64,000 bases of DNA, from positions 37 through 64,036 of the forward strand of contig JAGXFS010000104.1 in assembly GCA_024637275.1 (NCBI GenBank). Reading direction: 5' to 3'. Shown piece by piece: positions 1-64,000 of the stretch. The notes beneath the pieces are model-generated. The model made no database searches and was not told where the DNA came from. It saw only the letters and a list, made by a program, of their open reading frames with translations. The stretch's first letter is position 1. Each line of letters opens with the position of its first letter. This DNA comes from Acidimicrobiia bacterium (GTDB lineage: Bacteria > Actinomycetota > Acidimicrobiia > Spongiisociales > JAENVV01). The translations under genes and the position numbers were made by a program.

Positions 1-46
1 CGAACTTCCCAACTCGCCAATAAGCGGAAACTGGTGTGCAACGACT

Positions 47-769
47 GTGCCAGCTAGCTCTGATGTCGTTGTCGTAGTCCCTACGTACAACGAGGCGGAG
101 AACCTTGAGCCGATGGTCACCGCCATCCGCTCACACGGCTATCGGGTCCTGGTAACCGATGACGGGTCCCCGGATGGAACCGGTCACCTTGCGGACGAAC
201 TACACACAAACGATCAGGGTGTCGAGGTGTTGCATCGAGCTGAGAAAAGCGGACTCGGTCGGGCCTACGGCGACGCGTTTCGACGCCTCGCCCAGGACGA
301 CACGGTAACGATCGTCTGCCAGATCGACGCAGACTTCTCCCACGACCCGGGCGATCTACCGAGACTTGTCCAGCAGGTTCGCGATGGAGCTGGTTTGGCG
401 ATTGGGTCCCGCTACGTCAAGGGAGGATCAACTCCCGATTGGCCGATTCATCGTCGATTTCTCTCGACCGGGGGCAACCTGTATGCCAGAACCATGCTCG
501 GCCTTGGGGTACAGGATTGCACCGCCGGATTCCGGGCTTGGGACGCCAGTCGGTTGTACGGGTTACGGGCCGGGACGGCCGAAGCCTCCGGCTACGGCTT
601 TCAGGTCGAAATGACCCGCCGGGCAGTGCGCGCCGGCCTGGATGTTCGCGAGGTTCCGATTGCGTTTCGCGATCGTGAGTTCGGTGAGTCGAAGATGGGT
701 TTGCCGATCGTCGTCGAAGCGATGTGGCTGGTCACCAGATGGGGTTTTGCAAGAATCATCGGACGATAA
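47..769 (+). CDS. Glycosyltransferase family 2, polyprenol-phosphate mannosyl/glucosyl-transferase (DPM1/Ppm1-like)
   Basis: GTG start at 47. N-terminal VVVVVPTYNEAENL motif and DDGSPDGT (DxD-like) motif typical of GT2 dolichol/polyprenol-P sugar transferases. The ORF runs continuously to the stop at 769. Confidence 0.85.
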   Translation: MPASSDVVVVVPTYNEAENLEPMVTAIRSHGYRVLVTDDGSPDGTGHLADELHTNDQGVEVLHRAEKSGLGRAYGDAFRRLAQDDTVTIVCQIDADFSHDPGDLPRLVQQVRDGAGLAIGSRYVKGGSTPDWPIHRRFLSTGGNLYARTMLGLGVQDCTAGFRAWDASRLYGLRAGTAEASGYGFQVEMTRRAVRAGLDVREVPIAFRDREFGESKMGLPIVVEAMWLVTRWGFARIIGR

Positions 770-801
770 GACCCAAACGGTGGTCGGCTAGCCTCTCGAT
801 C

Positions 802-1275
802 GTGACCGTATCTGTGACCTCCCGCCATGCCACTCGCGATGATGTTCCTGAGTTGGTGCGCTTGTATGCAGAACTCGAGCAGGAGATGAACGCCATCCAC
901 GTCATGTGGAAACGCGCCGACGCCCTGCCGCTTCCTGTTGCTGATGCATTCGTGGCGTCAATCGAGTCAGACGACGCCGTGGTGATCATCGGCGAAATGG
1001 ACGTCATTCCGTTTGGGTTTTTGATCGCAACGGTCGAACCGTTGGTCGACGGGTCGCTGATCGGGGCAATCCGATTCATCTTTACGGAGCAAACGGCCCG
1101 TGAGGTCGGCGTGGCCGAGTCGATGCGTGACCTGGCACTTACTGAACTGCGATCTCGCGGGCTCACGCGGTTCGATGCTCATGTGCTTCCCGGCCATCGG
1201 CTGGTAAAGAACTTCTTTGAAGCCGCAGGCTTCTCAGCCCGAACCATTGTCATGCATCACGATGACAACGCCTGA
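802..1275 (+). CDS. GNAT-like N-acetyltransferase (start at GTG 802 or 814 is uncertain)
   Basis: The ORF frame from 724 would overlap the GT2 gene, so an in-frame GTG at 802 or 814 is preferred. Size and an acetyltransferase-like C-terminus fit a GNAT fold. The end overlaps the next gene's start by 14 nt. GC3-rich codons. Confidence 0.45.
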   Translation: MTVSVTSRHATRDDVPELVRLYAELEQEMNAIHVMWKRADALPLPVADAFVASIESDDAVVIIGEMDVIPFGFLIATVEPLVDGSLIGAIRFIFTEQTAREVGVAESMRDLALTELRSRGLTRFDAHVLPGHRLVKNFFEAAGFSARTIVMHHDDNA

Positions 1276-1660
1276 GCGTCGTCCCATCCCGGGCGTGGGG
1301 GTGGTCTGTGTCGACGGCGACCGGATCCTGCTGGTCCAACGGTCCCGGGGACCGTACCAAGGATGCTGGGCGGTCCCGGGTGGCAAAGTGGATTTCGGTG
1401 AATCCATGCGCGACGCGGCTCGCCGCGAAGTGCAAGAGGAAACCGGCTTGCACGTGGAGTTGGGGCCAGTGGTGTGGACGGGTGACGCCATCACCGAGCA
1501 CGAGCATTACGTTTTGGTGGATTTCCTCGGCACCGTAACCGGTGGTCAATTGGCGGCGGCTGATGACGCCGCCGACGCTCGCTGGGTCGCTTTTGGCGAT
1601 CTCGCCGGGTTCCCGCTTACCCCCACCATGGCTGAGCTGATTGAATTGGTGAGGCCGTGA
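1262..1660 (+). CDS. NUDIX hydrolase
   Basis: Nudix box GKVDFGESMRDAARREVQEETGL (GX5EX7REUXEEXGU). The start is set at an internal ATG (MTTPERRP) so that it does not overlap the upstream gene. Confidence 0.85.
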   Translation: MTTPERRPIPGVGVVCVDGDRILLVQRSRGPYQGCWAVPGGKVDFGESMRDAARREVQEETGLHVELGPVVWTGDAITEHEHYVLVDFLGTVTGGQLAAADDAADARWVAFGDLAGFPLTPTMAELIELVRP

Positions 1661-2031
1661 AGCTGCCGGTCCATGAACGCCCGTTCACCAACGATATCTA
1701 TCACACCGATGAATTGCCTGACACGCCTCAACGATCGTTCCGGATCCCAGCGACGGGGTGGTCTGAGGCTCCGGACGAGCTGATCGCCCTCGGGGACGAT
1801 CTGGGTGAACCGACCGAGTACAAGCGCCGGATCGGCTCATATCTGCTGTGGCGGGCGGGACCACCGGTCGGTGAAGCATGGTACCTCGCCATCCATCGTG
1901 AAAACCTGGCCGATCGTTACCGCTTTCGCCTGTCGGGAAAGGCGGGAAGCGGTGTCGGACCCGACGGACAGACGCACGATCGGTTCCGAACATGGAAAGA
2001 GTCACTTTTGCTGGGAGCGAACGTTGAATAA
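1657..2031 (+). CDS. Hypothetical protein inside a translationally coupled operon
   Basis: The GTG start overlaps the NUDIX stop (GTGA). Third-position GC is strongly biased. The stop lies inside the start region of the next gene. No motif recognised. Confidence 0.5.
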   Translation: MKLPVHERPFTNDIYHTDELPDTPQRSFRIPATGWSEAPDELIALGDDLGEPTEYKRRIGSYLLWRAGPPVGEAWYLAIHRENLADRYRFRLSGKAGSGVGPDGQTHDRFRTWKESLLLGANVE

Positions 2032-3349
2032 CGCTGTTGATCTGTTGCAGGCTCTGATCGTCAATCGTTGTGTGAATGATGGGAGTCCCGACTCTGGTCA
2101 TGAGTATCGGTCGGTTGAGACACTGAGCGAGTTTTTCGGCGAACCGGGACAGGTATTCGAACCGCACCCTGGTCGTCAGAGTGTGCTCTACCGAATTCCA
2201 GGCAGCGACCCATCCGCGGAGCGGCTCATGTTTATGGGGCATCTCGATGTCGTGCCTGTGTCGCCGACTGGTTGGACGCATGATCCCTTTGGCGGAGAGA
2301 TCGATGATGGATTCGTCTGGGGCCGCGGGGCGGTCGACATGCTGAACATGACTGCAGCCATGGCCATGGTGTTTCGGCAACGGATGAGCGGTTCACAACC
2401 GCGGGGAGACCTGCTCTTTCTGGCAGTTGCCGATGAAGAGAACGGTGGCGCGTATGGTGCCGAGTACCTGGTCGACAACCATTGGGAGACGGTTCGGTCC
2501 GAGTACATGCTTACGGAGATTGCTTATCCTGCCGTCGCCGGTGTTGCCGGTCCCACTCCGGCGATAAATGTCGGCGAGAAAGGTCCGTTCTGGCATCAGC
2601 TGCGGTCCGCCGGGACGCCCGGGCATGGGAGCCAACCCTATGGCGCAGACAACGCATTGATCCCGCTTGCCCGTGCCGTGACGAGCGTTGCCGGGTCGCC
2701 AACGCCGGTGATCATCACCGATGATTGGCGGTCATTTGTGGCGACTCTGGGGCTACCAGCTTCTCAGAAGGCGGGTTTGGTCGATCCGGATTTGCTCGAC
2801 GAAACTATTGACGAGATCGCCGTTACCGACCCGTTCTTTGCCAGGTACGTCCATGCGTGCACGCATCTGACGATGACTCCGACGGTGTTCAATGCGGGAG
2901 GCAAAGCGAACGTGATCCCCGATGACGCCGTTGCTTCGATTGACGCCCGTCTACTGCCAGGCCAGGACGAAGACACCGTCCGCGAGCATCTCGCCAAGAT
3001 CCTGGGAGGCGATGCCGAGTCGATAACGGTTGAATTGGTGCGTACTTCGGCAGCCAACTCATCGCCTCCGACCGGCAGGCTTTGGGAGTCGTTGCTCGAT
3101 GCGTACGAGCTCAATCTGGGTGATCGGTCGGCGGCTCCGACATTGACCCCGGCGTCGACCGACGCCCGCTTCTGGAGGCGGCGCGGGGCGGTTGCGTATG
3201 GCGCCGGGTTGTTCTGCGATCGGGTGTCATTCCCGGACTTCCTGACCATGTTCCATGGGCATGACGAACGGATCTCGCTCGAATCCATGGACCTCACCGT
3301 GAAGTTCCTTGGGGAGGCCCTGGCCGCGTTTGAGCGGCGATCCCCATGA
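2024..3349 (+). CDS. M20-family metallopeptidase/deacylase (ArgE/DapE/CPG2-like)
   Basis: Motifs MFMGHLDVVPV, FLAVADEENGG and GEKGPFW are typical of M20 zinc peptidases. The N-terminus LNNAVDLLQALIVNRCVN matches how M20 proteins begin, so TTG 2024 is chosen; this overlaps the upstream stop. Confidence 0.85.
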   Translation: MNNAVDLLQALIVNRCVNDGSPDSGHEYRSVETLSEFFGEPGQVFEPHPGRQSVLYRIPGSDPSAERLMFMGHLDVVPVSPTGWTHDPFGGEIDDGFVWGRGAVDMLNMTAAMAMVFRQRMSGSQPRGDLLFLAVADEENGGAYGAEYLVDNHWETVRSEYMLTEIAYPAVAGVAGPTPAINVGEKGPFWHQLRSAGTPGHGSQPYGADNALIPLARAVTSVAGSPTPVIITDDWRSFVATLGLPASQKAGLVDPDLLDETIDEIAVTDPFFARYVHACTHLTMTPTVFNAGGKANVIPDDAVASIDARLLPGQDEDTVREHLAKILGGDAESITVELVRTSAANSSPPTGRLWESLLDAYELNLGDRSAAPTLTPASTDARFWRRRGAVAYGAGLFCDRVSFPDFLTMFHGHDERISLESMDLTVKFLGEALAAFERRSP

Positions 3350-4155
3350 CCGCCATCGTTGTCGACCTCGACGGCGTCGTGTATCTCGGAGATCAACCCA
3401 TTCCCGGGGCACGCCTGGCACTCGAGGCCTGTGAACGGGCCGGCTCAGGAATCTGGTTCGCCACGAACTCCTCGCTCCGTACCCCCGAGGCTGCGGCCGC
3501 CAAGATTCGGGCGGTTACCGGCTACGAGGCAACACCGGAGCAGATAGTCACGTCAGCGCTTGCCGCAGCCTGGGTGGTCGGCACGCTCGACGTCGCAACG
3601 GCGCTCGTCATTGGCGAGGCGGGAGTTCGAAGCGCGCTCATCGATCAGGGCGTTGAGATCGTGAGCGATCCGTGGGCGGCGGAGGCCGTTGTCGTCGGGC
3701 TCGATCTAGAGGTTCACTACGGGCTGCTTCGTGACGCCACCCTGGCGGTTCGCAACGGAGCAACCTTCGTGGCTACCAACCTCGACCCGTCTTACCCGAT
3801 GCCCGATGGACAGTGGCCGGGTGCCGGGGCCATCGTTGATCTCATCCGGGTGGCGTCGGAAACCGATCCGATTGCAGCAGGCAAACCCGAAGGGCCCATG
3901 ATCGACCTGATCACCAGCCGGATTGGCCCCGATACAGATGTGTGGATGGTGGGCGACCGTCCGAGCACCGACCTGGCCATGGCTAAGCGGGCCGGTTGGA
4001 GGAGTGCCCTCGTATTGACCGGCGTTGTTGACTCAGCTGATCAGGTACCGGACAAGTGGAAACCAGATCTCGTACTCGATTCGATCGCCGCATTACCGGA
4101 CGAATTGGAACGCCTGACTAGCCAGTCGATCGATGAGTTTCCGCCGCATCGCTAG
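3346..4155 (+). CDS. HAD-superfamily hydrolase, subfamily IIA (NagD-like sugar/glycerol-phosphate phosphatase)
   Basis: N-terminal VVDLDGVVY motif (DxDG) and C-terminal WMVGDRPSTD (HAD motif IV). ATGA overlap with the M20 stop. Confidence 0.85.
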   Translation: MTAIVVDLDGVVYLGDQPIPGARLALEACERAGSGIWFATNSSLRTPEAAAAKIRAVTGYEATPEQIVTSALAAAWVVGTLDVATALVIGEAGVRSALIDQGVEIVSDPWAAEAVVVGLDLEVHYGLLRDATLAVRNGATFVATNLDPSYPMPDGQWPGAGAIVDLIRVASETDPIAAGKPEGPMIDLITSRIGPDTDVWMVGDRPSTDLAMAKRAGWRSALVLTGVVDSADQVPDKWKPDLVLDSIAALPDELERLTSQSIDEFPPHR

Positions 4156-4812
4156 AGCGACTATCGCGCCAAATACAAACCCGGCGACGTGCGCCTCCCA
4201 GGCGACGTCGGGTGAGGATCCGGCGATCCAGAACTGGCTTACAAACCAGATCGCCAGAAATACTGAAGCCGGGACGGCGAGGGGAACGATAACGGCCCAG
4301 GTGGTGATCCGGGCTCGCGGAAACAGGATGATGTAGGCGCCCATCACAGCCGCAATCGCCCCGGAGGCGCCCACCACGGGGATCGTTGAGCCGGGATTCA
4401 TGACAATATGGGCGACGCTGGCAATCACGCCACCGGCCAGATAGAACACCAGGTATCCGCCCCGACGGAATGCGTCTTCCATGTTGTTGCCGAATATCCA
4501 CAAGGACCACATATTGCCGAGGAGATGGGCGAAACCACCGTGAAGGAAGATCGACGACAGCAGGCTGAATGCGACGATTTTGTCTTCGAACAGCCCCGGC
4601 GACGGGTTGCTGTCGCAAACTCCGCTATTGAGTTCACCGAGCGAGGCGGGACCACCCCCGGTAAATTCGCACGGAATCGTTGCGTACTCGTAGAAGGCTG
4701 AATCTCCCTGGGGCAGTTGCACGAACACGTAGATGGCCACGGCCGCCAGGATCAGAAAAACGGTCATGGCCGGGAAACGAATGCCGGGGTTTTGGTCGCG
4801 AAGCGGGATCAA
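4093..4812 (-). CDS. Rhomboid-family intramembrane serine protease
   Basis: Multi-TM protein. Catalytic GASGAIAAVMG (GxSG) and a downstream His in HLLGNMWSLWIFG. Its 3' end overlaps the HAD gene convergently by 63 nt. Confidence 0.8.
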   Translation of the reverse strand: MIPLRDQNPGIRFPAMTVFLILAAVAIYVFVQLPQGDSAFYEYATIPCEFTGGGPASLGELNSGVCDSNPSPGLFEDKIVAFSLLSSIFLHGGFAHLLGNMWSLWIFGNNMEDAFRRGGYLVFYLAGGVIASVAHIVMNPGSTIPVVGASGAIAAVMGAYIILFPRARITTWAVIVPLAVPASVFLAIWFVSQFWIAGSSPDVAWEAHVAGFVFGAIVALAMRRKLIDRLASQAFQFVR

Positions 4813-4850
4813 TGCAACTTCCTGTCACAGATGTCGGCGATAATGGCCAT

Positions 4851-5069
4851 ATGAATGAACTTGAGCCTTCAATTGAGACACCGGACGATACACCCATCGA
4901 TCCGGACATGACCGAATCGGATGTTGCCCCAGAGAGCATGGATTCCGAGACCAACGAATCGTCGGTCGAGCTGGCCATCGAAACGCTGGCCGGCGTCGAC
5001 GCCGCCGAGGCACCCGACCTGGCTGACGAAGTGGCTACCCGGTTACGGGCGCAACTATCGGACAGCTGA
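4851..5069 (+). CDS. Small acidic hypothetical protein
   Basis: ATG at 4851 (MNELEPSIETPDDTPIDPD...). Very acidic with a low-complexity N-terminus. GC3-biased. Sits where a small hypothetical sits upstream of tlyA in mycobacteria. Confidence 0.35.
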   Translation: MNELEPSIETPDDTPIDPDMTESDVAPESMDSETNESSVELAIETLAGVDAAEAPDLADEVATRLRAQLSDS

Positions 5070-5070
5070 G

Positions 5071-5814
5071 ATGTCGGTGGCCGTCGGTTGGCGCCGCCTC
5101 GATATGGTGATGGTTGAATCTGCGATGGCTACCAGTAGGTCCCATGCCGCCCGACTCATCGCCGATGGCTATGTAACCGTTGACGGCCGGCAGGCTGACA
5201 AAGCCGCCAGGAAGGTAGCACCCGACGCCCGGATTGGCGTGGTCAATGCAGATCTGGTCGGACGCGGCGGGCTCAAGTTGCGCGGCGCCCTCGATACCTT
5301 CGGATTCTCGGTAGCTGGCAAGCGATGTCTCGACATCGGGGCCTCGACCGGAGGCTTCACCCAGGCTCTGCTCGAGCGAGGTGCGGGCCGGGTAGTCGCA
5401 ATCGACGTGGGGCATGATCAACTCGATGCCCGACTCGTCGAGGATCCTCGGGTGGAGAACCACGAGGGCATCAACGCCCGGCATCTTCAGGAGGGTGACT
5501 TTGGGGAACGCTTCCCGGTCGTTGTTGGCGATCTCTCGTTTATCAGTCTCTCCCTTATCGCCGACGGCGTGGCCAATGTGGCCGCACACGATGCTGATTT
5601 GGTCTTCCTCGTCAAACCACAATTCGAAGTGGGGAAGGATTTGGTCGGGCGCACCGGCATCGTCAGCGACCCGGACCTGCATCGGTCGGCAATTGTCAGG
5701 GTTACCGGAGCGTTCGAGCTTGCGAACTGGCATCTGTGCGAGACGGTAGAGTCGCCCGTGGTTGGCGGAGATGGCAACCGGGAGTTCTTCATCTGGTTAA
5801 GAAAGAAGTCATGA
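5071..5814 (+). CDS. tlyA: TlyA-family 16S/23S rRNA (cytidine-2'-O)-methyltransferase
   Basis: S4-like N-terminus (RLDMVMVESAMATSRSHAARLIADGYVTVDG) followed by the FtsJ-like SAM-binding motif LDIGASTGGFTQ. Conserved tlyA–nadK–recN order. ATG 5071 lies 2 nt after the upstream stop. Confidence 0.85.
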   Translation: MSVAVGWRRLDMVMVESAMATSRSHAARLIADGYVTVDGRQADKAARKVAPDARIGVVNADLVGRGGLKLRGALDTFGFSVAGKRCLDIGASTGGFTQALLERGAGRVVAIDVGHDQLDARLVEDPRVENHEGINARHLQEGDFGERFPVVVGDLSFISLSLIADGVANVAAHDADLVFLVKPQFEVGKDLVGRTGIVSDPDLHRSAIVRVTGAFELANWHLCETVESPVVGGDGNREFFIWLRKKS

Positions 5815-6650
5815 AGATCGGTGTTGTAATGCGGCCCAATAGCGACGCGGCGGTAGCCGCCGTCGAACAACTGACTGCCCTGGCTGCTCAGCATGGCATG
5901 CAGGTTGGCTCGGTTGAAGAACGAGGATCGGGCGTTGCACTCGAGCCGGAACGGATGGCCGACTGCGACGTCGTGATCGCCATCGGCGGCGACGGAACCG
6001 TTTTGGAGGCCGTGCGTTACGGTGTTCCGAATGACCTCCCCGTGCTCGGGGTCAATGTTGGCAGGGTCGGCTTCCTGGCCGAGGCCGAACTGGACGACCT
6101 TCCCGTTGTCGTTGAAGTCATCGCTGGACGATCGTGGTCCGAAATGTCACGCATGACTTTGACGTCGCGCATCGAAGGCGGCGGGTCGGGAGTAGGCCTG
6201 AACGATATTGTCGTCGAGAAGATCAACAGTCAGCAGCTCGTGTCGCTTGAGCTGCACATTGATGGCGAACGGTTTCTCACCTATCGCGCTGACGGTCTGG
6301 TTTTTGCCACTCCGACAGGTTCAACGGCCTACAACCTGTCTGCCGGTGGTCCGATCGTCGACCCCTTGATTGATACGACCATCGTTACTCCCGTTGCACC
6401 GTATTCGATGTTCGCTCGTGCGTTGTGCTTACCCCCGACCAGCAAGATCGTCTGCACGGTCACCCTCGACCGTCCCGCCGGCGTTTCTGCTGACGGAGTC
6501 ATCGTGGGCACACTCGATCCCGGGAACTCGGTGACAATCGAGCGCGGCCCGGATCGGGCACGATTTATCACTCTCGCCAAGCGGTCCTATCTCCAGACAG
6601 TCAAGGCGAAGCTGAAACTGTATGAAGGTTTGGATGGAGCGAGCTTCTGA
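5811..6650 (+). CDS. nadK: NAD kinase
   Basis: GGDGT motif, NDIVVEK and DGLVFATPTGSTAYNLSAGGPIV motifs. ATGA overlap with the tlyA stop. Confidence 0.92.
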   Translation: MKIGVVMRPNSDAAVAAVEQLTALAAQHGMQVGSVEERGSGVALEPERMADCDVVIAIGGDGTVLEAVRYGVPNDLPVLGVNVGRVGFLAEAELDDLPVVVEVIAGRSWSEMSRMTLTSRIEGGGSGVGLNDIVVEKINSQQLVSLELHIDGERFLTYRADGLVFATPTGSTAYNLSAGGPIVDPLIDTTIVTPVAPYSMFARALCLPPTSKIVCTVTLDRPAGVSADGVIVGTLDPGNSVTIERGPDRARFITLAKRSYLQTVKAKLKLYEGLDGASF

Positions 6651-8239
6651 TGCTCGAAGAGCTAGGCGTCACGAATCTGGGAGTTATCGAAGACACCCGC
6701 ATCGAACCTGGTCCTGGTCTGGTGGTTATCACTGGTGAGACCGGAACCGGCAAGACACTCCTGGCCGGGGCGGTTGGGCTGCTGATCGGTGATCCAACCC
6801 GGTCCGGTTTGGTTGGACCCTACGGCGATGAGGCCAAAGTTGAGGGCCGCTTTCTCGTCAATGGGGAAGAACTGGTTCTCTCACGCCGTTTGCTTGAGGG
6901 CCGAAGCAGGGCGTACCGCAACGGGGAGATGGTTCCGCTCAAGGTCCTGGCCGAGGGCGGCACCGATCTTGTTGAGATGGTCGCCCAGCACGATCATCTG
7001 GCCATTGGAAAAGAGGCATCGGTCGTGGCCCTGGTTGATCGGCTCCTCGACGATGTCGGTCGTAACCGACTGGCGGAGTATCAGCGTGCCTGGGATGACC
7101 TTGTTGAAGTTCGTTCGAGCGCGCTGCAAGGCGACCTGCGGACCATCGAGCGTTCGCGCGACCTCGCTGCCTACGAGGCGGACGAGATAACCGGTGCTGG
7201 ATTCAGGCTGGGTGAGGATGAAGATCTCCAAAAGGACCTGGCCCGGCGACGCAACGCGGTGGAGCTAACCGAGTTCCTAACTTCCGCTCACGACGCTTTG
7301 GAGCGGAGCGCCGACGATGTCGGGTTCGCCCTTGATGCCTTGCGCAGGGTCGGGCGCCTCGACGAGGACCAAGTGTCCCTCGCTGACCGAGCTAGTGGCG
7401 TCGCGGTCGAGATCAACGACCTCGCTCTCACCATCCGCCAGGCGATGGAACTGGTCGAACATGACCCGGAACGGCTGGAGATTCAGGAAGGACGATTGGC
7501 GGTCCTCGGCGACCTGCGCCGCAAGTACGGGGACTCGCTCGACGAGATCCTCGCGTATGGTGTCGCTGCCCAGGCTCGTGCTGCCGATCTCACGGCAAGC
7601 CTTGAAGCCGCCGCTACCTATGCCGTCGACCTTGAAAAGGCCGAGCGATCCGCCCAAAACGCTGCCGAAACGCTGACCGAGGCACGCCAGAAAGCTGCGG
7701 AACGATTGTGTGAACTGGCGGTGAGCCACCTCAAGGAACTCGGGTTTTCGTCGCCGCATCTGTCGGTCCAGTTCGAACCTCGCAGCCTGCGAACGATGGG
7801 CGGGTCACAGATCTCCCTGCGATTCGCATCCGATGAACGCCTCACACCCGGCCCGGTGAACAAGGTCGCGTCGGGCGGGGAGCTTTCGCGACTGGTTCTC
7901 GCGCTCAGATTGGCCGGGGGAGTCGGGGAAGCTCCCGTTGTGGTTTTTGACGAAATCGACGCAGGCGTCGGTGGGAGAACGGCTCTGGCGCTGGGACGGA
8001 AGTTGGCCGGGTTGGCCGACGACCGGCAAGTCTTCGTTGTGACCCACCTCCCTCAAGTTGCCGCATTCGCGGACAGCCACTTCGTCGTGGATCGAACGGC
8101 TGAACGGGCTGAGGTCAGGCTGGTGGAAGGCGAGGCACGGATTGACGAGATTGCTCGTATGCTTGCCGGGCTGGACGACTCCCAGCAGGGTCGGGATCAT
8201 GCAGCCGAACTGGTAGCGGCTGCGCAACGGAGCGTGTAG
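6650..8239 (+). CDS. recN: DNA repair protein RecN
   Basis: N-terminal Walker A (VITGETGTGKTLL), a long coiled-coil middle region, and a C-terminal SMC signature/Walker B (VVFDEIDAGVGG). The start shares one nt with the nadK stop. Confidence 0.92.
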   Translation: MLEELGVTNLGVIEDTRIEPGPGLVVITGETGTGKTLLAGAVGLLIGDPTRSGLVGPYGDEAKVEGRFLVNGEELVLSRRLLEGRSRAYRNGEMVPLKVLAEGGTDLVEMVAQHDHLAIGKEASVVALVDRLLDDVGRNRLAEYQRAWDDLVEVRSSALQGDLRTIERSRDLAAYEADEITGAGFRLGEDEDLQKDLARRRNAVELTEFLTSAHDALERSADDVGFALDALRRVGRLDEDQVSLADRASGVAVEINDLALTIRQAMELVEHDPERLEIQEGRLAVLGDLRRKYGDSLDEILAYGVAAQARAADLTASLEAAATYAVDLEKAERSAQNAAETLTEARQKAAERLCELAVSHLKELGFSSPHLSVQFEPRSLRTMGGSQISLRFASDERLTPGPVNKVASGGELSRLVLALRLAGGVGEAPVVVFDEIDAGVGGRTALALGRKLAGLADDRQVFVVTHLPQVAAFADSHFVVDRTAERAEVRLVEGEARIDEIARMLAGLDDSQQGRDHAAELVAAAQRSV

Positions 8240-8298
8240 ACCGTGGCGCGAAGCTATCCACCAGTCCGTGAACTACGAAGCCTAGGAAGGCGCCTGTC

Positions 8299-9876
8299 AT
8301 GACCGTGAGCTCGACGCAACTTACTCCGCTGCTGTTCCTGGAGCGGAGTGCCGACGTATTCGGCGACAAGGTCGGGTTTATTCAAGGCGAGCAGCGAACG
8401 ACCTACGCAGCGATGGCCGCCCAGGCCACCCGTCTTGCGCATGCGTTGAAAGGCGCCGGAATAGAGCCGGGAGATCGGGTGGCTTATCTGAGTCCCAACA
8501 CGCTCGAGATGCTGATAGCTCACTTTGCGGTTCCTCTGGCGGAGGCGGTGCTCGTTGCGATCAACACCCGCCTGAGCCGTCACGAAGTGCTGCACATTCT
8601 CGGGCACTCGGGGGCCAGACTTCTCGTTGTCGATGAGTCGCTCCTGCCACTAGTGGTCGATGCGGCGAATGAAGTGGATGGGCTTCTTCGGGTGGTTGTG
8701 ATTCCCGGTCCGTCATCGACCGGGACCGACTACCGAGAATTCCTGGCGACCGGTACTGATGATCCTCTGCCATGGCGAGTTGATGATGAACGGTCGGCGA
8801 TATCAATCAACTACACCTCAGGTACGACCGGCCAACCCAAGGGAGTTGTGTATACCCACCGGGGTGCCTACTTGAATTCGCTGACCGAGGTCATCCATAG
8901 CCGCCATTCACCCGGGTCGGTCTACCTGTGGACGTTGCCGATGTTCCATTGCAACGGTTGGTGCACAACCTGGGCAGTAACGGCGGTTGGAGGCACACAC
9001 GTTGGGTTACGTGCGGTGGATCCCGCAGAGATCTGGCGTCTCATCAAAGCTGAAGGTGTGTCTCATCTCAACGCAGCCCCAACGGTGCTGATATCCCTTG
9101 CCAATCATGCCGATGCGAGTCCGTTCGAAACAGGTTTGACGATCACGACCGCCGGGGCGCCGCCGAGTCCAACGATCATCGGGCAGATGGAAGACCTCGG
9201 AGCGTCAATCGTCCACGTCTATGGCCTAACGGAAACCTACGGACCGCACACGGTGTGCGAGTATCAGCCAGCCTGGACCGGGTCTGCCAATCGGGTGACC
9301 CTGTTGGCTCGTCAGGGAGTTGCCTATATCGGAGTCGACCCCATCCGGGTGGTCGACGACGACATGCACGACGTCCCTCGCGATGGTGTGACGATGGGGG
9401 AAGTGGTCATGCGCGGTAACAATGTGATGGCCCGATATCACGACGACCCCGACGCAACAGAGAAGGCTTTTCGGGGTGGTTGGTTCCATTCCGGCGACGT
9501 CGCCGTTTGGCACGCGGACGGTTATATCGAGCTTCGTGACCGATCAAAGGACATCATCATCTCGGGTGGCGAGAACATCTCGACGATCGAAGTCGAGCAG
9601 ACCATCATGGCTCATCCCGCCGTCCTTGAGGCTGCGGTCGTCGCGATCCCGCACGAGAAGTGGGGAGAGCGACCGAAGGCGTTTGTCGTGATCAAGTCCG
9701 ATACGTCGGTAGAGCCTGCCGAACTGATCGAGTTTGTGAAGTCACGGCTGGCCCGATTCAAGGCGCCTGACACCATCGCCATCGTTGATGAACTACCGAA
9801 AACTTCCACCGGCAAAATCCAGAAGTACGTGCTGCGCGAGCAGGAATGGGGTGACCATGGACGAAGAATCAACTGA
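8299..9876 (+). CDS. AMP-dependent synthetase/ligase (FadD-like acyl-CoA synthetase)
   Basis: AMP-binding signature YTSGTTGQPKGV and a C-terminal GDV...GY...RxKD motif. It sits between recN and pyrG, which are adjacent or nearly so in mycobacteria (from memory). Confidence 0.88.
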   Translation: MTVSSTQLTPLLFLERSADVFGDKVGFIQGEQRTTYAAMAAQATRLAHALKGAGIEPGDRVAYLSPNTLEMLIAHFAVPLAEAVLVAINTRLSRHEVLHILGHSGARLLVVDESLLPLVVDAANEVDGLLRVVVIPGPSSTGTDYREFLATGTDDPLPWRVDDERSAISINYTSGTTGQPKGVVYTHRGAYLNSLTEVIHSRHSPGSVYLWTLPMFHCNGWCTTWAVTAVGGTHVGLRAVDPAEIWRLIKAEGVSHLNAAPTVLISLANHADASPFETGLTITTAGAPPSPTIIGQMEDLGASIVHVYGLTETYGPHTVCEYQPAWTGSANRVTLLARQGVAYIGVDPIRVVDDDMHDVPRDGVTMGEVVMRGNNVMARYHDDPDATEKAFRGGWFHSGDVAVWHADGYIELRDRSKDIIISGGENISTIEVEQTIMAHPAVLEAAVVAIPHEKWGERPKAFVVIKSDTSVEPAELIEFVKSRLARFKAPDTIAIVDELPKTSTGKIQKYVLREQEWGDHGRRIN

Positions 9877-9916
9877 TCATTTGGACTGGCCCCCTTTGAT
9901 GCTACGCTGACATTCC

Positions 9917-11566
9917 GTGACCAAATACATCTTTGTTACTGGCGGCGTTGTCTCCAGCTTGGGTAAAGGAATCACGGCAGCTTCCCTCGGTCGCCTGCTC
10001 AAAGAGCGCGGTCTGAAAGTCGTTCTTCAGAAGCTCGATCCGTACATCAACGTCGATCCAGGAACGATGAATCCGTTCCAGCACGGCGAGGTTTTTGTCA
10101 CCGATGACGGCGGGGAAACCGACCTCGATCTCGGTCACTACGAACGATTCACCGGAGTCAACCTCCGACGCGATGCGTCGATCTCGGCTGGCGCCGTCTA
10201 CTTGTCCGTCATCCAGAAGGAGCGACGTGGCGACTACCTGGGCGGAACGGTTCAGGTGATTCCGCACATCACCAACGAGATCAAATCCCGCATCAAACGT
10301 ATGGGCGAGAACGACGATATTGATGTCGTAATCTCGGAAGTCGGCGGAACCGTCGGTGACATCGAAGGCTTGCCGTTCCTCGAGGCGATCCGCCAATTCG
10401 CCAAAGATGTCGGACGCGAGAACGTGGCCTACATCCACGTCACGTTGGTGCCATACATTCCTGCTTCCGAGGAGCTTAAGTCCAAACCAACGCAGCACTC
10501 GGTCGCCGAACTGCGTAGCCGGGGTATTCATCCGGACGTGATTGTTGTTCGATCCGACCGACCCATCGACGATGCGGTTCGGCGCAAGATCAGCTTGTTC
10601 TGCGACGTGGATCCCGAAGCCGTCATCAACGCTCTCGACGCCCCCGATATCTACGAAGTGCCGCTGGCCCTCCATGCCGACGGCTTGGATCGCGTGATCC
10701 TGAAACGTCTTCACATCGAGGCTCCCGAGCCGGACCTCACCAATTGGGCCCGCATGGTCGCCAGGGTCGAGAATGCAACGGAGACGGTCACTGTCGGCCT
10801 AGTCGGCAAGTACGTTGACTTGCCAGATGCCTACCTTTCGGTCGTTGAGGCGCTGCGACACGGCGGGCTCGCCAACGACGTCAAAGTTGATCTGCGGTGG
10901 ATCCCCGCTGAGGATATGACCGGACTGTACGCGGCGAGTCATATGGAAGGTCTCGACGGCATCCTCATCCCGGGTGGTTTCGGTCCACGGGGCATCGAAG
11001 GAAAGATCGAAGCCATTCGTTTCGCCCGCGAGCAGGGCATTCCATTTCTGGGCCTTTGCCTCGGTCTGCAATGTGCCGTTATCGAGTATGCCCGCAACGT
11101 TGCAGGTCTCGCCAATGCCCATTCCGCCGAGTTCGAGCCTATGGCGCCCCATCGGGTCATCGACCTGATGGAAAGCCAACAAGATGTATCCGAAAAGGGC
11201 GGAACCATGCGCCTCGGCCTGTATGCCGCCAAGCTGGCCGAAGGGTCGCTGGTCGAATCCCTCTACGGCGACGAGGTGATCTACGAGCGCCACCGCCATC
11301 GCTACGAAGTCAACAACAAGTATCGGGCCCAGCTCGAGGCGGCCGGCCTTCGCCTTTCGGGCCTTTCCCCCGATGAGCGTCTCGTCGAGATTATCGAATT
11401 GCCCGGTCACCCGTTTTTTGTTGCAAGTCAGTTCCACCCTGAGTTCAAGTCGAGGCCCGACGAACCGCATCCGCTCTTTGAAGGATTCGTCCGCGCGTCG
11501 AAGGAACGGTCGCGCCAAGTCGATGCGGTCGACATCTCAACCAGCGTGGTTACCGAGACGATCTAG
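9917..11566 (+). CDS. pyrG: CTP synthase
   Basis: N-terminus [29 protein letters not shown] and a C-terminal glutamine amidotransferase domain (GLCLGLQ). GTG start. Confidence 0.95.
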
Positions 11567-12102
11567 TGCCGTTCCGCCGGGTCAGCAGGCAGGTCATTGC
11601 CACCGGCGCATTTCTGTCGTTTGATCGGATGGAGATCGAGAGTCCCGACGGTCAACGGGCTGAACGTTTTATGCTCTCGCATCCGGGCGCCGTGGCCTTT
11701 CTTCCGATCGACGGACCTGATGCCTTATTGGTGAGCCAGTATCGAGGACCGGTTGACCGTGACCTTCTCGAAGTGCCGGCCGGCAAGCTCGAACCGGATG
11801 ATACGGACCTTCGGGAGGCCGTCCGGCGTGAATGCGTGGAAGAGGTTGGTATGAATCCCGGGGTTATCAAGCCGCTTGGACACATGTTTACGAGCGGCGG
11901 GATAACCGACGAACGGATCGACCTGTTTTGGGTCGAACAACTGGAACCGGTCGCCCTACAGCCGGATGGCATCGAGGAAGAACACGCCGTGGTGGTTCGC
12001 TTCCCGGTCGCCGATCTGGAGCGCCTGGTCGGTTCGGGGGAGCTCACGGACGGCAAGTCCATCGCCACGATCGCTCGATACCTTTTTCAACACCGTGCTT
12101 GA
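11566..12102 (+). CDS. NUDIX hydrolase (ADP-ribose pyrophosphatase-like)
   Basis: Nudix box EVPAGKLEPDDTDLREAVRRECVEEVGM. Follows pyrG as in the mycobacterial pyrG–Rv1700–xerD arrangement (from memory). The GTG start overlaps the pyrG stop by 1 nt. Confidence 0.85.
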   Translation: MPFRRVSRQVIATGAFLSFDRMEIESPDGQRAERFMLSHPGAVAFLPIDGPDALLVSQYRGPVDRDLLEVPAGKLEPDDTDLREAVRRECVEEVGMNPGVIKPLGHMFTSGGITDERIDLFWVEQLEPVALQPDGIEEEHAVVVRFPVADLERLVGSGELTDGKSIATIARYLFQHRA

Positions 12103-12958
12103 GCGTGCCATAGACGAATACCTGTCATTCCTGGCCGCCGAAAGGGGGCTGGCGACCAACACCGTGCAGGCCTATCGCCGGGATCTGGGTCAGTACCGAT
12201 TGTCTGTTGGCGACGATCCTCAACTCGATGACATCGAGTCGTTTCTGGTTGGACTGACGGAACTCGGTCTCGCGACATCAAGCATTGCTCGTAAAATCGC
12301 TGCCGTTCGGGGTCTCCATCGCTTCATGGTTGCCGAAGGTCTACGAGATGACGATCCGACCGTTCTGATTGAAGCACCTACTCCACCCGACTCACTTCCC
12401 AAGGCTCTTGAAGTCGACCAGGTCGTGGCGCTACTGGAGGCCGCCTCGACGCCCGGTCGAGCTGCGACACGAAACCGAGCATTGGTTGAGTTTATGTACG
12501 GGTGCGGAGCACGGGTTAGCGAGGCGGTCGCGCTCAATCAGTATGACCTGGATCTTGTCGACCGGACGGCTCTGGTCACCGGTAAAGGGGATAAGCAACG
12601 TCTGGTCCCGCTCGGGTCCTTCGCGGTTGAACATCTCGGACTGTGGTTGCACGATCGAGTGGCATGGGTCGGCACGAGCCAACCGGCGGTGTTCATAAAC
12701 CAGCGCGGTGGGCGATTGTCACGTCAAAGCGTTTTTACCATCGTTCGGGTTGCCGCTGAGCAGGCAGGTCTCGGAGCCATCTCGCCGCACGTCCTGCGCC
12801 ATTCGGCGGCAACCCACATGGTCGAAGGCGGCGCAGACCTGCGGAGCGTCCAGGAGATGCTTGGCCATGCCAGTATTTCCACTACCCAGATCTACACCCG
12901 GGTATCCCCACAGCACCTCAGGGAAATCTACATCGAGGCGCACCCGCGCGGTCGTTAA
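12095..12958 (+). CDS. xerD: Tyrosine recombinase XerD
   Basis: N-terminus (LERAIDEYLSFLAAERGLATNTVQAYRRDL) and C-terminal catalytic residues (HVLRHSAATH...GH...Y in ISTTQIYTRV) of the XerC/D family. The conserved position after pyrG–nudix favours XerD. GTG 12095 is chosen; the longer ORF from 11966 would overlap the NUDIX gene by ~140 nt. Confidence 0.85.
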   Translation: MLERAIDEYLSFLAAERGLATNTVQAYRRDLGQYRLSVGDDPQLDDIESFLVGLTELGLATSSIARKIAAVRGLHRFMVAEGLRDDDPTVLIEAPTPPDSLPKALEVDQVVALLEAASTPGRAATRNRALVEFMYGCGARVSEAVALNQYDLDLVDRTALVTGKGDKQRLVPLGSFAVEHLGLWLHDRVAWVGTSQPAVFINQRGGRLSRQSVFTIVRVAAEQAGLGAISPHVLRHSAATHMVEGGADLRSVQEMLGHASISTTQIYTRVSPQHLREIYIEAHPRGR

Positions 12959-13049
12959 CGAAACCCTCGGCCAGGTGCACTAAGCCAGGCTAGGCTGAAA
13001 TGCGAGTCCCACCGTGGGGCTGGGTAGATCAGAGCGATACAGGTGGTCC

Positions 13050-13391
13050 ATGGTTGATTTCGACGAAGCGCGGGCCGAGTTGGCCAAAGAGCGGACGAAA
13101 CTGGTTCATCAACTTGCCGAGCTTGGGGCAACAGAAACCGGCGAATTACGGTCGGGTCTCAACCTTGGAGAGGGGTTCGCCGATGCCGGCGCAATCACCG
13201 CTGAGCGAACCGAACTATTGGGCCTCGCTGATGCTCTCGCCCAACAGGTTGCAGAGATTGACGAGGCGGTCGAGGCTATAGAGGCTGGGACCTATGGCGT
13301 GTGTTCCTCATGCGGCCAGGATATTCCGGCTGCCCGGCTTGAGGCACGACCTTCCTCCACGCTATGTGTGTCGTGTAAGTCGAAACGCTGA
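13050..13391 (+). CDS. DksA/TraR-family C4-type zinc-finger protein
   Basis: C-terminal CSSCGQDIPAARLEARPSSTLCVSCKS (CxxC-x17-CxxC) after a coiled-coil N-terminus. ATG 13050 is preceded by AGGTGG. Confidence 0.75.
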   Translation: MVDFDEARAELAKERTKLVHQLAELGATETGELRSGLNLGEGFADAGAITAERTELLGLADALAQQVAEIDEAVEAIEAGTYGVCSSCGQDIPAARLEARPSSTLCVSCKSKR

Positions 13392-13392
13392 G

Positions 13393-13869
13393 TTGCAGCT
13401 AGGTCATCTCGCGCGTCGGTTCTTTTCTTTTGCGGCTGCGCGGCCTCTGACGGCCGAAGAACTGGACGATGCCCGGATCAGGCTTGGCTCCGATGAGCTA
13501 GTCAACCTATTTCTCGCTCAACCAGTAGCCGACCAACGTCACGGATACGACGCAGGTTTGTGGCTGGTCGCAAGGGAAATGCCGTCCTGGACGGTACAAG
13601 CCGGGATGCTGCACGACATTGGAAAACGCCACGCCCGGATGGGCCGCTGGGGGAGGGCGACTACAACGGCTCTCAGCTGGGTCAAGGTCGTTCCCCGTGG
13701 ACGGATGTCGATCTACACTGCCCATGGTTCGATCGGAGCTGAAGAACTGGCCGCGAGGGGCGTCGACGCACGAATCGTTGCGTACACCGCCCATCATCAC
13801 GACCGTCGACCGACCGAACTGACGGACGCCGAGTGGAACCAGTTGGACGAGGCGGATCGAAGAAACTGA
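13393..13869 (+). CDS. HD-domain protein (putative metal-dependent phosphohydrolase)
   Basis: H...HDIGK motif and later His/Asp residues. TTG 13393 immediately follows the DksA-like stop. The upstream in-frame ORF portion overlaps the DksA gene and was rejected. Confidence 0.55.
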   Translation: MQLGHLARRFFSFAAARPLTAEELDDARIRLGSDELVNLFLAQPVADQRHGYDAGLWLVAREMPSWTVQAGMLHDIGKRHARMGRWGRATTTALSWVKVVPRGRMSIYTAHGSIGAEELAARGVDARIVAYTAHHHDRRPTELTDAEWNQLDEADRRN

Positions 13870-13909
13870 GCCGGAGATGCTGTCATAAACTGCACAAGGA
13901 CGTTGAATC

Positions 13910-14668
13910 GTGAGCTATGAAGTGAAGACGGCTGTGTTCGAGGGGCCGCTTGATTTGTTGCTCCAACTCATCACCAGACATCAAGTGGATATCACTCAGG
14001 TGAGCCTGGCGTCGATTGTCACGGAGTATCTTTCGTACCTTGACGAGATCCGGGGAATGGATCTGGAAGTGGCGTCGGAGTTCCTGCTCATCGCCGCCAC
14101 CCTGGTCCAGCTAAAAGCTCGCCACCTCCTGCCAGACGACGGTCCGATAGACATTGACGAAGAGCTGGCACTCATGGAGGAGCGCGACCGGCTGCTCGCC
14201 AGGCTCCTGGCGTGCGTCACGTTCAAGGACGTTGCGGCCGTGCTGCGCTACCGGCTCCAAGAAGGCAACCGCTACGTCGGTCGGCTCGGCGGACTTCCAC
14301 CTGAAATTGAACTCCCGCAGCCAGACATCCGGATTCCCGTAAATGCGGCCGGCCTCGCCGCCATTGCTCAAACTGTCTTCACGCGATTGCCACTCGAGCC
14401 GGACCTGGATCATTTGGAGCTTGACTTGCCGTCGGTGCAGGATGCCATGCACGACCTGCGAGCCAGGGTCGAGCTGCTCGCTGAGGTGACGTTCGAGGAC
14501 CTGGTCGAGCATTGTTCTCGCAAAGTTGAGGTCGTTGCCTATTTCCTGGCGCTGCTGGAGTTGGCGAGATGGGGAATGGTTGAGGTTGCCCAGACGGACT
14601 GGTTGGACCAGATCCAGGTGAAACATCTGGGGTCGATGGCGCCGATGACCAGCGAATGGGGGGGCTAG
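13910..14668 (+). CDS. scpA: Segregation and condensation protein A
   Basis: N-terminus FEGPLDLLLQLITRHQVDITQVSLASIVTEYLSYL is the ScpA signature. Followed by scpB. Confidence 0.9.
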   Translation: MSYEVKTAVFEGPLDLLLQLITRHQVDITQVSLASIVTEYLSYLDEIRGMDLEVASEFLLIAATLVQLKARHLLPDDGPIDIDEELALMEERDRLLARLLACVTFKDVAAVLRYRLQEGNRYVGRLGGLPPEIELPQPDIRIPVNAAGLAAIAQTVFTRLPLEPDLDHLELDLPSVQDAMHDLRARVELLAEVTFEDLVEHCSRKVEVVAYFLALLELARWGMVEVAQTDWLDQIQVKHLGSMAPMTSEWGG

Positions 14669-15228
14669 TGGAAACCAAAGCGCTGCTCGAAGCCATTCTG
14701 TTTGTTGCTGAGAACCCGGTTCCAGCTATCGAACTTGCCGAAGTAACCGAAGAAACCCAGGCACGCATTGTTGAGGTACTCAATGAGTTGGCCACCGAGC
14801 TCGCAGCGGCCGAGCGTGGTATCACGCTGCGGGAAGTGGCCGGTGGATGGAGACTATACGCCCATCCGGACTCGTTCGCTCATCTGGAGCGATACGCCGC
14901 CTCACCAACCGCCGCCAAATTGTCAGGCGCCGCCCTCGAGACCCTGGCTGTGGTCGCTTACCGTCAACCAGTGTCACGCGGCCAGATCGCCGAGATCCGC
15001 GGGGTCGACTCCGATTCCTCACTTCGCACGTTGGAGCGGCGCGGACTGGTCAGAGAGGTTGAGCGGCTTCCGCTTCCAGGAAATCCGGCCACGTATGGGA
15101 CAAGTGAACTCTTTCTTGAGAAGCTCGGCTTGCGGACCCTTGCTGACCTTCCTCCATTGGCCGATCATGTGCCGCCGCGCGAGATCGTCGAAACACTCGA
15201 AGAAACGTTCCGTCCTGACAGTGTCTGA
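14656..15228 (+). CDS. scpB: Segregation and condensation protein B
   Basis: LLEAILFVAENPVPAIELAEV...GWRLYAHPD is the ScpB winged-helix signature. Overlaps the scpA stop. Confidence 0.9.
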   Translation: MGGLVETKALLEAILFVAENPVPAIELAEVTEETQARIVEVLNELATELAAAERGITLREVAGGWRLYAHPDSFAHLERYAASPTAAKLSGAALETLAVVAYRQPVSRGQIAEIRGVDSDSSLRTLERRGLVREVERLPLPGNPATYGTSELFLEKLGLRTLADLPPLADHVPPREIVETLEETFRPDSV

Positions 15229-15988
15229 TCCGAGCGGACCCGACGCCGCCGAGGTGGGCGGGGCAGAGTCCGACACTGAAAAGCTCCAGAAAGTCATCGC
15301 CCGGTCCGGAGTGGCGTCGCGTCGCAGATCCGAAATGCTCATCGAAGAACGCAGAGTCACCGTCGACGGCGTGGTGGCCCATGTGGGTATGCGGGTAAAT
15401 CCTTCGGAGGTTACCGTCGAGGTAGATGGTGCCGTGATCCCGGTCGATCCAACCTTCGAGTACTACTTGCTCAACAAACCGGTTGGAGTTGTCTCGACGG
15501 CCGAAGACCCGCAGGGGCGCGAGACGGTCGTGAATCTCATCCCGACCGAGCAGCGAATCTACCCGGTTGGGCGCCTCGATCAAGACTCAGCAGGTCTCCT
15601 CATCTTGACCAATGACGGGGCCCTCACGGCCCGGTTGACCCATCCCCGTTACAACCTTCCCAAAGTGTATAACGTCCTCGTTCAGGGTTCGGTATCGGGT
15701 TCTGCGCTCAATCGGTTTACGTCCGGTATCGAACTCGACGACGGATTGGCTGTCGCTCAAGCTGCCCGTGTCGTGGATCGTTCTAGTAGTCAAACCATGC
15801 TGGAATTGGTTCTCACCGAAGGCCGCAATCGTGAAGTCCGGCGCATGGCCGAAGCGGTCGGGCATGAGGTTGTCTCTCTGTTTCGCATCGCGATTGGTCC
15901 AATTCGCGACGGAGGATTACGGTCCGGCATGTGGCGGAAATTGACCTCGGACGAAGTGCGATCACTCTATGAGGCAACAGATGACTGA
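15224..15988 (+). CDS. rluB: 23S rRNA pseudouridine synthase RluB (S4 domain + RsuA-type catalytic domain)
   Basis: S4 domain (LQKVIARSGVASRRRSEMLIEERRVTVDG) and catalytic motif YPVGRLDQDSAGLLILTNDG. The GTG start overlaps the scpB stop; the 406-aa ORF from 14768 is an out-of-frame shadow of scpB. Confidence 0.88.
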   Translation, partial: SDPSGPDAAEVGGAESDTEKLQKVIARSGVASRRRSEMLIEERRVTVDGVVAHVGMRVNPSEVTVEVDGAVIPVDPTFEYYLLNKPVGVVSTAEDPQGRETVVNLIPTEQRIYPVGRLDQDSAGLLILTNDGALTARLTHPRYNLPKVYNVLVQGSVSGSALNRFTSGIELDDGLAVAQAARVVDRSSSQTMLELVLTEGRNREVRRMAEAVGHEVVSLFRIAIGPIRDGGLRSGMWRKLTSDEVRSLYEATDD

Positions 15989-15996
15989 CCCAACAG

Positions 15997-17259
15997 ATGA
16001 CTGATATTCGGTCAGTCCGTCCTGGCGGCCCGGTCACTATTCGGGTACGGCCCCCGGGTTCCAAGAGCATCACGAATCGGGCGCTCCTCATAGCTGCCCT
16101 TGCCGAAGGTGAGAGTCGCCTTCTGCACCCCCTCCTCTCAGATGACACGGTCGCCATGAGAGCCGGCCTCACCCGCCTGGGTGCCGGGTTTTCCGAGTTC
16201 GAAGATGGGTTGCAGGTCACCGGCGGGAGTTTCAGTCCGGCGGACTTGCCCCTCGACGTGAATCTGTCCGGAACGTCGCTCAGGTTCCTGGTGGCTGCCG
16301 CCGTTCTCGCACCCGGTCAGACTGTGGTCGATGGCCGACCCCGTATTCGGGAACGGCCGATCGCGGCCCTCGCCAATGCGCTCGTCGACCTTGGCGTGAG
16401 CGTGACGACGGACCCCGACTCGGGAGGAGCGCCTGTGACAGTCGTCGGCGGATCGATGCGCGGTGGCGTTGTGGAGATTGACGCTTCCGTAAGCTCACAG
16501 CCGGTGTCCGCGCTGATGATGATCGCCCCTTACGCGGAAGCGCCGTTGACGATGGAGTTTGCGGGCGGCCAGAGCATCTCCGAGGAGTACCTACAGACCA
16601 CCGCCGAAGTCATGGCGGCATTCGGAATCGAACCCGTTCTGTCAGTGGGTCGGGTAACCGTGCCGATCGGTCGGTATCGTCCTCGCTCCTTTGTGGTGGA
16701 AGCGGACGCATCTGCGGCCGTCTACCCATGGTGTGCGGCGGCGATCACCGGCGGTGCGGTGTCTGTGCTCGGTATCAGTCCGTCGTCAACGCAGCCCGAT
16801 CTTGGCGTTCTCGAGATCTTGGAAGCTATGGGGTGTCGGATTCGTCGGACCACAGAGACGATCGTGGTGAGCGGACCCGCCCAACTGTCGGCTATAACCG
16901 CCGACCTCGGTCACTGTCCCGATGGGGCGATGGCCATTGCGGTCTGCGCAGCGTTCGCTGACGGGCCTTCTCACCTGACGGGCCTCTCCTCATGGTCAGT
17001 AAAAGAAACCGATCGCCTGATGGCGGTGGCGACCGAACTCAGGAAACTCGGGGCGACGGTTGAGCGATCTGACAGTTCGCTGACCATTGAGCCGCCGGGA
17101 GCGCTCCGGTCCGCCGATATTTCGACCTACGACGACCATCGGATGGCGATGGCGTTCTCGCTAGCTGGCCTTAAGGTCCCGGGCGTGCGGATCCTTGATC
17201 CGGGCGTCGTATCGAAGACCTGGCCGGAGTATTGGGACGAGATGGAGCGTTGGACATGA
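15997..17259 (+). CDS. aroA: 3-phosphoshikimate 1-carboxyvinyltransferase (EPSP synthase)
   Basis: LPGSKSITNRALLIAALAEGESRL (LxGSKS) and EPSP-synthase length/architecture. It is adjacent to cmk as in E. coli (aroA–cmk), but here it is inserted between rluB and cmk. Confidence 0.92.
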   Translation: MTDIRSVRPGGPVTIRVRPPGSKSITNRALLIAALAEGESRLLHPLLSDDTVAMRAGLTRLGAGFSEFEDGLQVTGGSFSPADLPLDVNLSGTSLRFLVAAAVLAPGQTVVDGRPRIRERPIAALANALVDLGVSVTTDPDSGGAPVTVVGGSMRGGVVEIDASVSSQPVSALMMIAPYAEAPLTMEFAGGQSISEEYLQTTAEVMAAFGIEPVLSVGRVTVPIGRYRPRSFVVEADASAAVYPWCAAAITGGAVSVLGISPSSTQPDLGVLEILEAMGCRIRRTTETIVVSGPAQLSAITADLGHCPDGAMAIAVCAAFADGPSHLTGLSSWSVKETDRLMAVATELRKLGATVERSDSSLTIEPPGALRSADISTYDDHRMAMAFSLAGLKVPGVRILDPGVVSKTWPEYWDEMERWT

Positions 17260-17903
17260 CCGGGTACGTAATCGCCATGGATGGTCCCGGCGGAAGTGGC
17301 AAGACGACCATTGCACGTTCGACCGCCATGCAACTGGATCTACCCCACCTGGACACGGGTGCGTACTACCGGGCGGCGACCGTGGCGGTTCGCAGAGCCG
17401 GGATCGACCCGGAGGACTCGGGATCGGTGGCCCTTCTGATTGAAGGGATTGACCTCCAGTATGACCAGGGGCGGATGATGCTTGACGGCGATGACGTAAG
17501 TGCCGAGATTCGATCCGACGCAACCACCCTTGCCGTGTCGGCAGTTTCGGCGATCGCACCGGTTCGCTCCCGACTCGTTGCACTCCAACGGAACTGGGTT
17601 ACCGAGCACGGTGGGTCGGCGGTCGTTGAAGGGCGCGACATTGGTACGGTCGTTTTTCCAGACGCTTCACTCAAACTGTTCATCACGGCACGGCCCGAAG
17701 TGCGAGCGATGCGTCGGGCGGGCGAGGTGGCCGGGGACCAGGACTTGATTCGTCAGGATCTTGCCAGGCGCGACACAATCGATTCCTCACGATCGGTCGC
17801 ACCGCTGCAGCGCGCCGAAGATGCCGTAGAGATCGACACAAGTGATTTGTCAATCGATGAGGTGATTTCGCAGGTTCTCAATCTCGTGAATCGAGAAACC
17901 TGA
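17256..17903 (+). CDS. cmk: Cytidylate kinase
   Basis: P-loop AMDGPGGSGKTTIA and the cytidylate kinase family sequence LDTGAYYRAAT. ATGA overlap with aroA. Confidence 0.92.
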   Translation: MTGYVIAMDGPGGSGKTTIARSTAMQLDLPHLDTGAYYRAATVAVRRAGIDPEDSGSVALLIEGIDLQYDQGRMMLDGDDVSAEIRSDATTLAVSAVSAIAPVRSRLVALQRNWVTEHGGSAVVEGRDIGTVVFPDASLKLFITARPEVRAMRRAGEVAGDQDLIRQDLARRDTIDSSRSVAPLQRAEDAVEIDTSDLSIDEVISQVLNLVNRET

Positions 17904-17913
17904 TAGTCCGGGC

Positions 17914-18963
17914 TCATGCCTCAGCGATGAGGTCGAGTGCTTCGGTTGCCGTCCAGTTCCGGTCGTCTTCGAGCAGTCCACGATCGCCGCGGCTGGCGGC
18001 TCCGAAACCAGCTTCAACGGTGGCCTGTAGAGCGGTGAGGAATCCACGAAGTTGAGGGGGGAGAGGGAAGTACTCGCCTTCTTTGGTCACCTGGACGAGT
18101 TCGACCCCGTTGGACGGATTGATTCGGTCGATGACTTGCGTCACGAGATGATCGGGAGCTGAGGCACCTGCCGTTACCCCCACGATATCGACGCCGTCGA
18201 GCCATTCATCCTTGATAGCTGCGGCACTGTCGATCCGGTGGGCAGGAATACCCGCTTGATGGGCCACTCTTACCAGCGCCCGCGTGTTCGAGGAGGAGTC
18301 ACTACCAACGACCAGGATGAGGTCGGCTGTTGATGAGAGTTGCTGAACCGCCTCCTGGCGGTTGGTGGTGGCGTAGCAAAGGTCGGACTTGCGGGCAGTC
18401 TTGAGTTCGGGGTATTGAGCTTGGGACTGTTCAAGAACGTCCTCCCACTCGAAAAGCCCGAGCGTCGTCTGGGCGAGCAAGGCCACCTTGGCGGGGTCTT
18501 TCGCCTGGAAGCCTTCAAGGCCACGTTCCGGCTCAATGAGCGTGATGTGCTCGGGCGCTTCGGCCACAGTTCCGATGGCTTCGTCATGACCCTCGTGTCC
18601 GATATACAGGATCTCGAATCCCTTGGCGGTAAGAGTCTTAACCTCGTGGTGAACTTTGGTGACAAGTGGGCAGACTGCGTCAACCACCACGCCAGCCGAG
18701 GCCTGTGCAGCGGCGACCACTTCGGGAGCCGACCCGTGTGCCGAAAGCATGACTGGTGCGCCGGGTGGCACCTCGTCCATGCTGTCGACGAATATCACTC
18801 CGACGCGCTCAAAGGCGTCAACCACCCACCGATTATGGACAATTTCGTGATAGCAGTACACCGGAGCCTCGAAGACCCGAACCATCCACGTCAGCGCCTT
18901 GATCGCCATTTCCACGCCCGCGCAGAAACCGCGGGGTTCGGCAAGTTGAACGCGTTTGACCAT
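17914..18963 (-). CDS. ispH: 4-hydroxy-3-methylbut-2-enyl diphosphate reductase
   Basis: N-terminus MVKRVQLAEPRGFCAGVEMAIK (first conserved Cys), plus HEGHDE and further conserved Cys/His motifs of LytB/IspH. Confidence 0.9.
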   Translation of the reverse strand: MVKRVQLAEPRGFCAGVEMAIKALTWMVRVFEAPVYCYHEIVHNRWVVDAFERVGVIFVDSMDEVPPGAPVMLSAHGSAPEVVAAAQASAGVVVDAVCPLVTKVHHEVKTLTAKGFEILYIGHEGHDEAIGTVAEAPEHITLIEPERGLEGFQAKDPAKVALLAQTTLGLFEWEDVLEQSQAQYPELKTARKSDLCYATTNRQEAVQQLSSTADLILVVGSDSSSNTRALVRVAHQAGIPAHRIDSAAAIKDEWLDGVDIVGVTAGASAPDHLVTQVIDRINPSNGVELVQVTKEGEYFPLPPQLRGFLTALQATVEAGFGAASRGDRGLLEDDRNWTATEALDLIAEA

Positions 18964-19033
18964 GGCCTCATGTTAGAGCTCGCCATCGGGTAGTCGATTC
19001 CAGCAGTGGTCCAATGCGCTCTAGAGTTCCGGT

Positions 19034-20350
19034 ATGCCCAAGCTCCCCATCATCGCCGTCGTCGGCCGGCCCAACATCGGCAAGTCGACCCTCGTCAACC
19101 GCGTTATTGGAAAACGAGAAGCAGTTGTAGAGGAACTGCCCGGGGTAACTCGTGATCGGCGGGAGTTTGCTGCAGATTGGGCAGGCCGCCAGTTCCTCCT
19201 GATCGACACCGGAGGCTGGCAGGTCGACGAGGAGGAGCACCTCGCCGCCGATATCTCGGCCCAGGCCGAAGCGGCGGTCGCGGTGGCCGATGTCGTCCTC
19301 TTTGTAGTCGACGCCACAACCTCTCTCACCGACGACGATATGGGAATTGCCAAGCTGGTCCGCGGCGCCCGTAAGGTCGTACTGGCTGCCAACAAGGTCG
19401 ACTCCACCAACCAACTCGATATGGTCTCCGACCTCTGGAGCCTGGGCCTTGGTGAGCCTTTCCCGGTAAGCGCGCTCCATGGGCGGGGAGTGGGCGACCT
19501 GCTCGACCAACTCGTGGGCTTCCTCCCGGCAGGCGGCGATGACTTTGTTGAGGACGAGGTACCAAAGCTGGCCATCATCGGACGACCCAACGTTGGCAAA
19601 TCGACTTTGCTCAACCACCTGGCCGGCGAACAGCGGGTCCTGGTCTCGCCGGTACCCGGCACAACGCGCGACCCGATCGACGTGCGAGTGGTCCTTGATG
19701 GCCAGGAGTACCTAGTGATCGATACGGCCGGGATGCGACGCCAGCCCAAGATCAAGGAGAGCGCTGACTTCTACTCAGTACAGCGGGCCAAGCGGGTCGC
19801 TGCCGAGTCCGACGTAGCCCTATTGGTCGTGGATGCGGTCGACGGTGTCACCGCTCAAGATCAGCGAATCGCCGAGGAAGTCCGACTCTCAGGGACGGCG
19901 ATGATCATCGTTGCCAACAAGTGGGACATCGCCGACGCCGACCAGCGGGACGTAACCGAGGATGGAATCGCTGATCGTCTCGGCTTCTGTTCGTGGGCTC
20001 CGCTGCTGCGCATGTCGGCTAAGACCGGAGCGCGGACGCACCGACTACCCAAGACGATCATCCAGGTCCTTGAGTCGAGTCAGCGACGTTTGTCGACGGG
20101 AAAGCTCAACCGGCTAATAACCGAGTGGACCCAGGCCCATCCACCACCGGTTCGAAAGGGTCGCCGCCCGAAGGTGCTGTACGCCGTCCAGGCGGGCATT
20201 CGACCACCAACCTTCATCCTGTTCGTGGCCGGGGGGGAACTCGGGGACGACTACCTGCGGTTCATCGAGAACCGCCTGCGCGAGGTCATAGATTTCTCAG
20301 GTACGCCCATTCATGTGGTGGCTCGTAAACGGGCTGCACGCGAGCGATAA
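19034..20350 (+). CDS. der: Ribosome-biogenesis GTPase Der (EngA)
   Basis: Two tandem GTPase domains (GRPNIGKSTLVNR and GRPNVGKSTLLN) plus a C-terminal KH-like domain. Conserved cmk–der neighbourhood. Confidence 0.95.
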   Translation: MPKLPIIAVVGRPNIGKSTLVNRVIGKREAVVEELPGVTRDRREFAADWAGRQFLLIDTGGWQVDEEEHLAADISAQAEAAVAVADVVLFVVDATTSLTDDDMGIAKLVRGARKVVLAANKVDSTNQLDMVSDLWSLGLGEPFPVSALHGRGVGDLLDQLVGFLPAGGDDFVEDEVPKLAIIGRPNVGKSTLLNHLAGEQRVLVSPVPGTTRDPIDVRVVLDGQEYLVIDTAGMRRQPKIKESADFYSVQRAKRVAAESDVALLVVDAVDGVTAQDQRIAEEVRLSGTAMIIVANKWDIADADQRDVTEDGIADRLGFCSWAPLLRMSAKTGARTHRLPKTIIQVLESSQRRLSTGKLNRLITEWTQAHPPPVRKGRRPKVLYAVQAGIRPPTFILFVAGGELGDDYLRFIENRLREVIDFSGTPIHVVARKRAARER

Positions 20351-20362
20351 GAGAGGGCCGCT

Positions 20363-20530
20363 GTGAGCCTCGAAGAGGGAGCGTCGAGTCCTGAGCCTGA
20401 CGGAGGACCCTCGTCGCCGTCCGTGCCCTGGCACTTCAAGCTGATGGTGGTTCTGGCTGCCCTTTATGTCGGGTGGCGGCTGGTGCAAATGATCGGCTGG
20501 ATCATCGACTGGCTAGCGAACCGTTTTTAG
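20363..20530 (+). CDS. Small (55 aa) putative single-TM membrane protein; below the ORF-track length cutoff
   Basis: GTG 20363 is preceded by AGAGGG. GC3-rich. The hydrophobic segment FKLMVVLAALYVGWRLVQMIGWII is predicted from sequence only. Confidence 0.3.
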   Translation: MSLEEGASSPEPDGGPSSPSVPWHFKLMVVLAALYVGWRLVQMIGWIIDWLANRF

Positions 20531-20595
20531 TCCGCCGTGGCATCGCTGAGTACCAAAGCTGACGGTATGCGATAAGTACCATCGTTGGTAATGAA

Positions 20596-20672
20596 TGGTC
20601 GGGCTGGCGGGATTTGAACCCGCGACCTCTTGTCCCCCAGACAAGCGCGCTACCAAGCTGCGCCACAGCCCG
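20596..20672 (-). tRNA. tRNA-Pro (anticodon GGG)
   Basis: Reverse complement CGGGCTGTGGCGCAGCTTGGTAGCGCGCTTGTCTGGGGGACAAGAGGTCGCGGGTTCAAATCCCGCCAGCCCGACCA folds as a cloverleaf. The 7-bp acceptor stem, D-arm GCGC/GCGC, anticodon stem CTTGT/ACAAG with loop CTGGGGG (anticodon GGG, G37), T-arm GCGGG-TTCAAAT-CCCGC and an encoded CCA are all present. Confidence 0.9.
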
Positions 20673-20911
20673 TTCGGAGCCAGACTAGCTGGCCGGTCGA
20701 TCGCCCGATTCGCACAATAAGTGGTCGCTCCGGTTGCAGAGTGGGTCGCAATGTCTGTATTCTGATCCGGCGCACGCATCGCGTGTGTGCGTACCTTCCC
20801 CACGATGGGCTTGAGAGCGGCTGTGGGCTGCGATCAAAACGCCGTGAGGAAGGCAGGCGTCTTTCCGCTTCGGTGGGAGACGTGCGCAAGATTGACGAAA
20901 TATTGGAGGAC

Positions 20912-22906
20912 ATGACGGTGAGATCCTCATCGAAGTTTCCATGGCGATTCGTAGCACTCCTGGCAGTTCTTGCCATGATTGCCGCGGCTTGCGGTGGCAC
21001 GACTGCTGATACAACGGCAGCCCCGGATGTAACAGATACAACAAGTGGAACAGAAACCCCTGACACCACGATGGGTACGGACGATACGACTCCGCCATCG
21101 GTTGACGGGTTTGAATACAAGATCGCGGTGATCGAAGACTTCACCACGGACAACTTCTGGACGTACCTGGATACCGACAACTCCGTGTATAACGGTTACT
21201 TGCTCGGTGGACAGGCTGCAGCCGTTTACACCCAGGTGGCTCCCAACTTCACGTTGGCACCATCCATGGCTCTTGACGCAGTACCACCAATTGGTGCGGC
21301 TGACGGCGACAACTGGGTCATCTCGGTTCCGCTCCGTGAGACGCTGACGTGGAGCGATGGCGAAGCCATCGATGCCAACGACGTTGCCTTCACGTTCAAC
21401 ACGGTCAAGGACCTCGGTCTGGGCGGTAACTGGCTCGGCTCGATTCCTTTGGCGACCGATGACGATCCAGAGACGGCTGATGTCGATGAGTCGGCTGTTG
21501 GCCTCTTGTCGGTTGAAGCTGCTGACGACTTCACGGTTGTCTATACCTTCAACGGTGCTCCTGGCCTGCCACTGTGGCAGTACGGTGCGGCGCAGTTCGC
21601 GGTTATGCCCGAGCACTTCTGGGGCCCGATCGTAGCGTCGTCTGCCGATGCCGAGACCTTCGAAGCGTCATCCGGTGAGGGTGCTCCTTCGGCCGGTGGC
21701 TTCACCTACACCACCCGTGAAGAAGGTGCGTTTGCTCGTTTGAGCGCCGCCCCGTATTACGACACAGGTGCTCGTACGGTGGTCTACGAAAACGGTGCCG
21801 TGGAATACACAGGACCTGATGGCACCCTCGAGAACTACGGTGGCACGCCGGAAGGCGAAGTTGTTTCCGATGACGTTGCCGGCCCATTCGCCAGCGAAGT
21901 TGTCTTCACCGTCACCGGTGGACAGGATCAGGCCGTGTTGGCGCTTACTGAAGGCGAAGTTGACTTCTGGTTGACGCCGCTAGGTGTTCAGCGTGGATTC
22001 CTGGATCGTATCCTTGCCGAGTCTGACCTTGAGGTCATCACGAACCCGAACTCGGGCTTCCGTTATCTCTCGTTCAACACTCGCAAGTTCCCGATGTCTG
22101 ACACGTCATTCCGTCAGGCTATGGCTTGCATGATCGATAAAGAGTTCATGGCCAACAACGTCCTCCAGGGCGTCGCCATCTCGCTCGACACGACCGTGCC
22201 TCCCGCCAATGCCTTCTGGCACAATGCCGATATTGAGGCACAGTGTGCTGGGTTGACTCAGGAAGAGCGCGTTGGCGCTTCCATCCAGATCCTCAAAGAT
22301 GGTGGATGGACGTGGACGACTGATCCAGAGTGGAACGCCGACAACCTCGACGTCATTCCGAAGGGCGAAGGCCTTTCGTTGAACGGCGAGACCATTGGTG
22401 ACCTGAGCGTGTTGGCTCCTGGACCTGGTTACGACCCGCTCCGTGCGACCTACTCGCTGTTTATTGAAGACTGGGCTCAGGACCTCGGTATTCCGTTGTC
22501 CGCAGAGCCAACTGGCTTCAACGTCATCGTTGAGAAGGTATTCGGTCCGACCGACTGGGATATGTATATCCTCGGTTGGGGTACCGGTGTCTTCCCGGAT
22601 TACGTCGTTGATTTCTTCGAGTCCTCGCAGGACTCGGCCGAGGGTGGTTTCAACACCCCAGGGTTCAACAACGCAGAATTCGACGCTTTGGCGGCCGAGT
22701 TCAAGCAAGCTACTGACCTGGCCGATGCTCAGGCATTGATCTTCCAGATGGAAGCGATCATCGCTGAAGAAGTACCATACGTGGTGCTCTTCACGACGCC
22801 AGTTCTTGAGGCGTTCCGTAACAACCTGGACTTCCCGTTCACTACGGGTCTGGGTGGTATCCAGCAATGGAATGGTTCGCAGGTATCGGTCAAGTCCTCG
22901 CAGTAA
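20912..22906 (+). CDS. ABC transporter substrate-binding lipoprotein, peptide/nickel family 5 (DppA/OppA-like); unusually long (~664 aa)
   Basis: ATG 20912 is preceded by GGAGGA. Lipoprotein signal peptide with lipobox ...IAAACGG. A Thr/Asp-rich linker is followed by a family-5 SBP-like body. Followed by two permeases and two ATPases. The ORF-track start at 20630 overlaps the tRNA and was rejected. Confidence 0.8.
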   Translation: MTVRSSSKFPWRFVALLAVLAMIAAACGGTTADTTAAPDVTDTTSGTETPDTTMGTDDTTPPSVDGFEYKIAVIEDFTTDNFWTYLDTDNSVYNGYLLGGQAAAVYTQVAPNFTLAPSMALDAVPPIGAADGDNWVISVPLRETLTWSDGEAIDANDVAFTFNTVKDLGLGGNWLGSIPLATDDDPETADVDESAVGLLSVEAADDFTVVYTFNGAPGLPLWQYGAAQFAVMPEHFWGPIVASSADAETFEASSGEGAPSAGGFTYTTREEGAFARLSAAPYYDTGARTVVYENGAVEYTGPDGTLENYGGTPEGEVVSDDVAGPFASEVVFTVTGGQDQAVLALTEGEVDFWLTPLGVQRGFLDRILAESDLEVITNPNSGFRYLSFNTRKFPMSDTSFRQAMACMIDKEFMANNVLQGVAISLDTTVPPANAFWHNADIEAQCAGLTQEERVGASIQILKDGGWTWTTDPEWNADNLDVIPKGEGLSLNGETIGDLSVLAPGPGYDPLRATYSLFIEDWAQDLGIPLSAEPTGFNVIVEKVFGPTDWDMYILGWGTGVFPDYVVDFFESSQDSAEGGFNTPGFNNAEFDALAAEFKQATDLADAQALIFQMEAIIAEEVPYVVLFTTPVLEAFRNNLDFPFTTGLGGIQQWNGSQVSVKSSQ

Positions 22907-23082
22907 TCCTGCGTCGATAACGATTGAAATTACTGGGGAGGGTTTCGGCCCTCCCCAGTTGTATGTGGTGGAAGGCGGGTCACCACCGCTTCAATGGTCG
23001 GCCGCATGACGATGAGGCGGGGCGGTTAGCAGGCCCTGGACTCAGCGGGTATCATGCACAAGCCATCTCGAAAGGATCTCCG

Positions 23083-24249
23083 GTGGGTCGATACGTTTTT
23101 AAGCGGTTCATTCAGATGGTCCTGCTCTTTCTGGTCTTCTTCGCGCTGTCGTGGATTGCCCTGCAGGCAATCCCGGGGAACAGCATCGAACAGCAATTGC
23201 GGCTCAACCCGAATCTCCCTCCTGAGGCGATCACCCAGGCCCTTGAGCGCCGGGGCCTCGACAAGCCGCCGATCGAGCAGTTTTGGATCTACACCAAAGA
23301 CTTTTTTACTGGTGACCTCGGAGTGAGTTGGTCTCGCTACCCACAGCCTGTCAGCAGTTTGATCGCCGAGCGATTGCCGAGGACCGTCATGTTGTTCTCG
23401 GTGGCGCTGCTCTTTCAGTATCTCGTCGGATTCCAGGCCGGGAAGTATCTCGCCTGGCGACGTAACAAGCGCGGCGAAATGGCCATTACCATCGCTGGAG
23501 TTTCGTTGTTTACCGTGTTCTATCCATGGTTTGGCCTGATGATGATTCTGTTGTTTGCGGTCAAACTCGGGTGGGTGCCGACCAACGGGTTTATTGTCGA
23601 ATCGATATGGAGAGATGCTCCGCTGTCGGCCAATCGCATGATGATGACGATGTTTACGTCGTTGATGCTGGTCACCGCCTTCATTGGGCTCACCGTTTGG
23701 GCATCGGCTCGACTGGACCGGCCTTCTCAGCGGCGAATGGTAAAACTCGGAGCGTGGGTGGCCGGTATCGGTGCCTTTTTCGTCTACTGGCTCACGAACG
23801 ACAACCTGGTCTATGCGAAGGACATCGCCGTCCATCTGGTACTGCCAGTCAGTGTTCTCACCATGGTGGGGTTCGCCGGTGTCATGTTGATCACCCGCAC
23901 ATCGATGCTCGAGACGATGAAAGAAGACTTCGTACTGACGGCCCGCGCCAAAGGCCTCACTGAAGCCATGGTGCGGGACCGGCATGCCGCTCGCACCGCT
24001 CTGTTGCCTGTCTCCACCTCGCTGGTTCTCGCCGTTGCGACGGTTATCGATGGCGGGATCATTACCGAGTCGATATTTGGTTGGCCGGGGATGGGTCAGC
24101 TACTGCTCGCTTCGGTCGTAGCAGAGGACATTCCCGTCGCGCTGGCGGCTTTCTCCTTCACGGGCATTTTGGCATTGCTCGGGCACTTTGCTGCCGACGT
24201 CTTATACGGGGTGCTCGATCCCCGCATCCGAGTCACGAGTCAGGGGTAA
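23083..24249 (+). CDS. ABC transporter permease (DppB/OppB-like)
   Basis: Start at GTG 23083 (RYVFKRFIQMVLLFLV...). EAA-like loop LTARAKGLTEAMVRDRHAART. About 6 TM segments with an insertion relative to typical DppB. Confidence 0.85.
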   Translation: MGRYVFKRFIQMVLLFLVFFALSWIALQAIPGNSIEQQLRLNPNLPPEAITQALERRGLDKPPIEQFWIYTKDFFTGDLGVSWSRYPQPVSSLIAERLPRTVMLFSVALLFQYLVGFQAGKYLAWRRNKRGEMAITIAGVSLFTVFYPWFGLMMILLFAVKLGWVPTNGFIVESIWRDAPLSANRMMMTMFTSLMLVTAFIGLTVWASARLDRPSQRRMVKLGAWVAGIGAFFVYWLTNDNLVYAKDIAVHLVLPVSVLTMVGFAGVMLITRTSMLETMKEDFVLTARAKGLTEAMVRDRHAARTALLPVSTSLVLAVATVIDGGIITESIFGWPGMGQLLLASVVAEDIPVALAAFSFTGILALLGHFAADVLYGVLDPRIRVTSQG

Positions 24250-24253
24250 CACT

Positions 24254-25363
24254 ATGGACACACTGCAAGCTCCCGAAGAGTCCGAGATCCCCGGCGACGT
24301 TGAGTTACGCCTACAACACGAACCGCTCTGGCGCATCCGCGTCAGGCTCATGCAGAAGAGCTTCAAAGCGAACTGGAAGCTCTTCAAGCGCAATAAGGTC
24401 GGCGTAGTCGGTCTGGTCATCATCATCATGTTTGCGATCCTCGGGATCGCCCAACCGATCTTGTTTGCGACCGGCGTGTGGGACAAACGGGTCTACGATG
24501 TTCGGACGGGCAACGACAACCGGGAACGAATCGCCGAAATGACGGTCGTCGCCAACGTGGACGACGTGGTTGATCCGAACACGCAGATCGACCGCCGCCG
24601 GTTGATCGCCGAGGGAAAAAACGCCGAAATCGGCGACGTCATTCAACGTGAACTGAAGCATCCCTGGCCGCCCGACAGGAACCATTTGCTCGGTACCGAC
24701 CCCAACGGGTCGGATATTCTTTCTCAGCTAATGTTCGGGGCGCGGGCTGCGTTTGGTCTTGGCTTGCTAGCTGCCACTGTGACCGTATTCATTGCTACGA
24801 CCGTGGGTTCGGTTGCCGCGTACTTTGGTGGATGGGTTGACTCGTTCTTCATGCGCTTTGCCGATCTCCTCCTGATGCTTCCGATTCTGGCCGTCCTGAT
24901 CGTTGCAAGCAGCTTCGGCCGCTTCAAACTGTGGCATCTAGCCATCTTTCTCGGCCTGCTCGGTGGATTCGGCGGAACTGCGATTGTGCTGAAATCCCAG
25001 GCGCTCTCGGTCAAGGTCAAACCGTTTATTGATGCGGCGCGGGTAGCTGGCGGCAACAACTGGAGGATCGTCACCTCTCACCTCATTCCCAACGTCATGC
25101 CCCTGTCATTTCTCTACGTGATGTTTTCCGTTACCGGTGCCATCTCGTCTGAAGCCGTCCTGTCGTTCTTGGGTCTGCTCAACATCGATATGAGCTGGGG
25201 TCTGATGATCAATAAGACGCAATCAGCCGGGTATTTGTTGAATCCGTCAACCTGGTGGCTCATCGTTCCGGCCGGTTTGGCAGTCACCTTGTTGGCTGGC
25301 GCTTTCTATTTGGCCGGTCGCGGCATGGACGAGATCATCAACCCGCGTCTGCGGAATCGTTAG
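24254..25363 (+). CDS. ABC transporter permease (DppC/OppC-like) with an N-terminal extension
   Basis: ATG 24254 lies just after the upstream stop. The C-terminal core is DppC-like (…VLKSQALSVKVKPFIDAARVAGGNNWRIVTSHLIPN…). Confidence 0.85.
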   Translation: MDTLQAPEESEIPGDVELRLQHEPLWRIRVRLMQKSFKANWKLFKRNKVGVVGLVIIIMFAILGIAQPILFATGVWDKRVYDVRTGNDNRERIAEMTVVANVDDVVDPNTQIDRRRLIAEGKNAEIGDVIQRELKHPWPPDRNHLLGTDPNGSDILSQLMFGARAAFGLGLLAATVTVFIATTVGSVAAYFGGWVDSFFMRFADLLLMLPILAVLIVASSFGRFKLWHLAIFLGLLGGFGGTAIVLKSQALSVKVKPFIDAARVAGGNNWRIVTSHLIPNVMPLSFLYVMFSVTGAISSEAVLSFLGLLNIDMSWGLMINKTQSAGYLLNPSTWWLIVPAGLAVTLLAGAFYLAGRGMDEIINPRLRNR

Positions 25364-25376
25364 GAAGGGCAATTAG

Positions 25377-26399
25377 TTGACCGATACAAGAGAGTTGTCG
25401 AACGACGCCCCGATCCTGGACGTACGTAACCTGGTCATGCACTACCGCACCGAGAAAGGTGACGTGTCCGCAATCGAGGACGTCTCGTTCTCGTTGAAAG
25501 CCGGTGAGTCCTTCGGCCTGGTCGGTGAATCTGGCTGCGGCAAGACGTCCGTCGCCATGGCGCTGCTGCAGCTTCAGGCCGAAAACGCTGGGTTCGAAGG
25601 CGGAGAGATCCTGCTCAACGGGAAAGATTTGCTCCTGATGGGCCCGTCGGAGATGCGCTCGCACCGTTGGAACGACATCTCGATGGTCTTCCAGGGCGCC
25701 ATGAACGCTTGGAATCCGGTTCACAAGGTCGGCGCGCAAATCAAAGAGGCAATGGACTTGCATGTCAAGCCGCAGTTGTCGCACTCAGAGAGCCGCGAGC
25801 GAATCGGCCAGCTGTTCGAGATGGTTGGACTTGATCCAAAGATGATGGATCGGTATCCCCACGAGTTCTCTGGCGGCATGCGGCAGAGGGCGGTGATCGC
25901 CATGGCCCTGTCGTGTGATCCTCAGATCATCATCGCCGATGAGCCAACGACCGCTCTCGACGTCATCGTCCAGGACCAGATTCTCAGCGAGCTCAAGAAA
26001 ATCCAGCGTGATCTGGGCATGAGCATCCTGTACATCTCGCACGACATTGCCGTCATCGCTGAGGTCACTGACCGTATGGGCGTCATGTACGCCGGGAAGA
26101 TGGTCGAAACCGGACCAACCATCGACATCTTTCACAACCCGAAGCACCCGTATGCCTTCTTGCTCTTGTCCTCGACGCCTTCCATTACGGGGCCGCGGCG
26201 CAAACTGGCGCCACTTGAAGGTGAACCGCCCAACTTGCTTGACCCGCCGGATGGTTGTCGCTTTCATCCTCGTTGCCCGTTCGTGACCGACCAGTGCCGT
26301 ACCGAAGAGCCTCCCTTGGCTGACATCGGTGCGGGACATAAGGTGGCTTGTTGGAACTGGGAATCTGTTCCCCCGTTGAGCGAAGGGCTCCGTAAATGA
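25377..26399 (+). CDS. ABC transporter ATP-binding protein (DppD/OppD-like)
   Basis: Walker A GESGCGKTS, signature LSGGMRQRA, Walker B IIIADEPTTALD, and a C-terminal oligopeptide-transporter extension. TTG start. Confidence 0.9.
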   Translation: MTDTRELSNDAPILDVRNLVMHYRTEKGDVSAIEDVSFSLKAGESFGLVGESGCGKTSVAMALLQLQAENAGFEGGEILLNGKDLLLMGPSEMRSHRWNDISMVFQGAMNAWNPVHKVGAQIKEAMDLHVKPQLSHSESRERIGQLFEMVGLDPKMMDRYPHEFSGGMRQRAVIAMALSCDPQIIIADEPTTALDVIVQDQILSELKKIQRDLGMSILYISHDIAVIAEVTDRMGVMYAGKMVETGPTIDIFHNPKHPYAFLLLSSTPSITGPRRKLAPLEGEPPNLLDPPDGCRFHPRCPFVTDQCRTEEPPLADIGAGHKVACWNWESVPPLSEGLRK

Positions 26400-27415
26400 C
26401 CGACGTTCAAGCTCCCGCAAAGCCGCTCGTCAAGGTCGAAGGCCTCACCAAACTCTTCCCAATCGGGTCGGGACGATTCCGGGCCCCCGACGCCCATCTC
26501 CATGCGGTCGACGGGATCAACTTCGAGATTGCCTCTGGTGAGTCGCTGGGATTGGTAGGCGAGTCGGGATGTGGCAAGTCGACAACCGGCCGGATGTTGG
26601 TGCGACTCATGGACCCGACCGAGGGCTCGATCCTGCTCCAGGATGGCGACGAGATGTTGGATATCGCCGCTATTGGCAAGCGCGACATGTTGCGTTTCCG
26701 CCGCCGGGTGCAGATGATCTTTCAAGACCCTTTTGAGTCCCTCAACCCTCGCAGGACCGTCTATGACACCGTCGCCGAGCCCCTGACGGTCCAGCGGGTC
26801 GGGACCGTCAGGGAGCGTGAATTACGGGTCGCTCGGCTGCTTGACCTGGTTGGACTGGCTCCGGCGGACACGTTCATGTTCCGCTATCCACATGAACTCT
26901 CCGGTGGTCAGCGCCAAAGAGTCGCCATCGCCCGTGCTCTAGTCCTCGATCCGACGTTTGTGGTTGCCGACGAGCCCACTTCGATGCTTGATGTGTCAAT
27001 CCGCATCTCAATCATGGACCTCATGCTGTCGTTGGCGGAGGAATTCGGGGTTTCATATCTCTACATAACCCACGACCTGGCTGTCGCCCGCTATATGTGT
27101 GACCGGATCGCGGTGATGTATCTCGGAAAAATCGTTGAGATCACCTCCACCGAAGAGTTGCTATCGAACCCGTTGCATCCCTACACGAAAGCGCTGCTGT
27201 CGGCTGTTCCGGTTCCCGATCCGGCGTACAAACGCCCGGACGTGCTGATCAAAGGCGGAATCGCCAAGGCCATCAATCCACCGCCAGTCTGCCGGTTCGT
27301 CGATCGGTGCCCGATGGCAACGGACTTCTGTCGCACACACGATCACCCGCCACTCGAAGAGAAGAGCAGTCAACACTTCGTCGCCTGTCATCTCGTGGAG
27401 TCCTCTGCTGGCTGA
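26396..27415 (+). CDS. ABC transporter ATP-binding protein (DppF/OppF-like)
   Basis: Walker A GESGCGKST, signature LSGGQRQRV, Walker B VVADEPTSMLD. Confidence 0.9.
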   Translation: MTDVQAPAKPLVKVEGLTKLFPIGSGRFRAPDAHLHAVDGINFEIASGESLGLVGESGCGKSTTGRMLVRLMDPTEGSILLQDGDEMLDIAAIGKRDMLRFRRRVQMIFQDPFESLNPRRTVYDTVAEPLTVQRVGTVRERELRVARLLDLVGLAPADTFMFRYPHELSGGQRQRVAIARALVLDPTFVVADEPTSMLDVSIRISIMDLMLSLAEEFGVSYLYITHDLAVARYMCDRIAVMYLGKIVEITSTEELLSNPLHPYTKALLSAVPVPDPAYKRPDVLIKGGIAKAINPPPVCRFVDRCPMATDFCRTHDHPPLEEKSSQHFVACHLVESSAG

Positions 27416-27440
27416 TCGGCGGGTAGGCGAGGACCGGGTC

Positions 27441-28025
27441 CTAACCCTGCCGAATGCCATATCGTTTGTAAGGATCCTGGCGGTTCCGCTATTTGTCTGG
27501 CTGTTGCTTGGCGCCGATGAAATCGTCGCGGCCGGCCTCTTGCTTCTGGTGATCGGAGGCACCGATTGGATAGATGGTTTCCTCGCCAGACGGCTTGGCC
27601 AGGTCTCCAACCTCGGCCGTATGCTCGACCCGATTGCCGATCGGCTGGCGATTATCGCCGCGGTCGTCGCCGGGTCCTTGGCCGGGATCCTGCCTCTCTG
27701 GCTTGTGCTTGGCCTCCTGGTTCGTGAAACGATCGTGGCTGGCATCGCCATATGGCTGCTGCTCAAGCACCGCAAGACCATCGACGTGCGTTGGATCGGG
27801 AAGCTGGCTACGTTCCTTCTCTACGGTTCGATTCCGGCGTTCTACCTGGCGGCCGCCGGAGTCGCCGAATCAGTCCTGGTCGTCGCGGCCAATGCCGCCG
27901 GGTTGATGGGGCTCGTTTTGTACTGGGCCGTGGCGGTTTACTACGTCGCGGACGTCCGCCAAGCTGCTAGAAATTCGTTAAGCTCGAAACTACCCATCGA
28001 GAAGGGCCCTAATGAACATTCCTGA
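27441..28025 (+). CDS. CDP-alcohol phosphatidyltransferase (PgsA-like); N-terminus has no canonical start codon
   Basis: Family motif DGFLARRLGQVSNLGRMLDPIADRL (D-G-x2-A-R-x8-G-x3-D-x3-D). The conserved N-terminal TM helix LTLPNAISFVRILAVPLFVWLL is encoded upstream of the first ATG/GTG/TTG, which is TTG 27504. In this frame there is no canonical start between the stop at 27246 and 27504. pgsA–gcvH–garA synteny as in mycobacteria. Confidence 0.7.
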   Translation, partial: LTLPNAISFVRILAVPLFVWLLLGADEIVAAGLLLLVIGGTDWIDGFLARRLGQVSNLGRMLDPIADRLAIIAAVVAGSLAGILPLWLVLGLLVRETIVAGIAIWLLLKHRKTIDVRWIGKLATFLLYGSIPAFYLAAAGVAESVLVVAANAAGLMGLVLYWAVAVYYVADVRQAARNSLSSKLPIEKGPNEHS

Positions 28026-28398
28026 AGATCGCCAGTACACCTCCGCCCATGAGTGGGTCCTCCGCGACGATGCGGGCGTCCTGACGGTGGGAATTAGCGA
28101 TTTCGCACAAGATGCGCTCGGAGACATCGTATATGTCGATCTGCCTGATGTCGGCTCGACCGTGCCGGCCGGGGAGACGCTCGCTGAAGTTGAGTCGACT
28201 AAGTCTGTCGGCGAAGTGTACGCGCCAGTCTCCGGATCGGTCGTGGCTGTGAACACCGACCTCGACGATAATCCGGAACTCGTGAACCAGGATCCGTACG
28301 GCAAGGGGTGGATCGTGAAGCTGGCCCCTGCCGACGATGCAGACTTCAGCGTGCTGATTGATGCCGCCGCATACGGGACTCTCGTCTCGGAGCTGTAG
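28012..28398 (+). CDS. gcvH: Glycine cleavage system H protein
   Basis: Lipoyl-lysine motif ETLAEVESTKSVGEVYAPVSG, length 128 aa, and a typical N-terminus (YTSAHEWV). Confidence 0.92.
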   Translation: MNIPEDRQYTSAHEWVLRDDAGVLTVGISDFAQDALGDIVYVDLPDVGSTVPAGETLAEVESTKSVGEVYAPVSGSVVAVNTDLDDNPELVNQDPYGKGWIVKLAPADDADFSVLIDAAAYGTLVSEL

Positions 28399-28407
28399 CC
28401 AACTACC

Positions 28408-28875
28408 ATGAGCCGCATGACATGCCCGACTTGCCACAACGAACTGCCCGAGGAGACCTCGGACTGTCCGGTGTGCGCAGCCGAGGGCGATGTCGAGCCA
28501 ACCGTTATCTTTGTTCCCGTAACAGCCGGTCAGCATCCGGCCCTATCCCCAGATGAAGCCGCTCACGTCGACGGCATACCGGGTTACGCGCTGGTGGTCG
28601 AACGAGGACCCCGCGCTGGCATGACCTACGTGCTCAACGTTGGAACGACGACGGTCGGGCGGCACCCGAGCAGCGACATTTTTCTCGACGACATCACGGT
28701 AAGTCGACACCACTGCCGGTTCATGCTTGGCGAGTCGGGTCTGATCGTCGAGGATTCCGGGTCGACGAATGGGACTTACGTTCGTGACGTGGGGATCGAG
28801 CGAGCCCCGCTCCAAGCTGGAGATGAAGTGATCGTTGGGAAGTTTCATCTCATTGTGGCGCTCGGTGATGCCTGA
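28408..28875 (+). CDS. garA: FHA-domain regulator, GarA/OdhI orthologue, with an N-terminal C4 zinc ribbon
   Basis: The FHA core GRHPSSDIFLDDITVSRHHCRF...STNGTYV...GDEVIVGKFHLI closely resembles mycobacterial GarA. The position after gcvH is conserved. The N-terminus CPTCHNELPEETSDCPVC carries an ETS motif flanked by CxxC pairs. Confidence 0.8.
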   Translation: MSRMTCPTCHNELPEETSDCPVCAAEGDVEPTVIFVPVTAGQHPALSPDEAAHVDGIPGYALVVERGPRAGMTYVLNVGTTTVGRHPSSDIFLDDITVSRHHCRFMLGESGLIVEDSGSTNGTYVRDVGIERAPLQAGDEVIVGKFHLIVALGDA

Positions 28876-29542
28876 AACCGAACCGCTGTCTATCGGCGAA
28901 GTGATCAACCTCCTCAAAGACGATTTTCCGGAGATTTCGGTGTCGAAGGTGAGGTTTCTTGAGAACCAGGGTTTGGTTTCGCCGACGCGTAGCCAATCGG
29001 GCTATCGCCAGTTTTTCACCGACGACCTCGACCGTTTGCGGTTCATTCTTGGTCAGCAGCGCGATCATTTCCTACCCCTTAAAGTTATCAAGGCCCGGTT
29101 GGCGGACTGGGAGCATGGGATCACATCCTGGGACGATGACGAGCCACCTACTGCTGAATTCTTCAGCGAAGATGAACCGGTCACCGAAGACGAGCTGGCC
29201 CGTCGGTCCGGGCTTAATTCTGACGAGATAGCGCAACTGGAAGCGCATGGGGTGTTGCGGCGTACCAAAGGTGACCTCTTCAGCCCCGATGCGTTGGCGG
29301 TCGCACGCCAGGGCAGGCTGCTGCTCGATCTCGGATTGGAATCGCGACATATTCGCACGCTGCGTCTCACGGCAGATCGACAGGCCGATCTTGTACAGCA
29401 ACTGGTTGCCCCACTCATGCGCACCTCGAGCCCCGAAGCGCAGCAGAACGTCGCCGATCGAATGGCGATTCTCGCCAGATCGTTTTCAACTACCACCATG
29501 CATCTTCTGCGCGAGGAACTTGCCGTCATCCTCGACCGATGA
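28868..29542 (+). CDS. MerR-family transcriptional regulator (Rv1828-like)
   Basis: N-terminal HTH LSIGEVINLLKDDFPEISVSKVRFLENQGLVSPTRSQSGYRQF. The position after garA is conserved. 8-nt overlap with the garA stop. Confidence 0.8.
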   Translation: MPETEPLSIGEVINLLKDDFPEISVSKVRFLENQGLVSPTRSQSGYRQFFTDDLDRLRFILGQQRDHFLPLKVIKARLADWEHGITSWDDDEPPTAEFFSEDEPVTEDELARRSGLNSDEIAQLEAHGVLRRTKGDLFSPDALAVARQGRLLLDLGLESRHIRTLRLTADRQADLVQQLVAPLMRTSSPEAQQNVADRMAILARSFSTTTMHLLREELAVILDR

Positions 29543-30684
29543 CCCGGATCTCAACAGTCCTTACGATTGTTCTGGCATTACTGTCGGCTCCGATCGTTGG
29601 GGCAACGTCCCCGGCAACCCTCGCGCAGATCCCGATTCCGCTCGAAGGGCTGCCAATTCCACAGCCCCCCTCGGTGACGGCACAGTCGTGGATTCTGTAC
29701 GACGAAACATTTGACCAGGTGCTCGGTGAACTCGATCCCGATGATCAACGTCCCATGGCTTCAACCACCAAGATGATGACCGCGATCGTCGCATTGGAGA
29801 ACGCTGCGCTGACGGACCGGGTGACGATTTCAACCAATGCAGCGGAGGCCGGGGAGTCTGAAATCGGTCTCTATGCCGGTGAGTCGATGACGGTAGACGA
29901 TCTGCTGTATGCACTGCTACTGCAATCTGCGAATGATGGAGCCGTGGCCTTGGCAGAGCACGTTGGTGGGTCGGTAGCCGGCTTCGTTCGGATGATGAAC
30001 GACAAAGCGGTCGAGCTCGGACTCGAAAACACTCACTTTGCCAACCCGCATGGACTCGACGCACCGGGTCACTATTCATCCGCCCGTGATCTGCTGGCCA
30101 TTGCCCGGTACGGCATGGAGAATCCGGAGTTCGCCAAAATCGTCAAGACCACCAGCTACGACATGCCAGCCGCGCCAGACGGAACCGCCCGGGAAGCCAG
30201 ACTCTCCAATGAACTCGTCAGAACCTACGAGGGTGCTTTCGGCGTGAAGACCGGATACACCGATAAGGCCGGGCTGACGTTGATCGCCGGAGCTGAACGA
30301 GAAGGTCGACGCATATACGCCGTGGTGATGGACTCCGAAGACCATTTTGCCGACAGCGCACAACTGCTGAATTTCGGTTTCGAGGCGTTTACAGTCCTCT
30401 CCGTGTTCGATGTCGCCCAACAGCTAGGGATCGTGAGAACCGGGGACGACGTTGAACCGGCGCTCGCCGAGAATCCGGTCGAGGTGTTTGGTCCGACCGG
30501 CAACGAGGTCGTCGCTGAGCCTCGGTCCGGTGACGGTGGAGTCGTCGTTGTGGCCACCGTTAACGATGAAGTTATCGGGACCACCGGTATTCGCACGGAC
30601 CAGGTGCATGCGCTTCCCGCCCTCCGTGACTCGTTTGCCTGGGCAGGCCGGTATTGGAACTGGCTGTGGGGGCTTGAACAATGA
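29539..30684 (+). CDS. D-alanyl-D-alanine carboxypeptidase (class A low-MW PBP, PBP5/6-like)
   Basis: Signal peptide. SxxK (ASTTKMM), SxN (SAND) and KTG (KTGYT) active-site motifs, plus a C-terminal beta-sandwich domain. Confidence 0.88.
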   Translation: MTRISTVLTIVLALLSAPIVGATSPATLAQIPIPLEGLPIPQPPSVTAQSWILYDETFDQVLGELDPDDQRPMASTTKMMTAIVALENAALTDRVTISTNAAEAGESEIGLYAGESMTVDDLLYALLLQSANDGAVALAEHVGGSVAGFVRMMNDKAVELGLENTHFANPHGLDAPGHYSSARDLLAIARYGMENPEFAKIVKTTSYDMPAAPDGTAREARLSNELVRTYEGAFGVKTGYTDKAGLTLIAGAEREGRRIYAVVMDSEDHFADSAQLLNFGFEAFTVLSVFDVAQQLGIVRTGDDVEPALAENPVEVFGPTGNEVVAEPRSGDGGVVVVATVNDEVIGTTGIRTDQVHALPALRDSFAWAGRYWNWLWGLEQ

Positions 30685-31256
30685 CCGCGTCGTCGACTGT
30701 GGTCGAGATCGTGAACCCGGCAACGCTTCGGTCTCGAATCGCCGAGTTGGGAGCCCAATTATCGACCGAGTATGCGGGCAAAGTCCCGGTGTTTGTGGGG
30801 ATCTTGAACGGGTCTGTACCGTTCCTGGCGGATCTGACCCGTTCAGCCGACCTCGAACTAGAAGTCGACTTCCTCGGACTGACGAGATTTGGCGAGGGCG
30901 GCCGGGTTGACATCGCCTACGACTGTGCGACCGACCTGACCGATCGTCATGTCGTTTTGGTAGAGGACATCGTGGATACGGGCCTTACCCTCAGCAGCCT
31001 GCGCGGCATGATTGAGATCCGGCGCCCGGCGTCGTTGGCGACCGTAACTCTCATCGACAAAAGTGCCCGCCGCCTCGTCGACGTGCCACTGGAGTATCGG
31101 GGCTTCGAGGTGGGCGACGAATTCCTTCTCGGGTACGGTATGGACTGGGAGAACGCTTATCGCAATCTCCCCAGCCTATGGGCTGTGATGGATTTTGCGA
31201 CGTTCGTATCCGATCCGGCTTGTTTGGCACGGGCCGCCTTGGAGGTGAGACGGTGA
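30681..31256 (+). CDS. hpt: Hypoxanthine(-guanine) phosphoribosyltransferase
   Basis: PRPP-binding motif VVLVEDIVDTGLTLSSL and the N-terminal family sequence LRSRIAELGAQLSTEYAGK. ATGA overlap with the upstream stop. Confidence 0.88.
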   Translation: MTASSTVVEIVNPATLRSRIAELGAQLSTEYAGKVPVFVGILNGSVPFLADLTRSADLELEVDFLGLTRFGEGGRVDIAYDCATDLTDRHVVLVEDIVDTGLTLSSLRGMIEIRRPASLATVTLIDKSARRLVDVPLEYRGFEVGDEFLLGYGMDWENAYRNLPSLWAVMDFATFVSDPACLARAALEVRR

Positions 31257-31268
31257 TAACCTTGCATC

Positions 31269-31775
31269 ATGAGCGAGCCAGTACCAGTCGACCTTGTAGG
31301 GGTAAGAATTCAGCTGCCCTCCAACCAGCCAATAGTGCTGTTGCGTGAGCGCTTAGGGACCCGTTACCTGCCGATCTGGATTGGTGCCGTCGAAGCAACG
31401 GCCATTGCCTATGCCCTCGAAGGGGTTGAATCGGTGCGTCCCACCACCCATGACCTGCTCAAGATGCTCACCGAAGCCCTGGGCTCCCAGGTCGATCGGG
31501 TCGTCGTTACCGGGCTCCGTGACAGCGTCTTCTATGCGGATCTGGACCTCACTCGCGATGCCGATCATGTCACGTTGTCCGTCCGGCCGTCCGATGCGCT
31601 CGCTCTGGCCGCTCGGACCGGGTCACCGATTTTCGCAACGCCCGAAGTACTCGACGATGCCGGGATCGAGTTGGAAGGCGAGGAAGGCGACGACATGTCC
31701 GAGGACGAAATTGATCGCTTTCGGGAGTTCCTTGACGATATTGACCCGGGTGACTTCGAAGTACCGTCGCCGTGA
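31269..31775 (+). CDS. Bifunctional nuclease family protein (DUF151/BFN domain; Rv1829-like)
   Basis: N-terminus VDLVGVRIQLPSNQPIVLLRE...YLPIWIGAVEATAIAYALEGV is typical of DUF151. Conserved position between the two MerR genes. Confidence 0.75.
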   Translation: MSEPVPVDLVGVRIQLPSNQPIVLLRERLGTRYLPIWIGAVEATAIAYALEGVESVRPTTHDLLKMLTEALGSQVDRVVVTGLRDSVFYADLDLTRDADHVTLSVRPSDALALAARTGSPIFATPEVLDDAGIELEGEEGDDMSEDEIDRFREFLDDIDPGDFEVPSP

Positions 31776-32779
31776 GGCAGCGGTTCCGCCGCGCCGCGTC
31801 CTTCATGGTTGCCGTTACCCTGATCGGGACGATCGGCTACCGGTTGATCGAGGGAGCGCCGTGGTTCGACTCGTTCTACATGGTGGTCATGACGATCACG
31901 ACTGTAGGGTTTCTCGAAGTCTTTCCCTTGTCGACGCTTGGTCGATTGTGGACGGTGATCCTGATCATCTCGGGCCTCGGGTCGGTCTTTTATACGGCAA
32001 GCGTGGGACTCGAGCTCATCGTAGAATCAACCTCAATTTCGGGCAGGAGACGCCGATTGCAGCGAGACATTGACAGATTATCAAACCACCATATCCTCTG
32101 TGGATTCGGGCGCGTCGGCGTATCGGTCTGGCAGGATCTGGTGGATGGAGGCGAGGACGTCGTCGTCATTGAGATCAACGAAGATCGTTTCGCCTACGCC
32201 GAATCCCTCGGAGCACTGGTAGTCCTCGGGGACGCGACATCGAATGCTTCGCTCGATCAGGCTGGCATCGACCGGGCGGCTTCGGTGATGGCCAGCGTCC
32301 GAAACGACGCAGATAACCTGGTGATCTGTCTGTCGGCCAAGGCGATCCGCAACGATGTGCATGTCATTGCTCGCGCTGACGAGGCAGAGTCCGAGGAAAA
32401 GCTCCAACTTGCTGGCGCTGATCGGGTCGTGGCCCCCAATCGCGTCGGAGCTCGTCGGATGGCGGTCATGGCCATGCAACGAGGCTTCGGCGACGTCATC
32501 GAGTTCGTGATGCAGGGGAGTCGCCATTTTGAGCTGCGCGTAGAACGGATCCTGGTTGAAGGTGTATTGGTCGGGGAGACACTCAAGACGGCCGCCATTC
32601 GAGAACGGCTCGGAGCCATGGTGGTCGGAATTGACGATCCAACCTCGGGCGTCATCATCAACCCGGATCCTGACCTGATGCTGCTACCCGGACAATCCCT
32701 AGTGGCGATAGGCACTTTTGAACAATTAGAGCAGCTGAGGAAGCTGTCGGTCGTTGACACGGCGAGTGGGGCTGAGTAA
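31772..32779 (+). CDS. 2-TM cation channel with RCK/TrkA-N and TrkA-C domains (MthK/Kch-like); non-canonical filter TTVGFLE
   Basis: Pore-helix/filter region SFYMVVMTITTVGFLEVFP, Rossmann motif ILCGFGRVG, and a C-terminal TrkA-C domain. The GTG start overlaps the upstream stop (GTGA). Confidence 0.8.
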   Translation: MRQRFRRAASFMVAVTLIGTIGYRLIEGAPWFDSFYMVVMTITTVGFLEVFPLSTLGRLWTVILIISGLGSVFYTASVGLELIVESTSISGRRRRLQRDIDRLSNHHILCGFGRVGVSVWQDLVDGGEDVVVIEINEDRFAYAESLGALVVLGDATSNASLDQAGIDRAASVMASVRNDADNLVICLSAKAIRNDVHVIARADEAESEEKLQLAGADRVVAPNRVGARRMAVMAMQRGFGDVIEFVMQGSRHFELRVERILVEGVLVGETLKTAAIRERLGAMVVGIDDPTSGVIINPDPDLMLLPGQSLVAIGTFEQLEQLRKLSVVDTASGAE

Positions 32780-32838
32780 CTTCACGGTGGGGTAATTACG
32801 GGCGTGTAACCAAGTTCCACGCAGGAGGAAACCCAACC

Positions 32839-33309
32839 GTGACAACACATGGATTTCGCGCACCGCAGGTGTGCAAAGTAGTAAGCATTACATATCGCCA
32901 GCTCGATTACTGGGCGAGGACGGATTTGCTGACGCCGTCGCTCCAGGATGCCCATGGTTCGGGCTCGCAACGGTTGTATTCCTTTTCGGATGTGGTGCAG
33001 CTGAAGGTCATTAAGCGTCTGCTGGACGCCGGCATGAGCCTCAAACGTATCCGGCAGGCGATGGACATCCTCCGCGAACAGATGCAGAGCGACAATCCAC
33101 TGGCTGACGTGACGCTCCTGTCGGATGGCTCGACAATTTACGCGGCGAAAAGCCCAGACGAGGTCGTCGACGTGTTTCGACGCGGCCAGGGTGTTTTCGG
33201 GATCGCGGTTGGGCCAGTTCAAGCAGAACTCGAAGGGGAGATTCACCGATTGTTCGGAGATGTCCTCGCTCCAGCCGAAGTTGCTCCGGCGCTGGGAGAG
33301 GCCCTCTAA
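32839..33309 (+). CDS. MerR-family transcriptional regulator (Rv1830-like)
   Basis: HTH VVSITYRQLDYWARTDLLTP...SQRLYSFSDVVQLKVIKRLLDAGMSLKRI. GTG start. Confidence 0.8.
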   Translation: MTTHGFRAPQVCKVVSITYRQLDYWARTDLLTPSLQDAHGSGSQRLYSFSDVVQLKVIKRLLDAGMSLKRIRQAMDILREQMQSDNPLADVTLLSDGSTIYAAKSPDEVVDVFRRGQGVFGIAVGPVQAELEGEIHRLFGDVLAPAEVAPALGEAL

Positions 33310-33311
33310 TC

Positions 33312-33755
33312 GACGGGTCCTTCGAGCCAGAGCGAGCCGATACGATCGACTTCGCCCACAACAGCGAACGCCAGTTCGCCAAGCTGCTCGACTTCTACGG
33401 CCTGGCCTGGGACTACGAACCCACCTCGTTTGCGATCGGGTATGACGAGGCGGGCGAACCGGCGCGGTACTTCACGCCGGACTTCTACCTGCCGGGTGAA
33501 GGAACGTATATCGAAATCACCACAATGAACCAAAAGCTGGTCACAAAGAAGAACCGAAAGGTTCGCCTGCTCGCCGAGCACCATCCGGAGGTGAGCTGTC
33601 GAATCCTGTACCAACGTGATTACCTTCATCTCGTCATCAAATATGGACTCGAGGATCCCGATCAGAACGAAGAGATGGTTCCGCCGACCCGGATGCCGGG
33701 AGCACCTCGTATCGTTCGTTTGGACGATGACGGAAGATGGGAACAACCAGCGTGA
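33312..33755 (+). CDS. Hypothetical protein with PD-(D/E)xK-like motif (PDFYLP…YIEIT…K); no canonical start codon before internal ATG 33525
   Basis: A long stop-free frame with strong GC3 bias and a G-rich first codon position begins right after the merR stop. In-frame ATG/GTG/TTG are absent until 33525. The opposite-strand ORF 33306..33746 has its third positions on this frame's first positions and was judged a shadow. Confidence 0.45.
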   Translation, partial: DGSFEPERADTIDFAHNSERQFAKLLDFYGLAWDYEPTSFAIGYDEAGEPARYFTPDFYLPGEGTYIEITTMNQKLVTKKNRKVRLLAEHHPEVSCRILYQRDYLHLVIKYGLEDPDQNEEMVPPTRMPGAPRIVRLDDDGRWEQPA

Positions 33756-34555
33756 GTCTCAGTAACGTCCAGTCCGTAACGATCGGCGACCACACCCGTT
33801 TGGTCCGAACATGGGAGCGCCCGGATCGACCGTGGGCCTCGTTGCTGCTCGTCCACGGTATTGCCGAACATTCCGGTCGTTACGAACTGGTTGGCCGACA
33901 GTTGGCCGAGGCCGGTCTTAAGGTCCGCTCGTTCGACCTCCCGGGCTTTGGCGGTTCCGGTGGGAAACGGGGCCACATCGACTCATTCGAGGAGTATCTC
34001 GACGCGGTGGCAGACGAGCTGAGTTCAAGCTCCGAGGCTGGACTGCCAACGGTCCTGCTCGGTCACTCGCTCGGCGGACTCATCGCCCTCAAATACGCAC
34101 TTGATCGCACACCGACTCCGGACTATCTCGTCCTTTCGGCCCCGGCTATCGACGCGAACGTGCCGGCATGGCAGCGCACTATGGCCCCTCTGCTGGCCAG
34201 AATCGCGCCAAAGCTGACGATTCCCAATCCCGTCGATGGCGAACACCTTTCACGCGACCCGTCGGTTGCCGAGCGCTACTTTGCTGACCCACTCGTGTAC
34301 ACGAAAGCGTCTACACGGATGGGGGCCGAAATGTTTGAGGCCATGAAGGCAGTTGTTGGCCAGGTCCCGACCATGCCGACACACATCGTGCATGGGGGCG
34401 CCGACGAACTGGTTCCTGCACATTTCTCTGTGCCGCTCGGCGAAAAGGTCAGTCGTAAGTTGTATCCCAGCCTGCGCCACGAGGTGTTCAACGAACCAGA
34501 AGGGCCAGAAGTCATTGCCGATGTCGTGGCCTGGCTCAAAGAACAGATCAAGTAG
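33752..34555 (+). CDS. Alpha/beta hydrolase (lysophospholipase/monoacylglycerol lipase family)
   Basis: HG oxyanion motif LLLVHGIAEHSGRY, nucleophile elbow GHSLGG, and catalytic D/H in the C-terminus (HGGADELV). GTG 33752 overlaps the upstream stop (GTGA); ATG 33737 is an alternative. Confidence 0.85.
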   Translation: MSLSNVQSVTIGDHTRLVRTWERPDRPWASLLLVHGIAEHSGRYELVGRQLAEAGLKVRSFDLPGFGGSGGKRGHIDSFEEYLDAVADELSSSSEAGLPTVLLGHSLGGLIALKYALDRTPTPDYLVLSAPAIDANVPAWQRTMAPLLARIAPKLTIPNPVDGEHLSRDPSVAERYFADPLVYTKASTRMGAEMFEAMKAVVGQVPTMPTHIVHGGADELVPAHFSVPLGEKVSRKLYPSLRHEVFNEPEGPEVIADVVAWLKEQIK

Positions 34556-35573
34556 CGGCTGCGTAACCGGGCCGAACCTGGTTCTCCAGAATCGACATCA
34601 CAACTCCGGGAGCTGCGAAGGCCGCGCCGAGAGCGTTTTCGGTGACCGCCAGGAAGTCTTCTCGTACCCATCCGAACGTGTCCGCCAGTAGGGCAAACTC
34701 TCTGGTCATGCTGGTGCGGCTCATCAGCCGGTTGTCAGTGCTGACGGTCACCAAGAATCCCGCTCGGTACAGCAGATCGATCGGATGTTCACTCGGGGCG
34801 ATTCCGAGCGTGTGGCGGTTGGAGGTCGGACAGAGCTCCAGGGCTATCTGGCGGTCTCGCACTTGCGTCGCCACCGTACTGAGGTCAGTGATCTTTCCGT
34901 CGATGACCTGGCAGTCTTCGATGATGCGAACACCATGTCCGATCCTCTGAGCTCCGGACTGCAGTGCAGCTTCGATCGACGCTACGCCGTCGCCTTCGCC
35001 AGCATGGATGGTCAGGCCCAGGCCGCCTTGCAGGGCAAGATCACACGCCCGCTGGTGGAGAGTGGGCGGATAACCGGCCTCAGGACCGGCGAGATCGAAA
35101 CCTACGACGCGTTGGAGGTTGGTTCTCAGGGCTGCCGCCACTACCTCTTCTGAGTCAGACATTTGCCGCATCGCATCCACGATGATTGCGGTCCGGATAC
35201 CGGTCTCGGACTCGGCTCGATCCAATCCGGCGTCGATGGCGACGAGGACGTCTTCGATGCGTAATCCTTCCTCGGTGGCCAATGATGGAGCGAAACGCAA
35301 CTCGGCGTACACCACGCCATCGGCGGCCAGATCAGCGGCGCTCTCGTAGCTGATTCGTTCGAGGTTGCCGGTGGTCTGCATGGCGGAAACGGTCAGGCCG
35401 AAGGCATTGAGATATCGCTCCAAGGAATGGACGCCTTCTTGATCGAACCAGTCCGTCAGCTCAACGGGTGATGGAGTTGGCAGCACGGCGGTAGCGAGTT
35501 CGAGCACCGTGTCGACCCTGAGACCTCCGTCCAGGTGGTCGTGGAGCAGAACCTTGGGAATCGAGCCCGACAT
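34548..35573 (-). CDS. add: Adenosine deaminase
   Basis: N-terminus PKVLLHDHLDGGLR (metal-binding HxH), SLTIHAGE-like motif LTIHAGE and C-terminal TVSTDNRLMS (catalytic Asp). Start at internal ATG (MSGSIPKV); the longer ORF would overlap the upstream GNAT gene. Confidence 0.9.
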   Translation of the reverse strand: MSGSIPKVLLHDHLDGGLRVDTVLELATAVLPTPSPVELTDWFDQEGVHSLERYLNAFGLTVSAMQTTGNLERISYESAADLAADGVVYAELRFAPSLATEEGLRIEDVLVAIDAGLDRAESETGIRTAIIVDAMRQMSDSEEVVAAALRTNLQRVVGFDLAGPEAGYPPTLHQRACDLALQGGLGLTIHAGEGDGVASIEAALQSGAQRIGHGVRIIEDCQVIDGKITDLSTVATQVRDRQIALELCPTSNRHTLGIAPSEHPIDLLYRAGFLVTVSTDNRLMSRTSMTREFALLADTFGWVREDFLAVTENALGAAFAAPGVVMSILENQVRPGYAAAT

Positions 35574-36091
35574 CAAGACCGGGCGCCGGCCGCCCCCGCA
35601 CCGTTGATGACTTCTTCGCCAACAGAATCGAGATACCACCGACGCTCGACGACCTGCTCGCCGAATATCGTGGTACGCAGCGTTTCGCCCGGCACGAACT
35701 CGAGCCGCTCGAAGAACGGTTCGGAATCTTCATTGCCAAGAAGTACGTCGCAAGTAACCGGAAGCAGAGTCGCAACGTTCCTCACTTGTTCAACAAGGGA
35801 TCGGGCGGCCCCTCGCAGTCGGAAAGCGGGAAGGGTGAACAGAGCCGAGAGGAAGATCCGGTCATCCTCAATGAACGCGTCGGCAAAGGCTGCGGTTACT
35901 CCGTCGATGTCGACGATATAGACAGGATGATCTTGCCATCGCCGGGTCAGGGCCTCAGTCGAGTAAACACCTTCCAACCAGGCGTCGAGCGTTTCGGGCC
36001 GGAGAAAGCCCGCGTAGCTGTGGAGGATCGAGAGTGTCCCAATCCGCTGAATCGAATCCAGATCGTCTCGTCTGGCAAGTCGTGCATTCAC
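35573..36091 (-). CDS. GNAT-family acetyltransferase-like protein
   Basis: ~170 aa with a hydrophobic core consistent with a GNAT fold. Its stop overlaps the add start by 1 nt (operon). The assignment is weak and motif-level only. Confidence 0.5.
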   Translation of the reverse strand: MNARLARRDDLDSIQRIGTLSILHSYAGFLRPETLDAWLEGVYSTEALTRRWQDHPVYIVDIDGVTAAFADAFIEDDRIFLSALFTLPAFRLRGAARSLVEQVRNVATLLPVTCDVLLGNEDSEPFFERLEFVPGETLRTTIFGEQVVERRWYLDSVGEEVINGAGAAGARS

Positions 36092-36112
36092 TCAACCGAA
36101 CCTAGCGGATCA

Positions 36113-36658
36113 CTACTTGTCCGTCGGGAACAATGGGACGACCAAATACTCGTACACAGTATCGCCCCCCGATCCGCCAGCCTCAACTAGCAGTCGACCG
36201 TCTGTCTTTCGGACCAGGCGAAATACGACGTTGTCTTTTTGCCAAGCCACTGGTGCCTCTTCTTCGCCGAAGGCGGCCATGGGGGTTGGAACGCGGATCT
36301 TGGTCCATCCGTCGGCGTCGAGAATCTCCTGGTAGTAGGCAATGATGTCCGGATAGTCGGCCGGTGCCAAAACCACGTGGCCGGATTCTGGTTCGACATC
36401 GCGACCGAACGCCAGGGTGCTCGCCCGCCGGTCAAAAGAACTCAGGACGGTCGAGAGCGGGTAGAACTGTGTGTCAGGCCCGCCCACGGCTTCCAGTTCG
36501 AATTCTTTGAGCTCCTCCAGCGTGAACCCGTTTACCGATTCGGCTGAGACGGCAGAACTCGCTCCCCGAGCGATGATCCCGGACAACCCGGCGATGGCAA
36601 CGACGATGACCACAGGGAAGAGCAGAATCGCGATAAACCCGAGTATGACGTTCCTCAT
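36113..36658 (-). CDS. Hypothetical membrane-anchored (signal-anchor) protein
   Basis: Start at the ATG preceded by GGAGGG (MRNVILGFIAILLFPVVIVVAIAGLSG...). N-terminal TM helix followed by a soluble domain. Divergent from pstS. Confidence 0.55.
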   Translation of the reverse strand: MRNVILGFIAILLFPVVIVVAIAGLSGIIARGASSAVSAESVNGFTLEELKEFELEAVGGPDTQFYPLSTVLSSFDRRASTLAFGRDVEPESGHVVLAPADYPDIIAYYQEILDADGWTKIRVPTPMAAFGEEEAPVAWQKDNVVFRLVRKTDGRLLVEAGGSGGDTVYEYLVVPLFPTDK

Positions 36659-36721
36659 TCGACCCTCCGACGCCAAGCCTAACCCGACCACGACTCCCCG
36701 TAAGGATCTCCCATTCTCAAC

Positions 36722-36776
36722 GTTCATCTGGCGTTTACGTTTAGGAGTGTTGACGGCAACCCAGGCGATGTACCTT
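36722..36776 (+). promoter_or_regulatory. Candidate PHO-box-like direct repeats overlapping a sigma-70-like promoter upstream of pstS
   Basis: Adjacent 11-nt units GTTCATCTGGC / GTTTACGTTTA / (GGA)GTGTTGACGG at 36722-36757. A putative -35 TTGACG (36750-55) and -10 TACCTT (36771-76) lie about 30 nt upstream of the pstS GTG. Confidence 0.35.
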
Positions 36777-36807
36777 CTGGATCGAATCAAAACTAGGAGA
36801 GTACGAC

Positions 36808-37833
36808 GTGGGAAAAATCGTAAGTACCCGGCTGATCATTCTCATCGGGTTCACTTTGGTTTTGGCGGCTTGTGGCAGCGCCAATACCGACAATACAAAT
36901 TCTGAGACGCCAGGGGTCGGTTCTTCCGAAGGTACCGCCGGATCCATTGAGGTTTCGGGGTCGTCGACGGTTGAGCCGATCACGGCCTTGGTTCAGGAAG
37001 CATTCGGAGCGGCCAATCCGTCGATAGGCATCTCAGTGGAAGGGCCTGGCACCGGAGACGGTTTTGCGCGTTTCTGTGCAGGGGAAACATCCGTTTCCAA
37101 CGCCTCCCGCCCGATCAAGGATTCTGAGGCCGAAACCTGCGCAGCAGCCGGGATCGAGTACGTGGAGCTTCAAGTGGCCTTCGATGGAATCACGGTTCTG
37201 ACGTCCCCAGAGAACGGTGCCATTAGCTGCCTCGACTACAACGACCTCTACGCCCTGCTTGGGTCCGAGTCCGAAGGGTTCGAGAGCTGGGCAGACGCCA
37301 ATGCCCTGGCGGCCGAACTGGGTGCGGCCAACGCTCCCTACCCGGACGCCCCATTGGTCGTGACCGCGCCGGGCGAAGAATCGGGGACGTTTGACACCTT
37401 TGTCGAACTTGTGATCCAAGATATCGCCGGCGAACGTGGAGCAGAAGAGACGACCAGAGCCGACTATTCGCCCGAGGCCAACGACAATGTCATCGTAAAC
37501 AATCTGTCCTCCAATTCGACTTCACTCGGTTGGGTCGGGTTTGCCTTCTTTGTCGAGAACTCCGATGTGGTCAAAGCCATCGAGGTCGATGGCGGCGAAG
37601 GGTGCGTATCGCCATCGGTCGAGTCGATTGCCGATGGGAGCTACTCGCTAGCGCGTCCTCTGTTCATCTATGTGAAGACGAATGATCTCGACACTGACAC
37701 CGCTCTCGTCGATTTCATCGACTACTACTTGTCAGATGAGGGAATCGCCAATGTGTCGAAGGCTGGCTACGTGACGCTACCCGACGCGCTGTTGAGCGCC
37801 ACTCGGTCGGCATGGGAGTCGGCACGTCCTTGA
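36808..37833 (+). CDS. pstS: Phosphate ABC transporter substrate-binding lipoprotein
   Basis: GTG is preceded by AGGAGAG. Lipobox LAACGS. The PstS motif SGSSTVEP. Followed by pstC, pstA, pstB and phoU. Confidence 0.9.
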   Translation: MGKIVSTRLIILIGFTLVLAACGSANTDNTNSETPGVGSSEGTAGSIEVSGSSTVEPITALVQEAFGAANPSIGISVEGPGTGDGFARFCAGETSVSNASRPIKDSEAETCAAAGIEYVELQVAFDGITVLTSPENGAISCLDYNDLYALLGSESEGFESWADANALAAELGAANAPYPDAPLVVTAPGEESGTFDTFVELVIQDIAGERGAEETTRADYSPEANDNVIVNNLSSNSTSLGWVGFAFFVENSDVVKAIEVDGGEGCVSPSVESIADGSYSLARPLFIYVKTNDLDTDTALVDFIDYYLSDEGIANVSKAGYVTLPDALLSATRSAWESARP

Positions 37834-38747
37834 CATCGCCATCGTCAGTGATTGATCTGAGCGGAGATCCGTCGCGCCAACGCCGGGAGGCGTTGGTGCG
37901 ACGGACGTTCCTGGGGGCGGCAGTCTTCTCGGTTGCGATTAGCGTCGCGATCATCGTGTCGCTGATTGGAGAGGCGGGTTCGTTTCTCGACAAGATCGAC
38001 TTCTCCCAATTCTTTGCCGATGGCTGGTTTCCGCGCCGTGGCCGGTTTCAAGTTATGGCTCTTATCGCCCATTCGGCGATTATCACCGGTGTGGCTGTTG
38101 TTTTGGCTGTGCCCCTCGGGATAGGATCGGCGATCTACCTGTCCGAGTATGCCCGGTCGGGCACCCGGCGTCTGCTCAAGCCCGCCCTTGAGGTCCTAGC
38201 TGGCGTGCCGAGTGTGGTCCTCGGCGTGTTCGCCCTGAACTTCATCACCCCCCAACTCGTCAAGCGGATGTTTTCGACGGCTGAAACATCCAACCTTCTA
38301 GCGGCAGGACTGGGTGTGGGCATCCTGATCGTGCCTCTCGTCGCGTCGATTTCCGAAGACGCCATGCGAGCCGTTCCTGATTCGTTGCGGCAAGCCGCCT
38401 ACGGATTGGGCGCCAAGCCATGGCACGTCAGCTTGCGAGTCGTGGTACCCGCGGCATTATCCGGGATTGTGGCAGCGATCATTTTGGCGGTTTCGCGGGC
38501 CATCGGAGAGACGATGGTTGTGGCTCTCGCGGCCGGCAATGCCGGCATACTGAGCGTGAATCCACTTGAAGGCGGTATCACGCTGACAGGTGCGATCGCA
38601 GCGCTGGCGATCGGGTCCGATCAGGTAGCAGGTGACAATGCTGCCTTCCAAAGTTTGTTCTTCATCGGCCTTCTGTTGTTTGTCATGACGTTTGTTTTGA
38701 ACATCATCTCCGAGCGGGTAGTACGCCGCTACCGGCAGAGGTATTAG
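37812..38747 (+). CDS. pstC: Phosphate ABC transporter permease PstC
   Basis: Polytopic permease with EAA-like loop (SEDAMRAVPDSLRQAAYGLGA); position in the pst operon. Confidence 0.88.
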   Translation: MGVGTSLTSPSSVIDLSGDPSRQRREALVRRTFLGAAVFSVAISVAIIVSLIGEAGSFLDKIDFSQFFADGWFPRRGRFQVMALIAHSAIITGVAVVLAVPLGIGSAIYLSEYARSGTRRLLKPALEVLAGVPSVVLGVFALNFITPQLVKRMFSTAETSNLLAAGLGVGILIVPLVASISEDAMRAVPDSLRQAAYGLGAKPWHVSLRVVVPAALSGIVAAIILAVSRAIGETMVVALAAGNAGILSVNPLEGGITLTGAIAALAIGSDQVAGDNAAFQSLFFIGLLLFVMTFVLNIISERVVRRYRQRY

Positions 38748-38749
38748 AG

Positions 38750-39694
38750 ATGACGACTCGCACTGTCCCGACGACCCCGGATCTGGTAAGAGCAGCCCTG
38801 GCGGGTAGACGTTTCAACCTGGTTGACTCGCTGCTGGCCGGAGCGCTGCTGTTGAGCCTCCTTTCGTCGCTCTTGGTTCTCATCACCCTGCTGGCCGACA
38901 CCGTTCGTACGGCTCTTCCGGTGTTCGCGGACCGGGGTATGGATTTTGTCACGTCCTCATTGTCGGCCGACCCTGCGAAGGCAGGTGTCCTACAGGGCAT
39001 CCTCGGATCCCTGGCCTTGACCGGCTTCGTGTTGATGATTGGTTTTCCGCTCGGAGTGTCGGCGGCAATCTATCTTGAGGAGTACGCCACGGACAACGGG
39101 TTTACGAGATTCATCACCGCCAATGTCCGTAATCTTGCAGGTGTGCCATCGGTCGTGTATGGCATTTTGGGACTGGCACTATTTGTCAATTTGCTCGGTG
39201 GACTGACCAATGGCCGCACGGTTGTTTCCGGGGGGTTGACGCTGACCGTTCTCGTGTTGCCGATCATGATTATCACGACTTCCGAGGCCCTACGGGCTGT
39301 GCCAGGAACCGTCCGAGAGGCGTCGTTTGGGGTGGGAGCGACCAAGTGGGAGACAATTCGCCATCATGTGCTCCCCATCGCCCTTCCGACGATCCTGACC
39401 GGGACTGTCCTGACGGTCGCCCGAGCATTCGGCGAATCGGCGCCTCTGCTACTGGCGGGGGCTCTCGTGACCAATTTTTTTCAGCCGTCGGCGGATGCGT
39501 CGGTCGTTCAGTTGATCACCGATGAACGCTATACCGCGCTACCGCTGGTGGTGTTCAACTGGGCGCGGCAACCCCAGGAGGAATTCGTCCAACTAACTGC
39601 CGCGGCGGTGGTCGTTCTATTGGTGCTTTTGCTGAGTGTCAACGCCACGACGATCCTCCTGCGAGATCGATTCGAGATGAAGGCGCTACGATGA
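38750..39694 (+). CDS. pstA: Phosphate ABC transporter permease PstA
   Basis: Polytopic permease with EAA-like loop ([21 protein letters not shown]); position in the pst operon. Confidence 0.88.
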
Positions 39695-40539
39695 CCAGTC
39701 GAATGCCCGCTCAACACCTATCCGAAACGGTCGACCCTCAATCCAGTGATTCCGTGGATCCGGACGCGGGGATCCTGGTTGCCCGGGACCTCACCGTGCA
39801 TTACGGGTCGTTTCCGGCGATCAAAGACGTTTCGATGGCGGTGCAGCCGAACCAGATCACGGCACTGATCGGCCCGTCCGGATGCGGGAAGTCGACCATG
39901 CTGCGATGTTTCAATCGCATGAACGACCTGATCGAATCAGCCGCGGTGACGGGCCGTCTGACGTACCACGGGGTTGACCTGTATTCACCAGAGGTCGACC
40001 CGGTTCAGGTGCGCCGTCACATCGGCATGGTGTTTCAGAAGCCGAATCCTTTTCCTAAGTCGATCTACGCCAATATTGCTTTCGGGGCGAAGATTGCTGG
40101 TATCAAGACCGGACTGGATCAGTTAGTCGAAGAGTCGTTGACGAAAGCAGCGTTGTGGGAAGAGGTGAAGGACAAGCTTCACGAATCGGCCAATGCGTTG
40201 TCGGGTGGACAGCAGCAACGCCTCTGCATTGCCAGAGCCATCGCAACCAGTCCTGACGTGGTTCTGATGGATGAGCCAGCATCGGCACTTGATCCAATCG
40301 CTACCCTCCGCATCGAGGAATTGATGACTGAGCTTAAGCGGGAGTACACGATCATCGTCGTGACCCACAATATGCAGCAGGCGGCCCGTGTCTCGGACCG
40401 GACTGCGTTCTTCAACGTCAGCGTTTCCGACGACGGTCACCGTACGGGAAGGCTCGTCGAATTCGACGACACCACGACCATTTTCACGAACCCACGTGAG
40501 AAATCCACGGAGGACTACATCACAGGGAGGTTCGGGTGA
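39691..40539 (+). CDS. pstB: Phosphate ABC transporter ATP-binding protein PstB
   Basis: Walker [10 protein letters not shown], signature LSGGQQQRL, Walker [12 protein letters not shown], and the PstB-specific C-terminus. Confidence 0.92.
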
Positions 40540-41222
40540 GCGATCAGAGACGCAGTTTTCATGAGCATCTGGACGACATGGTCGAGGAGGTCGTGTCGAT
40601 GGGCATGTATGCGCGTGATATGGTCGAACGGGCCGGCCGGGCGCTCGTAAGCCGGGATGCGATCGGTGCTCAGCAAGTCATCAAAGACGACGACCCACTC
40701 GACTTGCGATACCTCAAGCTGGAGGAGGCCTGGCTGCAGACCATGGCCCTCCAGACTCCGGTAGCCAGCGACTTGCGGGTTATGTCGGTGGTCCTGCACG
40801 CTGGCCATTCCGTTGAACGCATCGGCGACCAGGCGGTGAGTACCGCCCGTGCCGTGCGAGCGACCATTGGGATGCCGTCGCAGGCTCAAGTGTTGGCGAC
40901 GGTGGCGGAGATTGTCGACCTGGTCTGCCCCATGGTCGATACCGCGTTGGATTCACTGGAGCGGCGTGACCTCGACATGGCCATGTCGGTGCCGACGATG
41001 GGTCGCCCCGTTGAACGCCTGGAACGGTCGATGTATTCTCTCGTCGCCAAGTGCCGTGAAGACGAAGAACAGCTCGAATGGGCCGTGCGGATGACGGTTG
41101 TTGCTCGGAACCTCGGACGGGTGGGTGCGCGGGCGGTGGACATAGCTGAGCAGGTCGCGTTCCTCCTCTCTGGCGTCTTTCGCGAGTTCACATCGGAGGA
41201 CTGGGATCCAGGGACCGGTTGA
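40536..41222 (+). CDS. phoU: Phosphate signalling complex protein PhoU
   Basis: Two PhoU repeats with conserved E/D…R…ERIGD motifs ([13 protein letters not shown]). Follows pstB. GTG start. Confidence 0.88.
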
Positions 41223-41911
41223 TGGCCACAAGTAGGACCGTCCTGGTTATTGAAGACGAACCGGCGCTATCGGACGCAATCAAGTACAGCCTTGAACGAG
41301 ACGGCTATGACGTGTACGTTGCCGATGACGGAATCGCTGGGCTGGAGTTGTTGAGAACTCATAATCCGGATGTCGTTCTTCTTGACTTGATGCTGCCGTC
41401 GCTCTCGGGATTGGATGTTTTGCGTACCCTACGAACCAGGTCGTCGGTTCCCGTGATCATCGTGACTGCCAAGGACAGTGAAGGTGACAAGGTTGCCGGC
41501 TTGGAGCTCGGAGCCGACGACTACGTCACAAAACCGTTCTCGATGCGCGAGTTGGTTGCCAGAGTTGGCGCCAATTTGCGACGCTCCTCCGTTCAGGTCG
41601 AGTCTGACGACGTCGTTCTGGTGGGCGGAGACGTCAAAGTCGACGTCGGGCGGCATGTGACCACCGTGCGGGGCAAGGAAGTCGAACTTCGCCCCAAGGA
41701 ATTCGCCCTTCTGGAACTGTTGCTCATGCGAGGGGGCAAACTGGTTACGCGCGATGATCTGATCGCTGAGGTCTGGGGGTATGACTATTTCGGTGATACC
41801 AAAACCCTCGATGTTCATATCAAACGGCTTCGGTCGAAGATTGAAGTCGACCCGAAACATCCTGAATACATCGTGACGGTACGAGGTATGGGGTATAAGT
41901 TCTCTCTATGA
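41219..41911 (+). CDS. OmpR/PhoB-family response regulator (likely phosphate-regulon regulator, RegX3/PhoP-like)
   Basis: Receiver domain (VLVIEDEP...D...LLDLMLP...K) plus a winged-helix C-terminus (…LDVHIKRLRSKIE…VRGMGYKF). Located directly after phoU and before a PAS histidine kinase. Confidence 0.85.
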   Translation: MMATSRTVLVIEDEPALSDAIKYSLERDGYDVYVADDGIAGLELLRTHNPDVVLLDLMLPSLSGLDVLRTLRTRSSVPVIIVTAKDSEGDKVAGLELGADDYVTKPFSMRELVARVGANLRRSSVQVESDDVVLVGGDVKVDVGRHVTTVRGKEVELRPKEFALLELLLMRGGKLVTRDDLIAEVWGYDYFGDTKTLDVHIKRLRSKIEVDPKHPEYIVTVRGMGYKFSL

Positions 41912-43605
41912 GGGGTGGCCTGGGTACCAAACTGGCCGTTTCCTACGTCGCGGCGGTCGTAACGGTCTTTGTGGTTACGGCACTTTTGATCGACCAGGCG
42001 GCCCGCGATGGCTTCATCGATGAGTTGATGACCACAACCCAGGCTGAGAGTCAGGCGGTGGCGGTGGCCCTCGATACCGGCCCTGTCGAGCCTACGGTCG
42101 AACAGCTGGCTACCTCGCTGGGCGTGCGAATAACCGTAATCAAGGTAGATGGCACGGTCGAAGCTGACTCTTCGGTGGACCCCGCCGTTATGGACAGCCA
42201 CAACGATCGGCCCGAAGTGATAGCTGCCCGGGCGAACGGCATGGGAACCTCTCTTCGGTTTAGCGAGACCATCGAGCAGGACCTCCTGTACGTTGCGGTA
42301 CTCGATGGTGATCGGGTCGTTCGGCTGGCAGTGCCCCTCGATGAAGTGAACGACCGGATGCTGCCGGTCCGTCTGCGAGCCGTGCTCGGAATCGTCGTCG
42401 TCACCATTGCCGGCCTGATCGTCGTGAGCGTTCTTGGGAGGCGAACCGAGCGGGTTATGCAGTCTCTTACGACCTCGGTCGCCGGCATGGCCGCCGGTCA
42501 ATCGCCAGAAGATGCGCTTGATGACGAAGTGTTGCACAAGTCGCCTGATGTTGCGGAGTTGTCCGAAGCGGTCCGCTCCATGTCTGAGCAGATCCGGTCA
42601 AGAGTCGGTGAGCTCGAGAGTGAGCAAGACCTCCGTGACCGCGTCCTGGAGGCGCTAGAAGAGGGAGTCCTGCTGCTGCGGGCAGGGCAGATCGATTACG
42701 CGAATGCGGCGGCGCGGCGATTGCTGGGCTCTGCCATCTCGGATGATGGTCGGCTGCGCCATCACCTTCTCGTGCGTATGGCGGCTGAACAAAGGGGACC
42801 CGATCGCATTCCACTCGGCAGCCGGGTTGTCGAGGTGGTAATTGGTTCGTCGGCCGATCAGGCGGTCGTGGTTCTGCGCGATGTGACGGATCGCGTACGA
42901 ACCGAGGCGATCAGGCGTGACTTTGTCGCGGATGCTTCCCACGAACTGAAGACGCCAGTCGCCGCCATTCAAGCCGCAGCCGAAACGATCCAAAGCGCCG
43001 TGGAGGACGGCGATATCGCCGCCGTATCGCACTTCAGTCAGCAGATCGAAGCTTCGGCGCTCCGGCTGGGTCGGATCGTGTCCGACCTGTTGGACCTGTC
43101 TCGCCTTGAGGCACAGAGTCTTGAGGTGCACCCCGTCGATTTGTCAACAGTTGTCAGCGAAGAGCTTGGCGCCGCCGCATTAGGACACGTGAGCGTTACA
43201 ACGGAGCTCGAACCGATCATCGTGCAGTTGAGTCGCCCCGACATAGCATTGGCCGTCCAGAATCTCCTGAGCAATGCCGGGCGGCATACCGATCCTGGTG
43301 GCGCAGTGCACGTGGCCGTGACCCACGATGGCGGAGAAGCCATCATTTCTGTGAGCGATACGGGCGTCGGCATACCGGCTCGGGATCTGCCACGAATCTT
43401 TGAGCGTTTCTACCGGGTGGATGCAGCTCGTTCACGCCAAACCGGAGCCACTGGACTCGGACTGGCGATCGTCCGGCACGTGGCCGAGAGGCACCGGGGT
43501 TCGGTCGAGGTTGTCAGTGAGCTGGGGGTCGGCTCGACGTTCCGAATTCACTTACCGCTCGATTCGGACGCTTCGGATCCTTTCGGTGCGGCACCGGTCC
43601 CGTGA
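41908..43605 (+). CDS. Sensor histidine kinase (PhoR/SenX3-like; TM + PAS + HisKA + HATPase_c)
   Basis: H-box ASHELKTPVAAI, N-box LLSNAGRHT, and G-boxes DTGVGI and GATGLGLAIV. An N-terminal TM segment and a PAS-like segment. Confidence 0.88.
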   Translation: MRGGLGTKLAVSYVAAVVTVFVVTALLIDQAARDGFIDELMTTTQAESQAVAVALDTGPVEPTVEQLATSLGVRITVIKVDGTVEADSSVDPAVMDSHNDRPEVIAARANGMGTSLRFSETIEQDLLYVAVLDGDRVVRLAVPLDEVNDRMLPVRLRAVLGIVVVTIAGLIVVSVLGRRTERVMQSLTTSVAGMAAGQSPEDALDDEVLHKSPDVAELSEAVRSMSEQIRSRVGELESEQDLRDRVLEALEEGVLLLRAGQIDYANAAARRLLGSAISDDGRLRHHLLVRMAAEQRGPDRIPLGSRVVEVVIGSSADQAVVVLRDVTDRVRTEAIRRDFVADASHELKTPVAAIQAAAETIQSAVEDGDIAAVSHFSQQIEASALRLGRIVSDLLDLSRLEAQSLEVHPVDLSTVVSEELGAAALGHVSVTTELEPIIVQLSRPDIALAVQNLLSNAGRHTDPGGAVHVAVTHDGGEAIISVSDTGVGIPARDLPRIFERFYRVDAARSRQTGATGLGLAIVRHVAERHRGSVEVVSELGVGSTFRIHLPLDSDASDPFGAAPVP

Positions 43606-43627
43606 TCGATCCGGGTAGCCTCGGATT

Positions 43628-44311
43628 GTGAGCGTTCCGAAACTTCGAAAAGCCATCCAGCGGAATCCACCGGGTTTGGCCTTCGAACGCGATCACTGGG
43701 ATGCCGGTCGGTCGGTGGTCGCCGGTATCGACGAGGTGGGTCGGGGATCGTGGGCTGGTCCCTTGACGGTGGTGGCCGCCATAGCTCCCCGGGACCGTCG
43801 CCTCTACAAGGTTCGCGATTCGAAAATGCTATCCGAGTCAGAACGTGAGGCGATCTACGATCGGATTGCCAGCTGGGTCGAAGGTTGGGCCGTGGGACAT
43901 GCGTCGCCCCAAGAATGCGACACCCTCGGAATGTCGGAGGCTCAGCGTTTGGCTACGAGAAGGGCGCTCGGGGGACTGCCCGTCGCTGTCGATGCCGTGC
44001 TGGTCGACGGAAACTGGGATTTCGTTGGGCATCCTCGTACGCAGACCATCATCAAAGGTGACGCCAAGTCGTTGTCAATCGCGGCCGCTTCGATCCTTGC
44101 GAAGGTGACGCGTGATCGGATGATGCGCGTTGCGTCCGAGCACTACCCGGTATATTCGTTTGAGGACAACAAGGGTTATCCCTGTCCCAGACACAAGGCG
44201 GCACTGTCCGGGTATGGCCCGTCGCCGATCCATCGCAAGTCCTGGGTATTCATGGATCATCTTCCGTGGAACGGCCTGGAACGCGTCGGCTCGCAGGATC
44301 GCCTGTTCTGA
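43628..44311 (+). CDS. rnhB: Ribonuclease HII
   Basis: Catalytic motif VAGIDEVGRGSWAGPLTVVAA and DSK motif (VRDSKMLSESER). GTG start. Confidence 0.9.
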   Translation: MSVPKLRKAIQRNPPGLAFERDHWDAGRSVVAGIDEVGRGSWAGPLTVVAAIAPRDRRLYKVRDSKMLSESEREAIYDRIASWVEGWAVGHASPQECDTLGMSEAQRLATRRALGGLPVAVDAVLVDGNWDFVGHPRTQTIIKGDAKSLSIAAASILAKVTRDRMMRVASEHYPVYSFEDNKGYPCPRHKAALSGYGPSPIHRKSWVFMDHLPWNGLERVGSQDRLF

Positions 44312-44378
44312 CTGGCTCCACCGTCGGCAGACTCTGTTGTGTGCCGATAGTGTTGTACGAACGACGATGAGGGTGATA

Positions 44379-47039
44379 ATGGCGGGAACGTGGGTATTTG
44401 ACTTCGAAACCGGTGATCCGGGCGATAAAGCCGCGCTCGGTGGGAAGGGCGCGGCGTTGTCAAGTATGACCCAGGCCAACCTGCCGGTGCCCCCAGGATT
44501 CACGATCACCACGGACGCATGCCGCTCGTACCAAGATGAAAGCGTTTTCCCGGATCTCATGTGGGGCGAAGTCGAGGAAGCTATCAAACGGTTGGAGGCT
44601 TCGACTGGCAAGGAATTCGGATCCGCCACCAACCCCTTGTTGGTGTCAGTTCGATCCGGCGCAGCGGTATCCATGCCCGGAATGATGGACACAGTCCTCA
44701 ACCTCGGTATCAACGAGTCGGCCAGAGTCGGGTTGGCCAAGGTGACCGGTGACGAGCAGTTCGCTTGGGATTCCTATCGTCGCTTCATAACCATGTTCGG
44801 TGAGATCGTTCTCGGCGTAGCCCCTGAGCGGTTTGAGGGAGCCGTCAACGCGACGCTGCAGAACAACGATTGCGATGCTCCCGGAAATCTTCCCGCCGAG
44901 GCGTTGGCTGGTCTCGTGGAACGTCTCAAAGCCATTGTGTACGGCCAATCCCGGCATGAAGTTCCCGACGACCCGTATGAACAACTTCGCTTGACGGTCG
45001 GTGCGGTATTCGACTCATGGTCGAACAAGCGAGCGCAGGACTACCGCAACCTCAATGGTATCCCCCACAATATGGGCACGGCCGTAAACGTTCAGTCGAT
45101 GGTTTTCGGAAATAGCGGCGAGAACTCGGGGACCGGAGTGGCTTTCACCCGGAATCCCACTACCGGCGAAGCGGCGCTGTTCGGGGAGTTCCTTCCTGAT
45201 GCCCAGGGTGAGGACGTGGTTGCCGGTATGAGAACTCCGTTGCCGATTGCTCATATGGCCGAACGCTTTCCCGATGCCTATAAGCAACTGGTCGAGATCG
45301 CCAACCGCCTGGAGACGCATTATGGCGATATGCAGGATCTTGAGTTCACCGTCGAGAACGGCAAGTTGTGGATGCTTCAAACCCGGTCGGGCAAGCGGAC
45401 CGGTCGGGCGGCCGTCAAGATCGCCGTCGACATGGCCGCTTCTGGCCTCATCAATGAGCAGGAGGCCGTTCTCCGGGTGTCGGCCGACCAACTCGAACAG
45501 TTGCTGCATCCGCTTATCGATCCATCTGTCGAGGTCGAAGTGATCGGTACCGGACTGCCTGCCTCGCCGGGCGCCGTGTCGGGACAAATCGTCCTTACGG
45601 CCGACGCGGCGGTGGATCTTGCTGAGGCAGGTACCCCGGTGATCCTGGTTCGTCACGAAACGAATCCCGATGACTTCCATGGCATGGTGGCCTCTCGAGC
45701 CACCTTGACGGCCCGGGGCGGCGTGACGTCTCACGCGGCGGTGGTGGCGCGAGGTATGGGTAAGTCGTGCGTGGTCGGATGCACGAGCATGCGTGTTGAT
45801 TTCGAGAAACGTCTCGTCCGTTTTGACCATGTGGTGTTGTCCGAGGGCGATTGGATCACCGTCGATGGCAACACGGGGCGAGTGCTGGCGGGCCAGGTTG
45901 CGACGATTGAGCCCGAAACCGACGCCGATTTCGATTTGCTGATGGGGTGGGCTGACAGTCACCGCACGCTGGGCGTTCGCGCCAATGCGGACACACCCGA
46001 AGATGCGGCGGAGGCCCGCCGCCTGGGGGCCCAGGGGATCGGACTGTGCCGTACGGAACACATGTTCTTTGGTGACGAGCGAATCGCCGCAATGCGCGAG
46101 ATGATTATGGCCTCGAACGAGGTTTCCCGCCGCGAGGCACTCGGGAAATTGGAGCCGTATCAGACCGCAGATTTCGAGGGGATCTTCACGGCGATGGACG
46201 GGTTTCCAGTCACGATTCGACTGCTCGACCCCCCACTTCACGAGTTCCTACCGAATGAATCGGAACTGGCTAGAGAGTTGACCGATCTGAAGCTGCGGCT
46301 TCGGCGAGTCAATGGACTTGACAAGATCGACCGGCTTCTCGAAGAGATACACGAACGGGAGGTTGTCATCGCCCAGGTGCAGCGTCTGGCTGAGGAGAAC
46401 CCGATGCTCGGGCACCGTGGGTGCCGGTTGGCGCTCACGTATCCCGAGGTGACCGAGATGCAGGCGAGAGCGTTGTTTACGGCTGCAGTTCGATGCGTCG
46501 ATCGGGGGATTTCGGTGCTGCCGGAGGTAATGGTCCCCCTGGTTGGCTTCGAACCGGAACTTCGCAATCAAGCTGACCTGATCCGCTCGATTGCCGAAGA
46601 GGTCTTCGTCTATCACGGCCTCCGGGTCGATTACATGGTCGGAACCATGGTTGAGTTGCCACGTGCCTGCCTTATGGCTGATGAACTGGCCACGGTTGCC
46701 GAGTTCTTCTCATTCGGCACGAATGACCTCACCCAGATGACGCTTGGCATGAGCCGCGACGATTCCAGCCGGTTTTTGCCCGGGTACGTGCAGCGCGGTG
46801 TCATACCGGCGGACCCATTCCAGACGCTCGACGTATCGGGCGTTGGTCAGCTGATTCGCCTCGGGGTCGAGCGCGGTCGAGCCTCGCGCCCTGGCATGAA
46901 GATCGGAGTCTGTGGCGAGCACGGAGGAGATGCGGCCTCGATCGCGTTTTGCCATGAGGTCGGCCTCGACTACGTGTCGTGCTCGACTTACCGGGTGCCA
47001 GTCGCCCGTCTGGCGGCCGCCCACGCGGCTCTTGCCTAG
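44379..47039 (+). CDS. ppdK: Pyruvate, phosphate dikinase
   Basis: N-terminus WVFDFETGDPGDKAALGGKGAALSSM, the phospho-His region GGVTSHAAVVARGMGKSCVVGC, and a C-terminal PEP-utilising TIM barrel with FFSFGTNDLTQ. ATG 44379 is chosen; an earlier in-frame ATG 44367 is possible. Confidence 0.92.
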   Translation: MAGTWVFDFETGDPGDKAALGGKGAALSSMTQANLPVPPGFTITTDACRSYQDESVFPDLMWGEVEEAIKRLEASTGKEFGSATNPLLVSVRSGAAVSMPGMMDTVLNLGINESARVGLAKVTGDEQFAWDSYRRFITMFGEIVLGVAPERFEGAVNATLQNNDCDAPGNLPAEALAGLVERLKAIVYGQSRHEVPDDPYEQLRLTVGAVFDSWSNKRAQDYRNLNGIPHNMGTAVNVQSMVFGNSGENSGTGVAFTRNPTTGEAALFGEFLPDAQGEDVVAGMRTPLPIAHMAERFPDAYKQLVEIANRLETHYGDMQDLEFTVENGKLWMLQTRSGKRTGRAAVKIAVDMAASGLINEQEAVLRVSADQLEQLLHPLIDPSVEVEVIGTGLPASPGAVSGQIVLTADAAVDLAEAGTPVILVRHETNPDDFHGMVASRATLTARGGVTSHAAVVARGMGKSCVVGCTSMRVDFEKRLVRFDHVVLSEGDWITVDGNTGRVLAGQVATIEPETDADFDLLMGWADSHRTLGVRANADTPEDAAEARRLGAQGIGLCRTEHMFFGDERIAAMREMIMASNEVSRREALGKLEPYQTADFEGIFTAMDGFPVTIRLLDPPLHEFLPNESELARELTDLKLRLRRVNGLDKIDRLLEEIHEREVVIAQVQRLAEENPMLGHRGCRLALTYPEVTEMQARALFTAAVRCVDRGISVLPEVMVPLVGFEPELRNQADLIRSIAEEVFVYHGLRVDYMVGTMVELPRACLMADELATVAEFFSFGTNDLTQMTLGMSRDDSSRFLPGYVQRGVIPADPFQTLDVSGVGQLIRLGVERGRASRPGMKIGVCGEHGGDAASIAFCHEVGLDYVSCSTYRVPVARLAAAHAALA

Positions 47040-47071
47040 CCCGATACCCGCAATCTGAGGAGGAAGTCAAC

Positions 47072-47845
47072 GTGGACTATGAACATCTCGTGGTAACCGA
47101 GCTTGAGCAGTTCACCCGCGTGGAGATGGCCATACCTGGCCGGCGCAACGCGCTTTCCGAATCCCACCTGCGCGAACTGCTGGCGGCGTTCCAGCACGTC
47201 GGGAAGTCCAAGACACGCGGAGCGATCCTATCGGCCCAAGGTCCGGTGTTCTCGGCGGGTCATGACTTCGGTGACATGGTGACCCGGGATCTGACGGCCA
47301 CGAAGGAAATTCTCGGCGTGTGCGCTGAGGTCATGCAAGTCCTCCAATCCATACCCCAGGTCGTGATTGCTCAAGTGGAAGGTCTCGCAACGGCGGCTGG
47401 CTGCCAACTGGTTGCCTCATGCGACTTGGCCGTGGCGGGGGAGTCAAGCCACTTTCAACTTCCTGGCGGACGGGGCGGATGGTTCTGTACGACACCGGGG
47501 GTGGCCGTCGGTCGGGCCATTGGCCGAAAGCATGCCCTGGAAATGCTCCTGACCGGTGACCCGATCGATGCCCCAACGGCGTTGGCCTGGGGGCTGGTCA
47601 ATCGGGTTGTGGCCGACGATCAGGTCGCCGAAGCGACCGAGGAGCTACTGGGACGAGCGACGAGAGGGAGTGCATTGTCGAAAGCCATCGGCAAACAGGC
47701 CTTTTACCGGCAGATGGATATGGATCTGCGTTCGGCGTACGACTATGCAACCGAAGTGATGGCCGGTGCGTCTCAAACTGACGATGCACAAGAGAACATG
47801 AGGGCATTCGTCGAGAAACGTAAGCCAGTGTTCACTGACAGCTAG
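47072..47845 (+). CDS. Enoyl-CoA hydratase/isomerase family protein
   Basis: GTG 47072 is preceded by a strong SD GAGGAGGAAG. Crotonase-fold motifs (…NALS…FSAGHDF…A…EGLATAAGCQLV…) with conserved Glu residues. Confidence 0.85.
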   Translation: MDYEHLVVTELEQFTRVEMAIPGRRNALSESHLRELLAAFQHVGKSKTRGAILSAQGPVFSAGHDFGDMVTRDLTATKEILGVCAEVMQVLQSIPQVVIAQVEGLATAAGCQLVASCDLAVAGESSHFQLPGGRGGWFCTTPGVAVGRAIGRKHALEMLLTGDPIDAPTALAWGLVNRVVADDQVAEATEELLGRATRGSALSKAIGKQAFYRQMDMDLRSAYDYATEVMAGASQTDDAQENMRAFVEKRKPVFTDS

Positions 47846-47856
47846 GGGGGTCAGCC

Positions 47857-48222
47857 ATGGATTTCGTCACCGGATACGTCATCGGTTCAAGAATGCTCGG
47901 CAAAAGCATCGGTATGGCGGCGTCTGCAGATTCGTTTGCACCTCCATTGTTGTCAGATCTCGACAAACTGGAGGATCGGGTCCAGCGTTTGGCGCTTGTT
48001 ACGGAGGCTCTTTGGGCTTTGTTGGAGGAGAGCGGCTACACCCGTGAACAGCTCATTGCCAAAATCGACGAGATTGATGGGGCCGATGGCTCGATTGACG
48101 GTCATGTAGTCCGGCCGCCCCTGCGCTGCCCGAAGTGCGATTCGGCGGTTTCGTCGGGAGCGAAACTATGTCAGTTCTGCGGCTGGACCAACCCCGATGT
48201 CGACCCGTTGGCAACGTTCTAG
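47857..48222 (+). CDS. Hypothetical protein with C-terminal zinc ribbon (CPKCDSAVSSGAKLCQFCGW)
   Basis: ATG is preceded by a G-rich SD (GGGGGG). GC3-biased. CxxC…CxxC at the C-terminus. Confidence 0.5.
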   Translation: MDFVTGYVIGSRMLGKSIGMAASADSFAPPLLSDLDKLEDRVQRLALVTEALWALLEESGYTREQLIAKIDEIDGADGSIDGHVVRPPLRCPKCDSAVSSGAKLCQFCGWTNPDVDPLATF

Positions 48223-49088
48223 CTAGCGGGTTGCCAGGGCGGCCCGGACAAGTACTTCCAGCCGGCATCCGGTAGCAGGGCCACCCCGGTACCACCGTTC
48301 TTCTCAAGCTCCAGGCGGGCGGCGTGGATGATTGCTCCGGCGGAGGTTCCGGCGAAGTAGCCCTCCTGGTGCATGATTTCGCCGACGGTTGTCTCGGCCA
48401 CGGCCCGCGATACCTGGTATCGATCATCCACCAGTGACAGGTCGGCGACCGGAGGCTGGAAGGGATCATCCTGGCTGCGCATCCCGCCAATGGGGTCGTC
48501 GACGAACGGTTCAATCGAATGCACTTTGATCGCCGGGTACGCCTTCTTCAGTCCATGGCTGTTGCCGGTCAAGGTCCCACCGGTGCCGTAGGCGCCGAAT
48601 AGATGGTCTGGGGGAGCGGCCAACGGCCAGTCCCGGACGATTTCGACCGAGGTGCCGAAGAAGTGCGAGTACGGATTCCATCGATTCCCGTACTGGTAAC
48701 ACATGTGCCCCTCGCCGGCGTCAACGAGTTCCCGGGCTCTCGCAATGGCCCCGTTTGGCCCACCTTCGACCTCGATGAGTTCGGCGCCATAGGCCCGCAA
48801 CAAGTCCTTGCGCTGTTCCGTAGCCGCGGTTGGCAGACAAATCACCATCGGATGGCCGGTGATCAACGCCAAGCGGGCGAGACCGATGCCGGTATTACCC
48901 GAGGTTGCTTCGATAAGTGGCTTACCGGCCGGTAGGTAACCGTTCTGTACGGCGTTGTGGAACATGAACCAGGCAGGTCGATCCTTGATTGAACCGGTTG
49001 GGTTGTACCACTCCAGTTTGGCGAACAACCGGGTTCCAGGCGGAGCCATGCGAGCGAACTCGACGAGTGGTGTATTGCCTGGTTTCAT
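48219..49088 (-). CDS. Cysteine synthase (O-acetylserine sulfhydrylase, CysK/CysM family, PLP-dependent)
   Basis: PLP-lysine motif PTGSIKDRPAWFM, the TSGNTGIGLA loop, and a C-terminal GTGGT-like motif (GAYGTGGTLTG). Confidence 0.9.
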   Translation of the reverse strand: MKPGNTPLVEFARMAPPGTRLFAKLEWYNPTGSIKDRPAWFMFHNAVQNGYLPAGKPLIEATSGNTGIGLARLALITGHPMVICLPTAATEQRKDLLRAYGAELIEVEGGPNGAIARARELVDAGEGHMCYQYGNRWNPYSHFFGTSVEIVRDWPLAAPPDHLFGAYGTGGTLTGNSHGLKKAYPAIKVHSIEPFVDDPIGGMRSQDDPFQPPVADLSLVDDRYQVSRAVAETTVGEIMHQEGYFAGTSAGAIIHAARLELEKNGGTGVALLPDAGWKYLSGPPWQPAS

Positions 49089-49097
49089 GACAAGAAG

Positions 49098-49823
49098 CTA
49101 GTCGGCCTTCGCCGATTCGCTTGGTGACGGCGTCCCCACTGCGGATCGCCATCCTTGATAGCCGAACCAGATGAGCGCCAGCAGGGCGATGGCGGTCACG
49201 ATATGGACCCGCCAACGAATGGTGGCCCGGATCGTGTCGAGGGTTCCGGTTACGTCCGTCAGTCGTCCATCGACTTCGGTTCGGAGGCTCTTGGCGCCGT
49301 CGAGCCTCCCACGCATGGAACTGATCTGTTCGCTGGTGAGCGGCCCTTCCCTGGCGAGGAGCGCGGTGGCGGTACTGGCAGCTTCAGCAACAGTCCCTCG
49401 GAGGCTGATCACGTCCGGGGTGATGAGGCGCTGAGCCGCGGTTCCGGACAATACCCGGAGCGTGTCAAGTCTTGCATCGAGATCTATGGTTCGGTCCAGT
49501 GCCACGGCCAATCCCAATTCCGCGCCCGCGGCGATGGCATCGACCTCAAGTGTGAGTTTTCGCTTGGTTTGCGTATCCAGGGTCACGTTGCCTGCCGGGT
49601 CCGCCGCCAGCACCGATAGCTCGATTGCTGCCAGCGTTCTCCCTACCAGATCATCGATATCTTGAAGGCTCGAACGGCCCTCCTCGGCGTCGGCGACGGC
49701 GGCGGCGTGCACGAGCTCAACCGTATGTTGGAGCTGGAAATCGGCGACAATAACGGCCGCGGCCAGGCTCAACGCCAGGGCCACACTCACCCATCCACGC
49801 CAGGAGTCTCGCAACCGCATCAT
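49098..49823 (-). CDS. Hypothetical membrane protein (N- and C-terminal TM helices flanking an Ala/Leu-rich helical domain)
   Basis: An ORF on the same strand immediately upstream of cysK. The N-terminal TM is WVSVALALSLAAAVIV and the C-terminal TM is IVTAIALLALIWFGY. No recognised motif. Confidence 0.5.
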   Translation of the reverse strand: MMRLRDSWRGWVSVALALSLAAAVIVADFQLQHTVELVHAAAVADAEEGRSSLQDIDDLVGRTLAAIELSVLAADPAGNVTLDTQTKRKLTLEVDAIAAGAELGLAVALDRTIDLDARLDTLRVLSGTAAQRLITPDVISLRGTVAEAASTATALLAREGPLTSEQISSMRGRLDGAKSLRTEVDGRLTDVTGTLDTIRATIRWRVHIVTAIALLALIWFGYQGWRSAVGTPSPSESAKAD

Positions 49824-49920
49824 CGGCTGGACACTACCGCGAGTGGTGGTTCTAGCTGACGCTTGCCATCACGACCTGGCTCCGGACGCGCTAGCGTTTC
49901 CTGGAGCTCGCTGGGGGAAG

Positions 49921-50853
49921 ATGGCAACTTCGATCATTATCGACACCGATCCTGGGCAAGACGACGCCGTTGCGCTCCTCCTCGCTCTCGGGTCTCCGCT
50001 TGACATCCTGGCGATCACGGTCGTCGCTGGCAACGTTCCGTTGGACCTGACGGTCCACAACACGCTGGTGGTCTGTGATGTGGCCAACCGTTCGGACGTG
50101 CCGGTATACGCCGGGGCAGGCGGACCATTGGAGGGCGTCCTGGTAACTGCCGAGTACGTGCATGGTCCTACCGGGCTAGACGGTTACGAACTTCCCGACC
50201 CGACCCGCCACGTGTCTGACGGCTTTGCTCCCGATCGTATCGTCGAGTTGGTGATGGGCCATCCGCCTGGCGAGATTACGTTGTGTACGCTCGGGCCGCT
50301 CACCAACGTTGCGTTAGCCCTACGACAAGAACCAGCGATAGCTGGCCGCCTCGCCGGGATTGTCATGATGGGCGGTGGTTTCTTTGAAGGTGGGAACACC
50401 ACACCAGCCGCTGAGTTCAACATATTTGTTGATCCGATGGCGGCGGCCGAGGTGTTTCGCGCTGGCATCGATATCGTCATGATGCCTCTGGACGTGACCC
50501 ACAAGGTCTTGAGCAACGCCGCTCGAGTCGATGCCTTTAAGCAGCTTGGCAACCATGCCGGTGAGGTGATCGCCGGATGGATCGACTTTTTCGACAGATA
50601 CGATCGAGAAAAGTACGGCACCGATGGAGCGCCGCTCCACGACCCTTGCGTCATCGCCTATCTCCTTGAGCCAGAACTCTTCTCGGGTCGATTCTGCAAT
50701 GTCGAGATCGAAACCGAGTCCGCCCTCACGCGGGGGATGACTGTCGTGGACTGGTGGGGAGTGACCGATCGTGCGCCAAACGCTCAGGTCATGCGCGAGG
50801 TAGATGCTGACAGGTTCTTTGCGTTGCTTACAAGAACCGTGGGAATGCTTTGA
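49921..50853 (+). CDS. Nucleoside hydrolase (inosine-uridine preferring, IUNH family)
   Basis: N-terminal aspartate cluster IIIDTDPGQDDAVALLLAL (DxDxxxDD) and a conserved His region downstream. ATG is preceded by GGGGGAAG. Confidence 0.88.
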   Translation: MATSIIIDTDPGQDDAVALLLALGSPLDILAITVVAGNVPLDLTVHNTLVVCDVANRSDVPVYAGAGGPLEGVLVTAEYVHGPTGLDGYELPDPTRHVSDGFAPDRIVELVMGHPPGEITLCTLGPLTNVALALRQEPAIAGRLAGIVMMGGGFFEGGNTTPAAEFNIFVDPMAAAEVFRAGIDIVMMPLDVTHKVLSNAARVDAFKQLGNHAGEVIAGWIDFFDRYDREKYGTDGAPLHDPCVIAYLLEPELFSGRFCNVEIETESALTRGMTVVDWWGVTDRAPNAQVMREVDADRFFALLTRTVGML

Positions 50854-50907
50854 CGGTCCGCTGGGCTATACTGCCAATGATGTCGCAACGTTGTCGCTGT
50901 CTGTGTT

Positions 50908-50972
50908 TTCGCTCTCGGGTAGCCCCGGGAGGCGCCGCGTTGCTCCTCCTCGCTCACTAGCGGCTCTACCCG
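50908..50972 (+). repeat. Perfect 11-bp inverted repeat (CTCTCGGGTAG … CTACCCGAGAG) forming a long stem-loop in the intergenic region upstream of the DUF4395/thioredoxin-like pair
   Basis: Arms at 50908-18 and 50962-72, with an internal GC-rich spacer of 43 nt. No T-tract follows, so it is not a canonical intrinsic terminator. Confidence 0.4.
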
Positions 50973-51016
50973 AGAGTAAGTACGCCGCAAAGCCCTGACC
51001 TGCTCGAGGAGCCCCT

Positions 51017-51436
51017 GTGACCACTGTTGACATCAATATTCCGCGTATAAACCAAGCCGTGACGGCTGTGCTCTGCATGCTGGGGTTCGCAACCTCTAGT
51101 CCCGCCTTCGTAGGCATCGCCTTCGCCATCCTTTTTGTCTCGCGTTTCGGCGGCCCGAACCTGGCACCGATCACGCAGCTGTATGTGCGGCTAATCCGTC
51201 CCCGATTTCAACCACACGGACCGGACGAGTTCGAAGACGCCCGACCGCCAGCGTTCTCGCAATTGCTAGGAACCGCGTTCCTAGCGGTCGCTCTCCTGGC
51301 GTTGTTGGGTGGAGCCATGGTTCTGGGTTGGGCGTTGACGTTGCTCGTCGCAACTCTCGCGGCATTGGCCGCGAGCTCAAGGATCTGCGTTGGCTGCATC
51401 CTGTATGAGCGGTTCCTGATGGAGGCCCGGCCGTGA
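51017..51436 (+). CDS. DUF4395-like small integral membrane protein
   Basis: ~139 aa with predicted TM segments (AVLCMLGFA, IAFAILFVSRF, AVALLALLGGAMVLGWALTLLVATLAALAA) and a C-terminal CVGC. Paired with the downstream thioredoxin-like gene (start overlaps its stop). Confidence 0.55.
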   Translation: MTTVDINIPRINQAVTAVLCMLGFATSSPAFVGIAFAILFVSRFGGPNLAPITQLYVRLIRPRFQPHGPDEFEDARPPAFSQLLGTAFLAVALLALLGGAMVLGWALTLLVATLAALAASSRICVGCILYERFLMEARP

Positions 51437-51792
51437 TCGTCCGATTACTTGTCGTCCTTGCCGTGCTCGGCCTGGCCTGGCTAGCCGTTGGGCGGTGGGA
51501 GCGCCGACAGGGCGCTCAGGTCATGGGCGTCTCGCCGGGGGTCACCATGTTCACAACCGACGATTGCCGCATTTGCCCGTTGGCGATGGAAACCCTCGCT
51601 GGAGCCGGAGTGCCGGTCACACTTCGGAGCGCGCTCGATCCGCTAGCTGAAGCGTTGGCGGTCCGTAGCGTGCCGACCCTGGTGGTCGCCGACGGCCAAG
51701 GTCATGTGACGATGCGCCGGTCCGGGCGGACCGTGATAACCGACGTCCGTTCGATCGCGGCAGCTCTGGCAGCGGCGTTTCCCGCAGCTTGA
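51433..51792 (+). CDS. Thioredoxin/glutaredoxin-like protein with N-terminal membrane anchor (CxxC = CRIC)
   Basis: N-terminal TM VRLLVVLAVLGLAWLAV, the CRIC redox motif, and a VPTLVV (cis-Pro loop-like) motif. GTG start overlaps the upstream stop. Confidence 0.55.
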   Translation: MIVRLLVVLAVLGLAWLAVGRWERRQGAQVMGVSPGVTMFTTDDCRICPLAMETLAGAGVPVTLRSALDPLAEALAVRSVPTLVVADGQGHVTMRRSGRTVITDVRSIAAALAAAFPAA

Positions 51793-51816
51793 GTCGATGG
51801 GCCTAGTCAGCTGAGT

Positions 51817-52029
51817 CTACTGCTCGCCCTGGTGACGCTGATAGAGATAAAGCCATCCCAGGCCGTGGACGGCAACTCCGGCACCCAGTGCGGCGGTGAC
51901 TGCCCACTGGCCCAGAATGGCCGCCATTACCCCCGTAATCGCCGCGGCGATTACGAGGCCAGTACGTACACCGTTCAATGGTCCAAACATACGTCTTAGT
52001 CTACGGGCGTGAATAACTACTCGAATCAC
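51817..52029 (-). CDS. Possible small 2-TM membrane protein (weak)
   Basis: 70-codon ORF with two hydrophobic segments. No clear RBS at either candidate start (GTG 52029 or ATG 51990). Confidence 0.2.
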   Translation of the reverse strand: MIRVVIHARRLRRMFGPLNGVRTGLVIAAAITGVMAAILGQWAVTAALGAGVAVHGLGWLYLYQRHQGEQ

Positions 52030-52186
52030 CTGTGAAGCAGGTCTTTTTCATCGCAGCCGAGATCGCCATACCGGCGGCGGGCGCGTTCTGGCTGGGCGTA
52101 GTTACCCGAAATACGATAGAAAGCCAGCCTCCCATTTGATGGCGCATCGAACTCCGGTGGGTACCCTGAGAAAGTAGGGTCCTGTC

Positions 52187-53962
52187 ATGGATTGGGAGCC
52201 GAACGCCAGGGTCATCGACGCAGCCAACATCTCTAAAATACTGCTGGACCGTGAGTTGACATCAGTCAGCGAGTTTCACGCATGGTCGATTGCCAACCGC
52301 GACCAATTCTGGCAGTTGATGATCGAGCGCCTGGGAATCCAGTTCTCCGTGGCGCCCGTAACCGTGTCGGATGGTCCCCCCCAGGACACTCGTTGGCTGC
52401 CCGGCGCCGAACTCAATATCGCGCTGTCCTGCTTCCAGGGTGCTGATGAATCGGTTGCCGTGGTCTATCAAACGAAAGCCGGGATTGCGTCCATGTCCGT
52501 GGCGGAGCTGCGGGCTCAGGTACAAACGTGTGCAGGCGGCCTACGCCGGCTGGGGATTGGTGAAGGCGATCGTGTAGCGATGGCCATGGCGATGTCCGTC
52601 GAATCCGTGATCGGCTACCTGGCATTGGTCTGGGCGGGAGCCACGGTCGTGTCGATCGCCGACAGTTTCGCAGCTCCAGAAATACAGAATCGGCTGACAT
52701 TGGTTGGCTGCGATACGGTCATTACCCAGGACGAGATCGTCAGGGGAGGCCGTCGACTCCCGATGTACGCGAAGGTCGTCGAAGCTGGGGCTCGAAGGTG
52801 CATCGTCGTGGATACCGGGGGTGACCATGCAGTGCGGCCAGAAGACATTGCCTGGAACGATCTGTTCGACGGAGACCCGATGGTTGAGCCAGCCATACGC
52901 TCGAGTGCCAGTCATACAAATCTGCTCTTCAGTTCCGGAACCACCGGGGTTCCGAAAGTGATTCCCTGGGATCAGTCATCGCCGATCAAAGCAGCAACCG
53001 ATGGGTTTCTCCACCAGGACATTCATCCCGGTGACGTGGTGGCCTGGCCGACGAACCTTGGATGGATGATGGGTCCGTGGCTCATTTACGCAGCATTGCT
53101 TAATAGGGCGACTATCGCGCTTTCAAACGAGGTGCCCACATCGCTCGAGTTTTGTCGCTTCGTCACGAACGCCACGGTCAACGTCCTTGGCGTGGTTCCT
53201 GCGCTCGTCAGGGCTTGGCGGAGCGTGCCGGATGTGGAGGGGCTTGACTGGTCCGCCGTTCGGGTCGTGACGTCGACCGGCGAGGCATCGTCCGTCGACG
53301 ACATGCGATGGCTCATGAGCGTTGCCGGGGCGCCTGTAATTGAGTATTGCGGCGGAACTGAGATTGGGGGAGGTTATCTCTCCAGCACAGTTGTGGACGC
53401 ATTCGACGCCTCGACGTTCACCACCCCGTGCTTTGGGCTCGACATCCGACTGTTTGACGACGGTGACGAGTCTCAAACCGAGGGAGAAGTTTTTCTCGTG
53501 CCGCCTTCGATCGGCTTGTCGACTGAGTTGCTCAATCGAGATCATCAGGCCGTCTATTACGACGGAGTCCCAGCGGCTGATGTTCCGATCCGACGGCACG
53601 GGGACCAGCTGCGACGACTCGCTAACGGCCACTATCGGGCGATGGGGCGCTCGGATGACACCATGAATCTGGGCGGCGTAAAGGTCAGTTCCGCAGAGAT
53701 TGAGCGGGTTGTCAACCTGGTGCCGGGCGTCATCGAGAGTGCTGCCGTGGGAGTGCCACCCGACGGTGGGGGGCCTGATCGGTTGTTCGTCTTCGCGGTT
53801 GCGCCAGATTGTGATCCCGGCCAGCTGCGACCGCTTATTCAGGACGCAATCAAGGCTGATTTGAATCCACTTTTCAAGGTCGCGGAGGTTCGGTTGGTTG
53901 ACGCGATGCCGCGGACCGCCTCTGCGAAGGTCATGCGACGGACCCTGCGGGATCTCGTATGA
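52187..53962 (+). CDS. AMP-forming acyl-CoA synthetase with Acs-type N-terminal domain (acetyl/propionyl/acetoacetyl-CoA synthetase-like)
   Basis: AMP-binding signature SSGTTGVPKV, an N-terminal ACAS_N-like region (SEFHAWSIANRDQFWQ), and a C-terminal lysine region (ASAKVMRR). Confidence 0.85.
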   Translation: MDWEPNARVIDAANISKILLDRELTSVSEFHAWSIANRDQFWQLMIERLGIQFSVAPVTVSDGPPQDTRWLPGAELNIALSCFQGADESVAVVYQTKAGIASMSVAELRAQVQTCAGGLRRLGIGEGDRVAMAMAMSVESVIGYLALVWAGATVVSIADSFAAPEIQNRLTLVGCDTVITQDEIVRGGRRLPMYAKVVEAGARRCIVVDTGGDHAVRPEDIAWNDLFDGDPMVEPAIRSSASHTNLLFSSGTTGVPKVIPWDQSSPIKAATDGFLHQDIHPGDVVAWPTNLGWMMGPWLIYAALLNRATIALSNEVPTSLEFCRFVTNATVNVLGVVPALVRAWRSVPDVEGLDWSAVRVVTSTGEASSVDDMRWLMSVAGAPVIEYCGGTEIGGGYLSSTVVDAFDASTFTTPCFGLDIRLFDDGDESQTEGEVFLVPPSIGLSTELLNRDHQAVYYDGVPAADVPIRRHGDQLRRLANGHYRAMGRSDDTMNLGGVKVSSAEIERVVNLVPGVIESAAVGVPPDGGGPDRLFVFAVAPDCDPGQLRPLIQDAIKADLNPLFKVAEVRLVDAMPRTASAKVMRRTLRDLV

Positions 53963-54648
53963 AGACGATCGGCCTACTGGGAGGGATGAGTTGGGAATCT
54001 TCGATCGAATATGAACGGACGATCAATGAGTATGTCCGGGGCCAGCTCGGTGGGTCGAGTTCTGCCAGCTTGATCATCCGTTCCTACAACTTCTCCGAGA
54101 TCCACGGACTGCAAGAGGCGGGTGGTTGGGAGGCAGCTGGAGCTCGCCTCGCAGCGGATGCGGCGCTCCTCGAAGAATCGGGGGCCGAGATCATCATCCT
54201 CTGCACGAACACCATGCATCGACTGGCCGATCAGATTCGTGCAGCCATCACAGTCCCGTTTTTGCACATTGCTGATGCCACTGCGAACAGGATCATCGAG
54301 GCCGGCGAAAGCAAGGTCGGATTGCTTGGCACCCGATTCACCATGGAGGATGACTTTTATGTGGGGAACCTCGAGGCCCACGGGCTCGACGTCCTCGTGC
54401 CCGAGGCCGACGACCGCACGATTGTCCATGATGTTATCTACAACGAGTTGGTGCGCGGCATTGTCTCTACTGAGTCGCGGGATGAGTTCTCCCGGATAGC
54501 CAGCTCGCTAGTTGCCAGAGGAGCGGAAGCCATCATCGCCGGGTGTACCGAGATTGAACTATTGCTACAACCGGATGACGTGTCCGTCTCTTATTACCCG
54601 ACCGCCCGTATTCATGCCGAAACCGCGGCGAGGGCGGCACTCAAGTAG
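53959..54648 (+). CDS. Aspartate/glutamate/hydantoin racemase-family protein (Asp racemase-like)
   Basis: The two active-site Cys regions of this racemase family are ILCTNTMH and IIAGCTEIELL. N-terminus MKTIGLLGGMSWES. Confidence 0.85.
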   Translation: MKTIGLLGGMSWESSIEYERTINEYVRGQLGGSSSASLIIRSYNFSEIHGLQEAGGWEAAGARLAADAALLEESGAEIIILCTNTMHRLADQIRAAITVPFLHIADATANRIIEAGESKVGLLGTRFTMEDDFYVGNLEAHGLDVLVPEADDRTIVHDVIYNELVRGIVSTESRDEFSRIASSLVARGAEAIIAGCTEIELLLQPDDVSVSYYPTARIHAETAARAALK

Positions 54649-54685
54649 CGGATTGCCCCGTGGATGTGGCGGCTAGTGTCGCCTG

Positions 54686-55912
54686 ATGTCGGGACGAACT
54701 GTGCACGCCAAGTTCGCCGGTTGGCGGATTCTGGCTTTGGCGATCGTGACAGCCGCCATGTCGGTACCCGGTCAGACGCTTGGTGTTTCAGTCTTCGTCG
54801 AATCCTTCATCACGGACCTCTCGCTTTCTCGAGATGCGGTGTCCCTCGCCTATTTGGTTGGGACGTTGTTGGGAGCGCTGGGGATGCCGTTTGTGGGTCG
54901 GGCTATCGACCGAATAGGTGTTCGGACGGCCATGACATGGATCGGAGCTGGCTTCGGGATCGGGCTGGCGTTCATGGGCGGCGTCCAGGGATTTGTCTCG
55001 CTGGCGATCGGCTACGGGATGATCAGGTTTCTCGGGCAGGGCTCGCTGAGCCTCGTTTCGACGGTTGCGGTCACGCATTGGTTTGATCGACGGCGCGGAC
55101 TGGCGCTTGGGATCATGGCCACAGCGGTCTCGGCGCTTATGGCGCTTGGCCCGATCGCCTTGAACACCATCATCGAGGGCTTTTCCTGGCGCATTGCGTG
55201 GGTCGTCTCGGCCGTGGCGGTTTGGCTCATTGTGATTCCGATCGCTCGATTCGGCATCATCGACAAGCCAGCGTCCATCGGTCAACTCCCCGATGGGGGC
55301 CCGGTCAGCGGAGACCTGGTTCAGCCACTTCGAAAGTCCTATACCCGATCGGAAGCAATCCGGACCAGGCGCTTATGGGTGATTCTGGCGGCTTCTGGTG
55401 CGGCCGGCATGCTGAGCACCGCTCTCAACTTCCACCAGATCAGCTTGCTCGGTGAGGCGGGTCTCACGGCCGGAGAGGCCGCGCTCATGTTTGCACCGCA
55501 GGTCATCGGGAGTTCGCTCGCCGGCCTGGCTTTTGGTGCGTTGGCGGATCGGGTGCATGGTCGCTGGCTGATCATGGCGGCGATGGCTCTACTTGGATCG
55601 GCACTCTTGATGGTCAACACTCTGGAGAGCACCGGAGATATCCTGCTCTATGCGGTGCTCCTGGGGGCGGCCGGTGGTGCCTCGCGGACCGTAAGCAGCG
55701 CCCTGCCACCACGTTGGTTCGGGACAGAGCACATCGGGGCGATTCAAGGATTCGGGACATTCACCAATGTGGCCTCAACCGCGATCGGTCCGTTCGGGCT
55801 GTCCGTAGTGTTCGGCATCACCGGCGCTTACGGGCCGGCACTCACGCTTGCTGCCATCGTTCCGCTCGTGGTATTCGTTGCAGCGGTGTTCACCAAGGCT
55901 GACGAGACCTAG
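54686..55912 (+). CDS. MFS transporter
   Basis: 12-TM pattern, a GxxxDRxGxR-like loop (FVGRAIDRIGVRTAM), and a repeat in the second half. Confidence 0.8.
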   Translation: MSGRTVHAKFAGWRILALAIVTAAMSVPGQTLGVSVFVESFITDLSLSRDAVSLAYLVGTLLGALGMPFVGRAIDRIGVRTAMTWIGAGFGIGLAFMGGVQGFVSLAIGYGMIRFLGQGSLSLVSTVAVTHWFDRRRGLALGIMATAVSALMALGPIALNTIIEGFSWRIAWVVSAVAVWLIVIPIARFGIIDKPASIGQLPDGGPVSGDLVQPLRKSYTRSEAIRTRRLWVILAASGAAGMLSTALNFHQISLLGEAGLTAGEAALMFAPQVIGSSLAGLAFGALADRVHGRWLIMAAMALLGSALLMVNTLESTGDILLYAVLLGAAGGASRTVSSALPPRWFGTEHIGAIQGFGTFTNVASTAIGPFGLSVVFGITGAYGPALTLAAIVPLVVFVAAVFTKADET

Positions 55913-57075
55913 TCGCCACGTTGCTGCGTGGACGGCATCACGTAGTACCAGTCGCGACGGTCCAAACCTGCCGCCTTCAGCCTGGCCTGAGCGCCATGCA
56001 GAACCTCACCAAGTTTGGTTCCCTGGTATATCCAGCTTTCTGCTTGCCGGGCGTCCGGGACGTGGTCGGAAAGTGAGAGAGCGGCCTCCTCGTAATACGA
56101 GCGCAAGTCCATCGCGACGGCAATGTGATCGCCTCCTGGCACCTCGATTTCCTCGAGCGCGGTGCCGTCGCTGATCTTGACGAACACGTCGATCAGGTCG
56201 GGGATCTCATCGGCGGTTCCTGTCCGGCCGACGCTCGTGCGACCGTACCGCTCAACAGTGCGGTTGTAGGCGGCGCGCAGACCGAGGGCTTCATCTACGG
56301 CCGGATGCAGATCGGGGTTGAACCTGGGCGGTATGGCGCACGCGAGCACCTCGGACGAAGCGTCCTCGATGATGATCGGGAAGTCGACGAGAACCGGTCC
56401 CGACGGTTCGTTCAGCAGATCAAAAGCGGCGCTGATAACGGACGTTTGAAACCCGGAGTCGAGTGGTTTGCCGAGTGGTCGTCCGAGCGGAAACTCCACA
56501 TACAGAGCTCTCGGTGGGGCAGACTTTTCGATCTGGCCCCGAACGAGAGCCAATGCGACGGTGGCGAAGCCTTGTGCTTCGAAGATGTGAGCGAGCGTAC
56601 CGACCGTACGCGTACAAAACGGTCAGACGGGAGTGAGGAGAATCGTATCCACGCCGTCTTCGCGAAGAAGATGAGCCGCGGCCGGACCGCTGTCGAGACG
56701 CATCGTCGCGAGGTTGTGATCAGCCTGAGCGCCCATGAACGAGATGTGCTGCTCGGCGACGGAACCGATGATACCTGCGGCGGCCATCTCGTCGAGGCGA
56801 TCGATAGGCAGCACCGTGTTGACATCGAGGTTGAACCCTGAGCGATCAAAGTTGGGACTGAAATGAGCGAACGAAAGATTGGTTGTGCCGTGTGGGAGGA
56901 CCGTGAAACCCTCGTCAGATTGGGACCACAGGCTCGCGGAATCGGTCGTCAATCCGGCGGTGGTGACGACCGCAACCCGCGACTCGGACAGCGGTTTGGG
57001 ACTCGTCCACGCAAGGGAATCGAACTGATATACCGGTATGTCGTTAGCGCGTGCCCTGACGGTGGTGTCGCTCAT
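55909..57075 (-). CDS. Predicted selenoprotein: GrdB/PrdB (glycine/D-proline reductase selenoprotein B)-like protein with in-frame TGA (Sec) at 56623-56625
   Basis: Two ORFs on the minus strand (57075→56626 and 56553→55909) are in the same frame and separated only by TGA plus 23 stop-free codons. The downstream part has no ATG start. Sequence across the junction is …GVDTILLTPV-U-PFCTRTVG… (a UxxC redox motif). An fdhF-like SECIS hairpin begins 12-14 nt 3' of the UGA. GC3 bias continues across the junction. Sec falls at residue ~151 of ~388. Confidence 0.65.
56590..56622 (-). promoter_or_regulatory. SECIS-like stem-loop immediately 3' of the in-frame UGA (mRNA GCGUAC-GGUCG-GUACGC)
   Basis: mRNA nt 15-31 after the U of UGA form a 6-bp GC-rich stem with apical loop GGUCG. 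In E. coli fdhF the loop is GGUC at nt 22-25 (from memory); here GGUC sits at nt 21-24. Confidence 0.55.
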
Positions 57076-57184
57076 GCCTCTCCTCGGGTTGGGTCCCTTA
57101 GAGAACCTAGTGGACGCGACGATCGGGGTTGAGGGTTCACCCGTTAGGGTCCATCGCGCATGTCCCTTTTTAGACAGTTCAAAT

Positions 57185-58330
57185 GTGACTGATTCGGCAA
57201 ATCGGCGCAGACCGGTCGTCATCTGGCTCCTGACGGCGTTTGGCTTCGCGGCCTTTGCGGCGCTGGGATTTACGGACGGCGCTCTCGGACCCAGCTGGCC
57301 GACGATACGCGGCGAGTTCGGCCTGCCGGTATCGGGTCTGGGGATCATCACCGCCGCATTGACGATGGGATACATCAGCGGGTCGCTCGTCGGTCCCCGG
57401 GTCACCGCAAAGCTGGGGATAGGCAGATCGATGGTCGGTGCGGTGGGCCTGGGTGTCGTGTCTCTTGTGGTATTCGTTTCGGCACCGAACTGGCCAACAG
57501 TTATTTTGACCTGGTACTTGAGTGGGGTCGGTGGCGGATGGCTCGACATGACCGTCAATTCGTATTTCGCTCGGTACCGGTCGCTGCGCGCGATGAATTT
57601 GTTACATGGCCTCTACGGAGTGGGGGCCACGCTCGGTCCACTCGTGGTGGTGACGATACTCCCGAACTGGCGGTGGGCCTTTGTCGGTTTGGCCGTAGTG
57701 GGCGTCGTGCTGTTTGCCACAGCGATGGCCGTTTCGCCGATGTGGAAAACCGTTCCGGTTAATGGCAGCAGCGGGGTGGGCCGCCCGGCCAGGGCTTCGA
57801 CCCTCGCCGCCTTTTTCGTGTACACAGGAATGGAGGTGGCTGCGGGCCAATGGTCGTTCACGCTGTTGTTCGAACAGAGAGGGATCGCCGAATCGGCGGC
57901 CGGTCTCTGGGTCGGGCTTTTTTGGGGTGGCTTGACGGCGGGCCGAATCGGCATGGGCCTTTTCGGTAAACGCGTATCCACCAAGGGGGCGATCGACGTG
58001 TCCGTGGTGACGATCCTGGTTGGAGCCGTCACCTTGTGGTTGGATCCTGCTGGATGGGGTGTCGTTGGTTTGCCAATCCTCGGTCTCGGTATGGCTTCGG
58101 TGTTTCCGGGCCTGGTGTCCCTGACTCCCGGGCAAGTGGGAGGCGACGGTACGGACGCGGCGGTCGGATACCAACTTGCGATGGCCGGGCTGGGAGCTGC
58201 CTTCCTGCCGTGGGTGGTCGGCGTCCTCGCCGACCGTTTCACGGTCGAAGTCCTGGGGCCGGTGCTGCTGGTCAGCTGGGCAGTCCTGGCGTACGCCTGG
58301 TTGCGGGCCCGGACGCTTAGGGCTACTTAG
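57185..58330 (+). CDS. MFS transporter
   Basis: 12-TM pattern. GTG 57185 is chosen because the ATG 57038 version would overlap the divergent selenoprotein gene by 38 nt. Hydrophobic helices begin right after (PVVIWLLTAFGFAAFAALGF). Confidence 0.75.
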   Translation: MTDSANRRRPVVIWLLTAFGFAAFAALGFTDGALGPSWPTIRGEFGLPVSGLGIITAALTMGYISGSLVGPRVTAKLGIGRSMVGAVGLGVVSLVVFVSAPNWPTVILTWYLSGVGGGWLDMTVNSYFARYRSLRAMNLLHGLYGVGATLGPLVVVTILPNWRWAFVGLAVVGVVLFATAMAVSPMWKTVPVNGSSGVGRPARASTLAAFFVYTGMEVAAGQWSFTLLFEQRGIAESAAGLWVGLFWGGLTAGRIGMGLFGKRVSTKGAIDVSVVTILVGAVTLWLDPAGWGVVGLPILGLGMASVFPGLVSLTPGQVGGDGTDAAVGYQLAMAGLGAAFLPWVVGVLADRFTVEVLGPVLLVSWAVLAYAWLRARTLRAT

Positions 58331-58797
58331 GCGGGGTTTTCGGCCTTGGCGATCAGATAGCCTTCGGCGCGTTCGGCCTTCGGGTAACGGGCGAGAAGCT
58401 CCTTGAAAGCCGCGCCATGGCCGGACTCCGAAAGGTGGGCAAGTTCATGGATCAGCACGTAGTCAATCACCCAGTCGGGGAATTCGGTCATACGCGACGA
58501 CAGACGAATGCTTCCATTGGCGGGTGTGCATGAGCCCCACCGGTGGTTCTGGCGGGTCGACCACGAGACGGTTTTTGGACGTTTGAGGTCGTACTGGTCG
58601 GCTAGCCGTGCCGCCCGTTCAACAAGCCCGGCGGCTGACGTCTTTTTGGTTGCGAGTTTGGTCCGCATCACGTCGACCCAATGGGCTTCTTGCTCGGCGG
58701 TCAACGTATCAGGGACCATCACTTTGAGCACCCCGGATTCGACCCGGGCTTGGATGGTCTTTCGGCGACGGGCCGATCGGATTACTTCTACTTCCAT
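58327..58797 (-). CDS. YgjP-like (DUF45/M48-related) zinc metallohydrolase
   Basis: WGSCTPANGSIRLSSRM…IDYVLIHELAHL: the HExxH motif preceded by the WGSC signature of the YgjP/SprT-like family. Confidence 0.75.
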   Translation of the reverse strand: MEVEVIRSARRRKTIQARVESGVLKVMVPDTLTAEQEAHWVDVMRTKLATKKTSAAGLVERAARLADQYDLKRPKTVSWSTRQNHRWGSCTPANGSIRLSSRMTEFPDWVIDYVLIHELAHLSESGHGAAFKELLARYPKAERAEGYLIAKAENPA

Positions 58798-58980
58798 TCA
58801 CCCACCGTATCGCCTTGCGATGACAGAAACCACTTTGGCCAACCTGGGCACAATGACCGGGTCCGTGGAGCCGACCGGGCGGCGCTCGAAGTTCTCTTGC
58901 GTAGTTCTAAGGGTCAGCCTCGCGAAATTTCGGTCAGAAGAATTCTTGAGTATAGGAGACCCGTGACTGAGAGTAGGGGT

Positions 58981-60942
58981 ATGGTCACGGCATCAGTAGC
59001 CCGATCAATCGGGCATTTTCGTCGTCCAAAAAGGAGACCTTTCGTGGTACGACCCCGCAGACACAAAGCAAGGCTAATACTTCTATTAGTGGTGAGCATG
59101 GTGATGGTTGCCGGCCTCTCGGCACCGTCGGGTGCTCATCCAGACCCCGGGGACGAGGACGCGCACGACGGCGCAGGTGACCTCTCCGCCCCATCCGATC
59201 CAAGCTTGGCCTTATCGACGCATGATGCGTCTAACGCAAACGTGATATCGACCGGGCCAATGGCGAAGGTAACGAAGAACTTGGCCGTGGTTGGGCGCGG
59301 CGAGCGCAATGTCGGCGACGCAACCACTGATGTCTGGGCATACGACGGCTTCGCCTATACCGGCACATTCAATAGTCCGTGCGGTGGCGATCCCGAGGCC
59401 GGTATCTGGGTCTGGGACGTGCACAACAAGAACAAGCCAACGTTCTCCAACATCATCCAGTCGCCGACTGGCAGTCGTACGAACGACGTTCGCGTCAACG
59501 GCATGAACTCGGGTGACGTTCTTGTTCACTCGAACGAATCGTGCGCAGGCGGTCCCGGTGGATTCGAGATTTACAACGTCGACGATCCGACAAACCCGGT
59601 CGCGTTGGCGTCGGTGCGGATCGACGACCCGAACCCCCTGACCCCATCCATCTTCGGGCCGATCACCGATGTCGGTGTGCACAACCTCTGGCTCTTCCGG
59701 CAGGGCGGCAGCGACTATGTAGGCGTCACCACTGAAACGGCCTATGGCAACTTCCACATCTACGACATCACGGACCCGACGAACCCGGTTCTCGTCTCGT
59801 TCTATGGCGCCGAAGAGACGTTTGATCCCGGAGTCGTTGCGAGTGGTGATTTCACCCGGAATCTCAATGCCGCGATCTGGCTGACCAGTGGGTTCGGGGC
59901 GTCCGCAAACCGTTTCCTGCACGATGTGACGATCAGCGCTGACGGTACCGAGGCGTACCTCGCCAACTGGGACGCCGGGCTCATCAAGCTCGATATCTCC
60001 GATCCGGCCAACCCGACACTGATCTCCGTCGCGATCGATCCGGTCAACGGCTCGCTCGACGGTGAAGTCAACAGCCACTCGGTCTGGCCGAGCGCCGACG
60101 GTTCGATCGTCGTCGAAGGCGAAGAGGACTTTTCGGCATGGGAGGCCACCGTTGCTCCCGGAAACGTCACATTCGGCAATGGCAATCCCATCCCGGGGGT
60201 CATGGCGGCAACCACAACAGGCGATGCATTCGAAGGCAGCCAAACTGGCAATGCCGGGTTCATCACGGCGGCCAGCGTGGAAGTCACGAGCGGGCCACTG
60301 GCCGGTTCGGTCTTCGGTGCTAACGAGTTCAGCGGAAACAACTTCCCGCTCGGCGCAGGCTCCTACGCAGGCAACTTCGTGTGGATCGGGCGAGCCTGCA
60401 ATGGCGATCCGATCTCGAACACGGTCGGCGCCGGTGATATCGCCGTTGTTCGTCGCGGAGCGTGCTCGTTTGCCCAGAAGTCCCAGAACGCGGCCGCCGC
60501 TGGTGCAGGTGCCATCGTCGTGACGAACAACAACCCGACGTCCACGCCGTGGTCCGGTCTGAGGATCTGGGACTACAGCGACGACGCCAACCCGGTGTTG
60601 GCATCGACGTTCAACACCGTGTGTAGTGCCTCGACGGCACCGTCGGCTAAGTGTGATGCCAACGGCACGTACTCGGTGCACAACGTGCAGGTCGAGAACA
60701 AGGGCAACAAGGTGTTCGCCTACGTCTCCTGGTACTGGGACGGCATGCTCGTCTTGGACGTGACCGACCCGTACAACGTCAAAGAGGTAGCCCGCTACCT
60801 CGACACCTCTGGTCCGAACGCCGGCTTGGCCAACGACTTCTGGGGCGTCTACAAAGAAGCCAACAGCCCCTTCCTGTACGGGTCCGACCGCAACGGTGGT
60901 CTCTACATATTCAAGGAGAAAGGCTCTGGCTCAGGCAAGTAG
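58981..60942 (+). CDS. Large secreted protein with LVIVD-type beta-propeller repeats and an inserted PA (protease-associated) domain
   Basis: Arg-rich n-region plus hydrophobic signal peptide (…ARLILLLVVSMVMVAGLSAPSGA). Repeated …Y/WxxGxAYxG…/…Vxx…Y… blades. PA-domain motif GDIAVVRRGACSFAQKSQNAAAAGAGAIVVTNN. ATG 58981 is preceded by AGGGG. Confidence 0.6.
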   Translation: MVTASVARSIGHFRRPKRRPFVVRPRRHKARLILLLVVSMVMVAGLSAPSGAHPDPGDEDAHDGAGDLSAPSDPSLALSTHDASNANVISTGPMAKVTKNLAVVGRGERNVGDATTDVWAYDGFAYTGTFNSPCGGDPEAGIWVWDVHNKNKPTFSNIIQSPTGSRTNDVRVNGMNSGDVLVHSNESCAGGPGGFEIYNVDDPTNPVALASVRIDDPNPLTPSIFGPITDVGVHNLWLFRQGGSDYVGVTTETAYGNFHIYDITDPTNPVLVSFYGAEETFDPGVVASGDFTRNLNAAIWLTSGFGASANRFLHDVTISADGTEAYLANWDAGLIKLDISDPANPTLISVAIDPVNGSLDGEVNSHSVWPSADGSIVVEGEEDFSAWEATVAPGNVTFGNGNPIPGVMAATTTGDAFEGSQTGNAGFITAASVEVTSGPLAGSVFGANEFSGNNFPLGAGSYAGNFVWIGRACNGDPISNTVGAGDIAVVRRGACSFAQKSQNAAAAGAGAIVVTNNNPTSTPWSGLRIWDYSDDANPVLASTFNTVCSASTAPSAKCDANGTYSVHNVQVENKGNKVFAYVSWYWDGMLVLDVTDPYNVKEVARYLDTSGPNAGLANDFWGVYKEANSPFLYGSDRNGGLYIFKEKGSGSGK

Positions 60943-61068
60943 GGCGAGATAGATCGGAGGACCCCCGGTGAAGAAACCGGGGGTCCTCCGCGTTCAGACC
61001 TCGAAAACCGGGTCGCGAGCCAGGCAAACTGGCGACCTCAGAGCGAGTCGCCCCCTAGATTATGTTGA

Positions 61069-62277
61069 GTGAGCATCACGACTGGACCCGTGGCAGCCGA
61101 GGAATTCGACGAGTGGTTCGCCACGATGGGCGTCGCGTTCGCCACTGATACTTCACCTGAGCAACTGGAGCGGGCCAAGCGTCGGCACCGGCAGGAGCGG
61201 TCGATGACGGCCCGAGACGGCGATACGCTCGTGGCAACCTTCGGGTCGTTCCCCTTTGAAACCACCATTCCTGGTGGGCAATTGCCAACCAGCGGGGTGA
61301 CCGGGGTTGCGATACTGCCGACCCATCGCCGGCGAGGTATCACCCGTCGCCTGATGGTCGAACACTTCGCGGATTGTTTGGAACGGGGCGAGCCTTTGGC
61401 GTCGCTTTGGGCTTCAGAGGCCGTCATCTACGGTCGGTTTGGCTATGGGTTGGCGACCCGTCAGCATGATCTGAAGTTGACCGTACGCCCGGGGATGTTT
61501 GTCGGTGCGCCTGCTTCCGGCCACGAGTTCCGACTGGTCGAACGGGATGAAGCGCTGAGAATTTTCCCCGGGCTCTTTGATGTGGAGCGTCAGCGGCGCC
61601 CGGGAATGTTCACCAGGGACGATGCTTGGTGGGAGTTGTTGTTTTCAGATCCGCCCGACCGGCGGGAGGGCTGGAGTGCCCATCGTCGGCTGGTCGCGTC
61701 GGTCGATGGCGTAGATGTGGGATATGCCATTTTTCGCGCGAAGTGGAATGACCAGGGTCGCCAGATCGTAAGGCTGTCGGAGGCGTTTGGGGCCGACGAC
61801 ACATCTGAACGCGCGGTCTGGCAGTTCCTCACTGAGATCGACCTGGTCGATGAGGTCGTCAACTGGAATGATCCGATCGACCGGCCGTTCGACTGGTGGT
61901 TGTCGGACCCTCGGCTCGCCGCCCGCAAAGTCAGCGATGCTTTGTACCTGCGGCTGGTTGATGTGCGGGCAGCCCTCCAGGAACGCTCGTATCAGCGCGA
62001 TGGCACCGTGACCCTGGCCGTTGCGGATCCGGTTTGTCCGTGGAACGAGAAGACTTATCGCCTTACGGTGTCTGCCGGACGGGGCTTGTGCGACCTAGTT
62101 GACAATGACCCGGATGTGTGGATAGACGTAGCGGCACTCGCGTCGGCATATCTGGGCGACCGATCGCCCTTCGAACTGGCCCGGGTTGGTCGTGTCACCG
62201 GTAACACTGAGGCCATCTCTCTGCTTGGAGACATGCTGCGATCCGATGTTGCCGCCTACTGCCAGGAGATGTTTTAG
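61069..62277 (+). CDS. Eis-like GNAT acetyltransferase (GNAT domains + SCP2-like C-terminal domain)
   Basis: ~400 aa. Acetyl-CoA-binding motif LPTHRRRGITRRLM and the family N-terminus (FDEWFATMGVAF). Length matches mycobacterial Eis. GTG start. Confidence 0.7.
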   Translation: MSITTGPVAAEEFDEWFATMGVAFATDTSPEQLERAKRRHRQERSMTARDGDTLVATFGSFPFETTIPGGQLPTSGVTGVAILPTHRRRGITRRLMVEHFADCLERGEPLASLWASEAVIYGRFGYGLATRQHDLKLTVRPGMFVGAPASGHEFRLVERDEALRIFPGLFDVERQRRPGMFTRDDAWWELLFSDPPDRREGWSAHRRLVASVDGVDVGYAIFRAKWNDQGRQIVRLSEAFGADDTSERAVWQFLTEIDLVDEVVNWNDPIDRPFDWWLSDPRLAARKVSDALYLRLVDVRAALQERSYQRDGTVTLAVADPVCPWNEKTYRLTVSAGRGLCDLVDNDPDVWIDVAALASAYLGDRSPFELARVGRVTGNTEAISLLGDMLRSDVAAYCQEMF

Positions 62278-62399
62278 GGCGCACCCCCAACGCAGTGGCG
62301 CGCCACGAACGTCGGTTTTGCGACATTTCGTCAGTATGTGTTACGGGCGCGTGATCTACTTCTGTTGACCTTCCAACTGGGTCGGGCCTAGCTTTCCGA

Positions 62400-62472
62400 T
62401 CTTCCTCTCCTCAGATCTGGCCTGCCAGTTGGGGTTGCCTCACGCCCTGGGGCCCACAACTGAGGAGGGAAG
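62400..62472 (+). promoter_or_regulatory. RBS-sequestering hairpin: anti-SD CUUCCUCUCCUCAG (62401-14) pairs with SD/AUG-proximal CUGAGGAGGGAAG (62460-72)
   Basis: 13 bp with one bulged U, covering the whole Shine-Dalgarno up to 1 nt before the ATG 62473. The 45-nt loop carries a further CCAACTGG/CCAGTTGG inverted repeat. Confidence 0.45.
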
Positions 62473-63456
62473 ATGAAACGTTTCTCTATCGCACTAGCGG
62501 TCGCTCTACTGGTGACGCTGGTCTCGATGGTCGGCGCGGTAGCCGACCACCAATTGGACATCACTACTACGAAGGCGCCGATCACTCCGGATGGTACGAC
62601 GGCCGGTGCGATTACCGACTTCGTGCTGACCTTCCGTGATATCGATCCGGCAGTCTTCGGCATCAGCATGCTTGCGGGGGGAACGGTGACCGCAACGCTG
62701 CCACCGGCCTTCGTGAACACCGAGGTCGGGACGAACACGGCGATTCTGCTCCAGGGATGGCCCCAGAGCCCACCCGCTCCGCCACCAGCTTTCCCGTGGG
62801 TGACTACGACAGGTGCCAATACGGTCACCGCTACGCTCACCTCAGATTTTCTGGTTGGCGACAGTGGGCCGGGGTTCAAGCAGGTCCACTTGCTGCTGAA
62901 CTCGTTCCGTAATCCCGGTCCTGGCATGTACGACGTGGATTTGGTTATTCAGCCAGATCCAACATCGACTGTGACGTACTCAGGGATCGGCACGGTGCAC
63001 ATTCTGCCCAAGGCTCGCCCCAGTGTGAATGCGGTCAGTGTGTTCAGCGGGGGAGCGCCGCCTCCGTTCAACAACGCCATCTATCAGTCGGTACTTGCGG
63101 GCGATGCGGCGAATCCCGTCGGGCTGTACCTGTGGGACGGAGGCAGCTCGGTGCTTGACGGCGTCTTCGCTCCATTCCTTGACGTCGACATTGCCATGAC
63201 CAGTCTCACGCACGGGCGCCTGGTCCAGGGCAAGAAGACGGTGGGTCAAGTGTGGATCGACGCACCTGCTGGAGCCGACGATTACGGGATCGCGACCGGC
63301 GGTCCGTCGTCGCCCGGCATCACGGCGATCAGCGGGTTCCCGGTTGGGGTCTTGCTGACGACGTTCACGACCGATGCTGACGTCACCGGCCCCTACACGA
63401 TCACCTATCGGCTCAACAACGGGAACACCCAGAGGTTGTTCGTAACCGCCCAGTAG
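62473..63456 (+). CDS. Secreted hypothetical protein (signal peptide, Thr/Gly/Pro-rich, predicted beta-rich)
   Basis: ATG is preceded by the strong SD GAGGAGGGAAG. N-terminus MKRFSIALAVALLVTLVSMVGAVA (signal peptide). No known motif. Confidence 0.65.
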   Translation: MKRFSIALAVALLVTLVSMVGAVADHQLDITTTKAPITPDGTTAGAITDFVLTFRDIDPAVFGISMLAGGTVTATLPPAFVNTEVGTNTAILLQGWPQSPPAPPPAFPWVTTTGANTVTATLTSDFLVGDSGPGFKQVHLLLNSFRNPGPGMYDVDLVIQPDPTSTVTYSGIGTVHILPKARPSVNAVSVFSGGAPPPFNNAIYQSVLAGDAANPVGLYLWDGGSSVLDGVFAPFLDVDIAMTSLTHGRLVQGKKTVGQVWIDAPAGADDYGIATGGPSSPGITAISGFPVGVLLTTFTTDADVTGPYTITYRLNNGNTQRLFVTAQ

Positions 63457-63822
63457 CAAAACGTGATCCTGGGGTTCGATGGGGACACCCCACGGACCCC
63501 AGGGTGGGCTTATCGCATCGATCGATTCATGTCGACTCCGCGAAGTTCGATATCCAGGTCGAACGGTTCTCCTTCGTTCGGAGCCATCACATCGAACCCT
63601 CAGCCGCTCATCGGATGGGAGTGTATGCGAGGCGAATTTGTCCATGAGATCAGGTGGTTTACCCAAAGGGATCTGGCTTCGATGGACGTTCGGATCGCCC
63701 CGGCGACGCTACCGGCGTTGATCGCAGCGCTTATCGAAGGGGGTCCCGGTCCGATAGCGGTCGACGCCGGCTTGTAGTCAATGTCTCACTCAAGCCGGTT
63801 TCCGTTACTATTCCCGGCCGCA

Positions 63823-64000
63823 TGTCTGCTTCTTCCTTTAGAAACATCGCTTTGATCGCGCACGTCGATCATGGCAAAACCACTCTCGTTGATGCGATGC
63901 TCCGGACGACCGGCGTTTTCGCAGCTCACGAACGCCCTGATGACCGGGTCATGGACTCGAATGACCAGGAGCGTGAACGCGGAATCACCATCCTTGCCAA
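63823..64000 (+). CDS. typA: Translational GTPase TypA/BipA (5' partial; truncated by the window end)
   Basis: N-terminus [28 protein letters not shown]…[16 protein letters not shown] (G1 motif and the TypA-specific N-terminus). Confidence 0.88.

Follow-up and report, generated by a model that had tools for sequence, protein, structure and literature searches.

A PrdB-like gene from an Acidimicrobiia genome with an internal UGA almost certainly read as selenocysteine

The window analyzed here, a stretch of 64,000 nucleotides from an Acidimicrobiia genome, contains on its minus strand two open reading frames (ORFs), 56623..57558 and 55909..56553, that belong to one frame. Translation of the minus strand from 57075 to 55909 yields 388 sense codons interrupted by exactly one internal stop, the TGA at 56623-56625 (codon 151), in agreement with a previous reading of the sequence only, which had joined the two ORFs into a single gene with an in-frame TGA. 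The peptide around this codon reads ...DGVDTILLTPV, followed by the TGA and by PFCTRTVGTLAHIFEAQGF..., such that codons 151-154 spell U-P-F-C, the U-x-x-C motif recognized in that reading, if the TGA is taken as selenocysteine (Sec). The locus includes the following features:

55909..57075, minus strand: complete predicted selenoprotein gene, from ATG (57075-57073) to TAG (55911-55909) with one internal UGA, delineated by translation and homologue alignment
57077..57085, minus strand: Shine-Dalgarno-like GAGGAGAGG just 5' of the ATG, read from the sequence, with a putative function in initiation
56623..56625, minus strand: UGA codon 151, predicted to be read as selenocysteine (the U of U-P-F-C), given the Cys in this column of homologues and the retention of TGA in orthologues
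56614..56616, minus strand: codon of Cys154 (UGU), presumably the resolving Cys in UxxC, invariant in 44 aligned homologues, with a catalytic role suggested by analogy with PrdB and GrdB
56595..56611, minus strand: putative SECIS hairpin, +15 to +31 from the U of the UGA, with a 6-bp stem GCGUAC/GUACGC and a 5-nt loop GGUCG (56601-56605)
56554..56622, minus strand: 23 coding codons from the UGA to the TTG (PFCTRTVGTLAHIFEAQGFATVA), not a spacer, with a conserved peptide and varying third positions
56410..57042, minus strand: PrdB/GrdB-like domain, residues ~12-222, defined by profile matches, invariant columns and an AF2 model
55912..56409, minus strand: C-terminal extension, residues ~223-388, mostly helical and family-specific

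The gene starts at ATG 57075: the N-terminus encoded from this codon (MSDTTVRA...) lines up with the N-termini of homologues, and the 388-codon product aligns end to end with homologues of 380-400 aa. The nominal TTG start of the upstream ORF at 57558 is an artefact, as it falls on the antisense strand of a divergently oriented gene for an MFS transporter. That gene callers would split the gene was anticipated correctly, most of the database relatives being C-terminal fragments of 210-255 aa. Taken at face value, this output of gene callers, along with the hundreds of 'hypothetical proteins' of that size in the databases, speaks for two genes, one encoding a 150-aa protein that ends at the TGA and the other an independent 214-aa protein that starts at TTG 56553 or at a later GTG. 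We regard such an arrangement as extremely improbable. The 23 stop-free codons that separate the TGA from the TTG picked by the ORF finder as the downstream start encode a peptide that is conserved across orthologues, with synonymous variation in third positions (CCN for Pro, UGY for Cys); the junction is spanned by single-chain homologues with Cys and by the PrdB profile; the halves on either side of the UGA fall within one alpha/beta domain in the AF2 model of the Cys homologue P0002; and inspection of the sequence ahead of TTG 56553 revealed no promoter-like site or ribosome-binding site. The observation that the downstream ORF has no ATG or GTG start holds for the start that was called, which is indeed a TTG, but not for the frame as a whole, given the in-frame GTG at codon 193, downstream of the TGA; a protein starting there would, however, lose part of the conserved domain. 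When the window was scanned for further TGA-split ORF pairs, antisense or out-of-frame artefacts were the only result.

The alignment of homologues is highly informative with respect to the identity of the residue encoded by the TGA. In 15 full-length homologues, Cys occupies the TGA column within the motif TPV-C-PxC-TRT (seen in P0002-P0044), as the proposed equivalence of Cys and Sec predicts, and the TGT or TGC codons of the Cys-form genes in this position were confirmed in DNA. The closest relative of the window protein, L001 (CAWKAG01), shares 93% amino acid identity with it. Among the 160 related loci that were retrieved, 159 carry TGA in the same column (80 of the 80 from genomes and 79 of the 80 from metagenomes), that is, Sec appears to be almost universally preferred over Cys in this family. 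The TGA-bearing loci come from Acidimicrobiia, Dehalococcoidia, Eremiobacterota, Dormibacterota, Binatia and Proteobacteria, and the habitats include soils, lakes and oceans. Rather than terminating at this position, a possibility that had been raised before, the 158 Sec-type orthologues continue in frame for another 231-252 codons past the TGA, and the 237 codons downstream are conserved at the protein level. Given that full-length Cys-type homologues exist and that one base change turns TGC or TGT into TGA, a nonsense mutation or a sequencing error in a Cys-type gene could, in principle, account for the internal stop. The conservation of the TGA across independent loci that represent different phyla and different assemblies effectively refutes this pseudogene or assembly-error explanation, the probability of which we consider to be vanishingly small; it is additionally contradicted by the conservation of the downstream codons and by a hairpin that comes with the TGA and is missing from the Cys forms.

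This hairpin, GCGUAC-GGUCG-GUACGC, located 15-31 nt after the U of the UGA as previously described, is present and, as the comparison of orthologues demonstrates, is conserved and covaries. In 75 distinct orthologue sequences, 99.1% of the cells are paired, compared with at most 72% in slid controls, and none of the 500 shuffles reached the observed score. Pair 18-28 is C-G in 45 sequences, U-A in 28 and U-G in 2, with 0 mismatches; pair 15-31 shows one G-C to U-A double change; and 29 cells of the hairpin are double-compensated. The loop follows the pattern N-G-U-N-R, with G22 and U23 conserved in at least 90%. The stand-alone free energy of the hairpin is -8.2 kcal/mol and the z-score of the 71-nt region is -1.7, so that by thermodynamics alone the hairpin is unremarkable; it is on account of the comparison, namely, the near-invariant TGA column and the almost complete pairing with compensatory changes, that the feature stands out beyond chance. 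The minimum-energy hairpin (-15.8 kcal/mol), in which the UGA pairs with the GGUCG loop, was rejected because it is 71% paired across the orthologues, with the central pairs broken in 55-65 of the 75 sequences. Also rejected was the palindromic peptide T-R-T-V-G-T as the cause of the hairpin, the codons used for the same peptide in Cys-form genes breaking the stem. In the Cys-form genes, 2-3 of the 6 pairs are left in ten cases and 5 of the 6 in one, and one of these genes encodes the identical peptide CTRTVGTL; the loss of the hairpin in Cys forms with the same peptide indicates that it is tied to the UGA rather than to the peptide sequence.

Bacterial SECIS elements are recognized as conserved stem-loops that closely follow the UGA and whose small apical loop includes a G (PMC1088965, PMC8659212), and the window hairpin shows each of these properties. 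The mini-SECIS of E. coli fdhF consists of nt 15-31, 17 nt in all, with a G23/U24 loop and a bulged U17 (PMC8659212). The window hairpin spans the same nt 15-31 after the same 11-nt spacer, and a G-U is likewise conserved in its small apical loop. It differs in that the G-U occupies positions 22-23 instead of 23-24, the 6 bp of the stem are all formed, with no counterpart of the bulged U, and the loop has 5 nt instead of 4.

Judging from this comparative evidence, selenocysteine is almost certainly the residue inserted at the internal UGA, aided by the conserved RNA hairpin. Read-through with insertion of another amino acid, by near-cognate suppression (Trp or Cys) or under a reassigned code, has to be weighed against this reading. 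Insertion of Cys at Sec codons is known to occur under selenium limitation, and searches of the 64-kb window with Pfam (48 ORF translations), ARAGORN and Rfam detected none of selA, selB, selD and tRNA-Sec; ARAGORN scans of the regions flanking 60 related loci likewise turned up no Sec machinery. For a sample of 64 kb, such a negative result carries no information. Nevertheless, such read-through appears very unlikely. TGA is the ordinary stop in 13 of the 29 Pfam-supported ORFs of the window and the terminal stop of this very gene in 94 of 157 orthologues, which implies that the recoding is site-specific and the code is not reassigned, and a covarying hairpin that is linked to the UGA, with a G/U loop at the canonical SECIS distance, would have no role in simple suppression. 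In the related Acidimicrobiia order Actinomarinales, the full set of selA, selB, selC and selD is present (bioRxiv 10.64898/2026.04.03.716425). Thus qualified, the reading that we consider highly probable is that of a single gene whose 388-residue product is a selenoprotein and belongs to the GrdB/PrdB (PF07355) superfamily, with UGA151 decoded as Sec via the hairpin.

The affiliation with the GrdB/PrdB family, originally suggested by the N-terminal domain, is borne out by profile searches. The PrdB model TIGR04483 matches residues 26-222 (E=3e-32; profile positions 24-219 of 238), spanning the TGA, and the Pfam model PF07355 (GRDB) aligns residues 12-148 with model positions 205-345 at 30.8 bits, compared with the gathering threshold of 22; the Sec comes right after the point where the model ends. 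The domain is characterized by the motifs VTTAGL, HxSxNFDR, U-P-x-C-x-R-T and FPLGRPLGKP, and the AF2 model of P0002 (pLDDT 94) shows a Rossmann-like alpha/beta fold. The C-terminal extension, which forms helices in this model and has the conserved features C246-x-x-P-P, D-x-R-x-Y-Y-E-E and W348, produced no match in Pfam or NCBIfam and no specific match in PDB; clusters at 50% identity matching residues 152-388 number 460 at E<=1e-10.

The relationship to PrdB proper is less straightforward. The Sec of C. difficile PrdB is U151 (PMC11229817), the same residue number as in the window protein and in accord with the position of ~151 proposed earlier. Given this coincidence, PrdB being the top NCBIfam match, the use of the name PrdB for the family by JGI and by surveys published in 2005 and 2008, and an Asp/Glu/hydantoin racemase gene located 1.3 kb away, the gene could be thought to encode a genuine PrdB subunit of D-proline reductase, with prdA and prdC elsewhere in the genome. 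The two proteins share the homologous alpha/beta domain with Sec in UxxC, where it is the presumed nucleophile. However, the score of the window protein against TIGR04483 is 112 bits compared with the equivalog cutoff of 300, and at 388 residues, it is ~150 residues longer than PrdB (~240 residues), with an extra conserved helical C-terminal domain of ~165 residues. The neighbors in the window are MFS transporters, the racemase and an AMP-binding enzyme, without prdA, prdC or prdH, and gene context varies across the family. Clustering by BLAST of 5,925 flank ORFs from 167 loci yielded no conserved partner gene, the commonest neighbor family being found at only 35 loci, and PrdA/GrdE-like proteins, PrdC and GrdA are absent from the conserved neighbors at these loci; synteny with the racemase is limited to L001-L003 and L108. 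Furthermore, the hosts seem to belong largely to lineages not known for Stickland fermentation. Taken together, these observations make a genuine PrdB subunit an unlikely assignment, and because no pyruvoyl subunit (PrdA/GrdE) is encoded alongside, the substrate is probably not D-proline. Compared with GrdB, GrdF and GrdH (PF07355, TIGR01917/01918), the window protein matches the GRDB model above the gathering score but does not include the N-terminal half of GrdB (~200 residues). Its scores are 25-43 bits where the cutoffs are 65-800 (25.8 vs 602 and 36.8 vs 65.45 for TIGR01917/TIGR01918), and it has no grdA, grdE or grdC nearby. By sequence criteria, then, the window protein is PrdB-like and not a true PrdB. 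We somewhat favor the possibility that the family called PrdB is a self-contained selenoenzyme that combines a PrdB-like Sec domain with a helical domain, has no pyruvoyl partner and is not a subunit of proline reductase; the label 'PrdB' is probably misleading.

For such a stand-alone selenoprotein, a plausible sequence of events can be outlined. With the ribosome at UGA151, the 17-nt hairpin at +15 to +31 would lie just outside the mRNA channel and could offer its small G/U-containing loop to SelB carrying Sec-tRNA(Sec), so that, as the conserved anatomy of the site suggests, Sec would be inserted instead of termination occurring. The product would carry the U151-P-F-C154 center on the Rossmann-like PrdB-homologous domain, followed by the family-specific helical domain. 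The catalytic mechanism is proposed purely by analogy, PrdB and GrdB serving as models: the catalytic nucleophile would be the selenol, and Cys154 would resolve the intermediate to a selenenyl-sulfide, which might then be re-reduced by a cellular thiol system. The window gene and hundreds of its relatives are stored publicly as truncated proteins of 210-255 aa; should the family indeed be a self-contained selenoenzyme, standard annotation would be hiding a major selenium-dependent activity as split 'hypothetical' fragments. The occurrence in widespread Acidimicrobiia of a stand-alone enzyme that mostly uses Sec would imply a selenium requirement in such lineages. The 17-nt hairpin combined with the TPV-U-PxC-TRT signature provides a simple rule for the repair of split annotations.

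The family itself is not new, having figured among the selenoproteins of metagenome surveys from 2005 onward, and no new principle is involved, the recoding mechanism and the selenoprotein status of the family being established. Contrary to the sequence-only reading, in which this class was considered sparsely documented, the family is the one named 'Proline reductase PrdB' in the selenoproteomes of the Sargasso Sea and GOS and is among the most abundant environmental selenoproteins. The supplement of the Sargasso Sea study lists AACY01584242 as 'Proline reductase PrdB, UxxC' (Zhang, Fomenko & Gladyshev, PMC1088965). This sequence (VVLLTPVuPLCTRTVGTLASVLEQSG...FPLGRPLGKP...) shares TPVuPxCTRT, UxxC and FPLGRPLGKP with the window protein, to which it is 56% identical over 170 residues (E=2e-67), including part of the C-terminal extension; unlike the metagenomic members, the copy in the window belongs to the genome of an Acidimicrobiia bacterium, with 60% GC. 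The surveys of 2005 and 2008 made no distinction between true PrdB and the long stand-alone form and did not report on covariation in its SECIS, and a search of the literature for 'PrdB-like' and 'GrdB-like' found nothing specific to the stand-alone form. The Sec and Cys forms numbered 42 and 1, respectively, in the Sargasso Sea (PMC1088965) and 235 and 110 in GOS (Zhang & Gladyshev 2008, PMC2398784). At JGI, the family is labeled PrdB, and the Cys forms appear at NCBI as 'glycine/sarcosine/betaine reductase selenoprotein B family protein'.

The two minus-strand ORFs at 56623..57558 and 55909..56553, which the sequence-only reading had joined across a TGA, belong to one gene, 55909..57075 (-). 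Translation of the window places both within a single frame of 388 sense codons, from ATG 57075 to TAG 55911-55909 on the minus strand, the sole internal stop being TGA 56623-56625 at codon 151; the 23 codons from this TGA to TTG 56553 contain no stop, as had been stated. GAGGAGAGG directly precedes the ATG, and past 57075 the open stretch is spurious, since it runs antisense to a divergent MFS transporter gene. At the other end, the gene and the convergent MFS gene 54686..55912 (+) overlap by their TAG stops at 55909-55912, in the palindrome CTAG.

Homology extends across the UGA. In profile searches of the protein with Cys in place of U, the NCBIfam PrdB (D-proline reductase selenoprotein subunit) profile TIGR04483 aligned to residues 26-222, spanning codon 151 (E=3e-32, 112 bits), and Pfam GRDB aligned to residues 12-148 above the gathering threshold (30.8 bits vs 22), in line with the proposed selenoprotein B family. 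A search of 5.8 billion proteins produced two classes of homologues, one of 380-400 aa that covers the whole query and one of 213-240 aa fragments that match only the post-UGA part; the fragments show that gene callers split such genes systematically, as had been anticipated. In the full-length homologues, the UGA column is occupied by Cys, within the motif TPV-C-PxC-[TS]RT.

Among related loci sampled from GTDB species representatives (80) and JGI metagenomes (80), TGA is found at the codon-151 column in 80/80 and 79/80, respectively, and the frame remains open for another 231-252 codons. The carriers are mainly Acidimicrobiia (Ilumatobacteraceae, Microthrix and marine single-cell genomes), with others among Dehalococcoidia, Eremiobacterota, Dormibacterota, Binatia, Holophagae and Proteobacteria MAGs; the nearest relative comes from an uncultured Acidimicrobiia MAG (L001, 93% aa identity), which makes an Acidimicrobiia bacterium the very probable source of the window. 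A reassigned genetic code can be dismissed: TGA is the ordinary stop of 13 of the 29 Pfam-supported window ORFs and also terminates the PrdB-like gene itself in 94 of the 157 Sec-type orthologues; therefore, recoding must be site-specific. The same mRNA in these 94 cases carries one recoded and one terminating UGA. Three GTDB/GenBank MAG records that bear the names Klebsiella pneumoniae, Bifidobacterium breve and Ferrithrix thermotolerans (L011, L055 and L044) contain Acidimicrobiia- or Deltaproteobacteria-like copies and are probably mislabelled.

The UGA is conserved together with a hairpin linked to it. The SECIS candidate GCGUAC-GGUCG-GUACGC is indeed present at +15..+31 from the U of the UGA (56611-56595 (-)). 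The region is thermodynamically unremarkable (z=-1.7), and its minimum-energy fold is another hairpin, in which the UGA is paired with the loop; as a functional element, the latter is rejected, being only 71% paired, with the centre broken in most of the 75 distinct orthologue sequences. Across the same 75 sequences, the 6-bp stem of the SECIS candidate is paired in 99.1% of cells; 0/500 shuffles attain its score, and slid controls give at most 72% pairing. Pair 18-28 is C-G in 45 sequences, U-A in 28 and U-G in two, with no mismatch, and L034, one of the related loci, has a double change from G-C to U-A at pair 15-31. The third, synonymous base of an Arg codon supplies position 18, and position 28 begins a Thr/Val/Ala codon; a silent site thus tracks an amino-acid-changing one, as predicted for selection on RNA structure. 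Constraint on the peptide as the source of the stem is rejected on the evidence of the Cys-type genes (L083, L161-L168), which retain 2-3 of the six pairs in ten cases and 5/6 in one; pairs are lost even in L161, where the encoded peptide, CTRTVGTL, is the same, and the hairpin is therefore tied to the UGA and not to the peptide. Comparison rather than thermodynamics settles the hairpin question, with the Cys-type genes as the decisive control. The E. coli fdhF mini-SECIS has the same placement (nt 15-31, 11-nt spacer; PMC8659212), and the small loop with conserved G22-U23 fits published descriptions of this element and of bacterial SECIS (PMC8659212, PMC1088965).

Where the loop reads GGUCG, as in the window and in about 10 of the 75 orthologues, its GGUC can pair with a GACC overlapping the UGA. 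The resulting hairpin (56595-56625 (-)) buries the UGA and is the more stable one (-15.8 vs -9.6 kcal/mol). The family as a whole does not keep it, and it could reflect chance or a lineage-specific switch.

The likeness to PrdB holds for the Sec position: codon 151 corresponds to U151 of C. difficile PrdB (PMC11229817), it lies within a UxxC motif, and the domain that carries it is homologous. However, the 112 bits fall below the TIGR04483 cutoff of 300, and the protein has 388 residues compared to about 240 in PrdB, from which it differs by a conserved, mainly helical C-terminal extension of about 165 residues, with the motifs C246xxPP, DxRxYYEE and W348 and no Pfam match. Clustering of 5,925 flank ORFs from 167 loci detected no prdA, prdC or grd neighbours; the commonest flank family occurs in 35/167 loci, and the flanks encode ordinary metabolic enzymes (SDR, acyl-CoA dehydrogenase, enoyl-CoA hydratase, luciferase-like oxidoreductase, aminotransferase, Mo-hydroxylase). 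Score, length, extra domain and neighbourhood lead us to reject identity with true PrdB; D-proline is probably not the substrate. The AF2 model of a full-length Cys homologue, P0002, is confident (pLDDT 94), and its PDB matches are limited to generic Rossmann folds.

No selA, selB, selD or tRNA-Sec gene lies within the 64-kb window. A related Acidimicrobiia order possesses the full Sec machinery (bioRxiv 10.64898/2026.04.03.716425), which makes Sec use by this organism plausible. SelB would bind the hairpin and deliver Sec-tRNA(Sec) at UGA151; Sec151 would act as the nucleophile and form a selenenyl-sulfide with Cys154, as in PrdB/GrdB, with re-reduction presumably by a general thiol system.

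These results confirm the observation of the sequence-only reading and support its interpretation. The selenoprotein status is not new, since the family already appears in two marine surveys. In the Sargasso Sea selenoproteome (PMC1088965), "Proline reductase PrdB" accounts for 42 selenoprotein genes, with the motif UxxC; one supplement entry, AACY01584242 (VVLLTPVuPLCTRTVGTLASVLEQSG...FPLGRPLGKP...), matches 170 residues of the window protein at 56% identity, a stretch that takes in part of the C-terminal extension. The GOS analysis (PMC2398784), which lists 235 Sec and 110 Cys members, ranks it as one of the most abundant marine selenoproteins. The gene described here adds another, unannotated member, and the remaining interest is moderate: a family probably mislabelled as PrdB, systematically split by gene callers and without an assigned function.

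On its convergent side, the gene is accompanied by genes for an AMP-binding enzyme, an Asp/Glu racemase and an MFS transporter, and on the divergent side by the second MFS gene. This context is common only to the closest relatives (racemase synteny in L001-L003 and L108). The racemase is reminiscent of that in prd clusters, yet belongs to a different family. The rest of the window consists of housekeeping and transport genes, including those for CTP synthase, EPSP synthase, LytB and Der GTPase.

Features of the window
5038-5796 (-), coding-like, ORF-sized, without Pfam match at E<=1e-5
11906-12955 (+), XerC/D-type tyrosine recombinase gene
20596-20672 (-), tRNA-Pro(GGG), the window's only tRNA
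20618-27412, Opp-like ABC operon
36754-43602, Pst/PhoU/two-component phosphate cluster
44124-47036, PPDK
49101-49868 (-), coding-like, ORF-sized, without Pfam match at E<=1e-5
53959-54645 (+), Asp/Glu/hydantoin racemase gene, upstream of the MFS gene adjoining the selenoprotein gene
62464-63453 (+), coding-like, ORF-sized, without Pfam match at E<=1e-5

Two Cys-type contigs each encode two paralogues of the family, L162 (8126-9088 and 10001-11200) and L163 (2050-3243 and 10001-11161), surrounded by genes of fatty-acid, CoA and P450 metabolism; one L162 paralogue is shorter (320 aa) and has the motif YCPDCCRT.
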